Shown here: piece after piece, positions 1 through 64,000 of the stretch
Layout of the letters: each line of letters starts with the position of its first letter
Numbering within the stretch: position 1 is the stretch's first letter
Assembly: GCA_973895155.1 (NCBI GenBank)
Contig: OZ316892.1
Location: forward strand, 9,218,283 to 9,282,282
Direction of reading: 5' to 3'
DNA length: 64,000 nucleotides
Source of the DNA: Marsupella aquatica
Lineage: Eukaryota > Plantae > Marchantiophyta
Translations under genes and position numbers: made by a program
The notes under the pieces: model-generated
What the model was told of the DNA's origin: nothing
Seen by the model: only the letters and a program-made list of their open reading frames with translations
The model's database searches: none

Positions 1-2933
1 GCAGCGTCTTGCACATAGTGCCATTCCCATATTGAGAGAAATGAATTTCCTCTTTAGCTTTCAATGTCAGTGTTGATTCCTGCTCAAAAGTGTAACAAAC
101 AAATCATGGTGAATGTCATTGTACAGTTGCAATTGCACGAAAATAATTGCCCATTCATGTATAAAGATGACATGCATCCCTTCTTACCAATTTGCAGTTG
201 GCACACAGTTTGCGCAATGCTGCACATTTACAAAGATCTGCATGCTTTTGCTCCAAAGTCCCCATTGGAGACAGTATGTCTCCCGATACGCTACGTCTGC
301 GGGTCCCTATCTTGGGGCCTGGATCAGAGTCCTCCACATCACTGTTACATGTAACTATGTCTATATATTAGACCACTCCCCTCCCTTTTGTTTCAAAACA
401 TCGGGGCTGTTCACTATACTGAACCCCAACCTTAGCTTTTTGTGGAGTAAACTTGGCGGATTGAACAGGGATCGTTGACCCAACATTACATTTCCGCCTC
501 TTTCCTCTTGTGGTTGGCACTGGTTTGGCTGGAGGAGGCACAATGACTGCGGTGGCCTGAATTTCATGGTCCTGAATGTCAGTTCCTTTCATGCGCTCAG
601 CACATGCGGGTAGGTACATAGTCAACATGGTGCATGGCATTGGGGGCATGGGGTGAGAGGACTCATCCTTGCGGGCATGTGGCGGAGAGTGAGGTAACGT
701 AGTGTTTGGTGACACAACCTCCAACTCATGAACCGACAAAATTCTGCGATTAATCCGGAACCTCACTTTGCAGAGCGGTGCGTGCTTCATAGAATCATGT
801 ATGAGCCTGAAACTGATTGACTGCCTCCATACAAGTGGGCATACAAGCTAAGGCACTTGTAGATAGACCAACTAAATATCTCGTGGCATCCCAAATGACC
901 ACTCTCAAAGTAGACTTGTGGGCATTAGAGTTCAATGTAGCATCAGTCGTCAACACCTCAAAACAATAAAATTCACTGTAAACTCCATTTTGTAAAGCAT
1001 CATGCTCACAATGGGTGCCTTTGGGGCCTTCGATTGAGATCTTGCACAATCCCCGCTGGATCACCTCTATACAGCCTCAATACACAAAATTCTTGGGGAA
1101 AGAGTTGGTAGCACTGAATGAAATTGAGTATGACAACAGTACATGGTCCCATATACCCCGTCTCCTCTCTCATGATGGCATTTTGCACATCAAGCAGAGT
1201 TGATATCGACATTGAAATTGCCTTACCGGTAGGAAGTGACTCTGGCTGTCGTTCTCCGTATGGATGCCTCACATTGGAATTTCCTTAGCTTAAACCACCA
1301 CTGTCCATATAAAAGGAGAAGTGTCCAAGACTCCTCACTTTTTCACATTTCTCTCCTCTAGCTGGAGACTTTGTTCCACAATATCAGTAAAATGATACTA
1401 AAAATGGTGAAACCTGGTCAAAACCTGGACAGTGACGCTCTGCAACAGTAACAACAATGCGTAAGCCGTTGCAAAAAAGTAGAATGGACAGTCACCCCTA
1501 AAACAGTAGAATGGACAGTCACCCCTAAATAATCCACTCACACATTTTTGCAAAAATGGTCCTCAGTCCACACTCTGCACATGCGCCTCACAATGGAATG
1601 TCGACTGCCAAAGTTCACATGCAATAGGTCAGGAAAATTGGGCCTGGCGGGAATGCGCATCACCACACATTCAGCCAATGGAACTGAATGGGCTGCTCAA
1701 CACACAAACTTGTAGAAAACTCCAAGTAGACACGCATAGCACACCGAATCCTGAAAATTTCCGCAAGTGGAGGGGGGGACGGGGTCCAAGCTCGCGACCG
1801 GACACACAATGGCCTGGCCGGTGAGGTGATAGTGGGCTTGGGTCCGGTGGCAGGGATTTCAATTAGGGACAGCCCGGTGGTGTCGAATGGGACATGCTTG
1901 CCAAAGCCACCCAGCCCAAAGGTCACGCTGCCCAAAAATGTACTGCGACGGTCACGAACTGTTGCTGACCTGTAAATGCCTGGGCCTTACTGCCAGATCG
2001 CCGTGAATCAATTTAGGGCCAAAATTTTGGGGATCGATGCAGACACTGGACGTTTTATTATTGACACAAACAGTCTGGGGTTGTGATTGGTACGCATATA
2101 TGATCGTCTATTGACTATCACTCCCTCCCTGGAGAGACCCTGTCCTGATGAGGAGGCCGTGTCTATGCGAGGTACGCTGTCTATGGTTCAGTCAGATGCG
2201 ACGTCAGCTCGACGCACTCAACGGTATGCTTTATTGACACAAACAATCTGGAGTTGTCCATAGAGTGAAGATCCTAAAACGAGAGCACGGAAAGTAGAAA
2301 ACGAACAGAACATTGCGTCGCTGTTCTTAATGGATTCCTGTCGAAAGAAGTGACCGAAGTGCAAATTGAAATGCAGTTGTATCGACGACAATGATGAATC
2401 CTATCGAAGGCAAGTGAAATCATGGAAAATTTAAACATAGTACGCTCTGTCGTGCCTGAGCTCACAGCAACTTGGTAGGGAAGCGATGAATGAAGCAGAA
2501 GTTTCGAATGACAGCCGAGACTACTACTTGCCTCAGCGAGTTCCTCTCCAACGACAGCTTCAATCTGTTTCGTTTAACCCACGGAGCTCCTGTGTTTCAA
2601 TTCTTCTGGACATTGCAATCTTGTGAAGTGTGGACAAGTGACTTAAGTTCGACATATCCGTCTGTTGTCTGTGGAAGTTTGCAGGTCGAAACATTTGCTG
2701 CGGCAGAGACCCTGCAAACTTACCCTGCAAACTTACCCTGCATAACCTACGATCGGGGTTCGGGAACCGACAAAAAGTGACACGAAGTGCCTTGTGCTGA
2801 GTCCACCTTGCAGTTATAAGAACTAACCATTTATTGCGAAATCTGCTTTACCCTTGTTTTTCGCTCAGGCCAAGGGCCGCGTTTGTGAGGACGCACACAT
2901 GCGAGTTGGGTCTAAGGGTCATCAAATTGGAAG

Positions 2934-5764
2934 ATGAATAAGGTGGTGTGCCCAGAATGTCACAGGGCAACAGAGGTAGTGGTCGATCATGCGGCAGGGG
3001 ACATGGTGTGTTCGGAGTGTGGACTGGTCCTGGAGGCCCATTCGATAGACGAGACCTCTGAATGGCGGACGTTCTCCAACGAGTCATCGTCTAACGACCC
3101 CGTCCGTGTTGGAGGGCCCTCCAATCCTCTCCTCACTGACGGCGGAATGTCCACAATCATCACTAAACCAAATGGAGCTCAGGGGGATTTCATGTCGTCG
3201 CTGGGCCGTTGGCAGAACCGGGGCTCCAATCCCGATCGGTCTCTCATCATCGCGTTCCGCACAATTGCCACCATGGCTGATCGGTGAGTTTGTTGCGCTT
3301 TAATCTTCTCCGAAAGCACAATTTCTTCCAATATCGACCGGTAGACTTTGGGGCTGTTTTGTCACCTTATTTACCTCCAGCTACTTAGTTGGTTTTGGTA
3401 GTATGTGAGGCCCTTAACATCACAATCTGCCGTCTACAAGGGGTTCACTTTACTTCTGCAACCCCTAGAATATTGGTCAAGTTGGCATATCTCTATTTGC
3501 AAGACGTCCTGTGGTAAAGGGGTTGCAAGAGCGATATGATGTTCTTCTCTGTGTCCCTTCTCCTGATGTATTGTAACGCAATTGTCCTCTCCAGGATGTA
3601 AAGATTCTTCTTTTGTCTAATCTGTGTAGGCATTGTTGTTGTCTTTAAAGACGTTTAGATGTGCCCACCTTAGTCCTCCTCCTAGCTATAAACGAAAATG
3701 CGGATTTCTGATGTTGTTCTTCGTGTTTATGTATTATGTTGATGTTGGCAGGTTGGGGCTCGTCTCCACCATCAAGGTGTGTACCAGTCTCTAATCAGTG
3801 CTATCTAGGACGTCCAAGTTTAGTTTCTCAACTTTGATCTGCCGAGTCGAATTTGTCAGAAAAACTGTGGTGTGTTTCAAATTATAAATGGGAATTCTAG
3901 AGGGACACATGGAACTGACAGTAGTATTTCGCATGAACTGGAGACCTGTTTAATAATGTTGTATGAATGCATTATTAGAGTTGTTGTCAGATGTTTTGGT
4001 ACAGTTTTTCCCGGACACAAACCTGGTCTCTACATGTCTGTTTGTTATGTTGCGCGTACAGGTAATATTGTGAGTCATTGAAAATAGTGTGCTAATAGCC
4101 TACTGTCAACCTAGAATTTGCCATGGAGTGTCATGTGCTCTTCGACTCCTGATTTACCCCAACGTGTGAGAAGGAAACAATGAGTCATACTGGATGCCTA
4201 AGTTTGTTTCTATGGTGCTCCTGCCGAAACTGCAGCTAGATTATGTCTTGTTGTTAATTCTGTGCAACGCACGTCTTGACCAGGTGAGGTGTTAACCCTT
4301 TGCAACAGAGATGTGCTAAATGCACTCCTGCCTCTTTGTTGTGAAGGATCGGGCCAATGAGATCTACAAGAAGGTGGAGGATTTGAAGTCCATCAGGGGA
4401 AGGAGCCAAGATGCCATTCTGGCTGCTTGTCCCTACATTGCTTGCAGGCAGGAGGACAAACCGCGTACTTTTAAAGGTATTGTGGGAACCAACTTCTTTG
4501 CAACGAATTCTAAGTAGCATGAAGGTGTAAGACCGATCGGGATGCGGAAGGCATTGGTCATATAATTTGGCGCTGAGAAGCAAACATAACTGGGACGATG
4601 CTAATAGATATATTCCGTCTCCTCCTGAGAACATGAAGTCTCAGTATCTTGCCTCTCTCGAGCTGAATACACTATTGGGCGTGGCGGTTCCTTTGTCATA
4701 GTCCGGCGCAAAGTAAGACTCTGATTACATTGTTATCCGACTGCAGAAATATGCTCTGTAGCAAATGGCGCTTCTAAAAAAGAGATTGGTCGTGCCACAA
4801 AGTTCATTGTCAAGCAATTGGAAGAGGAAATGGGAATGTCCATGGAGATGGGCACAATCCATGCTGGTGACTTTTTGGTAGGTTTCCTACAGAGCCTTTT
4901 CCACAGGTTTCTTTATCACGTGCTACATTCGTCATTACTTTCATTTTCTCGTGTCCTCTTTCATCCAACTACATGGTAAGATTCAAGTGGATGTACAATC
5001 AGTCTCCTTTGTAGTATATCTCGCACATCTATATATGTAGCACATCTAAGCTTTGGTTGATATGCACAGAGGCGATTCTGCTCACATCTAGGAATGACCA
5101 ATAATGCCGTGAGAGCTGCTACCGATGCTGTGAAAAGATCAGAACAACTGGATATTCGGTAAAGTTACACCCCCAGTCTTTAATGCGTTTAGGGAACGGA
5201 ATTTATATATAATGGTTAGTTCTCTTGTTCCATAAAGTAAATTTACATACACTGCTCTAAAGTGACCGAGCTGGGGTACGTTTTGATCGCCAAACTGACT
5301 GACATCCACTATCTGTATTCACTGTTATGCAGGAAAAGTCCCATTTCAATTGCTGCAGCTGCCATTTACATGATTTCTCAGCTTTCAGACGATAAAAAAC
5401 AACTCAAAGGTCTGTGTTCCTGGTTTCATTTGGGAAATATGTATCTTCATGTGCAAAGAACGATTTTGAATGCCCTCACCTTTACAGTCGACACTCTCTA
5501 CGTGGACACTCGCAGCGATGTCATGTGATTGGTTCACCATGTTGTGCGGAATTTTCTCGTCAATGTCTTGATTGCAGATAAGGATGTGGTGTCTTTCAAG
5601 GCATGTTCTGAACGCTGTTTTCATTTCCAGATATTTCTCAGGTTGCTGGTGTTGCCGAGGTCACAATCCGGAACTCATACAAAGATCTCTATCCCCATGC
5701 TGCAAAGCTTATCCCAGAATGGTTTGCAAAGGAAGAGGATCTTAAACAGTTATGTGCCCCCTGA
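2934..5764 (+). CDS. TFIIB: Transcription initiation factor IIB, 7 exons: 2934-3283, 3752-3776, 4347-4476, 4747-4877, 5070-5158, 5333-5409, 5631-5764 (311 aa)
   Basis: Zn ribbon CPEC...[14 protein letters not shown]-reader [10 protein letters not shown], and cyclin repeats ([47 protein letters not shown]). All junctions are GT-AG and the exons join in frame. Confidence 0.97.
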
Positions 5765-8700
5765 GACATGCGATGTTAAACCGAGCATCTTGCTTCTGTT
5801 CATCATTCATGCATATGCTTTCACCCAGCGAATTGTTGTAGTCTCCAAAGTTCTTCCGTTTTGGGGTTTTGGAGAATCACATGGGGCAATTTTGATTATC
5901 ATGATTTGGAGAAGACGACGTAATGCTATCAAATTCCACCATTCACCTGAATCTTCTCGTGCTCAAAGTCGTCGAGGTGGTGGCCGGATAATAATACGCA
6001 CTACCAGTCAGTAGAGCTTTGAGTTGCAGGCCGTCTAGGGTTAATGATCTTTAGAGAGAAAAACAGATCTGGGGATATGCTCATTGTGCTATCAAGTTGT
6101 CTTGATCCCTTCGGATTCTTCTGTATTGCTTTCCCGTACCTTACGAGGTATTAACCTTTTACAAGAGTCTTCAACAGGCAACAATCGTTCTTTCTCAAAT
6201 TCATGTCATACATTATTGAGTTCGTGTGACTCGTTCCAAGTTCTGCTGTATGGATGCTCTTTTTTAATAATTCCTTTTGTACCTTCCAACAATTCACTCC
6301 ACAATACGTCCTTATCCAAGATTGTGGTTTAGGATGTTACAAGGATAATAATAAGATCTGCCCAAAGAGGAAAGGAACCACTCCAAAGCAAAAGTAGAAC
6401 ATTGATGTAGACTATTAGTGCTCCACAATTGTTTCTTTCCCTCCACACTTAAGCCCTAAACATTACCCACTGAGAAACCCTCCCATAGACAAAGGCTGTT
6501 TGGAAACACTTGGATGAATGAAAAGCCCCTATAGGCACAAAGGTTGGCTCTTAAGATTTGGATGGACTTCACCGGCTGAAATAAAAGGCTCATAAACACA
6601 AAGATGGATTTGAGAGACTCCCATAAACAGGAGACATACCCTTGCTCTGTCCCACACTTCCCATCATAGGACCCTCGTACTCTACAAGTAGTTTTTGGTT
6701 GATTCATGAAAAATATGGACTATAGTAAGATGCACTTTGTGCAAAGTGGATCACTCCCTGTGCTGACTTTCAGGGTTCACATTATTTTGAAAGCTCAAAA
6801 ATGAAATTATAGGGAGAATAATAATCTGGGAAACTGAAGTCCCCATGGGGACAAATGTTTGATAAAATCTCCGGATGGACTCGCTCAATCCAGACAGACT
6901 GCAAATAATCCTCTTTTGTACTCAGATAGCACAATTTCTCTGTAAAAAATTGATACTTCTCTGGTCTTCAGTAAGCCAGGTTGCAAGGTTCATGTCAGTG
7001 GTCCATCTGAGCATTACTGTCACTATTCTGACCTTGTGATATATGTTGGAAACATTTATCGTGCTGCCCAACAACAAGAGGCACCCAACAGGGACTATCC
7101 CAAAATAAGGCATAAGGACCAATAAGAACTAAAACAAACACTCCCGCTTAGTTATACAGTGGTAATGTTACAAAATCTAGCATTTGCAGTGCATAGAAAA
7201 ACTAGGAAAGAAACAAAACAAGCAGAAGGTACATAGAAACGGGAAAAATTGAGGAGGCACAAAGAAACGGAAAACAAGGAGGTGATTGAGGATGAAGGCA
7301 GGAAGAGAGGATCCCAGATTTGTCCTCCTCAATCCTCACCCCTCCCCCTCAATCCTCCTCCCAGACAAATACTTTGTGTAAACAATGGCACATATCAATT
7401 CCTGCTAGTTTTCTGTCTGTGACATTTTCCATAGACTACAAACCAAATGAACTCATTTAAATTTTTATCTTTTTTACAAACCAAAGTTGAAATCATTTAT
7501 TACACTGTCAGGTGAACCATTCTACCACTTTGTCATCTGAAAGCCCAAATAATGCCTCTTATTGGCCTCTGCCTGAGGGGACTACCCTTGACCTCTGCCC
7601 GTCTTTTGCCCTTTCTTGGGCACACACCTCCTACCCCCAAAACTGAAAATTAAAGACTGACCTTGGTGGCTCTGCATGTCTTATTCTCTTTCCTTGGGCA
7701 CACAAGTCATGCTTCAAAACCTCAAAAACAATCTTGTTCACAACTACATCCTTTATGCAACAACATTTTGCAATGACATTGAAAGAAATGACATCAACAA
7801 TACCTTTTCCATCACTACATTTTTTGTTCAACAACTTATTGTACGCATTGACATATTTTGTGTAATGCCACCTTTCATGCAACATCTTTGCAAACAAAAT
7901 CTTTATATCTTCTGTGCAATGCACAGGTATTGAACTAGGAAAGACTAGAAAGCTACAAGAAGAAGCAAAAGACTAACAAAGAGCCAAAAAAAACCTAAGA
8001 GTCTCAACGAGGGTCCCCTCAACTAAAAAAAGCTAAAGCCAAGAGAAGCCTTACCAGGCAAAAAGTGCAAAGCTCAAAGCCTGGTCAAGCTCTGGGTGAA
8101 ACCCATGGGAAGAAAAACAATTTAATTAATGTTTCGCGCAGAGGTTGCGTGAAAGAGGTGGCGATACGTATGCTGAATGCTTCGGGTGGGTCAGGGGAGT
8201 GTGTCAGTGTGTGTGTACTGCGGAATGGAAATGTGGGGCCGGGTTGTCCTTCGCCCAACTGCCCACATGACTCAAACCAGCTCCCACAATCCCGTACCTT
8301 ACGCTCGTCCGTCTTCTGACATAGGCAAATTCCCAAAGACACCATAAAAACCCAAATCCCAGATAGCAAATTGATACAGTTGCAAAAGCGGTGCGTCGAT
8401 TTTCGGGTTCCTGAGCTGATTGGATTCCATCACGAACTGAGCTGATCAACACCATCTCTCACTGAGCTGCTGCAGAGCTTGGAACGGAATCTTCAACCAA
8501 GTTTGTGTCCTCCCTGTCTCTCTAAGCACAATTCAATTGAGTAGCACTCCATATCAAGCAGTCATCAATTTCACTCAGTTCACTGTCATTCGGTTGTCAG
8601 GCTCTCGCAACGAGGGAATGATGATGTTCCGGGTAATTCTAGCACGTACTTGAAAGACTCTTTTCGATTATGCTTTGGAGTCTGTGGTTCTTCCGTAGCA

Positions 8701-8980
8701 CAAACATTACTTCCCTTTTAGATACACGATTTTTGGATTGTCTGCCAATTAGCTCCCTCTGTATTCATATCTTGAATCTGGAGAAGGAGAAAGCTCAGAC
8801 GTACTATCTGAGGTTTAGTGACAGATAGATTCTGGGTCGCGGGTGAATTGTTTCCAGAGGTTCGCTCTCGTTCACAATCTTTGTTGGACGACTATGTTTC
8901 CGTTTTAAATGGAAGGATTGTAAGCAGCGTCGTTGGTGAATGTGAAGACAGAGGGGCGGCCAGAACAGAGGATTAAGAAG

Positions 8981-11900
8981 ATGGGGTTGGATTTCGAGAG
9001 CCCCGACAACAAGTTCCTCACGACCTTGGGGTTGCAAGCCCACAACCCAGGCAGCTTCGTGGGCGGACAATGGAAGGCCAGCGGTCCAACCGTCAGCTCT
9101 ATCAATCCCACCACCGGCAAGGTGCACGCCACTCAAAATTCTTATCTAGGCGCCTTCCATTGAGCTTTTGAAGAATGAACGCGCACCTCGAATGTTTATT
9201 TAAGGCTCATTCCATTGAGCTATGAAGAATGAAAGCTAACTTGGTGTGAATCTGCTTACCAAATTCTAGTTTGAGAGCAGAAATTTGATTAGGGTCTTTA
9301 TTATTTCCGTTCCTTAGTGTCACCTTGTATACTCTCGTTATAAGCAGCAACGATTTTGAGTACGATGAACATTTCTAAGCCTTATGTCTTGGTCTTGAAA
9401 TTAGAAGCCGGAGCGAGTTTGATTATGCTCATTTATGAGCAACCTTAGAACAGCAAAACGGGACTGGAAGCGTGGCTTGAATTCTCACCTTTAACTATAC
9501 CCAAGTTCGTTTCCGTCTGTCGTTTTTGTATGTCGTAGAAGCCGTGTATCGTGACGTTATGTATCACCTTCTTGCAGGAAATAGCGACAGTTGTAGAAGC
9601 ATCTCTGGAAGATTACGAAGAAGGCCTTAAAGCTTCTGATGCAGTCAAGACAGCATGGATGCTCGTAAGTAGACCCTCTTGTGTCGATTTCACCTCCTTT
9701 CAACCAAGAATGTGATTTGTTCCATAACGTTGGAGTTTCACGTTCGTCAACGTTTTCTGAGCAATTAGCTGTGGTGAGTTTTTTAATTCTTAGTACTCTG
9801 TTCCAAGGAAATTCTTAGTACTCTGAATTTGTGACCAAGATGAGGACCACATGGGTCTTTTGGCTTTCCTGCTGTAACGCATAGGACATACGCGTTACGC
9901 TTTGTGTAGACGCCAGCACCCAAGAGAGGCGAGATTGTCCGGCAGCTTGGAGAGGTGTTCCGTGCCAAGGTGGTCGAACTTGGAAGACTTGTTTCCTTGG
10001 AGATGGGCAAGATTCTGCCCGAGGGCATTGGAGAAGTGCAGGTACTTTCCCTGTATGGGCAACCTCCAATCTAGGAAATGTGCATATCAGTAGTCCTGTT
10101 ATACGTTTTTTTCCCGGATGGTCTATCTTGCGCGAATTTGTCAACGGAACAACCTATTCTCAAGTCTGACGATTAACTTTGTCTGGGAATGCTGGTTAGG
10201 AAATTATCGATATGTGTGACTTCGCAGCGGGTCTTAGCAGACAGATCAACGGTTCTGTTATCCCCTCAGAACGTACGGAAGACTAATAACCTGGACATTT
10301 ACTGGATTTTGTGGTACAATGCACTTGTGTCTCCTTGAGAACATCATGACCATTGAGGCGATTGCAATGATGATATTTTAAGCAAGCAGGTGGACCTGAT
10401 AACAATTTTACGGATGTGCAGGTCCAAACCATGCCATGTTTGAGGTTTGCCCCACTTTCCTACTATGACCTGTTGTTTAGTATTTTCATTGATAAAATGG
10501 GTACAGAAATGCTTGGATATTCCCATCTTTCGTTGTAAGAGTGCTTTCATCTCCTAGTGCTTTCATCTCCTAGTGTGTAGGACTTTTAATGCGTCCCATT
10601 GATTTAGAATGTCATTCTTTTTGTCGTCGTAATCAGAACTACTTATCTTTTGGCACTCTGGCAGTTCTGGAACCCGCTGGGTATTGTTGGTGTGATCACA
10701 TCCTTCAACTTTCCCTGCGCTGTCCTCGGTATGAGTTTCTTCAAAACTTCTATTCATATGAAGTCTCCAAAAAGCTTCTGAAGACTAAATAAATCTTTTA
10801 TCCATATATGATACACCTGAATAGCTTGCTTTGGTTGCAAAAGATAATAATTGAAACTGCCTGATCTTGCACTGGCGTAGCTTTCTTCACTGAAATTGTG
10901 TTAATGTATATCATAACAGCGTGTTTGGGGGCCCAGAGTAGAGAACCAAAGGTCTATATTGTGAAAACTGTCTCTTGCAGGATGGAACGCCTGCATTGCA
11001 ATGGTTTGTGGCAACACTGTTGTATGGTAAGTACTTGTTAGGCGGGACACAGTTGGCCCGTTGTGTGTGCCTCGGTTTACTTAAGAACAAGTCCAGTGAT
11101 GTAAACACCTCATCTGTGCAAAGTTAGACCCAGTCATTCCTAGTGATTACATTATTAAAGGAAAAGTGATAGACTGTAAAGGCAACATCCTCAAATCCTC
11201 AGAGGAAACCAAGTTGTTTTCTTGTCTTTCAAGATGGACATATACGATAGAACGAGAAAAGGTGTTCATCTAATGATGAACCATCAGCGTATTCTACTTT
11301 ATGTAGAAATCTTAGGTATCCGTGATTTTTTGTCGTACTTGATCGAGTATTTTCTTTCTTGAGTTTGACCTGTACCTATCTTCTGATCTTTTGCTGCAGG
11401 AAAGGGGCTCCCACAACACCTTTGATCACCATAGCAGTGACGAAAATATTTCAAGAAGTTCTGGAGAAGAATGGATTGCCCGGAGCTATTTTTACAGGTT
11501 TGTGTGGAGGAGCTGACATTGGACAGAAGATTTCTCATGACCGACGGATTCCACTTGTCTCTTTCACTGGTAGCACGAAGGTATTGAATGCTACAAATTC
11601 CATGGATCAATAAGTTTTGATGTGTCAGCTCTGGGCGGTTCATAGACATTGCTTGCTTCTTCGTTGCAACAAAAGGTGATGCAGACAACAGCTCTCCTCT
11701 GTGCCAAGATTTGGCCTGTAAAACACCTTCTAGCATTCATTTTGGTTTCTTGTGCTTTCAGGTGGGCCAGGCAGTGCGAGAGGCAGTGAGTTCCCGTTTT
11801 GGCAAGTGCCTGCTAGAGCTTAGTGGGAACAATGCCATCATTGTCATGGATGATGCTGATTTAACGATTGCAACCCGTTCTATCCTATTCGCATCTGTGG

Positions 11901-13396
11901 GTACAGCTGGCCAACGCTGCACTACCTGCCGCCGTCTGGTATTTCCCACTTCTCCATTTTCAATTCAAATACCCCTTTTGCATTTCTTCCCCTATATCGG
12001 TAAAGTAGTGTTCTATTATAGATTTTCTGTTATCAACCAGCAAGAAAGATGTTGACCTCAAACACAGGAGCAGATGCTGTCACTCGGCTGCTAGAGACGT
12101 TTCTGACATTTGTTCTGATGCTTCAACCAGTTAATACAAGAGTCGATCTACAAGGAGACTCTTGACAAACTTTTGAAGTCATATGCTCAAGTCAAATCTG
12201 GTGACCCACTCGTTGAAGGCACTCTTCTTGGTCCTCTCCATACTAAAACTGGTGTAAATACCTACAAAGGCGGCATTTTGAAAATCAAAGAACAGGTCCA
12301 TTCTCTTGGGAAGTCCCTCCTCTGTCGCCATTTCCACAATGTCACTTCAAAGCTGACATCATTTTATATTTGTAAACCCTGACTTGAGAACTTGATTTCT
12401 GTCGTGGCATTTGAATGTGTCAGGGTGGAGTGATCCTAACTGGTGGATCAGTAATTGATCGGGACGGGAATTATGTGCAACCTACCATCGTGGAAATAGC
12501 TCACGATGCTCCTATCGTCCAGGAAGAATTATTCTGTCCGATTCTCTATGTATTCAAGTTCAAGGTAAATTCGTTCGGCTAGTGTATCAGTGTCGTGTTA
12601 GTCATTTAAAAGGATTGTAGGGCGTCACTCCTGGATTGTACTGTTGCACGATGAAACAAATCTTAGATTGCTGTTACAGCGAAACGTTCTAGTAAAATAA
12701 TAATAATTTAAAATGTCTTTAGACATTTGAGGAAGCAGTCAAACTGAACAACTCCGTGCCACAAGGGCTGAGCAGCTCCATCTTCACCAAAAGCCCGGAG
12801 AACATTTTCAAGTGGACTGGGTAAGCAACAATGTGTTAACTCACCTTTTGATTTCCGGAAATCACTCCATCGAAATTTTCGTATCGAAGTCTTCCTTGTT
12901 GACTTAGCACGACTTCAGCTCAGGGATCCTTCAAGAAGTAACGTTCGATTTGACATGGTTGGGTTGTTTACCTGGAACTGGTGCAGGCCTGCAGGAAGTG
13001 ACTGTGGTATTGTGAATGTCAACATTCCCACCAATGGAGCAGAGATTGGTGGTGCCTTTGGAGGTGAAAAGGCAACCGGAGGTGGACGAGAGTCGGGAAG
13101 TGACTCATGGAAACAATATATGCGAAGATCAACTAGGTGTTGATCCTTACTTAGATCATTATTAATCTCCATTTTTGTGCTGGAAGTATCTACTAGTAAT
13201 TTCATATGGCTACTTTACATTCTAAATGTGGCTTGACTGGATGAAATCGGGGGTGGGATACAGTCTTGTTTCCCGTGTTTGAAGTATCTGCATATATGTA
13301 TTTTTCGTGGACTGAAGAACTTTGGGTTGTTGCAGCACAATCAACTATGGCCGGGACCTACCACTTGCACAGGGAATCAGCTTTGGGAGCGATTAA
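8981..13396 (+). CDS. ALDH7B: Aldehyde dehydrogenase family 7 (antiquitin-like), 14 coding exons
   Basis: Spliced translation gives [37 protein letters not shown], the catalytic Glu motif LELSGNNA, the catalytic Cys motif [22 protein letters not shown] and C-terminal [17 protein letters not shown]. Exons start at about 8981, 9578, 9910, 10200, 10422, 10665, 10981, 11400, 11762, 12131, 12424, 12723, 12987 and 13336. Confidence 0.96.
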
Positions 13397-15164
13397 ATCA
13401 GCGATACTTTCGTTGGGATTTTCCTAGTCGCATGCCAAGAAGGATGTTGGCCTGGTTCTAGACTTTGGACTAGTGCATGCTAGCTTAGTACATGCGGTCT
13501 CAGGAAATTGAATAAAACAATTCTGAGACTCTGTTTCAATTCCGTGTTTCCTTCAAGATCGAGTGAAGATGCTGTCAATAAGCTTTGCTTTCGAATTACC
13601 TAAGGCAGAATTATCATTTCACCTCGCCCCTTTTTCTCCTTGATCAAGATTTTGTGTCAAGGATTGATCTTACTTACCTTTGGAGCAAAGAAACTTTTCT
13701 TTTGCAGCGGCTTCTGATTAGAAATATTTCTCGTTCCTTTGAAAGTGCCCTGTTTGAGCCTCTATAGCTCTGTGATTGCACGAAGAAGCCAAGGGATCAT
13801 TAAACTTGTGGAAAATTGGACTGGAGACAGAACGTCGATCAAAAATTGAACTCATGGCTGGAACTAGTGAAGGTTGTCAGATCACAGACGTCGGTAGGAC
13901 TCCGCATACGCTGAGCCCCTTTACTCAGCCCTCATACTCCGAGAACACTGGATAACTGCACGGATTACTTTATGAAAATGGTGCACTTATCAATGATCAA
14001 ATTGGTATTGTTGTACATTTTTTCATATTTGGGATAGATGTACGTGTACACTTACCCTGCCAATAACCACACATCACAATGTGGTAATATAGGGTGACTG
14101 TGCACTCCTCAATTTAAAGAAAATAACCAGATTTATCATGGTATAGAGTGATGTCTTCTGAAAATAACAAGATTAACAAGATTCATCATGATATGGAATG
14201 ATGTCTTATGCCGCATATGTCATATTTTGATGTGCAGTTACTGGGGCCTGTACACTTCTTATAGGGGGAAATGTATTTATGTGTTTGTCATTCATGTATT
14301 GTCCAGTGAATTTTCTTGGTGCATTTGCCAATGTAATTGTTGGAATAGATATCAGGTTACCACATGGCCAGCCTCCACTTCACCATGAAAAAAATCACTT
14401 CTACACACTGCACATATGCATGGTAGAGACTAGAATTGTTTTGGTAGAGTCCTTTGCAGTGGACTAGTTGATTTCCATATTAGCTCTAACTTATCAAAGT
14501 ATTGTACCTCACATCCATCCCCAAGTGTATGACAGTCCACTACAGATAGACCAATATAAAAATCAGCACACAACAAAGCTGATTTAAGTCTATGTGGTCC
14601 TGGAACATTATCCTGTAAATAAAAACTTTTGTGAGTTTTGGCTTTTGAGGACATTATTTTATCCAGTAAACATCTTGCTTTGAGGAGGGAACAAGGCAGT
14701 AACCCATCAATTCCTTGTAAGGACTTTAGTAGATCCAATTGACAATGTCAAGTTTCATTATACAAGTGTATTAAACTTCTGTACGTACTTCTCACCTCAC
14801 TCAAGGAATCCAAAGATGTACTAACGTAGCTTCAAAGAAACAACCAAACTTGATTTGATGTGGAAACCTGTGTGGAAAGACTTTAATTATCAAAATGGGT
14901 TCATGGAACCTGACTACTTAATTTGTGTTGCTTTAGTTAATGCTTGTGAGGAAGCCAGATTATACAATCATGCTCTCCCACAAAGATAGTAGGTTGGAGC
15001 CTTGGGGGTATCACTTCTGAAAAATTACAAATCACGTGCCACAAGCACGCAGTCTAAGGAAGATTTCACAATTTTTTTGGAAAAGATTAGGGTCCTCTTA
15101 ATGGGCAAAAGGCTTGGTCTAAAAATAATGGCACTGATCAGGTTTTTGAGTTGGGTAAGATGTG

Positions 15165-16333
15165 GAATCACTCGTCGTAATCTTAGAACCACGTGTGAAC
15201 AAATGAAGGGTATTTAAAATCTCACCCAATTAATAATAATAATCACAAATGTGTACCGAAGACTATTTTTTAACTCCTTATCTCATGTTATAATTGAAAG
15301 AAGAGATTTTTTATTTGATCCAAAAACATATTTTTAGTTCTATGCAAGGGTATTACCACATAGTGTATGCCACATGTCACCAACAGATTGGTCCACATGT
15401 CACTTGCTTAGTGGAGGTCATGTATTATTTAGTAGTTTAATTTTTTACAATATATAGTATTGGTGGTTAAGTTTGAAGTAAATGTTGAGGGTTTGGGAAA
15501 TGGGGAGGAGCCAAAGAGGATTCATTTGGGCATGGGGCGCAAGTTAGGGGTTTTGGGCCGGTTGAGAGAGAAACAAGAGGGGCTGGATTGAGAACACCCC
15601 AGGGGCAAACTTAGACAGGTCTAGAGGGAATGGTGCAGAAACGCAAGGGAGGGGGAGGAAAGTACAGATGCAACTCTAGCCTAGTGTGCAATAAAGAATG
15701 TTGCATGGGCAGTGATGTCATTGAATTGGCTGGGGGGTCTCACTATATGAAAGCCTCCCTATCACCTGTGATGTTTTTAGGCCTTGGAGCCCCTAAAATG
15801 AAAGAAAAATTATTTTTTCAGCCTCTATAAAGTTGGAATATTCCAAAAATTTGGTTAGAAGGACCCTAATGTTCTTATAAATCTCAAAATTGGATTTTAA
15901 AAGACCCTATTGTTCTTCTGGTAAAATTTTAAGTCTTCATTTGAAACCAATTAAATCGCCCTATCCTTTGTTGCACATGATGTGCCATTGTTGTGGAAGT
16001 GAAACCCCCAAGGTCGTGGGCAACGAATGGTGTTCTCATCGAGTTTTTGTAATGTAGTGTGCCTGGGTACATCACATGGTTACTCCATAGTCACAATTGC
16101 AAGAACTAAAAGTGTGCACTTGATCGCGTTTTAGTATTGTGTACGCAATACTTTACAATGAGTTTCCAAAATACTTATAAATGACTCAAGGGTGTTTTTC
16201 ATATATTGAAAATTATTTATTATATTTTTCAACGGTCTTTTAAATTTGCCATATGACAATTAATAAGGGGTATGTAACATGTAAGTGTTCACAAGGGTAT
16301 TAGGAGTTTTAGGCTAAGTGATTGCCTAGGGGT
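15165..16333. mobile_element. MITE family B copy, interrupted by later insertions
   Basis: About 15165-15480 and 16095-16333 match the two halves of 25390-25943. Confidence 0.6.
15730..16012. mobile_element. MITE family A copy 1 (opposite orientation to copies 2 and 3)
   Basis: TIRs CTGGGGGGTCTCACT / AGTGAAACCCCCAAG. The body is the reverse complement of 23572-23867 and 27524-27798. No TSD seen. Confidence 0.75.
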
Positions 16334-17043
16334 GAGTCCTAATCTTTGACTGTGCTCTCCATCTCGCTTTCCATAACAATTTTCAAATATTGCGCTTGTA
16401 AATTATGGATATGTACTACCCTGGACATGATGCACACTAGACCAAGAGTTAACTTGGCTTCCTCCTTTTCAATCTTTGCAGCCCCGTTTGGAGCCAGATA
16501 GAAGCTGATGATGCCAATGTCCGCAACTGGTAATTAACTCCTTGGCCATGCTCAAGGTTAATATGAGGGTTAGTGTGTTGGACAGAATTAAGTGTGGCTT
16601 GTGTGAATGAGCTAAAAGGTACCCTAAGCACATTATTGAGTTGCAATTTATGACACCACCTCATTGATATGAATCACCATACAGCAGGAATTGAATAGAT
16701 CTTAATTAGCCCATCTAAGAACAGAGAGCCTAAGTTGTAGAATTAAAAGGTCCCAAACGAGGATGATTGCTAATATTTACAAATTACACCTTTCAATGTA
16801 AGTTCTAATTTTGAAAATCTCCTAGTTTTTTACAATTTCAGAGAATGTTTTTGATATTATTGGTAACAAGAGTAAAACCAAACTTAGTTTATAGATATCT
16901 AAATTTTTAATAATTACACTCAGTCACCTTTTCAGATCATATAAAAATGTAAAATCCTGCCTATTATACAAAAAGTTACCTACCAGGGATTCAGAGTTCA
17001 GACTTCTTCTTTAATTAGCTTCATGTGAATGGTTATTTTTTAA

Positions 17044-17802
17044 ACCACGCATCGGGGTATTTAAAGCAGCAAGGGACTGTACGGCCATAAATGCTGGGCA
17101 CGGCGCAGGGAAATCCAGGATCGGGGCAGGAGAGATGGTTCACAACTCCAAACTTCATTAAATTTTATTGCAAAAACTATTTACTCATTTTCGAAACTAA
17201 AAACACCCAACTGTAGATCTTATCGAGATCTCTTTTTTGCACCCTAGATCGCCTTCTAACGTGGACGGACAAGATTTTAAGATGCAGTAAACAATGAACG
17301 GCAGAGATTGCAAAATCAATGAATCGACGGCCAGGAGCGCTTAGATTTGTTTTATTTTTAATTTGAGAAATATAAACCCATTTACAAAACGGAAAAAACC
17401 CATCCATAGATCTCCTCGAGGTCTTTCTTTTGAGCCATAGATTGACCAATATGATAGACGGATGAGATTTGTGGAGGCAAAACAATCAGACGGCTTAGAT
17501 CAATATTCCCCCCGAAATTCAAATTTTGAATCTAGCCAATCAGAGCGCACCATTCGTTTTTCTATCATTTCTCCTGAAATAATAAACCATTTTGTGTGAG
17601 ATTTTTTGGAGACGTAGATCTCAACAAGACCTACAATTTGAGCCATAGATCACATCCTATGGCTGAGGGTAGGCGCAGCTATGAGCGTCGATCGGACGGT
17701 GGAGGGCAGGCGTTGCTGCGTAGCCTGTCTTTTTGCTGTATGGAATACACTTCGTATGGGGACTCCGCGTTACGCGGAGCCCCTTATACTCGGATGCGTG
17801 GT
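17044..17802. mobile_element. TTAA-flanked non-autonomous TIR element (759 bp)
   Basis: ACCACGCATC(G/C)G(G/A)GTAT inverted termini with TTAA at 17040-17043 and 17803-17806. Internal AGCCATAGAT repeats and a GC hairpin at 17758-17783. Confidence 0.7.
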
Positions 17803-19033
17803 TTAACCAAAACTTACATCATTCATGAAGATCCGCATGGATGAGACAAGCAAGGCAAGTACCCTGGCTACTGCTGAAATGAACCTTACCCCGACAGATC
17901 AGATCGGTGTTTCACAATTTGGGACTCTTGGTGGTAAAGAACAATGATGGCTTTGCTGGCCTTCCGGCCAAGAGTCACGTGAACCTAGAGTTTTGTACGT
18001 GGCACTGTCCCACTGGAAGAAGTTTTGGGGCTCTCCGGCCGGGGTTTTGACTCCCGGGCCTCCTTAACGAAATACGTGGAAGCCAAGCCTTGTGCGTCCC
18101 CTTCACTCATCAAGCCCTTAATTTCAATCCACTCATGACAGTGGAGATATTGAAGTACTGGAGTTGGACATGGATATATCCCAAGAAATTAACAAGCTGG
18201 CCAATTCAACGGTACCACGTTTCGGGGGGATCTCATAAGCGTATACTGATCTTGCCCTAATCCCCACTCTAGTGGCAGATTGGACCTATACAATCTTCCC
18301 CGAAAAAAAACTCCGAGCAGAGGCTACCATGCCACCTGTCCTGAGCACCTGTCATCCTAGTCACTAAGCTAGCCGGTGATATCATCCTTTCTCCACCCTG
18401 GGGTATCGGAGTGACTTACATGTCTGGCCGTGCTTTCCCCCACTGTCCCTTCTAGAGCGGGAACTGTAAACCCTCGATCCACTTGCCACCCCCTTTCACT
18501 CCCCTATCTGTTAATAACCCAAAATATAACCAGTAAAAGGCCCGGTAAGATCGAGGCCACCACCTGTAGTACGTTCTAGTCACAGCCAGCCGATGGTATC
18601 CTTTGGCAAGGAGCGCTGGATCTGAACGGGTATGACCATTCTTCCATCTGGATCCTTAATCACAAGCCTTCACTTGTAAGCGCGCCCCTTTCACTCAACC
18701 GGGTCAATTAGTTGGTGATCGAGCTGGCATCAGCTGTTCCTTGCGCTGACAGCTGAACGCCATGTTGGACTGCTCAGAATGTGCGAAACCAGTCAGCTTG
18801 CCCATATCCAAACTTCCTGCCTGTGAGACTCCTGCATATAAATAGATACTCACTACCTAGCATTGGTCTGCAGATCGACAGTCTTTTGATTTCTTCGATC
18901 TCTCACCCTGTCTCTTAGATTCTCTCGGCACCTCTGTCTCTTTGGTTTCTTACGCAGTGCCATTCCTTCTTATTGTTAAACTTGGCAATACTTTGAAGTT
19001 TTTGCTCCTCTCTGCAGACACAGCGAAGGCACC

Positions 19034-20095
19034 ATGGCGAAATCAGGATATGCATCTCTCTGCCTCCCCCTGGTTCTGGCAACCTTTGCACAATGTGTGC
19101 TGGGGCAGATCGGATATACCTATGTCCACAACAGTGCTAGTTTCGACATTACACATACGAAACAGGTTACACACGCCGACGGCTCTACCACAATGATCGC
19201 CGATTCTACACTGGCGCAGGGCACCACGGAAGTGTTCCAAATTCCTTTGGACGTGACATGTGTTAGCACTTCGTGAGTTAGCTTAACTTCTCATCTTTGG
19301 TCCTTGTGTATTCATTTCACACCATTTACGAAACCTCCAATCTCGATCCCGATCTCGATTGACAGAGATACTGTCACTTTGCCTGAGAGTTATTCTTATC
19401 CCTTATTTTGTTGGTTCTTCTCCTTGTGTATTTATTTCACATCATTGACAGCCATTATATATAACTATTGACAGTGGCATTTTCACTTTGCCTGATTCGG
19501 CAATACTGCTTGAACTGACCTTTTCACCAATCAGTGTACTAACGGTCAAGTCTGCGCTTCTGCTCTGATTCTCAGTTGCGGCCTGACAGATGCTTGTTTC
19601 CTTGAACGTACTTGCAGATGGACTAGCTAGCTGATCGAGTCCTGTACGTCATTTCTGTCATGAATTTAAACCCTGTTGTATTGATATATATAAAACTTAT
19701 ATATCAATACGACGGTTCAATGAATACCACTAGCACGACCATTAGAGCATCCAACGACTGTTATCCTGGGATTTTTAAAAAGAATGTAAACTATCTGGAT
19801 AGAATCATTCTCACAGTGTTGTGTAGCCTCTAGATTTTTCATGCATCATCGTCTACCATTCATTCAATCTATACCTTGCTTGACATGTCCCTTGAACTGA
19901 TGGTGCAGGTATTTGCAGCTCCCTGCCAAAAACGTCGGTCAGGTCGTCCTCGATTGGTGCGAAACAGGCATGCCAGTTGCTTGTTTGCCAGATTGTTTCT
20001 GGATAATCGATGAAACCGGATTCTCAGTTACAAATAATAAATATGGCACCCTGCTATTTGTGGCTGGTTGGAAGGAGATGGATGAGCACCTTTAG
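19034..20095 (+). CDS. Small secreted protein, SPH/S1-homolog-like, copy A; exons 19034-19272 and 19909-20095 (141 aa)
   Basis: Signal-peptide-like N-terminus, GT-AG phase-2 intron, C-terminal C-x3-C-F-W-I-I-x3-G...W pattern, and TATA (CATATAAATA) near 18836. The family assignment is tentative. Confidence 0.8.
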
Positions 20096-23000
20096 TTGTG
20101 CTCTAAGAAGGAAACACGGGCGCCTACTTTAAATGCATACTGATTGGTTAGTAGGACGTACGGTGTCGATCAGCTGATGTGATCGATAATCATATGGAAA
20201 TAGGCCCTAGGTTTTCTTAGATAGGTTGTGTATGAGCCCGGGTGTATGAGTTAGAAATAAGACATCTGAGCTAAGAAGAGTTCTTGAATCGATCTGTTTT
20301 ATCATTAATTACTTAATAAAATCTAGTTCAGAGTTCTACAATAAAGCAATCATTCCAGTGAATGTAGGACTTCTATCTCGCGATTTGTTATCAGATCACC
20401 CAACAGATCTTGGGTAAGCACTTAACGTCTAGTTGCTGCAACTGACATGTTTCTCTCTTGCCATGCTTAATTTCTTGGTGTATGTCTCGCATTGACATAG
20501 TCGACACCACATTCCGATTCCCCGTTTGACACCCCGGTTGATATGAAATCTAATTAATCCCTTAACTGATATTACCATGCATGTATGCCGCGCCGTCTAT
20601 TGCATGCCCGAAGTTGCTATATGCCTTATGGCTTCATATGCGCGGATCCTAAGCGAAGCATTTTGGGCTGGATTTTGGGGAGATCTCTTCAGAAGAGCCA
20701 AAAACCCTCAGCAACTCTACTTAGCATTCATCCAAGCTGGTCCACTGGATTGTAGGCTTCATGTTAGGGAGCTTGAGGGCTGACATAGGATGTTGCAGCA
20801 CGTGGTGAGTTTTGGTGGTTTGACTAAACAATGTTGCGTCTCAATTGCATTGGTGAGCGTTCAAGTACTCTTAGAAATTTCCTACCTGTAATTGGGCACC
20901 ACCTCACATTTGAATTCAATTTTAACCATGCACACCACCCTCGATCAATTCTGAGTGCATCGAATTTGATAATGCTTTGCTTGGGCAGTGAACCCTATCT
21001 TTTGATGGCCATTCAAAATTGACAAATTAAACTGACACATAAATCAGGCCTGCGCGCCTCAGCTAGGAGGAGGTACGTTCAGCTACACATTAAATTAAAC
21101 TCTAGCTAGCTAACTCTATCATATGATGGCATGGGTCAACTTGAGGGCCGTAAACTAATATAACCAGATCCGTCTTGTCACGATCCCACATGAGCTCTAT
21201 GCTGCGGCGCGGATGCTTCTAACACCAAACTTCAAAATGAGTTCCATCTCCCCTTGGGGAGTGGGTCTGCCAACTATAGATAGCCGGGACTATAGCCAAA
21301 ACAATATTCGACTAAAATCTCACTAAACTTTAAGATATGCAGGGCACACATGGCAGCCTAATCCTATCTTAGAAAGAGTGGTGTCGTTGATCACCCTGAA
21401 AACCCTTAATTTGCACTAACATTGAACCTCTTGGATCCATAACATTAATTGTAACTGTTCTCTTGCTGTCTGCCGCGCGATCCTCCAGCTTCACATAATT
21501 AACGTACCGCGAAAATGAGCACCAAAACGAAACTGCTCACAAACTACTCCTGGGACCATGATCGGAAGGGGACCACTCTTCTGACAGTGGCATCAGTGAA
21601 AAGGTTTTGTCAAACAAAGCTTAGTAACTTAGATGTTCCAAGAGCCCGCAATCCCTGCCACCATCTGTCCAGACTGCTGAGGGTATATAGAGGTATGCTC
21701 TCCCATGTTTTAATTCACGTGATGGACATGCGAGGATGATGGAGACTGGAGACGCTTCAGCTTGTGTGCTAGGCCCTTACAAAAAACAAGCAGGGAAATG
21801 CTGAGGGGAGCTAATTGTATTCCAAGGTCTTAAAAACCCCCGGAACTTGTTGCATTCTGGATCTCAAACTGCTTGGTGTTATACTCTTTGGTATACATGG
21901 GCCTTTTAGTTCCCCCAGGTCACCCAACTACCTTGGTGGCTGCCATAGACCTACTGAAAGTTGCTCTCATGTAGGTCGTTTAGACGGGCTCCGCTGCGCG
22001 GCCTCCTAACTCCACCACCCAGCCGCCACCTCCACCTGGCAGGTCTATCTGGTCACCTGGTCTATGCTTCTGCTCACGCTTCAGAGACCCATCTTACCAC
22101 AACTACGTACAAAATATTAAACATTAAAATTAAATCTTAGCCAGTAATATTACTTCTGGACGGCCATCACCTAACTCCCAGAATCCATTAGAACCCCTCA
22201 TACATGTGCGCAGATTAAACTTGAATCCTCCGTAGCCTGGCTTTAATTCTGTACAAAGTTTAGGGTTTACCAATTACTACTTACTTTAACTTCGGGCTTT
22301 GGGAACGGGGTCCCATTTCACAAGATGTCCTCCCTAAGTACGGACCCACAATCAAATTAAATGAACTTTGCTAAGAAGAAGTGGAGGAAGTATACAGAAC
22401 TCTGTTTAATGAACCGCCAATGACGCATAACGAGGAAATGTCAACGGCCGAGCTAGATCCCCACCTGGATCAGAGAGGTCTTGCATCTGGGCGCCCCTTT
22501 AGTTTCCTGCTCTCAATTGAAGGATTGACAGTCTTACATTGAATGAGATTTTTATGCCTACCTTTTCCTTAGGCAGGCTTCACAAGGCAAAACTGTCACA
22601 TGCCCCTGGTAGGAAATCAAATTTATACTATCTAGTGTGACTTTTACCTACCTTGATATTGGTATTCTTAAATCCTACTTTAAAAAAAGACAACCCTAGA
22701 GAATTTGTATTTTCCTTTGGTAATAAGTGGGGTTCTGCCAATTCACTTGTGTTCAAACAGGAATTTTTAGACTTACTTACAAACACTAAAACTGCCCACA
22801 AATTTCAACCAGAGCATCAGTTTGGGCTACAAAAATGGTGTCAATGAATTCCAAATGGGTAATTATAGTGATGCATGAATCATTACCTAATAAAACCAAT
22901 CTACAGTAAGCAATACAGGTTCCTGCCGGGTTCTTGTTCCTCTTAAAAGTCCCGGCCCAAAGACATCCACTACCTCGTGAATTACTACATAGCATTCTGG

Positions 23001-23194
23001 AAAATTTTCCTAGCCTGCAGCAATATTGGGGCGTTCCACTTTAAATCACAACTAGAAGAAACTCCTTATTTCAAAAGTAAGAATGTGTGCAATTCTACCA
23101 CATTGGGCATTCTCCTACTTCTTTGTTAATTAAAATGATGGGAGAAATCTCAACAAAATGGGAGTATGTCCCCCATGGGAAGGCGACAGATTTA

Positions 23195-23505
23195 AGGTGA
23201 GTGTACCATTTTGGGTGAAGGCATGTTAATATGAGGGTGGGGTACCATTTTGGGTTCAGAAGGCATGTTAATATGGGCAAGGGATACCATTTGGTGTCAA
23301 GAGATGTTAATATGTATGGGGGTGGGGTACGATTTTGGGTGTAGGCATGTTAATACAAGGGCAGGGTACCATTTTGGGGCATGTCAAAAAGCGCAAGGTG
23401 TACCATTTGGTGTCAACTCTACCTTATATGAGGGGGGTACCATTTTGTGTCAAGTTTACCTTAATATTCATGACGGCGGGGTACAATTTGATGTGAAGTT
23501 ATCCT
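23195..23505. repeat. Degenerate minisatellite, about 39-bp unit, about 8 copies
   Basis: Recurring GGGGTACCATTTTGGG...CATGTTAATATG unit. Confidence 0.8.
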
Positions 23506-23571
23506 AATCTGTGCAAGTGTAATTGTTCAAATTGAGTCAACTTGTATTTTTCAACTATGGCTTCATATGAG

Positions 23572-23867
23572 CTCGGGGGTTTCACTTCCACAAAAATGGC
23601 ATATCACGTGCGACGAAGGATAGGGTCATTTTATTGGTTCTAAGGGAAGACTTAAGAATTTTTGTAGAAGAACAATAGGGTCTTTTAAATTCAATTTTGA
23701 GACTTATAAGAACATTAGGGTCTTTTTAATCCAATTTTTAGAATATTCCAAGAATATTCCAACTTTATAGGGGTTAAAAAATAAATTTTTTTCTTACATT
23801 TTAGGGGGTCCGAGGCCTAAAAACGTCGCAGGCGATGGGGAGGTCCCCATATAGTGAGACCCCTGAG
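23572..23867. mobile_element. MITE family A copy 2 with 8-bp TSD (hAT-like)
   Basis: TIRs CTCGGGGGTTTCACT / AGTGAGACCCCTGAG. Perfect TSD CATATGAG at 23564-23571 and 23868-23875. Confidence 0.88.
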
Positions 23868-25389
23868 CATATGAGGACAGGTAATGTTAGACAGTGTTTG
23901 GGCTGGGCTAGTTAATGTACTTTGCTTTCAATGTATTAGGCAACAAACTGACAGGCATGTTAAATACACTGACTGTTGCAGGTCACATGCCTTATTCCAT
24001 GCCGTCAAGTGCACTCTTGGTGGACCAACACAGATTATGTTCAAGGTGTTCGTGGAGAACATCATACCTGATTTGCTCTTCAGCAAGGTCAGGCCAGAGT
24101 GTGTTGCGTGCTCTTTTGTGTATAGTTTGCTATGATGCTGACTGAACTAAAGGCCCGACCAAAGGAACGATGTTTGTGTCAATACAAATGTTTGCGCCTA
24201 CAGAATGGGTTTGATTTCATCAGCCCAAGAACCCAATAACAACATGCAAAGCTTGGCAAGGTCATTCGTGCAAAGTTTATCGTGGATTGCGACAACGTAC
24301 TTTGATGGTCATGGCGAATCACTTCAAGAGCCAATGGTGCACATGCAACCTTGGGTAATGCACAGACCCAATTGTGCCAACAGCAATAATGGAGGAATAT
24401 ATAGACGTGCAATAGCGCTATACAGAGCCCTTACATGAGGAGACGGTCTGAATTCTAATATGGGAATTGAACAAACGCGCAACGTGCCAAATTACATGGA
24501 TGTGGATGCGATTAGTGGTACGCTTCCCATACAGTATATGATACACATTTGGCCACAAATCAATTTGAACCGTGGAGACTGCATGAGCTAACTGGATTTT
24601 GTTTAAGCAAGGACCTGGTGTATGATATACAATGCATATCCTTGCCTTGTGACTTTTCAAAATACTCTGAACTTCTAATTAGCAGTATTCCTCATGCAGA
24701 CTAATAAAAAATTGAAAATACCTTGAATACACATGATCCTCCAAACTGGATCGCTGGATTCACTTTTTCCGATGAACTCCAAAAATGCAATATGAATATG
24801 ACAATGGATCCTTGCATCTATTTTTTCTGACCGACTCCAAAAATACCTTTCAACAGAATCACACCTTGCCTTAGATTTGACCATAGTTGATTAGGGATAA
24901 CCACAGTTGTACAACATATTGGAATGACCACATGGATGGGCGATGTAAATTTTGTACGTTTCCACAGGTTTGGGCTTTTTGAGCGTCCAAATGCCCAGTT
25001 GTTATTTTCTTTGATTTTTTTCTATCATAAGGGCCTTTTCTGGGGCTTTTTCCTCAGGATTGCCCCCTCAAGAATCACTTACTTAGAGTAAAGCCTCTAA
25101 AACACGTAAGAACAAACCAATGAAATCTGAAAAACATTAAATAAAAAAATTCAATTAAAAATACACTTGTAACCTTTATTATATGACTTTGACAAATTCT
25201 TAAATACCTTGCTGAATAAAAAAACTAATATTTTAACCAAAATTGGATTTTTAAATGGCTTTAGTATAGTTTTTTATTATAATTATTATTTTGACAGGAT
25301 TAAAAATAATCTTCATTTGTTTGCACCCCATTCTAATAATCCAACAAGTGATATTCCATAGAGAATGCCAAATCCATATTGGACCATTC

Positions 25390-25943
25390 CCCTGGGGAAT
25401 CACTCGTTGGATTCTTAGAAGCACGTGCAAACAAATGAAAGTGCAAATTAAATGAAGGGTATTTAAAATCTTACCCAATTAATAATCATAATCACAAATT
25501 TGTAATGAAGGTGATTTTCTAACTTCCTATTTCATTTTATAATTACACTAAGGCTTTTTTATTTGGGCCAAAGTATTATTTTTATTTATATATGCACGGG
25601 TATTACCACATAGTGTATGCCATGCATCATTTACTTAGTGTAGGTCATGTATTAGTAGTTTAATATTTTTACAATGATATTGACAATTAAGCAAGAACTA
25701 TACATGTGCACTTGATTATGTCTTAGTATTATATACTTTATAAAAACACAAGGGGTTTTATAATGAGTTTCCAAAGTACTTAAAAATGACTCAAGGGCTG
25801 GGTGTTTTTAATATATTGAAAACTATTTAGTATATTTTTCAAGGGTCTTTTAAATTTGTCATAATTATGAAAATTAATAAGGGGTATATAACATATAAGT
25901 GTTCACAGGGGTATTAGTAGTTTAGTCTAAGTGATTCCCTAAG
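25390..25943. mobile_element. MITE family B with 8-bp TSD (hAT-like)
   Basis: TIRs CCCTGGGGAATCACT / AGTGATTCCCTAAG. TSD GACCATTC at 25382-25389 and 25944-25951. Confidence 0.82.
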
Positions 25944-27523
25944 GACCATTCTTTGCCTTAGAATTTTTTTTTGCGACTGGAAAAATGATGTGTGTTTACA
26001 CTTTTATTTGATCAGTGTGCTGGAGGTGCATTAAGAAAGATATGGCCCAATTAGTTTGACGGGTAAGCTTGTAACTGGGACTAGCGGGTTTGGCTTTGGG
26101 TTTGGGTTTGGTGTTCTCCACGACTTAGCTTAGGTGATTATGGCTATCAATGGCTTAGCATAAGGTAACATTGGACATGACTTGAAGTAGATCAGCTCAG
26201 CTTCAACTTCCCGGTGTTGAGCTTAGGCTGATCAACCCTGGGGTCAGGTTAGCCTGAACTGGGTTAGCCCGGTTAGCTCAGATTTGGGTTAGCTTGAACT
26301 GGGGCTTGGGTACCATACAGTAGCTCAGGTTTGGGCTCAACTTAGCCTAGGTTAGCAGGTTATTATGTTAGCGGCCATGAGTTAGCTCCACTCGGGTTAA
26401 GGTAGGATAGTTGGTTATTTAACTAGCTGAATTTGGGTTAGCTCGATAGTTTGTATCCCCTCTTGGTTATAGGGCATAACTTTGTCTGAATTTGACCAAA
26501 TTGGCTATAATTGAGCTCGTTGGAGAGAATACAAGAACTAGGTGAGAAGAAGAATATCTAAGTCTACACATGCCTCTTTCAAAATAATATACCAACTGCT
26601 TGAATGTTGACATGTAGCCCACTGAGATGATGACACATGGCACCACTTATTAAGGCCCCCTTCCAGAAATTTAATTTTGACCAATTGATAATATTCAATA
26701 TACACACTACATTACTTACCCCTAGGCCCTTAGTCTTAATATATATGTGGAGTATGTGCAAAATCTTGAAGACTTGTTTTTATAGATTTTGAACTAATAA
26801 TTATTAATATTATCGATATCAACAAGACATTCACTAATTTTACTTGGACCGAGGGCCAATGGTTACTTACACATCATGTTTACCATAAATATGTGGGTTG
26901 CATAGTTGCATTGTAACTAATTTCCAAAAATTCTCTCAAAATGAAAAAATGACCATCCACAATTTTTTATAGAAAACAGAAATAACCGGGGAAATAACAA
27001 GGGGTGAAAGGGATGCGGTCATGATCAATGGGGGTTTCACTTGGGGGTTAATTTACTAATTTTACTTGGTCAGGAGTGAGGGCCCACATGGGGTATCCTT
27101 GTTTTTGTCTCCCTATTGTTTCATCATACTCAATAAACTAATGTTGAATGTAGGCTGTACTCTATATGCTTTAATTAATCTTCTGTAGATTCTTTGGATG
27201 AAGTTTACTATAAAATTGTTTAAAGATTATAAATGATTTTATTGTCACATAAACAGTCCTATTGTCACATAAATAATCCCACGGCCCAGGAAACTGACAT
27301 CTGCTGGAATAAATCAGGACTATGGATTCAAATTGGTTTGTAAAGGGAAGATGCACTACTTTTGGCAGGATTCAATATTTTAGTGGTTGATGTATTAAGT
27401 TTATTAATTCAAAAGATGCAGGCTCACTGCCCAAGTCAACCCAATGCCATTGCCAACCCATTGAGAATTGAGGGTGGTAAGCATGGTGAAAATTGAATTT
27501 AAATTTGAGGAGGCATGCTACTC

Positions 27524-27798
27524 CTCGAGGGTTTCACTTTTACAAAAATGCCACATCACGTGCGACGAAGTATAGGGTCATTTTATTGGTTTAAAGGGAA
27601 GACTTAAAAAAATTTCTAAGAAAAACAATAGGGTCTTTCACATCAAATTTTGAGACTTGTAAGAACATTAGGGTCATTATAACCAAATTTTTGGAATATT
27701 CTAACTTTATAGGGGTTGAATTTTTTTTCTTACATTTTAGGGGGTCCGAGTTAACGTCATAGGTGATGGGGCGGCATCCATATAGTGAGACCCCCGAG
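27524..27798. mobile_element. MITE family A copy 3
   Basis: TIRs CTCGAGGGTTTCACT / AGTGAGACCCCCGAG. TSD TGCTACTC/TGTTACTC (7/8) at 27516-27523 and 27799-27806. Confidence 0.85.
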
Positions 27799-27837
27799 TG
27801 TTACTCATTGCAAGCTATCTAACTCACAACAACAATC

Positions 27838-28302
27838 CCCGGTACCCAACTCTTGTATAATAGGCAAGAGTTTATATTTTTATGTGGACTAACAGGTTCA
27901 CTATAAGAAAAAATAAATTTTGAAAAAATCTGGGTTTTCCATTTTTAAAAAGTTTGAAGTCATATAAAAGATTTGCTTTGCTTATTTTTCACATAAAATT
28001 AAAAATATCTCTAAACTTGTTGTGATTTTTATTGAAATATTTATTTATTTTAGTAAAAATAACAAAAAGCTGGCTAGTTTGGCTGTAGACCTCTGTATTA
28101 AAAAAAGTCATATAATCCGGTTTTTATCAAATTCTTCCATATGAAAACAAGTTCATTTTTTTAAGTTACATCATTGGATTCCTTGACTTGAGAAGTACAA
28201 GATTTTAGTAGACTAAAATGAACATTCACATGGTCAATTGGATATAAAGTCATTATAATTAATTATAAACTTGGCTTATAAGAATGGGAGTTGCATACCC
28301 GG
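27838..28302. mobile_element. Probable AT-rich hAT-like MITE; its right end recurs at about 30999-31088
   Basis: Imperfect inverted termini CCGGTACCCAACTC / GAGTTGCATACCCGG. About 90 bp is shared with 30999-31088, which ends GTTGCATACCCTG. Confidence 0.45.
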
Positions 28303-29576
28303 ACAAATGTCATAAAAAACAGCTAGTAATTTAAGTATAAGACATAAACCCTCACTAAACTACTGTTGTGTATACATCGATCTGCAGTCCGAATTGAAAG
28401 GTGATGATCTACCTACTAGATTGGGATGCTCAGACTTAGAGGACAGATTGTGACCGATTGACACGCTTCTATTAGCTGACACTGAAACTAAGTCAAAGAT
28501 CCATGATGACAAAAACAGCTAGGAAACGTCTAAGACATAAACCCTTACTAAGATACACTTGTGTGTACATCTAGCTATGTCCGGTCCAAAGGTGATGATG
28601 GTGATATCTAATAAATTGGGATAGTCAGATGAGGAAGTCCGTTTCCTTCAGGAGCATGGAGTGAATCCGGATAGTCTTGATGACACTGAAAGTGGAGTGG
28701 TTAGCGACGGTGACATAATTTTAGATTTGAACAAATTGTGACGGATTGACACATGCACTTCTATTAGTTGACATTGGAACTAAGCCAAAGATCCAGGATA
28801 ACAGCTTGAACAATTCAAGACAATTAATATCGATCAAACAGTGAAACTAGAGGGGACGTAGGATAATGTCCATGTCTGAGAAGATCTGCTTTTTTAGCTG
28901 ATTTTGACATTTTTATCAACTAAGCCTCATCCCACCAGAGTGGCTTAGAATGATTTATTTTCAGCTTAGAGCCGCCTTGCATGATGTAACTCCGTAGCAA
29001 ATTGGCCCTAAAACTCCCTTATTAACATGATCTATGCCTACAAACCAGTGGACAAACTCTTGATAAAATGCTAAGTAGAGTTGCTGAGTTTCTTGGCTCT
29101 TATGAAACGATTCGATTCCCTAGTGTAGGCCCAAGATGCTCCAGATCGACGTTTGGATCAGCATAAAGCCATGAGGCAAGTGAGATAGGGCGCGCAAGAT
29201 ACGGCATAATGGCAACATTAAGGGATCAGAGTTCGTATCAACCAGGGTGATCTGATGTCAAACGGGGGATCGGAATTTGTGGTGACTGAAATGTCAAGTG
29301 GGACACCACGAATGTCAAAGTGAGACACCACTATATAATGAAAGCATGCCAAGAGAGAAACAAATCAGTTGGAGCAAAGTTAAGACCTTAGCTAAGATCT
29401 ACCGGGTGATTCAAAACAAATCAAGATTTAGAAGTCTTACATCGACTAGAATGGCCGGTTGTTTTATTGTAAAAGTCTGAACTGTTCCTAGCTCAGATAC
29501 GATCGATCAGATTAACTGAAGCTATCTCCTAACCAATCCAGTATGCATATTAAAATGTTTTCGTCTTCGAGCACAA

Positions 29577-30172
29577 CTAAAGGAGCTCCTCTAGCGGCAG
29601 CCAAGCAGCTACAAATTGCAGAGTAGCAGATTCAGAATTTGCAACTGAGAATCCGGTGTCATCAATTATCCAGTAACAATCTGGCAAACAATCAACTGGC
29701 ATGCCGTGTTGGCACCAATCGAGGACGGACTGATCGAAGTTTCTTGCAGGGAGCCGCACATACCTACACCACCAGTTCAAGGGACATATCAGGCAGGGGT
29801 GTGATCGATACAGTGGTACCTCTCAGGCAAAGTGAGAGTACCTTTGTCAATTGCTACATAGAGAGTTCGCAAATGGTGTGACATGAGTACACAAGGACAA
29901 AAACCAAAAAAATCAGCAGTGAAGCTAACTCACCAAGTGCGAACACATATCACGTCCAAAGGAATTTCGAACTTTTCCGTGGTGCCCTGAGTCAATATAG
30001 AATCGGTGACAATTGTATCAGAGCCATCGGCGTGTGTAGCGTGTTTCCGATGTGCAATGTCGAAGCTAGCACTGTTGTGGACATAGGTATATCCGTTCGA
30101 CTGGCCCAGCACACACTGTGCAAAGGTTGCCAGAACCAGGAGGGAGAGAGATGCAAATCCTGCTTTCGCCAT
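29577..30172 (-). CDS. Small secreted protein, SPH-like, copy B; exons 30172-29934 and 29763-29577 (141 aa)
   Basis: Clear paralog of 19034-20095 with identical exon lengths (239 and 187 nt) and shared VLATFAQCVLGQ, GYTYVHNSASFDI and CLPDC(F/Y)WIID. Confidence 0.8.
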
Positions 30173-33100
30173 AGTGTCTTCGCTGTTTCTACAGAGGCTT
30201 CAGAGTGTTGCCAAGTTTAACGATGGGAAGAAAACGGGACTGCTAGCTTGCGTAAGAAAGCAACGAGACAGGAGGTTCTAAGATCGAGAAGAAACGAACA
30301 GAGTGAGAGAAGAATAGACAAGGTAGTGTTTATATATGCGGGAGTCATAGAGGCACGAAAGTTGGATAAGGGCAGTGGGCTGACTCAGCTGTCGATCAGC
30401 GTACCCGATGAGTGAACGGGGCTGGCAAGTGAATTAAGGCATGTGAGTAAGTAACGCGGTGGAAGGATGGGCATGCCCATTCGGCCATTCAGGTCCATCT
30501 TTCCTTGACAAAGGATACTATTGGCTGGCTAATGAATGCACTACAGGTGGTTGCCTCGATCTTACTGGTTACATTTCTGGGGTATTAACAGATAGGGGAG
30601 CGAAAGGGGCTGACAAGTGGAGATCAACGGAAGGTTCAGGTTAAGGTTCCCACGCAAGAATGGACAGGCCATGCACATATATACATGCAAGTAAGTCCGA
30701 CCCTCCAGGATACACTAGGGATAATGATGGGCGGGTTAGCTTAGTGACTAGGATGACATGCAGGAGGTGGCCTCTTGTAGGAGATTTTGAAGGAAGAAAA
30801 TTTAGGTCCGTTCTGCTACAAGAGTAGCTCGCAGGGCAAGACCAGTCTACCCTTCTGAGATCCAAATATCCAGAGCAGTCCAGTATATCCAAATGCATGG
30901 GTGGAAGTTAAGGGCTGGATGAGTGAAGGGATTGACAAGGCAGGCTTGGCTACTCGGTATTTGGAGGCACTCGATTTGAGAGGCACAAGAGTTTAGGAGA
31001 CTAATATGAACCTAACATGGTTAATTGGATATAAGGCATTATAAAGAATTCCAAACCCGCCTCATAAGAAAGGGAGTTGCATACCCTGGCCCCGAGGTTG
31101 AAGTTTCTCAGGTGGCTCACCTTGTGAATTTCTTTCCCCCTATTAAAGCCCCATTAAAGCACCCTCTTTCAAAGGAAGGTACAAAAATATCTACAGGTTG
31201 AAATGGAGCTGCAGATGACAAATGATATAATGACATGTAGCACCTTTTGAATGGTTACCCCTTGCTTAGTTCCTCGCTACTTCCAAGTACTTGCCTAAAT
31301 TAAATAAAATGTCCTTTACTTCCTTCTCACATCACATGAGGTCCAAAGTTTTTAAAGTGAAACCCCAGCTACAAAATGTCACAACAAAATGGCCGAGAAC
31401 CATTTTTACAAAAAATCACCATTTAAATACTCAAAGTTGGAAAGATAAATAAAAGCTCTGATGCTGACTCAATATCAAAAGATTTACTTTCACTCCGCTA
31501 GTGAAGACGGTACTCTAAGTACGTACCCTATAGTAAACAAGGCCGGCATCAGTTGCACTGACAGGGAGGAGAGTCCAATAGAGAGTTAATTATTTTTAAA
31601 TGGGATTTTGTAGCTGGCAACCGTAGGAGTCTAAGAGTTTTGAGGGAAGGACAAACTCTTTGAAGCATGGGGAAAACCTAAATAACCTTTGAGGGGCCAG
31701 GGAAAATGAAATTTAAAAATAAATTGTAAAGGGACTTTTTTAGGCTCTATACCCTTTATATCCTTTCTTCTCCTCCCGATCCTCTCCTCTCACCTCCCTT
31801 TAATTTTACTCTTCTCGGCCTCCCCTCTCCCTGAGTGTGTAACCAAGAATCCCGTGCATTCCTTCCCAAAAGCCCCACCCGTGCTTCCGGCTTGGTTTGT
31901 GACCTTGATGCTTGCTCTCCCTTTCCGGCCCATCTTATTAAAAGTTTCCTTCCCTACCTGGCCACCCAGCAACTTAAGTTAATTTGACTGTGGTTTTGGC
32001 TGTGAATGGACACAGCCACCCCCCGCAACCACCTGGCTTGCATGACTTTGTCCCAGCTCTACAACCCCTTATGAAGGAATCGCGTAATTAATTATGCACA
32101 GGCTGGAAAAACGCCAAGATGAATATTGGTACCTGAAACCACAGGCACCTAATAGTTCATGGGATTTTATTTTCAACTAAAGTTGGAATTACAAGAAAAT
32201 GGTGAAACAAAATGGTAAAAAATATTGTAGGTTATAGTAAATAAACTTATTTTTGCATCAATTTAGGGACCCCAATTCGAAAGACCAAGTAGGTCATAAT
32301 TTTAGTCCTTGCGTGGGTCCTAAAAAGGAAAAGCACCGGGCAAATCGATCATCTAGCCTTGAAGGTCAGCATATATCTGTATCAGTGATCAATCTAATCT
32401 TCATTTTGGGTGAGGTTCGTGCACTTTGTCCACACTAAAGATCGACTACAAACTAAGGGACTGGTACCAACTTGCAGCTTGGGGCTAGATCCTCTACGTC
32501 ATTTGACTGACTTCTTAGTAAATAGAAGGCAGGCTCCAAGTACGGCCAGTGCAGGAGCCAAGTTACGTAACTTCTGATTATTTCGTGCGTGCTGGAAGGG
32601 ACAACTCCATTAGAACTCCATTATTTGAAGCAATATATTCAGCTGCTCTTCACTAGCGTGCTAGAAGGACCAACTCCATTAGAACCCCATTATTTGAAGC
32701 AATATATTCAGCAGCTCTCCAATAGCTTTCCTTGCTCTTGATATTTTGCGTTTCCACGGACTTCAATATGTTCGATCTGAGTGAAGCTGTGCACGATGAC
32801 CAACCTCCGTCATTACTATTTCATTGAGTCACGGCTTTAGTTTGCATCATGCTCTTGACTTTATTTCTTTTTTCTCACTAGTTCACTTTCCACCGCTAGC
32901 TCAGCAGGTTACAGCAGCAAGCCACCCCGTAATTGACTTGAGGCTGGGGCCACTACGGCGGATGCTAGCTGTCAGGTTGCCCCCTGAGCTAACATCGTTT
33001 AAGTTACTGCATTCGTCAACAACGGAGGTTACTGGTTTGGAGACACCGTTCATCGCGCAATACAGTCATGTTTGAGCTACGAGTTCGAAGCACACAATGA

Positions 33101-33835
33101 GCTTTTAATACGAATGGACTTTTCTTCTCCAACCCTGTTAGAAAATCAAGACGGGAAAGATCACGCATTATTAAAGCAGCGGTCTACAACTCTGGATGAT
33201 ATGAAGACGCTCAAATTTTTTGGAAATATCTATGCATCAAGAAATCTTCATTCTCTAATGAGTGTGAGCTGAAAACTGTGGCCCCTGTCTATGGATGGAT
33301 GCTAAGCGGGCTCATATACATTCATCATAGAGTCATGATTGGCGTTCACTCCGTAGGTCCCGCGTCTCGCTGCTCTTCTCGAAATCCATTGTGTATATTG
33401 AAGTAGCACATTTCTAGACCACGTGATGAAAGAGACTGGACAGGGGAGCAGTCCTCTCATCGTTGAGCGGTGAGCCCTAAAGGTACGAACCATGCACCAC
33501 CTATGCGGTATTATTTTGGCAAGAGCGCGTCTCATCAAACGTTTCTGAACTGGCTTCATCGCAGATTGAGGCCAGTCACATCAAACTCTCTCACTTAAAG
33601 GAGCAATTTGCGGAATTAGCGGACGGCTCAGCGGCGCGCATTGTTGTATAATCTGACCAACTTGAACGGACACGTCAAACCACAACGGTGGTTCAAGAAG
33701 ACGACCAGTACCTTACCCAGGAGTGCAACTGACCATATTAATTAAAATGCCCGTGACCAAAGGGGTTTGGTCACAAAAGCTGAACTACTCTTTATAATTT
33801 GTGACTGATTAGTTATTGTCACCAATACATGAATG

Positions 33836-33900
33836 TTTCATTAGTATAGTGATCACTCTCGTGAGGGGGAGGTCTCAGGTTCAAAACTCGGGTCCTGAAA
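33836..33900 (+). other. Decayed tRNA-like / SINE-head-like sequence
   Basis: A-box-like TAGTATAGTGA, B-box-like GGTTCAAAAC and complementary ends TTTCA/TGAAA. Too short and irregular for a functional tRNA. Confidence 0.3.
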
Positions 33901-36659
33901 TGCTTTGACCCAAATTTGACTCGCAATAGTACAAAAACATGATAAGTTGGGGTTGCATTTAAATTTGAGAAAAATTAATAAATACAAGGAAAAGATAATT
34001 CATATAATATGATACCTCAAAATAATATAAGTTTGAAATAGAATTCATACATGTAATTTTTATTTGATAAGAGAAAAAAATGTATCAAAACCTAAATGTA
34101 TCTAAAAGACTAACCTAAATTAACCCTAAATCGTCCACCACCTAATCTGAAATAAATCATAAAGAATTTAATCTTTTTCTCCTCTCATCGTCAACCTTTC
34201 ATTGATGTATATACAAACCAGCATCTGAAGGATGAACACGCTCATCGGCAAAATATTTCTCAAGCAACAAGCATTGTATGCATCGACCAGCATCTAAAGG
34301 ATGAACACGCTCGTAGGCAAAATACTTCTCAAGCAACAAGCATTGTATGCATCGAGAACACTCCATCGATGACAACACAAAGCCAAAGTATATCTCCAAG
34401 AAAAAAGAGTTGCATCCAAATGTCCCGCCAAATGTACTAGATTAAGTGACTATAGGCAGGTCTGTAGCAAATGACTAGGTCATTGCTACCACCGGCTAGA
34501 GCAAACTCACACTAGTCCAAGAGAATACGATAGAAAACGACCTATGAACGACCCTAATGATCGAGCGCGTCCCTCCACGACCACCTAGGCAAATGGTAGG
34601 TTGCAAGCAACGCTTATGGCACCGCTTGCCCCAGCAAATGCCTATGAGGTCACTTTGGCCAAAAAAGGCAAAAGAATAAGCAATGAGAGGTTCAGAAGAG
34701 AAGAGAATGAGGAGAATGAACTGAGAGACTCTCCTTTTTATGCTAATCATCTATAAGTTCCTAATTAATGTCATACCTAAATTCATTAGCGACTAATTAA
34801 TATCATACCTAACCTAATTAAAAGCACACCCACCCATTCTTCTAGAATTACTCAAATAAAAATCTATATCTACATGTTGAAAAATGAGTGAGAAGTCCAC
34901 AAAAGGAATAAAAACACATTTTTTGTTTTGATGTTGACCCCCCTCTTGCAAGAAAAAGGAAAGATTTATAAAACCTGAAATCTCTCCATTCTTTGTCTTT
35001 ATTGTTCCTCCCCTTAAAAGACCCTTAAACCATCCATCGCTCCCCACTTCTAAGATAGAATAGGGGTTAGCTTGTTCGATACACTCAACTAGTGTCTGCC
35101 CCCTCTAGCAAGAAAAAAATATAAACAAATACCATTTTGAAAATCTCTCCCTTAAATACCCTTAAACCTCTCAGCAAAGAAAAAATTCTTTAAACCCTTA
35201 TTATTTCTCCCCTTAAAGTAATCCTCCATCCGGGCCAAAAAATAAAAATGTCTCTTTTTGTCTTTTTTATTTTCCCATTCTTTAAAATACCCTTGATTCT
35301 CTATCTGTTTTAATTCTCAAAGAAAATAAAATAATGAGATCAACCATAGGGCATGCTCCTTACTCATCGTTTTTTCTTAAAAAAAAAGCCCCTTTAAAAA
35401 TATTTTTGAGGTGACCAATTTCACCCAAAAACAAAAAGGAAGCCCTTTTAAGAGTCCTACCTTTTCAAGGTGACTTTGGTCCCAAAGGGAGATATATAAA
35501 AGCATTAAGAAATTCTGATAACTAAAAGACAAAGACATTAAATGGTGAGAGAATCAAGTACACATGTACATTGAGGGGGGAACATTTAATGTACTTTCAT
35601 TTGTGTTGAATACAATATACTCTGTGTACTCCAATTTGTCTTGATCTTGAGTACTCCATACAAACTTAGAAAGAGTGTTAGAATGAGTATATTGTGACTA
35701 AAGTATATTTGTGTGCCTCTATACGTATGTGGAGAAAGCATATGTGGAGAAAACGTATGTGGATCTCGAAAACGTATGCGCAGAAAAAAAGTTTGGAGCC
35801 ATTTTGGGCTCCCACCACAAAGCTGAACTTTAAGTTCAGCCAATAATTGAACCTAACTATCTGCGTCTGAATCTTGCAGGTGAAGCGAAGTTGGGAGGCT
35901 AGGGGAATTTCATTCAGGGTAATGATGTGAAGGTAATCTATTTTCTCACCCGTCGTTCGTTTTTTCTCACTTAGTCATTAATTTATCCTGAGTGAGAGAT
36001 ATCACTAGCTTGTATTAATCGAAATCACCCTCTGGACCCTGCAGGTGAAGAGAAGTTGCATGGGGGCGATTTGTTTTAGGAGAATGATGTGAAGTGGATC
36101 TAGGGTCTCACCCATTGTTCACTTTTTCTCTCTAATTCATTAATCCTGAGGGAGAGATTTCACTTCAATTGACATGGCTTCAAACTCTCACCCACATAAC
36201 ATGTTTAGATACATGCATGATACCCCGCATGATGCTAGTGTAAATATAGTTGTGTGAAAGCAAAGAAACAATGATGGTGAGCTTTGGGTCGCTCTGTCAT
36301 GGCCCGGTGGATAATTAAGGGCAACCATGGCTGAGTGGTGTGTGTACTAGATCTATTGTCATAGGGTCACGAGCAACCTCTTTTTATCATAACCTCAATT
36401 TAAGGAAAACCAAACTTTGGAAATTCCAAAAATCACTAAATATTATTATTTTAATAAAAAGGGGGGCGACATGACGCGTGGCTGCGCATGAAACCCTGAA
36501 AATGACTGCAACATCACATTTTAACCAATCCAACTTGACGGGACTAAGAGACATGCTCACGCGAATAATAATAATAGAGAAATAAATCTTTGAGATCCTT
36601 TATATATGATAACCAGTATATAAGGAGTTTACAAATGGTTTCTAGAACGACAATACAAA

Positions 36660-39040
36660 TTAATCTGATCTCATGCCGACTATTATTTTGGAAGCGTCCA
36701 AAATTGGGCGTCTGTTAAATTTCTCTACTAGATATCTATCTCCATGCCTCTGAATCACAGGGTCTTCCCATAGAGTATGATTATAATCATAATCTCTAAA
36801 AATAGATTTAACTGACCAATCAGGATAATCTCTTCCATTGGCAATGACAAGCGGCTCACAAGAGTTTGCTAGCTTGCTAAGATACGAAATCAGCAAGTTA
36901 ATCAGGAAACTGTCGTCGACCGACCCAAAATATTTGGGCGGAAATAATGATCCAACAATAGGATCTAAACAAGCATGAAATGCATCAGATTCGATAAGCA
37001 TTATATTTTGCTGCAGATACGCCTTTGTATAAATTCCAACCTTCTCAAAACACTTCAAAAATATCCGCTTATTTGATGTCACCCCATCGCATAAGTAACA
37101 ATGAGACTGATCCCAAATATACTTAAATGAGGCCATTTCCATCGAAGTAAAAATAGATGCTAAAATCTGATCTAAAAGGTTCTTCCCAAGAGAGGACCAG
37201 ATCCCTACATCAAAATTCTCAAAACAGAATCTCAAGAATTTGTGAAGATGAGGCCTTGGAAAACCGTATATATTCCCAATCCGAATTCCAGTTGAGACCG
37301 CCATCAGTCGGGAATGCGGTGCAGTGTAACAGAGTAGATGCTCCACATCTAAAACTATGAGCCCATTTTCTCTGCTGCAATGAATCTCCTATAGATAAAC
37401 ACAAGAAGATGCATGAGCCCGTATGGATGTAGTCATGCGAATGGTCGCGTCACATATTACAGAGACAACATCCTCTACACTCTGGCCATTGATAAGTGAC
37501 GTCTATTGAAGTGCTTGATAAGAACTTGATCCGCATGTCTTTGCACATATAGATGCTCCCATATATCCTCGTTCAAATCCCAATCTCGATGTAGATTTCT
37601 AATCGACCAGATGGGATAATCGAACTTGTTAGCGAATGCAAGACAAAGCCCTGAATTTGATAGCTTTCGTAAATATGGAATGAGGTCATCCCTCAAAAAG
37701 ACATAATCCAATGATCCTTGAAACGACTTAGCGAATAATAATCCGCATACAGCTGTCTGGCATGTATGGGAAGGAAAGGCATCAATCTGGATTATATTCT
37801 CTGGTCGATAATCTTGAAACGTATCACGTAGTCTCTCGATAGATTTGAAGACAACAGTCTTATAATTTTTCTTTACATAACCAAGATTCCAGCAATGATC
37901 CCGCGTGAACACATATATCAGCTGCGACAGGTCAGTGCTTGACATCACTTCTGAAAGTATCTGATAAACCAGTTTATCGTCGAGAATAGACCAGACCATC
38001 ACATCAAAATGATCATAACAGAATTTTATAAGATCATGAAGATGCGGCCTCGGAACGACACATAGAGATCCGATACGAATTCCGGGTGTCGACTTGAGCT
38101 GAGGAGTATATTTTGAAACAGAGCACATAAAGTTTTCCAGTCCTAAAACTAGAAGTTGACGCGACCTGCTCCACTTAGACACCTGTAAATGAACAATTCG
38201 ATTCTCATATTATGCAATTGCAAACAACCACGCGACCGGGCGCGTCACTCCCAAAATATAAAGTTCAGTTTCAATCAATTTATAAATAATAATTGATAAT
38301 AAACAATAAACGTTTACTTATTGGACTTATCTCGGGCTTCTATAGCACGGTCTTTTCGACAGATAAGTATTTCATAAATTCGTCAAACTTTTCTAAATGG
38401 TCTTTATTCCCCTTATTATGAATGATCACATTTCTCCTCCAAAGATTTGTCTTATCAATATAATCTTTCTCAAGATTTTCTTGAGAGAACGTTGGAATCC
38501 CATATCCACTAAGGAGCTCGCAGAATGTCAACTTGTCAATTGACATGTCGCATAGATATGGATATAGTTTCTTTCTAAAAAATAGGTCATCATCAAGCCC
38601 AGAATATGCATCGGGATACAACGATGAATAGAAGTCATTAAGGCTCATCTTATATGCAGCATCATCGATAAGAATGACATTCTCGATGTTGTAATCTTTA
38701 ATATTGGCGGCAATGTCAGAGAGACATTTGACAAATAAGGGGATGTCATTATTATTCTTCCCAATAAGTCGAGTTGATTCTTGTCCCCATATAAATTTAA
38801 TACGTTTCAAAACTTCGGATCGAAGTACACAAGATAGAATATTATGTTTGAACATGCACGACCAGATCACAATGTCGTATAGATCTGCCACCTTCTCAAG
38901 AAATTCCATTAAATCAGGCCTTGGATAGATAACCTTGTGCATCTGTCTCACACCCCTTGACCGAATGGGCATCCCAGGGCTAATCTTCTCTGACTAGATA
39001 AGTACCCGATTCAGATCAAAAATGACAAGTCTCTTTTGAA
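36660..39040 (-). CDS. Three tandem FCP1/NIF-family HAD phosphatase-like domains
   Basis: Each has PRP(D/H)L..F and IWS/VWS...(F/L)K. Motif I reads LVIFDLNRVL (domain 1, with LIDD), LVLGLENFM (domain 2) and IVLDVEHLL (domain 3). Domains 2 and 3 look catalytically degenerate. Confidence 0.85.
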
Positions 39041-39295
39041 CCGGTGACTTCTTTGCCGATGGATTAAGCGCCATCTGTACCTGTGATTTTTGTGCCGCAG
39101 GGTTTGGAGAACGTACTAGAACGGTATGTTTGTTTCCCGCCTCCGGACGATCACCGGACTTCCGGACTGGTGCCTTTGATACTCGATCAGGGGGTTTCGG
39201 GATAGGCTTCTGTAAAACATTAAGAAATGAAAATAAGTTTATAATGCGAACGGTGGCGTGACTACAAAGAGAGACACTGAAATAAAGTGTATTAC

Positions 39296-40084
39296 CTGTA
39301 CAAGACGGTCGTTCAGTGCTGGAATTCCGTTGGAAATGTCAATCATAGCAGCACGAATCCCGGTAACTAGGTTACTTGCGGACGTCGGCTTGCGGAAGTC
39401 CATGTCAAATAACGACAAGACTATCTTCCTACGGAATTTCTCAATTTGATCCCCGGCAAAATTAATTTTGTTTCCTTGACACAAGCACTTGGCGTATCTC
39501 AAGATAAACACACCACAACTATGGCCGTCACTCTGGTGAGGAATATCATTCCGATATATCCGTTCCCAACCTGAGAGATCCAAGTTGACACCAGTTCTCC
39601 AGCCAATTTCGTTGGCGTAGTACTTCCCAACAATATCTAGCACCCCAGGATTTTGTCGATTATGAACTAGAGAATCTAGATACTCGAGCCGTTTCTCCTT
39701 CGGATACACAACTACCAATGACCAATGTTCTTTCACAGCATTGTGTACTGGAAAGACCAGTTTGTCGTATTCACTGATTTTTAGCGGAAACTCCTTTGTC
39801 CAAGCTGCTCTCTCCTCATCGAAAATGGTAGGATCCATGGAGAGAAGCTCAAAATGGTGTGTTTGGAAGAATTTGACAAGGTCTGACTTTCCAACTCTAT
39901 CGAGAATCAGTTCGAGAAAACTCAAATAAGCGTTAATTATATCATCGGTGAGCAACTCGTGCGGTCTCAGACACATCATATATTTCCTCTTGATCGAGTG
40001 TTGTAAGAACTTGGTCAATAGCTCTTCCATATCCTTAGAAGGATCAAGGCATTGATCTATTCGACTAGCCAAATTTTCAAAAAA
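39296..40084 (-). CDS. Ulp1/SENP (peptidase C48) domain exon
   Basis: LTDDIINAYL, FPVHN..EHWSLVVV, YLDSL and QSDGHSCGVF. The His-Asp-Cys triad and oxyanion Gln are present. Confidence 0.92.
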
Positions 40085-40919
40085 CTGTAAAAAACAGAGA
40101 TTTCAGTACGCCTTCAAATAACGTACTGAGGTTGTAGCCTAAGGGTTCTACCTCAGAAAACAGAAACAATAACAAATCAATAATAAAATAATTACGTCTA
40201 TAATAGAAACTTTAAGCTTATAGCTTGCAAATGACCTTTGGATTGGGTGGATCCGGCCTTTTCGTAGCTGATCTCTTGGGTGCCTCCTTCGCAACAACAT
40301 CCTTCAGCCCTCCTCGAGACCGCAGTGATCGCTCCACCGGACCAGTTTGCGAAGGTTGGAGCGATGAGGCGGGAAGACCTTCAAATGGTTGTGGCATTTG
40401 ATTCAAATATTCCACAATCTGGGAATCCGATTCCAAAATATCCGGTGCCACGATTCTGTGCGAGTGACCTCTGCAATATATCGGGGTTGAGACCACGAAC
40501 CCGGTCGCGTCAAGTCAGCTATTAGTCTCCTAACGACTTGAGCCGAGTCTGGTGCCAAAGACGTTCCCAGGTCTTGCACTCGATTCTCGGAAAAGTGGAC
40601 ATTATTGATGATTGTCTCCATTCTGGATGTAGTGGCAGTCTTCTCCTCGGTAATCAAAAGACCCTTCCAATATTGCAAAGCAAGGACTACCTGGACTCGG
40701 AGCTGCTCCGGTGAATATTTATTCCAATCATCCAACGAGACCATACTTAAGGGTGGATCGTTAAATTCAGACTCCGGGCGAAGAAAATAGTCTAATATTT
40801 TCTTCTTAACTGCAACTGAGGGTGAAGAAGGCTTCTTCAAATTCAGCTTTATTTTCGATAGACGTTGTGCCTCAGGAATAAGCGAAAGATCCTTGGCCCT
40901 CTCGGCCTCCTTCCTCGCT

Positions 40920-41720
40920 GCCTCCAGTCTTGCGGCTTCTTCTCTCTCCAGTCTTGCGGCTTCTTCTCTCTCCGGTCTTGCGGTCTCGTCCGCCATCCTC
41001 TCGGCCAGCAGCCTCTCAGCCGCCACACTCTCCGCCTTGGCCCTATTTGCCTCTGTCACTAAAAGGACTCTCGCAGCCTCCTCTTTCTCAGCCTGGGCTT
41101 TCTCAGCCTCGGCTTTCTCCACCTCCGCTTTCTCAGCCTGGGCTTTCTCAGCCTCCGCTTTCTCCGCCTCCGCTTTCTCAGCTTCCGCTTCCTTCGCCTC
41201 CACTTTCTCAGCCTGGGCTTTCTCGGCCTCCGCTTCCTCGGCCTCCGCTTTCTCAGCCTGGGCTTTCTCCACCTCCGCTTTCTTAGCCTGGGCTTTCTCA
41301 GCCTCGGCTTTCTCAGCCTCGGCTTTCTCAGCCTCGGCTTTCTCCACCTCGGCTTTCTCCACCTCGGCTTTCTCCTTCTTCTTCGCGGCAGTTGCTTTTC
41401 TAGCTGCCGCCTTTTTCTTCATAGCCTCCTTCTTTTGAAGCTCCTCTTGCCGGGCCGCCTCTTGTCGGGACGCCTCCTCCTGCCGGGCCGCCTCCTTCTT
41501 TTGAAGCTCCTCTTGCCGGGCCTCCTCCTGCCGGGCCTCCTCCTACCGGGCCGCCTCCTCTCTGGCCTGCTCCTGCCGGGCCGCCTCCTTCTTTTGAAGC
41601 TCCTCTTATCGGGCCGCCTCCTGCCGGGCCTCCTCCAGCCGGGCCTCCTCCAGCCGGGCCTCCTCCTACCGGGCCGCTCCTCTCTGGCCTCCTCCTGCCG
41701 GGCCACCTCCTCTCGGTCCA
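40920..41720 (-). repeat. Coding 15-bp tandem repeats (EKAEA and QEEAR pentapeptides), predicted long charged helix
   Basis: On the + strand, GCTTTCTCAGCCTCG/C and CCTCCTCCTGCCGGG units. Confidence 0.9.
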
Positions 41721-44700
41721 CCTCATGTCAAGGCTCTTGTGTGGCCTCTTCATCAGAGTCCTCAGCATCCTCAGAACCCTCCATCTCCTCGTCCTCTTCA
41801 TTAGCGTCTTCAGCGTCCTTCATCTCCTCTCCGTCACTCTCTTCATCTCCTCTATTGTCAGAATCTTCGACGTCGTTCTGCGTATCGGTCATCCACTCTG
41901 GATCTTGGTCATTGACATCCCCATCTGCGTCACCTTCCCCCTCACCATCCGCATCACTATTGCTCCCTGCATCCTCAACATTGAAGCCGCAGTCGACTTG
42001 ATCTTAATAAAATCAGATCATTTGATAAGAATGACTCACGCGCATATTCGCGTGAAAAGAAATATTAAGAATGTCCACGCGCATGTTCGCGTGACGCAAT
42101 AAAAAGTAAGAGGTTTCAAAGTAACCTACCTTGGATTGGCCCACTAGGGTACTCCGTTGGTCGAATGTACAATCGATCGGAATCTTCAGAGAGTGCATAC
42201 TCTTGCAATAATTGATTACAAATATTATCAGGGATATGTTGTTCATGGAGGACATCCAAAACATCAGCCCTGAGAGCAGTTACGGATGGATGGTACTTCA
42301 TTAATTTATCTATACATTTTTCTATACTAGCCCGTACTGGGTCAATCAATGACAGCGTTGTATCAATTGTCGCCGTGGTGTGTTGCAAGAAACAAGACAA
42401 CTCCCTATGCGTTGCCATAGGGCAGTAATATTTTACATTGGATCCAGCATCCTGTAAAAACAACCAAAATTAGTTCACAATATTAATTGAGAATATAATA
42501 ATCTAAATAATCTTAAAATCAAAACCCCAAAATATAAATCTCAAAACTTACCATTAAGCACTGGATCAAGTTCGTTCCCTCACCGAAGCATATAGCCCAT
42601 TCCCCACATTGGACGAATTGACTAACAATACTTTCAAAGAATGGAAGTATCTTTTCTGGGGAAGGTGTCGTGAACTCGCCGCTCTCTTCAAAATTGGCTA
42701 TCTTCTCAATCCAATATTTGGAGACCAATTGGAACTCGAGGGCTTGTGGATCGCCCATTGTGCTGAAGGCCAAGCTGTGAAAAGCGTAGGTTACAATTAG
42801 CTTCTTCTCCTTCGGCCGCTTCTTAATATAATGGCTATCGACAGTAACGTAGTGTGTGTACTTCCCTAATTCCCGTTTGATTAAGTAAGACTCAACTAGA
42901 GAGGCTACAATAATAACCACATGGTGTGGTTTTGCCCCTATCTCGCTAGTAGCACGAAATAACCCCTCATAGAATGAGCAATTTGGCGGACGCAAATCTC
43001 CCATTGATGAGGGATCAAAATAAATCAAGCTCGTAAGGTTCTTGTCTTCACGTATGATACAGTCTGCAAACCCAGCATTTTGTATATCCTACAGGGATCG
43101 TAATTTTGGCCTCTCACCGACCGGCCGCACTAGTTGGTTTCCTTGACTATCAACTGATTTCTGTATTCCTTCCACCAACCTGTAGAATATCGGGTCGATC
43201 TCTTCAACAAATTATCATTACTAATATTTACATTTAAGCACTTCTTCAGATAACCACTCAACGCATCTCTCAACTGCTTTAGCACCATCTTGTCGAGCTT
43301 AAAGCGATCAATCATTCCTTTGACCCGCAATTTCCGCGCTGAATCTGTCAGACTTTTCAGCTCCGTCCGGGTGGATGTATCCCCGTTGAGTTTACTCAAT
43401 AATAAAATCTCAAACTCAACTTTTGTCTTCTTCTTTATACAAAATTGCTCCAAACTCATGCTGGTCGTTGACAACACTGGAGCCTCAGAGGACTTCAATC
43501 CTCGCTTTCCCAGATTTCACTTTGATGCGTCGGTTTTTGAGTATAGACAGTCTTCCACTCAACATATATTCCGCTGCCTTTCGAAGAACCAAGTCTGAGC
43601 ACCCTTGACAAGAATGGAATGTCTTCTTCAGAAGATGATAAGCACATGGATTATCCGCAATTTTGACAGCGTCCCTCTATAAAATTCCGTTGTAAATTAC
43701 AAGCTCTCCTGTCCTTGATAGTTTGTAGACCTCCATCCACTTCTTGAATGTTTCGTCCTCCATTGTAAAGAGAAACAGAGCCAATTCTCCAAATTTCATC
43801 ATTTTGTTCTTCCCCATTTGAGCCCATGGGCAAACAAAACTCATAGCTCTCATAAATACCTGAAAAACAATGGAAACATGACAATTCTAAGATTGACGCG
43901 ACCGTTCGCGTGAGAAAAATTCTAAGCTTGACGCGACCGTTTGCGTGGTAAAAGTTTAAACAATAATGTGATCGAAGAGGGTTATTTATATACCTTCCAA
44001 TTTGGATGACGATAATATGATCCAGGGCGCCCAAATGAGTTCCAGATATTACGACACTGTCGTACAATGGTGAGAAATTGTCCTTCTTCCATTGATGTTT
44101 GATGACAGTGGTTTAGAGCTTTTGATAATCCCATTAAATGAACATTATTGTCGTTGTTGAGCGTTGCCCAAAACATTACAGCTTCTACAGTACCACAAGT
44201 GTCTCGTACAACTTGGCTGACTTTGTCGTCCTCTTTCAGCAATTTGTAGGCCATTATTGTGTGCTGGCCTCCGAGTATCCAAAAATGATTGGTCATAATG
44301 TCCTCCTCCTTTGGTGCCGAATCGTAGGGTGCCCCATTGTAGTCGGGATCTCTGTCGGCCTCCGACTGAACCCACTTCACAGGGACTAAAAAGCAGCATC
44401 GCTTTTTGAACTTTATAGCCGAATGAGAGAGGAGTGAATTTTTTAGCCTATCTGTGTAATCCTGATTCCACTCTCGGCACTTGATGTGGTCTGGTGCAAG
44501 ATGACAACGTGATGTCTCAACAAAAAATGACTTGTTAAATATATTCACAGCACTATATTCTTTGAAGAAAAAATCAAACAGAGCCCCGACATTCGCTGAG
44601 GTAATTACTTTCGGAAGATTCTTCGCCGAGTATACTTCAACCTTGGTCACTGGCGGGGCCTTTCCCAAGCGAAATCCCTGGTTGAAAGGAACTCTCTAGA

Positions 44701-45374
44701 ACTCAAGTACGTCAATAATGTATTGACAAATCAAATCTCCCGTTGATCCCTCTGGATCAGAAGGATATCCCACACTAGTAACCTTTTCCAAGGCATGCCT
44801 TGCACCTAGAAGATCATCGATTATGGGCTGATTGAAGGTTACATATTGCGTTCGATCCAAACAAATGCTTATTTTGTCCTCCTGTTGGTCGTCGCTGACT
44901 AGCAGAACCAATCCCTCTGTACACTCTTTAACTTTCATGTTCTTCTCAAAGAAACACCCAAGAATTTGTGATCTCTCCAAAACTGTAGCTTTATCATTTT
45001 TTGCCACCACAAGATGGACAGCCCCATTGCGAACGACTATTCCAAAATTGGATATCTCAGTCGATTCAAAGAGATGGATACTCTTTGTCTCCGTTGTTCT
45101 CTCGGGGGGTTGACTATCAAAAATTTTAGAAACCACGTGCGATCCAACATAGGTATTTTTGACAGATTTTAACTAAATTTTTAAAAAGAGTAGGAGGCAA
45201 AAGAAGGTATTATAAACTCATGTTTATAGAATATTCTTTAATATATACCCTTTATAAAGTAAAATAGGTTATTAATATTGAAAATAGAGAATATTCTTGG
45301 AATATTTTCTTTATAAAATAGGTCTATTTATATTAGGCTAGGATCGCACGTGGTACCCCAAAATATACACTTAG

Positions 45375-46130
45375 TTAACCCCCCGAGGTTATTCTCTCTC
45401 TGATTGACTTTCCTCGATATGCAAGTATGGATGTCTCCGTGGGAGTCATTTTTGTCTTGGCTTTCTTACGAGAAGCAGCTTTAGACGAGTCTCTTTTCCG
45501 CTTTGAAGTTCTGGTAGGATCCATTCTGAAACAAACAAATATTGAAAGTTAAACGTTTATTATAAAATACTAACACGCGCATGGTCACGTCGTGCCGAAT
45601 TACATTTTAGGAACGTTTATCCTGACCCAATCTTCTCGCTCATCTTCATCTAACCAAAACCAAAGGTTCTTAAACGTGTCAAGTTCAGATCCTTCAAATC
45701 CACCCAGAATGTCCAGTGGCGGGAGAGTTCTGATGGATTCTGTAAATCTGAATGCTACACTTCGTGAAGTCAAATGCCTTCAAAGCGATTCATATCCTAG
45801 TCTATCAGTGAAGTCGTAAGCTACCAAGGTGACCGTCGCCCAAGTACTACTATAAGTAACTATGTGGCACCACTTCTTACTGACTGTTCGAATGGCGATC
45901 AAGTCCATGACCCGATTTTTAATCGCATTATCCGACAAATTCCCAAGACAATGGAAAAACTCTTTGACTAATGGCCAAATATATTTCTCGACAATATCGT
46001 CCGGAAGACCGGGTATCAGGTCTTCAGCTTGACTCCATATCATGTTTCGGTTCATAACCTTTGCACGTGCAATGCGCTCCATCATCATTTGACGATGAGA
46101 TTTTTGATTCATGTCAAAGGACTGCAACAT
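45375..46130 (-). pseudogene. F-box-like repeat/paralog 3 with basic C-terminal exon (intron 45603-45526)
   Basis: LIPGLPDDIVEKYIWP...IRTVSKKWCHIV. After the in-frame TGA at 45780-45782 homology continues (LPPLDILG...LDEDERE). The last exon KRKRDSSKAASRKKAK is NLS-like. Confidence 0.7.
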
Positions 46131-46164
46131 AATATGGAAAAGATTAAGAACAAGAACCTATCAA

Positions 46165-46731
46165 TTAAGAACTAGGACCACCTAGATTCTGAGAAAATCT
46201 TCCAAACCTTTCGATTAGAACATCTCGTTCTTCCTCATCTAAATAGTTATATTTGTTCATAAACAATATGATTTCGTCAGAAGTAGTAGTCCCAAGAACA
46301 GATATTTCTGGAAGCATAGAAATATCCTGTCGAATAACTCGACAGACTGAGTCAAACTCCAACTCGTCAGTTTCGGGGATGTAGTAAAGTGCTTCATTTG
46401 CGTCATCGAAAATCTGGTTTGCTTGTTTGAGGATAGCCCATAACCTTGTATTTGTAACTAAAAAGTTCCACTTCTTGCTACAAGCTCCAAGCCGAATAAG
46501 GTCTCGGACCCTATCGATAACCAAATCGTTATCGGGGTGTTGATATCAATGCAATCCTTCAATTGAAATAAAGTGTTTGTAGAGTATTGGCCAAATGTTT
46601 GAAATGACCAAAACATTTGGTATTCCTCCAATGAGACTAGAGGAGGTTTCATCCAGCGTATCCCATATTATTTTCTATTTCTTTTCATGAGATGAAAGAA
46701 AATCTCGAGCCTCATTCAAAAGTTGGCTCAT
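46165..46731 (-). pseudogene. F-box-like repeat/paralog 2
   Basis: From ATG 46731: LIGGIPNVLVISNIWP...LGACSKKWNFLV...LPEISVLG...LDEEERD, with two in-frame stops (TAG, TGA). Confidence 0.7.
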
Positions 46732-46796
46732 CCTGCTTTTATCATATCACAAAACATTGTTAGAAGACATACGACGCGCTTGGTCACGTAGGTTAA

Positions 46797-47120
46797 CTAG
46801 AATTCCTTAAAAGCGTAGATGTCACCCTCAAGGTATCCAACTTCGTGGCATCTAACTGTAAATTTCCATTTTTCAAGAGGGTGAAGAGCATCGTAAGTCT
46901 TCGTGAAGAGTTCCCTAAGATCTCTGGACATTGACCCCATAAATTTAATTCTTGGGTATTTCTGGAAGAAACTTTGAACTATCGATGAGAGAGACTCATT
47001 TCCGATCGGTTTAGTAGGATTTCCTGGGAAAGCCAAATCTAATAAACTCAACTTGATTACACCCAGAAGATAGGTATTCCCAACAAGGTGGCATCATCTG
47101 CGACACACCAAAGATAGTCC
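46797..47120 (-). pseudogene. C-terminal half of F-box-like paralog 1, split by the transposon
   Basis: GLSLVCRR*CHLVGNTYLLGVIKLSLLDL aligns with IRTVSKKWCHIVTYSSTWATVTLVAYDF of paralog 3, and is in frame with 55471-55244. Confidence 0.8.
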
Positions 47121-47684
47121 TACAAAACAAGAAGCCTTAAATGATGAGTAACAAGCCCATACTTTAGGAACTCTAGCCAAAAAATCAGAAAAACAACGAA
47201 AAAGTCAAAAAAAGTGCAAAAATAGCACCTATTTTAGAGCAAAAATATGGAGCGAACAAAATATGACATAAACTAGCTATGTTTTGACACCTAAAAATGA
47301 CCAAATTCATCTGAAGTTACATTCCACCAATAAATGATCTCAAATACAACACTATTATCTACAATGGTCTCACAATTACACGAGGTGTCTTTTGAAACAA
47401 CAACTAAATCACCTCCAAAAGCCATTGTCATTTAAAAACCAGAAAATAAATTACTACAACTTAACCTGATACACATTATTGTGAAAAGAAGACAAGGAGA
47501 ATAGAAATGACACCATCTAATTGAATTGAAACACAACCCACTAAGATAATATTAAATTACAAATTTCTCAAGAAACTTTAACCATGAATTCATGAATAAG
47601 TGGTAAAGGCATTTTGAAAATTTGTAAATTTTCAACTTATCCATGTTTTTCAATGGTAATGTCACAAACAATAACTACTTTTCA

Positions 47685-50600
47685 TTACTCAGATCCAGAA
47701 GTTCTCAATTCTTGAAACGAAATATCCCTAGATTTATCTCCTAGCGGGGTTCTAGTTGATCCATTCTCTTGTTCTTGCTCTTTCTCTTCTGCCAAAAATT
47801 CAGTCAATCGGATTTTGATTCGATCTACTGTCTTTTTGTACAATGTATCAGATTTTGTCAACATGAAGTTGTAAGCAAAAACAGTCGTTGAAGATAAATC
47901 AAGCTCTTGGTGAAACCATATTGGTTTCAAAGTTCCTTTCCCACGACCACTTTTCTTCTTTTCGTAGTTTAAGACTTCTGGTAAGTACTTGGCTTTCCAA
48001 GGATCTGACCCGGTTTTTGGAGCATGCCATAAAACATAAATCATTTTTGGAATGTTGAACTCGTCGCGCTGGTCAATTCTTTCCACCTTGGCCACCCAAA
48101 ATGTTTCCGATTCTTCTCCAGCAATAGAAATATAAGTGTTGACTTCAAGATCCGAAAAGTCTCCTTCCATATTCTCCTTCTCTGCATCTATCTTTCCTTG
48201 ATTCCGATAAGGACCCACGTATATATCTCTGGTAGGTCCGTATACTCTCTCTTCAATTTCCTCTTCATTGACAAGGACTCTGGGAACTTCAGCAGCAACA
48301 GCAATCTCCCTTTGGGAGCGTGGCCATTGAAAAGGGAAAATCAATGGTCTTTGATCAAGGAGCAAAGATTTATTCAATTCCCGTTGCTCTTCAAAAAACA
48401 TTCTCCACCAGTTCACTTCCTCTTCTGAGAATAAAGTTTCAACTGCAAGTATTCCCTTTTGAATCTCATTTAACGAATCATCCATCTCCTTCAAAGTCAT
48501 TCTTGAAGAACTAGACATATTTGGTTGAGTCCTTGTAACGTTCTTATCCCCCTTTTTGAAAAGGGGTAATCCGGGAGCACAACCCATCACCTTTTCTGGC
48601 TCCTCTTCCCTCAAAAATTTCACGCCTCCGTCAGGTTTCCAAGTTGAGTCCGTGGAAAACTTCTTCCCCCATTGGGTTGGAACTTGATTTTCCAACTTGT
48701 CAAATGCAAATTTGTACTGGTGGTGGAAGGTAACATTTCGAATCCTTTCAATGACTAAAGGTGGATCTGAGAAGGCATATTGACGGAAATCATATGTTTC
48801 CTTTAAAAGAGTGATATTTGGTTGGGGTTGATATGATTCACAAATAATATCACATAGGCTTTCGTATGTGAATGCCTTAAACCTTGCTAGTCGTTTAGAA
48901 AATCGACTGAACATTTGATCTATTTGGTCGTGTGTGTGTCCAACCAACAAGAATCCTAGTTTGATTTTCCGAAAAACCTTTCTTCGAATCAACATATGAA
49001 GATAGGCAAAGAGTAAATTATTTTTATTTTCTCTACTGGTATTATCAAGTTGAAGATAGAGAACAGGCGGCAAGCCACCAGGCTTTTCTTCCCATTCGTG
49101 AAACACCCTTTGCAGGATTGTGACTGTCAAGTTTCCATCATTATGCAATACAGGATAATTAAGAAACACTCTTGAAAATAGTGCACCATTGAAAACCAGG
49201 CATCCGACAACGTGCATTTGGATCAAACATGTTTTGTCCACCGATTTTGGGGGCCGCGGCCAATGAGGCAACCTTGTCTTCTTCTGATCCATCCCATCAA
49301 TGACAACTCCCAAATATTTATCAGAATTTGAAAAACATTTCTTACGATGCTTCGCGAGTTTCTCACGTTCTTTGGATTGTTGGTCTCTATGTTTTTGTAA
49401 CATAATTTCCCCTCGCCCTGGAAAAACAACTTGTTAGTTTCTTCAAAAAAAATTAGAAATCATGTGTTAAGCCATATTCTTGAAACAAAAACTTGTCAAA
49501 CTTGTAAGCAACTTACTCTTTTCGGTCTCCGAGACAGCTTTGTCCCAAATTGATTTGAACTCCTCGCAATCCGCGCAAGCACTGAATCGATTGACTGGAG
49601 GAATCTTCACATGACCAAATTCTTGAACCCAAACTTTCAAGAATTGTCGATAGGATATTTTTGAAGATTCATCAATCTTGGCATAGTTGGAGTCGTAGAT
49701 CTTCCATACCTCCAGCTTTGAATAATTATCCGGTAAATGTGAAACTTCTTTATTTGGCAATGTTTCCACGCGTGTCTCAAAAAATGACCTAAGCCAACTG
49801 ACCAAGACTAATCTTTTAACAGATGGAGGGCGTCCAACTGGTTTAGAATATCCTAAGTCTTGGTTGTCTAATTTCAAAATTCTATTTAATCTATGATTGC
49901 CAACGCAAAATATAAGCTTGAAAGCTTTCCGACAAATACTCTTTTGACCAAACGTGTAAGATATAGTCTGCCTCCCTCCTTCATTTCCATCTCGCTTTAT
50001 AAGCCACTGCAAAGATAAAGATCGATCCTGAGATTTCTGCCTCAAAAATTTAGAACGCGCCTCACGAATTTCTTTTGGAGATAGACTTAGGAGACAATGA
50101 CTCTGACAACAGTACTTACTATTTGTTTTCTTGATATCCTCCTCTTTCAACTTTGTTTCACACAAAGTGGCATTGCTCGTACGTTTGTAACGACTAGATG
50201 CCACCGGAACATCATCATCCTCCCCACTCTCCGAAGACTCGCTTTCATTCGATGATGAAATGGTCACCAACATTTGCTTTTGAACATGCCTAGATTCCAG
50301 ACCTGCAGCCTTCGGAGATGGAGGCTCTTCCTTCACTCTATGCACCCTTGGAATACCTGGGCGTATTTCAGAAATCCCTCCATTACCGTGTAGGGACCCT
50401 TTCAATATTTTCCTAGGGTCCCTCTCCACCAGGTTGGTTTCCCTGTTTGAGTTTCCGTGACTTGATCCGCTCCCTGCCCCAACACCATGACTCCTAGGTA
50501 AAACTGAGGAACGCACATTAGAATTCTTTTCTGGAATACTTTTCAATAACACTGGTCGTCTAGTTTCTTCCCTCATCCCCCTGTGAAATGTTTCCGACGT

Positions 50601-50945
50601 TGGCTTACCAAAGGTTTTACTTTTTGGCATTTGCTTCAGCCGCTGAACACTTTGCAGACTGCAAAAATCTCTGTCATTTTCCCCACTTAGTGCCTTCTTC
50701 GTCTTTCCAAATCCAGTCTTCATGAATTCATGAGACCGTTTCCCAGACATCCAAATAGGCATTGAACCTTCCAGATTACTCCCCAATTTGTCCTTTGTTG
50801 GTGACAAAGGAGATACAACTTGACGTCCAGGGGGACCAATACTCTCCAAGGAGTCAGAGGAGCTCCCTGACCTCTCTTTACCACCGACCAATGATTTCTT
50901 CCCACTAATTGCAAGTCGTAAAGGACTACGTTTTAACTTGCTCAT
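47685..50945 (-). CDS. DDE/D-type transposase, DUF7869/Sola-like; exons 50945-49517 and 49417-47685 (1053 aa)
   Basis: Cys cluster CCQSHC...ICRKAF and FSACADC, then VIDGMDQ, LQLDNTSRENKN and FLLVGHTHDQIDQMFS. Phase-1 GT-AG intron at 49516-49418. Located between the TIRs. Confidence 0.85.
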
Positions 50946-51631
50946 AGGGGTGGGGGTGGCATATCTAAAACAGTAGTTATTCCAGGGATATCTGGGCCAA
51001 CCATTGTGCAGGGGCCATCCGGCAATGAAACATCATCAGAAACTCCATCTGAATAATCATCTGATTCGTAACACGCCGCCATTGGAAAAACTAGTGCAAA
51101 TTGACAAGAAACTCAGAAAATCAGTAAAATCTAACAAATGTTCTCAAAATAATGACCAAGAGTCATGAATAAACGAGCCTATTTATAGTTTTTCACGGAT
51201 TGTTGGGACTTTTTAACTTCAAAAATATCAAATATTCATGAAATTTGCAAGCTTTTTCCCGTTAATACCCCGAAATATTCATGAATAATTGGCCCAAAAA
51301 CATTGATTTATCATGATTCTGGGTTAATTTTACTAAGTCACGCCTGATCCGTGATTAGTATGTATAACCAAGGAACACGGGCCAGCCCATTCATTTTCAC
51401 TCAATGTCATTTGGATTTCCTTTGTAAAAGAGTGAAAAACAATCTCGATATCCAATTTCGTGCCATTTTCAGCACTCATCGGCGACGTGTCGCGAGTTGT
51501 CGCGGTCGCACTTCATTTCGACCCTATTTTAGGTAGTAATTTAGGCCCTGGGTGATTTCTTCATGTCACCCCCCTCCGAACCCTATTTTAAATACCCTTC
51601 TGCATCACCGAGGTGTACAAGCAAAGAGAGA

Positions 51632-51696
51632 GGAGACTCCCTTCATGAATTCATGAAGGTCGGAGCGAGAGGGAGACTCCCTTCATGAATTCATGA
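51632..51696. promoter_or_regulatory. Direct repeat (period 40) of a palindrome in the divergent promoter region
   Basis: GGAGACTCCCTTCATGAATTCATGA occurs twice. Perfect 20-bp palindrome CCTTCATGAATTCATGAAGG at 51640-51659. A regulatory role is inferred only. Confidence 0.55.
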
Positions 51697-51861
51697 TAGG
51701 AGTCCTGGGGTGGCCGAGAGCGTTGTTAGATCCGTAAGGACACGGTTTTAGTAGCCATTTGTTGGCACATTCCTTGGTTCTGTGGCACTTTGTCTCGCAG
51801 GTTGGGGTTGAAGTGGACTGATTTTGTGGTATGTTCTCAGGTTTGAAGATCAGGCAAAAAC

Positions 51862-54800
51862 ATGACAATGTCGCAGGAAGAGCTGGTGGATGACATCTTT
51901 TCGCGCCATCCTTTGACGGACTTCCACAACTCATCCTGGACGATTTCCTTAGGGATGGAAACATGGAAGAAGCCCTTCCTAATGCTGTGTGTATTTGAGG
52001 GGCTTCCATCGGGGGCATTAGGGTGGGTAAATTACGGCCGCATCGATGTATTTCGACGGGGCGACGAAGTTGTGAACATGTTGATCACAACGAAGGAAAC
52101 ATTAACTTTGATTGTCGTGGATGTGGAGAGGTTTTCTGGAACGGCTGCCACCTGCTATCTCGATGAGGACATCGATAGCATCATTGAGACTGTCAAGTCT
52201 CTTTCGAGTGAGGAACGTTACCACGACGTCGCGGGAAAGATTTCCGGTTTTGTGTTTGAATTTCACGCTAGCACTTTAAAGAGTGCAATCCGAAAATCAA
52301 GAGAGATTCTCTGGAAAAGGTCGGCAGAGAAGGGAGTAAGTCGTCCACCCAAATCTGGGGCTTCCGGTGTTCCTTCTGGATCGAGGCCTAGCATTTTACC
52401 CGATGATATTTTGACCGTGGTAGCGCCTACAACCTCCCGGGAAGCAGCAGCATCTGGAGGGGGATCTCAAGTTGGCAGATCATCCCAGGGAACGGCTTTG
52501 ATTGGTGGGTCGGCACAAGGTACGACTGGAACTCGCATTTCTTCAAAGAAGCGACCTGCTATGACTCCTGAGCCTACCGAGCCCAGTGCTACAAAGTCAA
52601 AAACGAAGACTTTGGAGAAAATTCCAACGCATTTGGAGCAAAAGGCTCAATCAATGTCAATGGATGCACGGGTATTGTACCAGGAGGAGATTCTGGGAAG
52701 ATGTGGTGTTCAAGAGGAGACCGTGACCGTTGACATTGGTCAACTTTACCCTCCAGTGAGAGAGAAGGCTGTGGGCTTGCCCATTTACCAGGTCCGACAC
52801 ATCCAACCATATTTCTTGACCCAATTGACCTTGCGGATGAAGAATGTAGGTGCCAGTCCACTTGCAGCTCCGTTTGTCCTCTTGGTGGATCCGAAGGAGT
52901 GTGCTACTAGGCAAGACTTTGATTTTTCAAGGAAAGCTGATTACCATTATTATGTGATTGGGGGCAACCATTCAGCCTGTGCCAAAGCAGACCTTGCTCT
53001 TCAGTTCCCTAACAACAAGGCATTTCGGAGAGTGCAATCTTGGATATTTGCGGGATTGAGTGTGCAAGAGGCAAGAAACCTTGCGTGGAGTCACAATATT
53101 GATTCTGAATTTCGACAACAGATGACGACAATCCAGAGAGTAAATTATATTCACATGAGATTTGTTGAGAATGGATTGTCGTCCAACCAGGATTTCAAGA
53201 AAGAGTGTGCTACTGAAATCAATCTCAAGGATTGGGGTGTACGAAAGGATGCTGAGGTTCTTAATGCCAATGATAACCTATTTCAGTTGGCATTCCGACA
53301 AGATCCTGTGTGGTCATTTGTGAGGCAGATTTGTGACAAGTGGGAGATGTGTGAGATCAAAGGTCAAAAAGGAGACAAAGGCAAGAAGAAAGTCTCTAAG
53401 TCTGGAGATGCCAAATTGCCTTATGAGGACATGAAATTAACAGAGTGGAGACACATGCAGGCCTTGAAAGATCCTGATATGATTTGCCCAGTGTTACAGA
53501 GAGTTCTTACTAAAGAACTCTCTTTACAGGAAATGGGTCATGAATTTACTCGACACAAATTTCAGATGCAGGTGCAGAAGGCCTTCCTCACGTGTCTACA
53601 CGAGGAGAGTTGGTCAGGTTGTAAAACCAAGTACCCTGAGCATTGCACAGACAATGTGCTTAAGAATTTTGTACCTGTTTTCCAGACATGGGTAAGATTC
53701 TGTCACCTTTCTTCGAATGATTGTTTGAATTCATTTAATATTTGGAATCCTTGTTTCTAATTCTACAGTTCCTTTTTGTAGAAAGATACCACCTCCCGGA
53801 AAAAGAAGGGAGATGAGGAAGGCAAAGATCTCAAGTCATTCCCGGACAAATTCAATGCGCATATTGTGCAAGCCCAAAATTGGCTATCCATGAAGACTTC
53901 TAGTCGGCAAACCCAAGAGGGGGAACTTCATCCAAATTCGTTTGAGCATCCAGAGTTTGGTGATGTGCACTATGATATTTTTACTCATGATGCTCAGCGA
54001 TTACATGAGGTGGTTCCGGGTCGGGCTTACACATTAGCTTTAGTGGATATTCCCTACGGGTTTGCATTGCCTGGATGTCTTCATGAAGACACTATTGGAT
54101 GGGGAACTGAGGAGATCACAAAAATGGTCCAATCGTTCAAGGTGGCTACTACTGCAAAGTTGTGGCGTATTATCATTCACCACAGCCTTGACCAATATGA
54201 GGCCATCAAGACCGTTTTGAAAGCGGAGTGTAATGGAGGGTTCCAGAATTGTGTGTGGTAAGAAATATTTGTTTTTGAAAAAAACAACTATTAGTTATTC
54301 ATGATTTCATGAACCATGTTTCTCAGTTTAAATAACTCCTTGACTTTTTGTGACTTTTCAGGGTTAAGGATAATGTGAAGAATGCTGGTGGACCAAGATT
54401 GAACAGCAACTTTGAGTGCTTTACAATTGGCTTTCACAGCCAGGATGGTAAACGGTCATTGGAGCACTTCAATTTTGACACAAATGAATCAAGGAACAAT
54501 GTGGTTGTATGCGCAGCTGTGACTAAGAAGCTGAAACACAACGGGGATAACAAGGCAGTGAATGTTTATCAGAAACCACGTGCATTGTTAGATTGGGAAG
54601 TGAGTCATTTTAGTCAGGTTGGAGACTGGGTTTTGGATATTTGTTCAGGATCAGGGACTGGGACAACCTCCTCCTTGGCCATGGGGAGACATTGCGTTGC
54701 CATTGAGATTGACGAGCGACAGAGCAGTGTGTTGAAAGGGAGGATTCTTAACCTTGTAGATAACATTGAAGAGGAAGACGGACAGGGGGAGATGGATGAG

Positions 54801-54923
54801 GAGAGTGAGGAAGACATTCCTCAGGCCGGAGAGGATAGCGTGGTTGACGATGCCACAATTGTTCCAGAATTGACGACAGGGACTTCCGGAACCGAGGAAG
54901 GGGAAGCGGTCCCTTTGGATTAG
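51862..54923 (+). CDS. ParB-like domain fused to a beta-class N6A/N4C DNA methyltransferase; exons 51862-53691, 53782-54257 and 54362-54923 (955 aa)
   Basis: ParB-like QVR..., YYVIGGNHSACA and LAWSHN. MTase motif IV LALVDIPYG (54046-54057), WVKDN created by splicing, YQKPRALL, motif I VLDICSGSGTG and GRHCVAIEID. Acidic tail. No stops. Confidence 0.88.
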
Positions 54924-55243
54924 ACTAGATAAATAGAGGGACTCGTAGCATTTGAAACCACTTGGGCTTAAGTTGGGTTATATTTTGTAAAACTTTGAGT
55001 TTGACTTAAACTCTGATCGATGAGTTTGATTTTGATTACTTTTATAAAGTGCATATTTCAAGGTTTATACAATTGTGAGAATATCATATAAGATATGCTT
55101 AGATTTTGGTGGTAAAATTCTCTTGAGTCTAGTTTGGAAAATACATACCATTTTTTGGTGGTTTTTTGGTATACACTTTTTAATATCATGAAGATTTTGA
55201 AAAGAGAAATAAGGCTTTGGACTCATCCCTTAAGGCTTCTTGT

Positions 55244-55471
55244 TACAAACTCATCCAATTCTTTTATTGAGAAATTTCCTGCATTAGCCGAGGAATTAAA
55301 AGACTCCTTGATCCGAGGCCATATCAATTCCGCGACAATAAAATCTGGAAGTCCAGGTAGTAGTGTTTCAACAAATACCGAATATCCCGCCAGTAGACCA
55401 TCTTGGCTTCTATCCAAAACGTCAAATATTAGGCATAGATATCTGAAGCTCTCTAGACCAGGTTCGCCCAT
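55244..55471 (-). pseudogene. N-terminal half of F-box-like paralog 1
   Basis: LLPGLPDFIVAELIWPRIKESF...ELDEFV, cut exactly at the transposon terminus. Confidence 0.8.
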
Positions 55472-55512
55472 GACTTTTTTCAGCCAAATGATATATCCCA
55501 AAGATTATTTTC

Positions 55513-56710
55513 ACGCGACTGGTCGCGTCTACAAATCAGAATGTATAAACAATTCTTTGAGACTGTGATTTTTTTGGGTCACAACGTGACAAATCATAAA
55601 TGTTGCTTCGTCCTCTAACAGAACCAGTCAATGAGAGAGCTACCTCAGACGCGATTGGTTGCGTTACCTAATCCTAAATGGAACGGTACCTCCTCTAACA
55701 AAACCAGTCAATGAGAGATCTACCTCAGACGCGACTGGTCGCGTCAACTGATCCTAAATGAAACCTTACCTCCTCTAACAGAACCAGTCAATGAGAGATC
55801 TACCTCAGACGCGACTAGTCGCGTCAACTGGTCCTAAAATGAACCTTACCTCCTCTAACAAAACCAGTCAATGAGAGAGCTACCTCAGACATGACTGGTC
55901 GCGTCAACTGAACCTAAACAACTATATCCACTAAACCTTCCTTGTGGAGATTTGGATATGGTACGCGCTCAATAAATCTATCCAGTTTCCTTCTCACACG
56001 CGACTGGTCGCGTCAACTGGTCCTAAAAGGAACCTTACCTCCTCTAACAGAACCAGTCAATGAGAGAGCTACATCAGACACGACTGGTCGCGTCAACTGA
56101 ACCTAAACAACTATATCCACTGAACCTTCCTTGTGGAGATTTGGATATGGTACGCGCTTAGTAAATCTATCCAGTTTCCTTCTCACACGCGACTCGTCAC
56201 ATCAACTGGTCCTAAAAGGAACCTTACCTCCTCTAACAAAACCAGTCAATGAGAGAGCTACCTCAGACGCGACTGGTCGCGTCAACTGAACCTAAACAAC
56301 TATATCCACTGAACCTTCCTTGTGGAGATTTGGATATGGTACGCGCTCAGTAAATCTATCCAGTTTCCTTCTCACACGCGACTGGTCGCGTCAACTGGTC
56401 CTAAAAGGAACCTTACCTCCTCTAACAAAACCAGTCAATGAGAGAGCTACCTCAGACGCGACTGGTCGCGTCAACTGAACCTAAACAACTATATCCACTG
56501 AACCTTCCTTGTGGAGATTTGGATATGGTACGCGCTCAATAAATCTATCTAGTTTCCTTCTCACACGCGACTGGTTGCGTCAACTGGTCCTAAAATGAAC
56601 CTTACCTCCTCTAACAAAACCGGTCAATGAGAGAGCTACCTAAGACGCGACTGGTCGCGTCAACTGATCCTAAATGGAACCTCACAATCTTTTCACGCGA
56701 CTGGTCGCGT
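55513..56710. repeat. Tandem array of 80-bp units and 189-bp (109+80) higher-order units, with 14 copies of the ACGCGACTGGTCGCGT palindrome
   Basis: Palindrome copies start at 55513, 55649, 55729, 55809, 55889, 55998, 56078, 56187, 56267, 56376, 56456, 56565, 56645 and 56695. Confidence 0.95.
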
Positions 56711-58021
56711 CAACAGCTCAAACAACTTTTGGATAATAGGATAATACAGTGATACAGTGATACAACTGTGATTACTGACCCGTACGGACAAGGAAATCCG
56801 AGTAAGCATGATTTCATTCATTTGTATTCATTCATGAACTTTACAATAATTCAGATGTTTGAGCTCTGTCATTGTGAAACTATTATATATCAGAAGTTTA
56901 GAGAATGATCCAGCTAAGATGATTCAATTTAGCAGTCTACTAGTTATATTCGTCAATTAAAGGATTCAGTGTAATGAGATTCACATAACATGAGAGTTTA
57001 TATGATTAAATTCACAGCGTGCAAGTTTGTAATGACTTACTTAAGACGATTCAGGTTGTATTTTAATTAGTGAGTTTGTATGATTCAGACATATTTGAGT
57101 TTACAAACAAACCGCATTATGAAAACTCAGCTCAACAATCAAGAGAAATTTTAGCAAACAACAATCAACACCAACAGAAAATGTAGAAATTGCACCTGAA
57201 TTCTGAAAAATTGATGTAATCGTCTGAGAGATTGACATCCAAGCACTTGAAGACCTTGCTGCGGCATTCCAGAAAGTAAATATAAGATTGAAGATATTAA
57301 TATGCTAAGCAACAACAACACAACTTCTATACTTCTATACATAAAGCTTCGCTGCCACCAATTGAATAACATGTGCTTAATGCTAAGGAACTCATTATGT
57401 CGAGTTAAAAAGACTCTTTCAGAAGTACAATCACTAGTAGAAAACAATGTATTTTATGACGGAAACAATGACTATTAATCAGGTCTTTTTAACAAAACAA
57501 TGACGCAATCGTTCTTGTCTTTCCAGACGCGTCACAACGGACATTTTGGTCACGGTCCTTTTGGACAAATGACGCTAAAAACATGTGGTCATTTCATACT
57601 ATCCTAAATGACGGTTTTTATGATATGGTCATAAATGCTGAACGGTCCAAAATGACGACACAAATCACCATCGATGGTCAATTGCCGTTGACCGTCGACG
57701 GTCCCCGTACCCAATCACACAATGACACGTGGCCATCAAAAAGCAAATAACATTGGTCATTTTGGACTTGTCCAAAATGATGTACATTATATAACAAATC
57801 AAATAGTGACACATGGTTCAAAGAGGATTCACCATTTGGCAATATATTTGGGTCATTTTGGACGTGTCCAAAATGACTACGATATAAACAAGTCATATTA
57901 AGACACGTGGTTCAATTAGGAGGAGACACATAAAGATACACATTAGTCATTAATGACATGTCTTGAATGACATAAAATGAGTCATAGTGGACTTGTTTAT
58001 AATGACCATGAGACATATACA

Positions 58022-59764
58022 ATGACCCGGAGGTCCCATCGGTGGTCTTGGTCCCGGTCGATTAAATGAGGATGATCCTGCTGTTTTTTGCTGAGTCCAT
58101 GCAGTTGGTCCTGCAGCTGGAGGGAAGTATTGCCCTGCGAATGGTGCCTGGACTGCATAGATATCTCCATAATCTATCAACTCTTCCTCCTCTCCATAAT
58201 TGACAGCTCGTTGTAATGTGGGGCACTCGTGGTGGTAGTGTCCTTGATTATTGCAGCGTGTGCACCAAACATTATTTCGAATGGCAGGTGGCAATTTTCT
58301 AGTTGGTTTATAGATGGCCGCATTCACCGAGAGTTTGTTTAACTTACTAGTCAAGGAATCCATCATTTTATCCAAGGTTTTAGCCTTCTGGGGTACCGAG
58401 CTTTTCTGCATCCTTTTTGGCTTAGAGTCCACATTGTCAGAACTTGAACTGCTACTTGAACTGCTACTGGAGCTTGAGTCAGAACTTATTCCCTCAGTAC
58501 TGGTGGTATCACTATCATCAGACTCTGAGCTTGATGAAGACTTCGTCTTTTTCTTTTTCTCTTTCTTTTTGCCCTTTTTCAAGTCCTTCTTGACTCGTTT
58601 CTTCTTAGAGACTTCAGAGTCCACATATTTTTGGGCTGCTTCCTGTGCCTCTTCAAAAGTTGTACCACCTTCCCTTCTCACATATCTTGCAATTCGGGAG
58701 GGAAGTCCGTTGATAAACCAATCTCTCGTGGTAGATTTAGCTGTATTGGGATTGTATTTGTCCACCAGGTCCAATAATTTATCTGCATACTTCCTGACTG
58801 ATCCATGCTTCTTCATGGTGAGTTGAGAAATTCTGGCAAAGGCTCTTGCCTCAACACCATCCTCCTTATACTTGTCCAGAAAGCCGATCTTCGTTTTTCC
58901 CCAATCATTCTTGTCTGGGAATCGATCATACCATTTTTGGGCGTTTTTCTTCAACAAGCCTCCGAAAATTGTGGCTTTTTCAGCATCTTGGGTTTGCCCA
59001 TTTGAGGTGGCTGCAGCTTCAAATTCCTTCAAAAAGGTTTCAGCATCCTCCTTGGATGTTCCCTTAAAGGTATCATAGCGAATATTGTTTCGAGCCATTT
59101 GAGTTCTCCTTACAGGAACCGGGATTAAATTGATTGGAGGAGTGGCCCTCAAAGATTGTGAACTAATGCTGGTGACTGATCCTTGAGACGTCAATGGTGA
59201 AATTGAATTTAAGGAATTGGGAGTGCTTATCGTGCTAAGGCTGCTGCTAGCACTTCCATAACCAAGCGAGGGAGGTATCTCTGTAAATTTTGCAGATTCT
59301 CCAATGGGCGTTCTCTGAAGTGAAGGTGAGTCAGAATTAAATTTTAAAGATTCAATTTGCTGAATTCCTCCTCCAATTATACTTTCATGCCTTGTATTGG
59401 TAATCTTTTCTGTTCCTATTATCTGCAATGCAAGTGTACCCTCATATTCATCCAAGCTTTGCGTTCTTCTTAACGGTTAGACAATGTCAACTCCTTTCTT
59501 ACTAGGCTTGGGTGGAATGTATTGCACATCTCTGGAGCGTAATTTATAAATTACAGGTCGACTTGTTGTTGGATTCTGTACTGTTCCCTCTGTTTCACTT
59601 TGCTGGATCAGGGTGACTCGCTCTGCTACACTTCCAGGTGTCGGATAATCCGGTGATTGGAAATCCGGCAGTAATTCTCTCGGGTTAAGTGGGTCTTGAG
59701 AGGCTTCTGCTTTTGCTTTTTCTTCTCGTTTTGTTCTCCAACCTCGTTTCCCTTTATCAGACAT
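58022..59764 (-). pseudogene. Ty3/gypsy gag, one in-frame TAA (59477-59479), truncated near 58021
   Basis: Retrotrans_gag-like FKGTSKEDAETFLKEFE, AQKWYD and WFINGLP, plus zinc knuckle CTRCNNQGHYHHEC. The 59477-59797 and 57950-59455 ORFs are one frame. No pol in the window. Confidence 0.88.
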
Positions 59765-60510
59765 CCCACATTCTGAAAATCGACACTCTTCTGGCACGAG
59801 TTTATGGTGTCGGGTTGACCCTTAGTCTTTCTTGAACCGTCTCCCCTAGCAGGAACAATCGCGTCCCTTGGTATCGTGCCTTTTCCGTTGGGGTCTTATG
59901 GGCGGTATGTCCAAACAGTCAGAAGACTCAGTCGCAGGTCGAAGTGACGCAACCTCGACTCGTAACTCCTCAACCTCAAAAACGTCAACCCGTCAACTCG
60001 TAAACACGTAAAGTCGTAGGGACGTAAAGGCGTAAAGGCATAACCGTAAAGTCGTAACTCCGTAGAGTCATAAACCCGTAACGTTTGACCTATAATGGTG
60101 TCTCCTCATATTACGGTGGTGCCCCTTGGAAAGTGTCTCTCCCCTGATTGGTTTACAACCAACTTTGGCTCGTCCTTCCTTATCCGAGTCTTCTATTTTG
60201 ATTTTGCAATATTATTCTAACTAATTCTTGTATGGAGATAATGATATACTCTCCAATAATTCTACCATTCAACTTCAAAATAACCAAATGCAAAACTCCT
60301 CCTTACCACCAGGCAATACTTAACCAATGAACACCCCTCCTTCCTCTTAGTGACAGTACCCATGTTTGAACATACCGATTATGCAAATTCCTTACTCTCA
60401 AAGTGCCTAAAGACCTGATAGGAGGCATTTCAATTATTTCACCAAATTGCTTATTCAAAGTTGGAATCAAAGTTTTAATTTGGGGGAATACCCTCTTCTG
60501 TTGTCCTCTT

Positions 60511-61371
60511 TTATGCTGAGATCCGGTAGTTATTCAACAAATTTTCTAGAGTGTCCAGGGCATCCACCCAAGGGTGTTCAACAATGTGTAATTTTTCCAG
60601 CACCTCCTTGATTCTCAGCTCTTCTTCTCTAGTAACCCAGTTACTAATTTGACCATTCTTGCTTATTAAAAATTCTAAATCATGTTCTTCCTTAATGGGC
60701 TGCAACTTATATTCCTCATCATCGATCCAAACTCTCTTAAAGACTATTACATCAGTCAATTTAGAACATTGAGGGAGGGTGGAGGTCCATTTAAAGGATG
60801 CCCTTTCTGTACTTAAATCCCTCCATTTTAACAAAGCCCATCCACTTCTGGCCTGCCATTTACAAGTGTCAACCAGCTCCCTTCTATTGGAGGTCATAAC
60901 CGGTCTTTCCTCCCGAAGTATTAAATTGGGATTATCTTGATAAAACTCCGTTAAAACATAATCAAGTTGGTTCCTCCATAAGGGATCCCCTTTTAATCTT
61001 GCCAATGCTCTCTTTAATTGATACTCAAGTTCCTCCTCCAATATTTCCTCCTTAATGTCATGTTCTTTTAGTAATGGGGGAATAAAATTGGCATCAAATT
61101 CATCATCTTGAGTGGCTTCAATCAGTTCCAGTCTTCCATCTATGGCTCTTCTGAAAATAAACACACAATCATACAGAATATTGGTGTCCCATGAGTCAAC
61201 CTTCACCAATTCGCCACCCCAAAAGTAACTTCCTCCTCTTTGGTTGGACGCTTGCCTTCTCAAAATAGTTGTTCTATCTCGTGCAGTGGCACTGATAATC
61301 GTGTGGGTTTGATTATCCCTAGACCTAATTAAGGCTCTTTCTCTTTTCTGAGGTCTGCTTTTCCTCACCAT
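60511..61371 (-). CDS. Extra ORF of unknown function between the PBS and gag (286 aa)
   Basis: Open ATG-initiated ORF, co-oriented with gag, 290 bp downstream of the PBS. Confidence 0.6.
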   Translation of the reverse strand: MVRKSRPQKRERALIRSRDNQTHTIISATARDRTTILRRQASNQRGGSYFWGGELVKVDSWDTNILYDCVFIFRRAIDGRLELIEATQDDEFDANFIPPLLKEHDIKEEILEEELEYQLKRALARLKGDPLWRNQLDYVLTEFYQDNPNLILREERPVMTSNRRELVDTCKWQARSGWALLKWRDLSTERASFKWTSTLPQCSKLTDVIVFKRVWIDDEEYKLQPIKEEHDLEFLISKNGQISNWVTREEELRIKEVLEKLHIVEHPWVDALDTLENLLNNYRISA

Positions 61372-61662
61372 CTCTTGCTTGGAAAGGATATTCCCCTACT
61401 AAGCACCACTTAATCTTTCCTTCTTGGCCTTAGCTCTCCTCTTTCTTTCCAAAATTGTGGCAGGATTTTCTCCTCCAACTCTCTCTCTAAATGCCTCTGG
61501 TGCATTTTCCACCGTATAAGGTCGAATTTCTAACCTTGGAATTGCCCATTCTCCAATAGGTTCCATAGTGGCAATCACCCTTATTTTTATTCCATCACTT
61601 TTACTGAATTAAAACCTTCTTTTGGCATTCACTGCCTGTACTTCAAACCTTCCTTGATTTGT

Positions 61663-61680
61663 TCCCCGGCAGCGGCGCCA
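61663..61680 (-). promoter_or_regulatory. Primer binding site, tRNA-Asp type (Athila-like)
   Basis: The minus strand reads TGGCGCCGCTGCCGGGGA, one mismatch from the Athila-type PBS TGGCGCCGTTGCCGGGGA. Confidence 0.88.
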
Positions 61681-62856
61681 AAAATCTCATGTAGTTTGCT
61701 ATGAAGAACCAAAAACACACTTAAAGGTCTTCAAACTCGGTATTCGTTCCCATAAGGAACAAGATGGGGTTGGTTTGATAGATTTAAACAATAATAAAGA
61801 ACTAAAAATGTTTTTCACACATAGTAATCAAGTTTGATTACTTTAATAAGGTATTTTGAAGATCGCTCCACAGCGGTGAGTAATTTTCAATGATAACTCA
61901 GCATCAGGTAACCATAAATTAATGAAAAGGAAATGATTAACAAAACACAAGGAAAAATATCTTAAAGTATGCTAAGGGAGTTTGGAATAGACCAAGGTTA
62001 CTCCTTAGACATAAGTCAAAATGAAAAGACTTAAGGATTCAAATCCACGTTTGCTTTTCAGATCTAAAATGCTTACTAGAGTACCTTTTAAAATGCCGTA
62101 AACATGTCTTATCCTTTCTTTCTAAGTGGTACTCAGTTAAAATCTAAAAGGTAGCTACTTCAACATTTAGATGGTACTAAGCAACATGAAAGAAAATCCA
62201 TCAATTTCAAATAAGACTTAAACTCAGTGAGTTAACTTCAAGAACTCAAGAGATTGCAATGAATCACCAAAAAGGAATCTATCATTACAACTCAAAAGAT
62301 TTGCACAAAAGGAATTTTACTTCCTGTGTTTATAATCATAGGTAAAAACACAAGAAGGAGGTAAGTCTCTCCAAATGTTAAACCTGATCTCGAACTCATA
62401 GATTCATGATCAACTAGTTTAACACAAGGAAAAGGCAAAAATGCATAACTTAACCATAAACTACACTAGTGGTGGAGGGGTCTTATAGTAAAAACCTACA
62501 GGGTAAGAGGTCATAGGGTCGAAGAGACATGCCTCTTCATACTCCTCAAAAAGTCAAAACAGTGATTCAGTAAGTGAAAAGCCGAGAAATGGCTAAGTAA
62601 GAACCCGTAAAAGCGTAAAAGCGTAAAGACGTAAACTCGTAAAAGCATAAAAACGTAAAGGCGTAATCCGGTAAATGCGGTAGACTTAAAGACTTACCAA
62701 ATTCAACTATTTTTAACTTTCTACTCCTGGCTCGGAAAATTCTGAAATTTTGCCAGTGAGTTTCTCTACGTATAGACTATGTACTAAAGGAGTTTCATAG
62801 CTTTTAAAGCTCTAGAACACATTTTGAAAAATAGGGAAAGATGCACTACTCTTAAA

Positions 62857-64000
62857 ACTAATTAAAACACTTAGATTCTGCCTCAAGCTTGTTGTCGGAT
62901 GTTGTCTGGTTCGAGTAGCTCCACTGCTGTGACAGTTCGATTCTGTGTAACTTCCATCAGCTCAGCTTGGCGTGAGGATCCTCGAGAGTAGGGTAGGCAT
63001 CTCAATTGCCTTTCAGGATACATCAGGGGCATTCTTCTCCTTCTATTCAAAGAGCTTCTCTATATATCCCAATCACGTCATAATTATTGCAAGTAGCAGC
63101 ATATACTTGAGGATAATGGTATAGAAATTCATCAGAGTTCAGCATCCTAGAATAGAAAGGGTGAAGCCTCCATTTGACATCTCTGAAATACCGGTTGAAG
63201 TTGGCTAGAGTTTGAGAGGTGACATTGTTCCAGATCCTCTGTTTCTCAGCTAATGAACTAGTTGAAACAAGGGTAACCTTGGGCTCTCGAGGAAGGTAAG
63301 CGTTCTGGGGAGAAGTAGATTTCTTACTCTGCATGAGAAAAGAAATCACAAAATCTAGGGCATAAGCTGCTAAATTTCCAAAATAGGCTAGGGCTAAATC
63401 TGGATCCTCCACTTCTACATCACCCTGAAGTAGCATCACAGCAAGAATGAGTCGGAAGTAGAGAGAGTCAGTCCAGAACTCGTCGAATTGTGCCATCTCC
63501 ACTCTGGAAGTTCCAAAACACCTGAGGTCGAAGATATAACTGGCCTCTGTCTTCTTGAGATAGTAGTATTTCCAAAATTCTCCAACCAGTGGTCTGTTGG
63601 CCTGCATAATCTTACAGGTCTCCACATACCTGTGCACTTGGGACTCTGGATGTCTCGGGTATCTACTCTCGATGGTGGCATTCCGAGGTGTTTGAGTAGA
63701 TGAGGTGACAACTGCTACTAAGTTTGGATGGGATCTTAAGGCAGTATCAACATCTTCAAATCCCTGCCTTGGGGATGACTCAAGAGAATTATCATAAGAT
63801 CTATAAGTTTCACCATCTGAGGGTGGATCGGAGTCTTCAGGTATATCCTCTCTGACGTAAGGGTGTTCATATTGTGTCCGATTGTAGGTGGGTCCTTCTG
63901 TGGGTTTGTAGTTGGAATCAGGGCTGTAGGGTTGCGAACCTGGGCTAGGAGTGGGACTAGCAGTTGGACATTGTTGGATCAAGTTGCGGACCACAGATGC
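62857..64000 (-). pseudogene. Unknown ORF running off the window end, with several in-frame TGA near its 3' end
   Basis: 315 open codons (63047-63994). The frame continues through four TGA codons to a TAG at about 62857. Confidence 0.55.

Follow-up and report, generated by a model that had tools for sequence, protein, structure and literature searches.

Two co-resident liverwort transposable elements with ParB-like genes carry different candidate 16-bp palindromic sites

The VANDAL transposons of Arabidopsis carry an Ulp1-like gene besides VANC, a protein with a DUF1985 domain in which we know of no ParB fold. VANC targets a short, family-specific motif that lies in introns, intergenic and terminal regions and is multiplied by tandem repeats, and hypomethylation has been proven for this system (PMC5735166), which is named as the only proven case of self-targeting (10.1101/2025.02.11.637652). 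That ParB accessory genes may bind their own transposon is not a new concept either, having been proposed for algae in 2025 (PMC12477816; 10.1101/2025.02.11.637652), a fact that the preliminary description of the DNA treated here had missed. In Sola1-1_Ec32 of Ectocarpus a gene with ParB-like and N4/N6-methylase parts lies on the other strand from the transposase, and its product has been suggested to bind the very transposon that encodes it and to modify it (PMC12477816). The PAG3 gene of red-algal Plavaka elements is a ParB-like accessory gene with adjacent tandem inverted-repeat arrays, for which self-binding was likewise proposed (10.1101/2025.02.11.637652). The accessible parts of these two papers report no test of self-binding. 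ParB systems proper combine an N-terminal fold with a following helix-turn-helix and the CTP motifs GxxRxxA and EN(I/L)QRE (PMC11229316), and BisD–bisS is a case in which the ParB of a mobile element activates its own element (PMC12409273). All comparisons below refer to the accessible text of the papers cited.

The window, a stretch of 64,000 nucleotides from the liverwort Marsupella aquatica, contains an outer element into which a DNA transposon has inserted (Table 1). The outer element carries a 16-bp palindrome, ACGCG-N6-CGCGT, at 25 sites, 11 of them dispersed and 14 in array copies; every one of the positions listed in the preliminary description has the motif, and a matrix run over the entire window ranks these same 25 sites first (scores 32.0–15.5, next best 9.6). 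Among the dispersed sites four are exact, five have one arm mismatch and two (39244 and 40495) have two. Between 36300 and 47125 there are nine sites with at most one mismatch, whereas 300 dinucleotide shuffles averaged 0.06 and never exceeded 2; positions 1–36300 (36 kb of host genes and flanks), the inner transposon and 56800–64000 contain none. The assertion that the motif is missing from the inserted transposon and the housekeeping genes is thereby confirmed for the window. When spacer lengths of 0–13 were scanned between ACGCG and CGCGT arms, nine matches were obtained at 6, one at 2 and none elsewhere. The sites follow each other along the element at about 0.6–1.8 kb, and the array copies, spanning 55513–56695, are arranged in units of 80/109 bp with a 189-bp higher-order period.

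Almost all sites had been placed in introns or spacers, and so they are: 11 of the 12 non-duplicated sites (the 11 dispersed ones and 55513) fall in predicted introns or spacers, within the 13% of the outer element mapped as non-coding, the sole coding exception being 40495. The binomial p of 3e-9 for this placement is partly circular, the intron borders having been drawn by eye. Six of the seven motif-bearing gaps allow an in-frame, stop-free GT-AG join, and three of ten candidate introns or gaps lack a site. The occurrence in introns, spacers and ends together with tandem multiplication matches the described VANC targets, as the preliminary description had held, whereas the VANC21 motif is a 9-bp non-palindrome and its carrier is Mutator-like (PMC5735166). 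Neither a Mutator-like transposase nor a VANC domain was detected among the 19 ORFs scanned. The characterisation of the element as decaying is correct for this copy but not for its family, which has many close copies in other sequencing runs. In other copies position 36488 is a G (all contigs of three covering runs) and position 39255 a C (four of four runs), which in each case removes a mismatch. Of the 16 arm mismatches in the present copy, 14 are CpG transitions (C>T or G>A), a substitution pattern from which it follows that the sites were probably methylated at times. The CpG observed/expected ratio of the outer element, with motifs masked, is 0.83 versus 0.45–0.61 in flanking host DNA and other repeats.

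Table 1. Features of the outer and inner elements, in window coordinates
Feature	Position	Strand	Remark
Outer element, approximate ends	36347..56979	-	~12.5 kb without insertion
Outer site	36474..36489		near left end; 1 mismatch
Three tandem NIF/FCP1-like domains	36660..38993	-	
Outer site	37435..37450		predicted intron 37480-37389
Outer site	38230..38245		AT-rich gap 38317-38183; GT-AG present, frame not confirmed
Ulp1/C48 protease domain	39242..40102	-	E 2e-20
Outer site	39244..39259		predicted intron 39295-39210; 2 mismatches
Outer site	40495..40510		within ORF; 2 mismatches
Two outer sites (42038, 42077)	42038..42092		predicted intron 42129-42003
Possible degenerate methylase-like exon	42522..43088	-	weak, not significant
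Two outer sites (43896, 43931)	43896..43946		35-bp duplication; predicted intron 43993-43860 of ParB-like gene
Outer ParB-like exon	43985..45100	-	ParB/Srx N-terminal fold in 43985-44695 (predicted model)
Separate high-copy short insertion within ParB-like gene	45101..45387		depth spike; joint 45096-45392, loose ends
Outer site	45575..45590		predicted intron 45603-45526
Two F-box-like units	45783..46545	-	below Pfam cut-off
Outer site	46774..46789		gap between F-box units; weak predicted intron 46797-46736
Nested Sola-like DNA transposon	47126..55244		32-nt terminal inverted repeats, 4-bp ACAA duplication
Further inner palindromes	47581, 50719, 51642, 51682		47581 with 1 mismatch
Inner transposase-like gene (DUF7869)	47688..51032	-	E 3e-51
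Inner ParB + helix-turn-helix + N6/N4-methylase gene	51847..54923	+	three exons
Inner palindrome	54298..54313		intron 2 of inner ParB gene
14 outer copies	55513..56710		one at 55513, then tandem array; upstream of element's first exon

The ends of the outer element lie at 36.2–36.35 kb on the left and about 56.98 kb on the right. Of the 19 ORFs scanned, none of those belonging to it was found to encode a transposase and, judging from this gene content, it must depend on a transposase acting in trans. To go by the in-frame splice joins, it may encode one giant protein with the order F-box x3, ParB, methylase-like, Ulp1 and NIF x3. The ParB-like exon matches the profile of the inner family (hhalign 95%, E 3e-8), and its predicted model finds its top matches in ParB, with a Foldseek E of 4e-3, and in KorB/PadC (Z 8.3, rmsd 2.8, 93 aligned). 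The outer element is thus predicted to encode a ParB-type N-terminal domain, and to this extent the earlier assignment of a ParB-like protein stands; the helix-turn-helix part, on the other hand, is not detectable, as profile searches that included exon 2 gave no significant match for it or for a methylase part. In this copy the exon has a premature stop at the 44696 boundary.

Sola DNA transposons have terminal inverted repeats and a 4-bp target duplication, and DUF7869 is presumably the Sola transposase; the repeats, duplication and DUF7869 gene of the inner element fit this group, and we refer to it as Sola-like. Its empty site is seen in three of four runs. By description it has the layout of Sola1-1_Ec32, with ParB-like and methylase parts opposite to the transposase, but the host is a land plant and there is a named, intron-conserved motif, whereas no target motif is given for Ectocarpus in the accessible text (PMC12477816). 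The methylase looks intact, and the ParB and predicted helix-turn-helix region is encoded by 52660–53690. The predicted model of the protein (pLDDT 92) fits Noc and ParB across the two domains (E 1.6e-5). It aligns with KorB over residues 20–302 (Z 8.3, rmsd 6.4, 193 aligned) and with the isolated KorB DNA-binding domain at a Z of only 4.8; a sequence search of solved structures gave no match (best E 0.99).

The inserted transposon also has a motif of its own that the preliminary description had missed, TCATG-N4-CATGA, a 16-bp palindrome different from the outer one yet of the same length. The two exclude each other: the outer element has 21 ACGCG-N6-CGCGT sites (at most one mismatch) and no TCATG-N4-CATGA, the inner element none and four, respectively. 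A metagenome scan of other samples provided five loci related to the inner family, L001 to L005. In L001 and L002 the inner protein is 70% and 67% identical, and these loci have four and three exact TCATG-N4-CATGA sites (shuffle means 0.015 and 0), at spacer 4 only. One of the sites occupies the same intron in both, the rest of which barely aligns, an intron footprint across relatives that concerns the inner element only. The inner element, L001 and L002 have in common the predicted recognition helix VLNA(N/H)DNLFQLAF. In L003 and L004 this helix differs and the palindrome is absent, and no such palindrome was found in L003–L005 (three of the five loci), which are 41–49% identical and CpG-poor, two of them being only about 1 kb long. 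No related locus was detected in the viral contigs and prokaryote genomes searched.

As in bacterial ParB–parS, Noc–NBS and KorB, a 16-bp palindrome in several copies is accompanied by a ParB/Srx N-terminal fold, here in predicted models. The site sequence does not resemble the parS in the accessible text of PMC11229316, and the CTP motifs GxxRxxA and EN(I/L)QRE are not kept in the ParB-type proteins of the window. In an 81-row alignment G102 (73), H104 (73) and N146 (74) are conserved and the GxxRxxA arginine is not; GxxRxxA is replaced by GGNHSACA and GGQHTIMA, making CTP-driven sliding doubtful on sequence grounds. Since GxxRxxA is absent and a scan of 19 ORFs revealed no ParA family member, we do not have a true parS system here: the term parS-like holds as an analogy of palindrome length and ParB fold but not as membership. 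A segregation role is in any case implausible for an integrated eukaryotic transposon. Both window proteins have DUF3723 as their top ESM Atlas feature match (0.96 and 0.95) and Pfam PF12520 was called on neither; DUF3723 accessory genes are mobile-element cargo of fungal Starships (10.1101/2021.12.13.472469), and the likeness is to be taken as a lead only. A link to Marchantia DN4MT1 or rotifer N4CMT was considered and dropped, the accessible literature on them making no mention of ParB.

These observations make it likely that ACGCG-N6-CGCGT is the cognate binding site of the outer element's predicted ParB-family protein, a putative pairing that is put forward because the nested transposon with a ParB gene has its own, different palindrome; by extension, the ParB-family protein of each element probably binds its own palindrome. 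The self-recognition that had been proposed for the outer element is thus favoured by a second palindrome conserved in an orthologous intron, but it is weakened by the lack of a detectable outer helix-turn-helix. The raised CpG ratio of the outer element speaks for the overall reading; against it stand the CpG transitions in the arms, the CpG ratio of the inner element, which is not raised, the three distant loci that have no palindrome, the coding site and the candidate introns that contain none. A ParB-type dimer would read the two arms with two helix-turn-helix domains and load at the array and the intron sites, which would mark the element as self. The dimer could then bring the attached Ulp1 protease, F-box, NIF and methylase-like modules to its own chromatin, and the likeliest outcome may be that the element stays under-methylated and transcribed, like VANDAL under VANC. 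Anti-silencing is therefore considered the most likely effect of the putative binding, although overall we put it at somewhat less than even; hypomethylation is proven for VANC (PMC5735166), and here the effect is a proposal by analogy. One of the closest described systems is PAG3 of Plavaka, which also has inverted-repeat arrays. PAG3 is however fused to a 2OG-oxygenase and its repeats lie beside the gene (10.1101/2025.02.11.637652), whereas here predicted introns from one end of the element to the other contain sites as well, and each of the two co-resident elements has a palindrome of its own.

The binding step could also serve a repressor or copy-number brake, by autoregulation of the KorB type, instead of anti-silencing. 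This is unlikely, and its probability is included in that given to cognate binding, as the two readings have the binding in common and differ in the effect. KorB, a repressor, is among the closest structural matches, the inner element, L001 and L002 have their sites concentrated immediately upstream of the ParB gene and within that gene's intron, and CpG is not raised in the inner element (observed/expected 0.61). It is raised in the outer element, however, where the sites tile the entire element and not a promoter alone, and BisD offers the precedent of a ParB-like protein from a bacterial mobile element that activates (PMC12409273).

Less likely still is a transposase or TnpA-like factor as the reader of the palindromes, be it the inner DUF7869 protein or an unseen autonomous partner of the outer element, with ParB as an unrelated passenger. 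Transposases and TnpA do regulate cognate copies via clustered motifs (10.64898/2026.08.24.746577), the outer element without a transposase ORF must be served in trans, and its array is close to one end and one site close to the other. Most dispersed sites, though, are 1–10 kb from the ends, while TnpA binds termini, at non-palindromic motifs of 7–10 bp (10.64898/2026.08.24.746577). Moreover, three of three close relatives have the inner motif in the intron of the ParB gene, and its presence goes with the recognition helix of ParB.

It is very improbable that the palindromes act as hairpins, whether in pre-mRNA or in single-stranded DNA, or that they are what is left, neutrally, of a small repeat. 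Their position in predicted introns, the short duplications (35 and 39 bp) that gave rise to two site pairs and the 7-bp inverted repeat that makes up the array unit would suit such readings. Yet the arms are invariant and compensatory changes absent, and at each of the flanking positions, -1 and +16, G or C is found in 11 of 12 sites, but the two positions pair in only two of 12, which argues for sequence reading over pairing; Rfam has no match in 33–58 kb, different sites have flanks that cannot be aligned with each other, and the sites are kept in other copies. Recruitment of a host transcription factor is the least probable reading, for although the arms are CGCG boxes, the consensus of CAMTA or E2F-type factors, and the array precedes the first exon, the 36 kb of host genes and flanks have no site, the spacer is fixed at 6 and the sister element has an unrelated palindrome of the same length.

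Returning to cognate ParB binding, the window adds, next to each other, the exact candidate sites of two distinct ParB proteins and, for one of these proteins, an intact-looking protein domain and cross-species conservation of its site, and the self-binding idea therefore becomes testable. In a limited literature collection no ParB–palindrome system in bryophytes and no intron-placed sites were reported. A broader reading, which we offer tentatively and by analogy with VANC, is that eukaryotic transposons have repurposed a bacterial ParB as a family-specific address system, in which each family would have its own 16-bp palindrome in introns and arrays and the dimer would carry fused chromatin tools against silencing. 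If this is true, there is a second anti-silencing route, which evolved independently, is apparently widespread and has retargetable protein–site pairs; the two orthogonal pairs of this window would be the first to be defined, and the same address role might explain DUF3723 of the fungal Starships.

As regards the class of the outer element, assignment to the Helitrons was not adopted: TC and CTAG do occur close to the inferred ends, but neither a stable hairpin (z +0.66) nor RepHel is present. A search for terminal inverted repeats gave none longer than 9 nt. A possible target duplication is the 11-bp direct repeat near 36193 and 56981, but contig depth differs between the two flanks. A third F-box-like unit, recognised by eye in the outer element, is split by the inner transposon.

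The 16-bp palindrome ACGCG-N6-CGCGT is a real, selected feature of the outer mobile element. All 25 copies listed in a preliminary description, 11 dispersed and 14 in a tandem array upstream of the first exon, were recovered; they are exactly the top 25 of a matrix scan, which falls from 15.5 to 9.6 at the next site. Between 36300 and 47125, nine sites deviate by no more than one arm base, where 300 shuffles gave a mean of 0.06 (maximum 2), and spacer lengths of 0-13 gave nine matches at six and one at two. The sites or site pairs lie 0.6-1.8 kb apart once the inner insertion is discounted, and none occurs in the flanks or, as had been claimed, in the inner transposon. Their placement in predicted introns and spacers likewise holds, with 11 of 12 non-duplicated sites in the non-coding 13% of the element, a partly circular count because we drew the borders ourselves. 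CpG transitions make up 14 of the 16 arm mismatches in the window copy. Among the 40 best-supported of about 1450 differences between public sequencing runs and the window, two lie within motif arms (36488, three runs; 39255, four runs), and both restore the consensus in every covering contig.

An in-frame, stop-free GT-AG join closes eight of the ten candidate introns or gaps of the outer element and six of the seven that bear the motif; some windows offer several GT/AG pairs to choose from, and in three a sole pair is in frame. Since eight of ten join in this way, the sequence suggests a single very long protein with three F-boxes, ParB, methylase-like, acidic and coiled repeat, Ulp1 and three NIF regions, the F-box-like, Ulp1 and three NIF domains being found in the element. 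Homologues P0168-P0171, P0001 and P0002 stop just past a WKV-like word located at the donor of 43993, the pattern that an intron common to them would give. No transposase is found among the genes of the outer element. By eye, the Ulp1 catalytic residues seem intact and the NIF DxDxT motifs degenerate.

The presence of a ParB-like protein in the outer element was borne out for the N-terminal domain: the exon 43985-44695 aligns with the profile of the inner family (95%, E 3e-8), and its weaker predicted model (pLDDT 67) has ParB, KorB and PadC as top matches. The second exon, broken in the window copy and the expected place of the helix-turn-helix, gave no significant match, and the methylase-like exon a borderline one. 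The inner exon has 232 clusters of relatives, and its predicted model (pLDDT 92) shows similarity to Noc and ParB along some 280 columns (E 1.6e-5) and, across residues 20-302, to KorB (Z 8.3, rmsd 6.4). The inner gene runs on into a methylase with DIPY and DICSGSG motifs; six of 29 longer clusters scanned match N6_N4_Mtase at E 0.01 or better, five of them above Pfam's cut-off. Pocket residues G, H and N are nearly invariant in the element ParB family. DUF3723 clusters, a lead only, are the top feature match for both proteins, and named homologues of both come from the liverwort Calypogeia fissa, which makes a seed-free plant the probable host.

The inner element has a palindrome of its own, TCATG-N4-CATGA, with four exact copies against 0.02 expected, one of them within the second intron of the ParB gene; it is absent from the outer element, so that the two motifs are mutually exclusive. 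Five metagenome loci contain relatives of the inner family. The two closest (L001 and L002, 70% and 67% identity) carry four and three exact palindromes, with spacer 4 only, upstream of the ParB gene and in the same intron as the window copy, where the surrounding letters align poorly and the central four differ. Both share the predicted recognition helix of the inner protein; it differs in L003 and L004. No inner palindrome was found in L003-L005, which are CpG-poor (o/e 0.13-0.35) and two of which are short. A 16-bp palindrome is thereby linked with a ParB gene in the inner family and, by analogy, in the outer. An inner-type palindrome also lies in a low-complexity region on the strand opposite the ParB gene (L001:283-360; window 50719), resembling outer site 40495 inside an ORF.

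A ParB-family dimer would probably bind its element's own palindrome. Once bound it would most likely shield the element from silencing, a role we propose tentatively overall. The CpG o/e of the outer element with motifs masked (0.83, versus 0.45-0.61 nearby) supports protection indirectly, whereas that of the inner element (0.61) and the CpG decay in the outer-motif arms argue against it. Rival readings are that the pair represses the element, or that a transposase or host factors read the palindromes. A further rival, hairpin formation, is disfavoured by the flanking positions -1 and +16, each of which is G or C at 11 of the 12 sites, yet the two pair at only two of them.

The outer motif resembles VANC targets in placement and parS in geometry and belongs to neither; of the earlier label 'parS-like', the geometry stands and membership does not, the CTP motif GxxRxxA of PMC11229316 not being kept in the element proteins. 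The sources are PMC5735166 for VANC target placement, 10.64898/2026.08.24.746577 for TnpA and PMC12409273 for BisD. The feature is a variant of a class already proposed in the literature, by proposal only. A Sola element of Ectocarpus carries a ParB plus N4/N6-methylase gene opposite its transposase, with self-binding proposed (PMC12477816); inverted-repeat arrays adjoin a ParB-like gene in Bostrychia, where the VANDAL comparison was made (10.1101/2025.02.11.637652); a methylase family fused to ParB-HTH is mentioned for chlorophytes and chytrids (PMC4738411); and other transposon-borne epigenetic enzymes are listed in PMC12730594. No land-plant case appeared in the literature searched, and the window makes the proposed class directly testable.

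Coordinates of features in and around the two elements
Feature	Position	Remark
Outer element ends	near 36.2-36.35 kb and 56.98 kb
Direct repeat, 11 bp	36193-36204; 56981-56992	near both inferred ends; possible target duplication, or chance
Suggested outer protein	36660-55470	minus strand
Outer ParB-like exon	43985-44695
Insertion, 287 bp	45101-45387	very high-copy; inside outer ParB-like first exon
Joint lacking the inner insert	47120-55244	three of four runs
Inner ParB exon	52660-53690
Motif array	55513-56710	14 copies
Insertion, 2.1 kb	33740-35842	empty-site joint 33739-35843 in three of four runs
Strong hairpin	33754-33775	z -3.4; within the 2.1-kb insertion
Shared stretch	33749-33786	within the 2.1-kb insertion; common to many unrelated contigs
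Two-copy tandem repeats	32587-32726; 34217-34355; 35859-36144	69, 69 and about 163 bp; left flank
CACTA-like start	within 57432-64000	CACTAGTAGAAAA, with subterminal repeats
Gypsy gag ORF	57953-59476	follows the CACTA-like start

The insert, bounded by 32-nt inverted ends and an ACAA duplication and carrying a DUF7869 gene, is for these reasons one we take to be Sola-like. In public runs, contigs that cover the two elements are far deeper than diverged ones; in run X1, for example, depth was about 490 for the outer element and 484-621 for the inner one but 21 for diverged contigs. Depth is not copy number and supports only that both have many close copies. Host genes with introns, such as TFIIB, occupy the left part of the window, marking it as eukaryotic DNA, and on the right the outer element might continue past the CACTA-like and gypsy insertions.

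Follow-up and report, generated by a model that had tools for sequence, protein, structure and literature searches.

The window, a 64,000-nucleotide stretch of the Marsupella aquatica genome, contains a Sola1-like cut-and-paste transposon that carries, besides its transposase gene, an accessory gene in which a predicted ParB/Noc-fold half is joined to a beta-class amino-methyltransferase half. We favor, with about even confidence, a reading in which the accessory protein binds the element's own palindromes, writes N6-methyladenine (6mA) and keeps the element's promoters usable in the face of silencing. Conservation in relatives of both the ParB-methyltransferase gene and the palindromes makes it likely that the element marks its own DNA. 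It is also possible, though this is put forward tentatively, that land plants host old, still mobile self-marking transposons in which a ParB-fold reader sets palindrome-addressed 6mA against silencing by 5-methylcytosine (5mC).

The element, its insertion site and its transposase

The element occupies positions 47126-55244 (8,119 bp; Table 1). Its inverted ends (47126-47157 and 55213-55244) are 32 nt long and 84% complementary, with the first 15 nt matching perfectly and with AAC...GTT as the terminal bases, and a 14-nt end motif has two perfect matches in the window, both exactly at the element ends. This site alone allows two readings of the target duplication, one of 6 bp (TACAAA, with ends at 47127 and 55243) and one of 4 bp (ACAA, with ends at 47126 and 55244). 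At other insertion sites, at least 17 contigs from four sequencing runs depart from the reference at 55244-55246, while none of the 23 contig matches listed from these runs departs at 55243, and collapsed high-depth contigs stop exactly at 55244. These right-end departures place the terminal T inside the element and rule out the 6-bp reading; the 4-bp duplication is read on both sides at one insertion site, the other sites giving the right boundary. The preliminary description of a bounded 8.1-kb element with terminal inverted repeats and a duplicated target is therefore correct in outline, but the bounds lie one base further out on each side and the duplication is 4 bp.

Table 1. Coordinates of the element and its features in the window.
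Feature	Position	Strand	Remarks
Interrupted target, F-box-like reading frame	46797..55504	-	47125 leftwards, 55249 rightwards
Left target-site duplication ACAA, 4 bp	47122..47125	+	boundary set from other insertion sites
Left terminal inverted repeat	47126..47157	+	begins AACAAG
Transposase exon 2, DUF7869 core	47685..49417	-	conserved Asp517, Asp601, Asp643 (1053-aa numbering)
Transposase intron, GTAAGT...CAG, 99 nt	49418..49516	-	inferred; best among several GT-AG options
Transposase exon 1	49517..51082	-	family start ATG 51082 (MAACYE); in-frame ATG 50945
Palindrome in transposase 5' coding region	50720..50733		also in L002
TATA-like box (TATAAAT at 51187) then TCATGA hexamer, before transposase	51163..51187	-	same layout in L002
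Two palindromes 40 bp apart, upstream of methyltransferase ATG	51641..51698		first is a perfect 18-mer, CTTCATG-AATT-CATGAAG
Accessory exon 1	51862..53691	+	N-terminal region, low-complexity linker, predicted ParB/Noc fold from ~52618, GGNHS motif
Accessory exon 2	53782..54257	+	methyltransferase motif IV, DIPY at 54046
Palindrome in intron 2 (54258-54361)	54299..54312		also in intron 2 of L001 and L002
Accessory exon 3	54362..54923	+	YQKP, motif I DICSGSGT, acidic motif II, acidic tail; PF01555
Right terminal inverted repeat	55213..55244	-	finishes CTTGTT
Right target-site duplication ACAA	55245..55248	+

This copy is a recent insertion. The F-box-like frame that it interrupts (so labeled from its resemblance to neighboring frames having weak Pfam matches) reads through after removal of the element, with one stop codon near the junction. 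An empty target joint (47120-55244) is present in three of the four runs, although the empty copies may be paralogues rather than alleles since the target site itself has high depth in run X1 (492). Among the contigs of the runs, the right end of the element has many different flanks besides this site. A joint in run X2 (47120-55248) carries four different letters, which were considered as an excision footprint and rejected as such, because they are also found in X1 and X4 and more likely stem from a variant target repeat. The observed/expected ratio of CpG is 0.61 in the element versus 0.64 and 0.62 in its flanks, and there is thus no trace of protection from 5mC.

The two genes of the element are divergent, with the transposase gene on the minus strand and the accessory gene on the plus strand. 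The transposase matches the Pfam family DUF7869 (E 2.7e-51), as had been proposed, and its spliced model (ATG 50945, intron 49418-49516) encodes 1053 aa with a CxxC at residues 457-460. Homologues keep Asp517 in 85 of 89 cases, Asp601 in 100 of 101 and Asp643 in 101 of 102, and these are the putative DDD catalytic residues. The transposase of a relative, L002, begins with MAACYE, as does the frame from ATG 51082 here, but in this copy the lack of one G behind 50951 puts that ATG out of frame; runs X1, X2 and X5 each have one more G there. The missing G reflects either a frameshift of one base or an assembly error in the G run, and the product from ATG 50945 retains the whole conserved core. 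Of the two divergent intact genes in the preliminary description, then, the accessory gene is intact whereas the transposase gene is one base short of the version in those three runs. Sola transposons are characterized by a 4-bp target-site duplication, terminal inverted repeats and a length of 2-9 kb (PMC10741241), which agrees with the ACAA, the 32-nt repeats and the 8,119 bp found here; their DDD transposase would correspond to the three aspartates. The element is a Sola1-like cut-and-paste transposon, an assignment set by its ends, duplication and transposase.

The accessory protein

The spliced model of the accessory gene encodes 955 aa from ATG 51862, with introns at 53692-53781 and 54258-54361. 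Intron 1 is supported by 11 of 13 homologues, all ending at one shared Trp-Val point (the exceptions, P0008 and P0013, stop earlier), and by an annotated Calypogeia protein that joins the same exons across it. Both spliced models were borne out, as was the proposed fusion of a ParB-like region to a beta-class methyltransferase.

A structure model of the ParB region (pLDDT 86.8) has ParB and Noc as top Foldseek matches (E 1.3e-5, ~280 columns), and VIA-align gives a Z of 9.8 to the ParB-like protein PadC (rmsd 3.1, 98 aligned). The modeled region has the ParB/Srx fold. The helical region aligns with the DNA-binding domains of KorB, ParB and SopB with Z of only 3.5-4.5, which is weak taken alone. 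In ParB/Noc clamps a helix-turn-helix domain binds a palindrome, and candidate palindromes of 14-18 bp are present in the element. The ParB region has no match in Pfam or PHROGs, and no chromodomain was matched in the accessory protein; Atlas pointed to the fungal DUF3723 (0.96) for the ParB region. The arginine patch of canonical bacterial ParB is GxxRxxA. In the accessory protein the corresponding motif is GGNHSACA, with His replacing Arg across the family alignment, and clamp-like spreading is doubtful because the CTP-pocket arginines of the bacterial proteins are missing.

In the methyltransferase half, motif IV (DIPY, nt 54046) precedes motif I (DICSGSGT, nt 54636), and the PF01555 match scores 35.3 bits against a cut-off of 26.7. 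The methyltransferase assignment is based on profiles, not on a structure model: compared with solved structures, the family profile ranks CcrM (E 4.9e-20), DpnA, RsrI and MboIIA at the top, with the N4-methylcytosine (4mC) enzymes 8s9n (8.9e-9) and PvuII (5.9e-8) lower. A single-sequence structure prediction of the Calypogeia methyltransferase had a pLDDT of 34.7 and was left unused. Among 44 near-complete family domains, the motif IV Asp is kept in 42, the second Pro in 40 and the Tyr in 36, the residues of Q-K-P in 42, 41 and 39, and the motif I Gly in 43. The motif departs from the canonical [DNSH]PP[YFW], as DIPY does here, in that the first Pro is present in 7 of the 44 domains and replaced in 37. 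A literature search found no paper combining DIPY, DPPY and methyltransferase. Searches for prokaryotic relatives, namely tblastn against phages (no match) and one exact-peptide-pattern scan of bacterial genomes (0 of 43 candidates), were weak and are uninformative on the donor.

In another reading, the enzyme would write 4mC and be related to DN4MT1 of Marchantia or have served as its vehicle; the preliminary description allowed for either mark (6mA/4mC) and for a vehicle by which plants acquired such enzymes. PF01555 spans both marks in Pfam, 4mC enzymes also score against the family profile, and a 4mC writer exists in a liverwort according to the source text available. DN4MT1 and the rotifer enzyme N4CMT carry SPPY in that text, however, and no SPPY-type motif occurs in the proteins collected, including the 150 of 410 matches listed; the Asp is present in 42 of the 44 domains and the best solved relatives are adenine enzymes. 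A 4mC writer is thus very unlikely, and the idea that plants obtained DN4MT1 through this element is unsupported. Judged from its motifs, the product would more likely be 6mA, because the motif is D-x-P-Y and never SPPY.

Alternatively, the protein might bind the palindromes without methylating them, as a sequence-specific regulator of transcription or chromatin whose methyltransferase fold serves to bind a base or SAM or has a structural part. The non-canonical DIPY with its variable second position is consistent with such a role, as is the loss of motif residues in some family members (DIPS, DLPR and SVQY), and DIRS1 elements keep inactive adenine-methyltransferase domains (Iyer 2016). This copy and most relatives, on the other hand, keep the motif IV Asp and Tyr, QKP, the glycines of motif I and the acidic residue of motif II. 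The residues that the cited mechanism uses, namely the first of the motif and the aromatic one, are intact, and binding alone seems rather unlikely.

Palindromes, co-carriage and the possible role of a proposed mark

The palindrome TCATG-N4-CATGA, which is absent from the preliminary description, occurs four times in the element and nowhere in the 55.9 kb outside it in the window. Two relatives, L001 and L002, have three and four copies at matching places, and none of the three counts was reached in 1000 shuffles each; apart from the palindrome sites, the other non-coding DNA of the three elements can barely be aligned. In L001 the paired upstream palindromes are separated by 42 bp, in L002 by 40 bp. 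The hexamer TCATGA occurs 12 times in 1,952 non-coding bases versus 0.87 expected (0 of 1000 simulations), and in both genes the palindromes closely follow the TATA-like box. The terminal repeats lack the full palindrome; one mismatched copy lies at 47582 and one hexamer at 55186.

In the favored reading, the predicted ParB/Noc-fold half likely binds the palindromes, perhaps as a dimer, and the methyltransferase half, if active and directed at adenine, likely writes 6mA on the element. This mark would then probably keep both back-to-back promoters usable against host silencing. VANC of the Arabidopsis VANDAL elements offers a precedent for motif-guided self-protection, as described in the available text (PMC5735166).

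Positions downstream of the TATA-like boxes fit repression as well as activation, and an active adenine methyltransferase could instead restrain or time the element, by repressing its promoters or by linking transposition to replication via hemimethylation. Dam, for example, links IS10 transposition to DNA replication through hemimethylation. The location of the sites after both boxes, the repressor KorB among the neighbors of the structure model and the silencing of transposons by the amino-methyl mark of rotifer N4CMT (as far as its available source goes) agree with self-restraint. The terminal repeats without full palindromes and a family that appears to have recently amplified together with the gene argue against it, and we regard self-restraint as unlikely.

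A further possibility is that the accessory gene was captured once as a passenger, or is a host gene in decay, and does nothing for the element. In run X1, the depths of long contigs are 563 and 484 over the transposase gene and 540, 574, 577 and 621 over the accessory gene, with 0-6 differences each, compared to 22-33 for end-plus-flank contigs; this even depth suggests ~20 near-identical copies with both genes, although depth is not copy number proper. In L002 (56% identical) the start of the transposase gene lies head to head with the accessory gene, and in Riccia two of the three homologues looked up are no more than two locus tags away from a DUF7869 gene (R1sor_010796/010795 and R1sor_020633/020635). 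The accessory gene is no one-off capture, since it adjoins DUF7869 transposases in relatives including Riccia. Eight of nine exon pairs have dN/dS of 0.06-0.16, far below neutrality, and one is undefined by saturation; the ratios are rough because dS is near saturation. By these comparisons the accessory gene is under purifying selection. None of the computable outcomes that the preliminary description named as refuting came about: a fold match exists, copies and relatives have the gene, and dN/dS is far below 1. Homologues occur in Chara, liverworts, a fern and Ginkgo, a family wide in the green lineage. The one-base break in this transposase would suit a passenger, and the evidence for transposase linkage covers this element, L002 and Riccia rather than the Chara, fern and Ginkgo homologues. 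The even depth, the L002 and Riccia arrangements, the low dN/dS, the conserved palindromes and the same design in Ectocarpus (PMC12477816, in the text available) nevertheless largely refute the passenger or decaying-gene reading, which is hardly tenable.

Related systems

The design is not categorically new, because the Ectocarpus element Sola1-1_Ec32 shares it. As described in the part of that report available, Sola1-1_Ec32 encodes a ParB-like domain and an N4C/N6A methyltransferase in one 1104-aa protein and has AAC...GTT ends, a 4-bp duplication whose last base tends to be A, and an accessory gene opposite the transposase strand, all as found here, and self-binding and self-modification were proposed for the algal elements (PMC12477816). 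This likeness is by published description, not direct sequence comparison; a DUF7869 protein of Ectocarpus, possibly other than that of Sola1-1_Ec32, is 36% identical to the transposase over 137 aa. The brown algal element is 21.5 kb long with 282-bp imperfect repeats and two intact copies, whereas the land plant element is 8.1 kb with 32-bp repeats and signs of many near-identical copies, and has a defined conserved palindrome where the Ectocarpus text available names no binding site (PMC12477816). Red-algal Plavaka elements, also cut-and-paste, carry a PF01555 methylase and a ParB-like protein in their accessory genes PAG2 and PAG3, and their inverted repeats were proposed as self-binding sites; they differ in their EnSpm-type transposase, length (17-19 kb) and separate genes for methylase-SET and ParB-2OG oxygenase fusions (available text of bioRxiv 10.1101/2025.02.11.637652). 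The novelty claimed earlier is therefore overstated; for land plants, no description of such an element was found in the literature searched, though Repbase entries or supplements may hold one. Green algal cases were reportedly described by Iyer in 2011.

An active enzyme would be relevant to the origin of plant 6mA and to the resistance of transposons to 5mC silencing. Should the tentative reading of self-marking land-plant transposons be true, no DNA methyl writer encoded by a transposon would have been shown to act in anti-silencing before this one, which would also be a programmable source of 6mA in plants. The proposal made for algae is testable in this compact element: the accessory gene is intact and its splicing known, selection maintains it in relatives, and a candidate binding site, conserved among three elements, is located with single-base precision.

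Other accessory proteins and enzymes resemble parts of this system. VANC, in the text available, is guided by a short motif enriched in its element's own non-coding DNA (PMC5735166), as TCATGA is enriched here. It differs in that it belongs to the Mutator family, induces loss of 5mC and uses a non-palindromic motif (PMC5735166); the element here has a DUF7869 transposase and a 4-bp duplication, and neither Pfam nor fold searches found likeness of the accessory protein to VANC. CcrM, DpnA, RsrI, MboIIA and, from partial sources, DN4MT1 and N4CMT share PF01555 and the order of motif IV before motif I with the accessory protein, which differs from these beta-class enzymes in having DIPY rather than DPPY or SPPY, a ParB-fold fusion, introns and a transposon location. 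Fungal DNA transposons of many superfamilies carry TET/JBP enzymes as DNA-modifying cargo, with Sola unmentioned in the main text of that report; this cargo oxidizes 5mC, whereas the enzyme here is predicted to add a methyl group (PMC12730594).

Ends, target and transposase of the element

At the window site alone, the target duplication of the Sola1-like transposon can be read as either 6 bp or 4 bp. For the right end at other sites, 17 contigs from four sequencing runs (two studies) diverge from the reference between 55244 and 55246, no divergence at 55243 appears in the 23 of 38 contig rows listed, and collapsed contigs with depths of 568 (run X1) and 2205 (X3) terminate exactly at 55244. 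These departure points place the element at 47126-55244 (8,119 bp); its ends are AAC...GTT, its target duplication is ACAA, and the 6-bp reading is set aside. Runs X1, X2 and X5 contain an empty target, joined at 47120-55244, which is not listed in X3; the interrupted frame is open across the junction except for one stop close by. Since target depth is 492 in X1, the target site is itself probably a repeat, and its empty forms may be paralogues. In one X4 contig (record 30, window 55221-55297), the terminal 24 bases of the right end meet this same flank but the interior is different, which may point to a related element at that target; one side is too short to count as a bridge.

Exon 2 of the transposase matches DUF7869 (E 2.7e-51). 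There are at least 108 homologues, including 47 in Riccia sorocarpa and others in a fern, animals and Ectocarpus, and three aspartates that are near-invariant among them are intact in the window copy. A review (PMC10741241) gives a 4-bp duplication, a DDD triad and a size of 2-9 kb as defining Sola traits. Because three runs have one extra G behind 50951 relative to the window, and because the transposase at L002 (with L001, one of the two metagenome loci found to hold relatives of the element) starts with MAACYE, as does an out-of-frame ATG at 51082 in the window, the window transposase appears to have a one-base break, or else the assembly slipped. The preliminary description of this gene as intact needs amending to that extent; the 1053-aa product, from the next in-frame ATG, keeps the core.

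The same architecture is already published for Sola1-1_Ec32 of Ectocarpus (PMC12477816). That element has AACCG-CGGTT ends, a 4-bp duplication biased toward terminal A and a moss Sola1 as best match, and its 1104-aa ParB and methyltransferase gene lies on the strand opposite the transposase. Red-algal Plavaka elements have inverted repeats and carry PF01555 and ParB cargo. ParB-HTH-fused adenine methyltransferases occur in chlorophytes and such enzymes are few in land plants, according to Iyer 2016 (PMC4738411). No land-plant description of such an element was found in the literature searched, whose coverage was incomplete. The window element is genuine, and represents in land plants a recently mobile example of a kind that is barely described. 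Judging from its closest named relatives, its host is probably a liverwort or another bryophyte.

The accessory gene and its family

The proposed spliced 955-aa accessory gene is supported by 11 of 13 homologues that end at the same intron point, by the presence of the same introns at L001 and L002, and by an annotated protein of Calypogeia fissa in which these exons are joined. As anticipated, the protein matches PF01555, with exon 3 above the cut-off. In a 36-sequence profile, CcrM, 8urk, DpnA, RsrI and MboIIA rank above two 4mC enzymes. Across 44 near-complete methyltransferase domains, drawn from 161 proteins examined, motif IV has the form D-x-P-Y, in which position x varies and is Pro in 7 domains. 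QKP and motifs I and II are retained. SPPY, which DN4MT1 and N4CMT carry, occurs in none of the homologous proteins collected; with this DN4MT1 motif test failed, the suggestion of a 4mC writer linked to DN4MT1 is not borne out. Compared with two relatives, the accessory gene shows a dN/dS of 0.06-0.16 in eight of nine exon comparisons; the ninth is undefined, and dS approaches saturation.

The fold predicted for residues about 250-610 (pLDDT 86.8) has ParB and Noc as top structure-search matches, aligning with PadC at Z 9.8 and with KorB at Z 8.2 and rmsd 13.5. CTP-binding ParB proteins have arginines in a loop whose equivalent here, GGNHS, lacks them. Atlas features over 52600-53691, in the ParB region, may link it to fungal DUF3723, known as a Starship accessory gene.

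Querying with the Calypogeia protein yielded 410 matches, of which 150 were listed. Among 30 looked up, the 14 with organism names were from Chara (6), Adiantum (4), Riccia (3) and Ginkgo (1), none of these 14 being a prokaryote. A DUF7869 gene lies within two locus tags of two of three Riccia accessory homologues. At L002 the transposase start is head to head with the accessory gene; L001 ends too soon upstream to tell. Long X1 contigs over both genes have an even depth of 484-621 and 0-6 differences, at about 20 times the depth of end-plus-flank contigs, and are therefore read as many young copies with both genes, the low-depth ends coming from slightly different subfamilies and depth not equating to copy number. 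For P0001 and P0018, relatives of the two genes from the same source type, the longest contig is 8,829 bases each, possibly one whole element.

Palindromes and a candidate methyl writer

The 1,952 non-coding bases contain 12 copies of TCATGA, with 0.87 expected (0 of 1000 simulations); it ranks first among the 64 palindromic hexamers tested. The full palindrome, TCATG-N4-CATGA, is found four times in the element, three in L001 and four in L002, counts never equalled in 1000 shuffles, and is absent from the 55.9 kb of window outside the element. In all three elements, two palindromes spaced 40-42 bp from each other precede the accessory gene and another lies in intron 2; the window element and L002 also share palindromes in the transposase 5' coding part and a TATA-like box followed by TCATGA upstream of that gene. 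Half-sites are constant while spacers vary (AATT, ATTT, ATAT, CTAG), and the remaining non-coding DNA is scarcely alignable between them. The palindrome has the appearance of a site for a dimeric DNA-binding protein.

This mobile Sola1-like family retains a ParB-fold and amino-methyltransferase gene and a cognate-looking palindrome, and the element most likely works as a self-addressed methyl writer. VANC is the tested model of self-protection guided by a motif. The predicted ParB half would quite probably bind the palindrome; the methyltransferase half could be active and write 6mA on the element, a step for which the case is evenly balanced; and that the mark would favour element expression against 5mC is a tentative proposal. 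Counted against the mechanism are the non-canonical motif, the absent arginine patch, the placement of sites where a repressor could equally sit, and the lack of a CpG signal in the element. The compactness of this copy, its intact accessory gene and its defined candidate site make the methyl-writer question testable.

Neighbouring features

The second cargo-rich unit, whose ends and transposase were not found, is likely another transposon, carrying a disarmed version. The Sola element disrupts the third F-box-like frame, and high depth in the runs suggests that these frames are cargo of a repeat.

Features of the element and its surroundings (window coordinates)
Feature	Position	Strand	Details
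Terminal inverted repeats	47126-47157 and 55213-55244		first 15 bases perfect
Second cargo-rich unit	36660-45172	minus	includes the next three entries
Distant ParB-like frame	43985-44695	minus	carries GGQH; hhalign against the family: probability 55%, E 1.2e-4
Frame faintly like methyltransferase	42522-43088	minus	lacks its motifs; probability 2%
Acidic/alanine repeat protein; Ulp1 protease; three NIF phosphatase-like frames	within 36660-45172	minus	Ulp1 E 2e-20
Three consecutive F-box-like frames	45780-47125 and 55249-55504	minus	weak Pfam matches for two
Tandem arrays, 80 and 189 bp	55508-56720		repeated palindrome of form GACGCGACTGGTCGCGTC
Very long interrupted inverted repeats	18000-31000; about 18100-20900 vs 27500-30930		foldback-like non-coding element
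Gypsy-like gag frame	within 57950-62700
Unit with 8-bp subterminal repeats either side	59962-62682		one frame, no known family

The tandem arrays could be a self-site or subterminal array of a neighbouring element.
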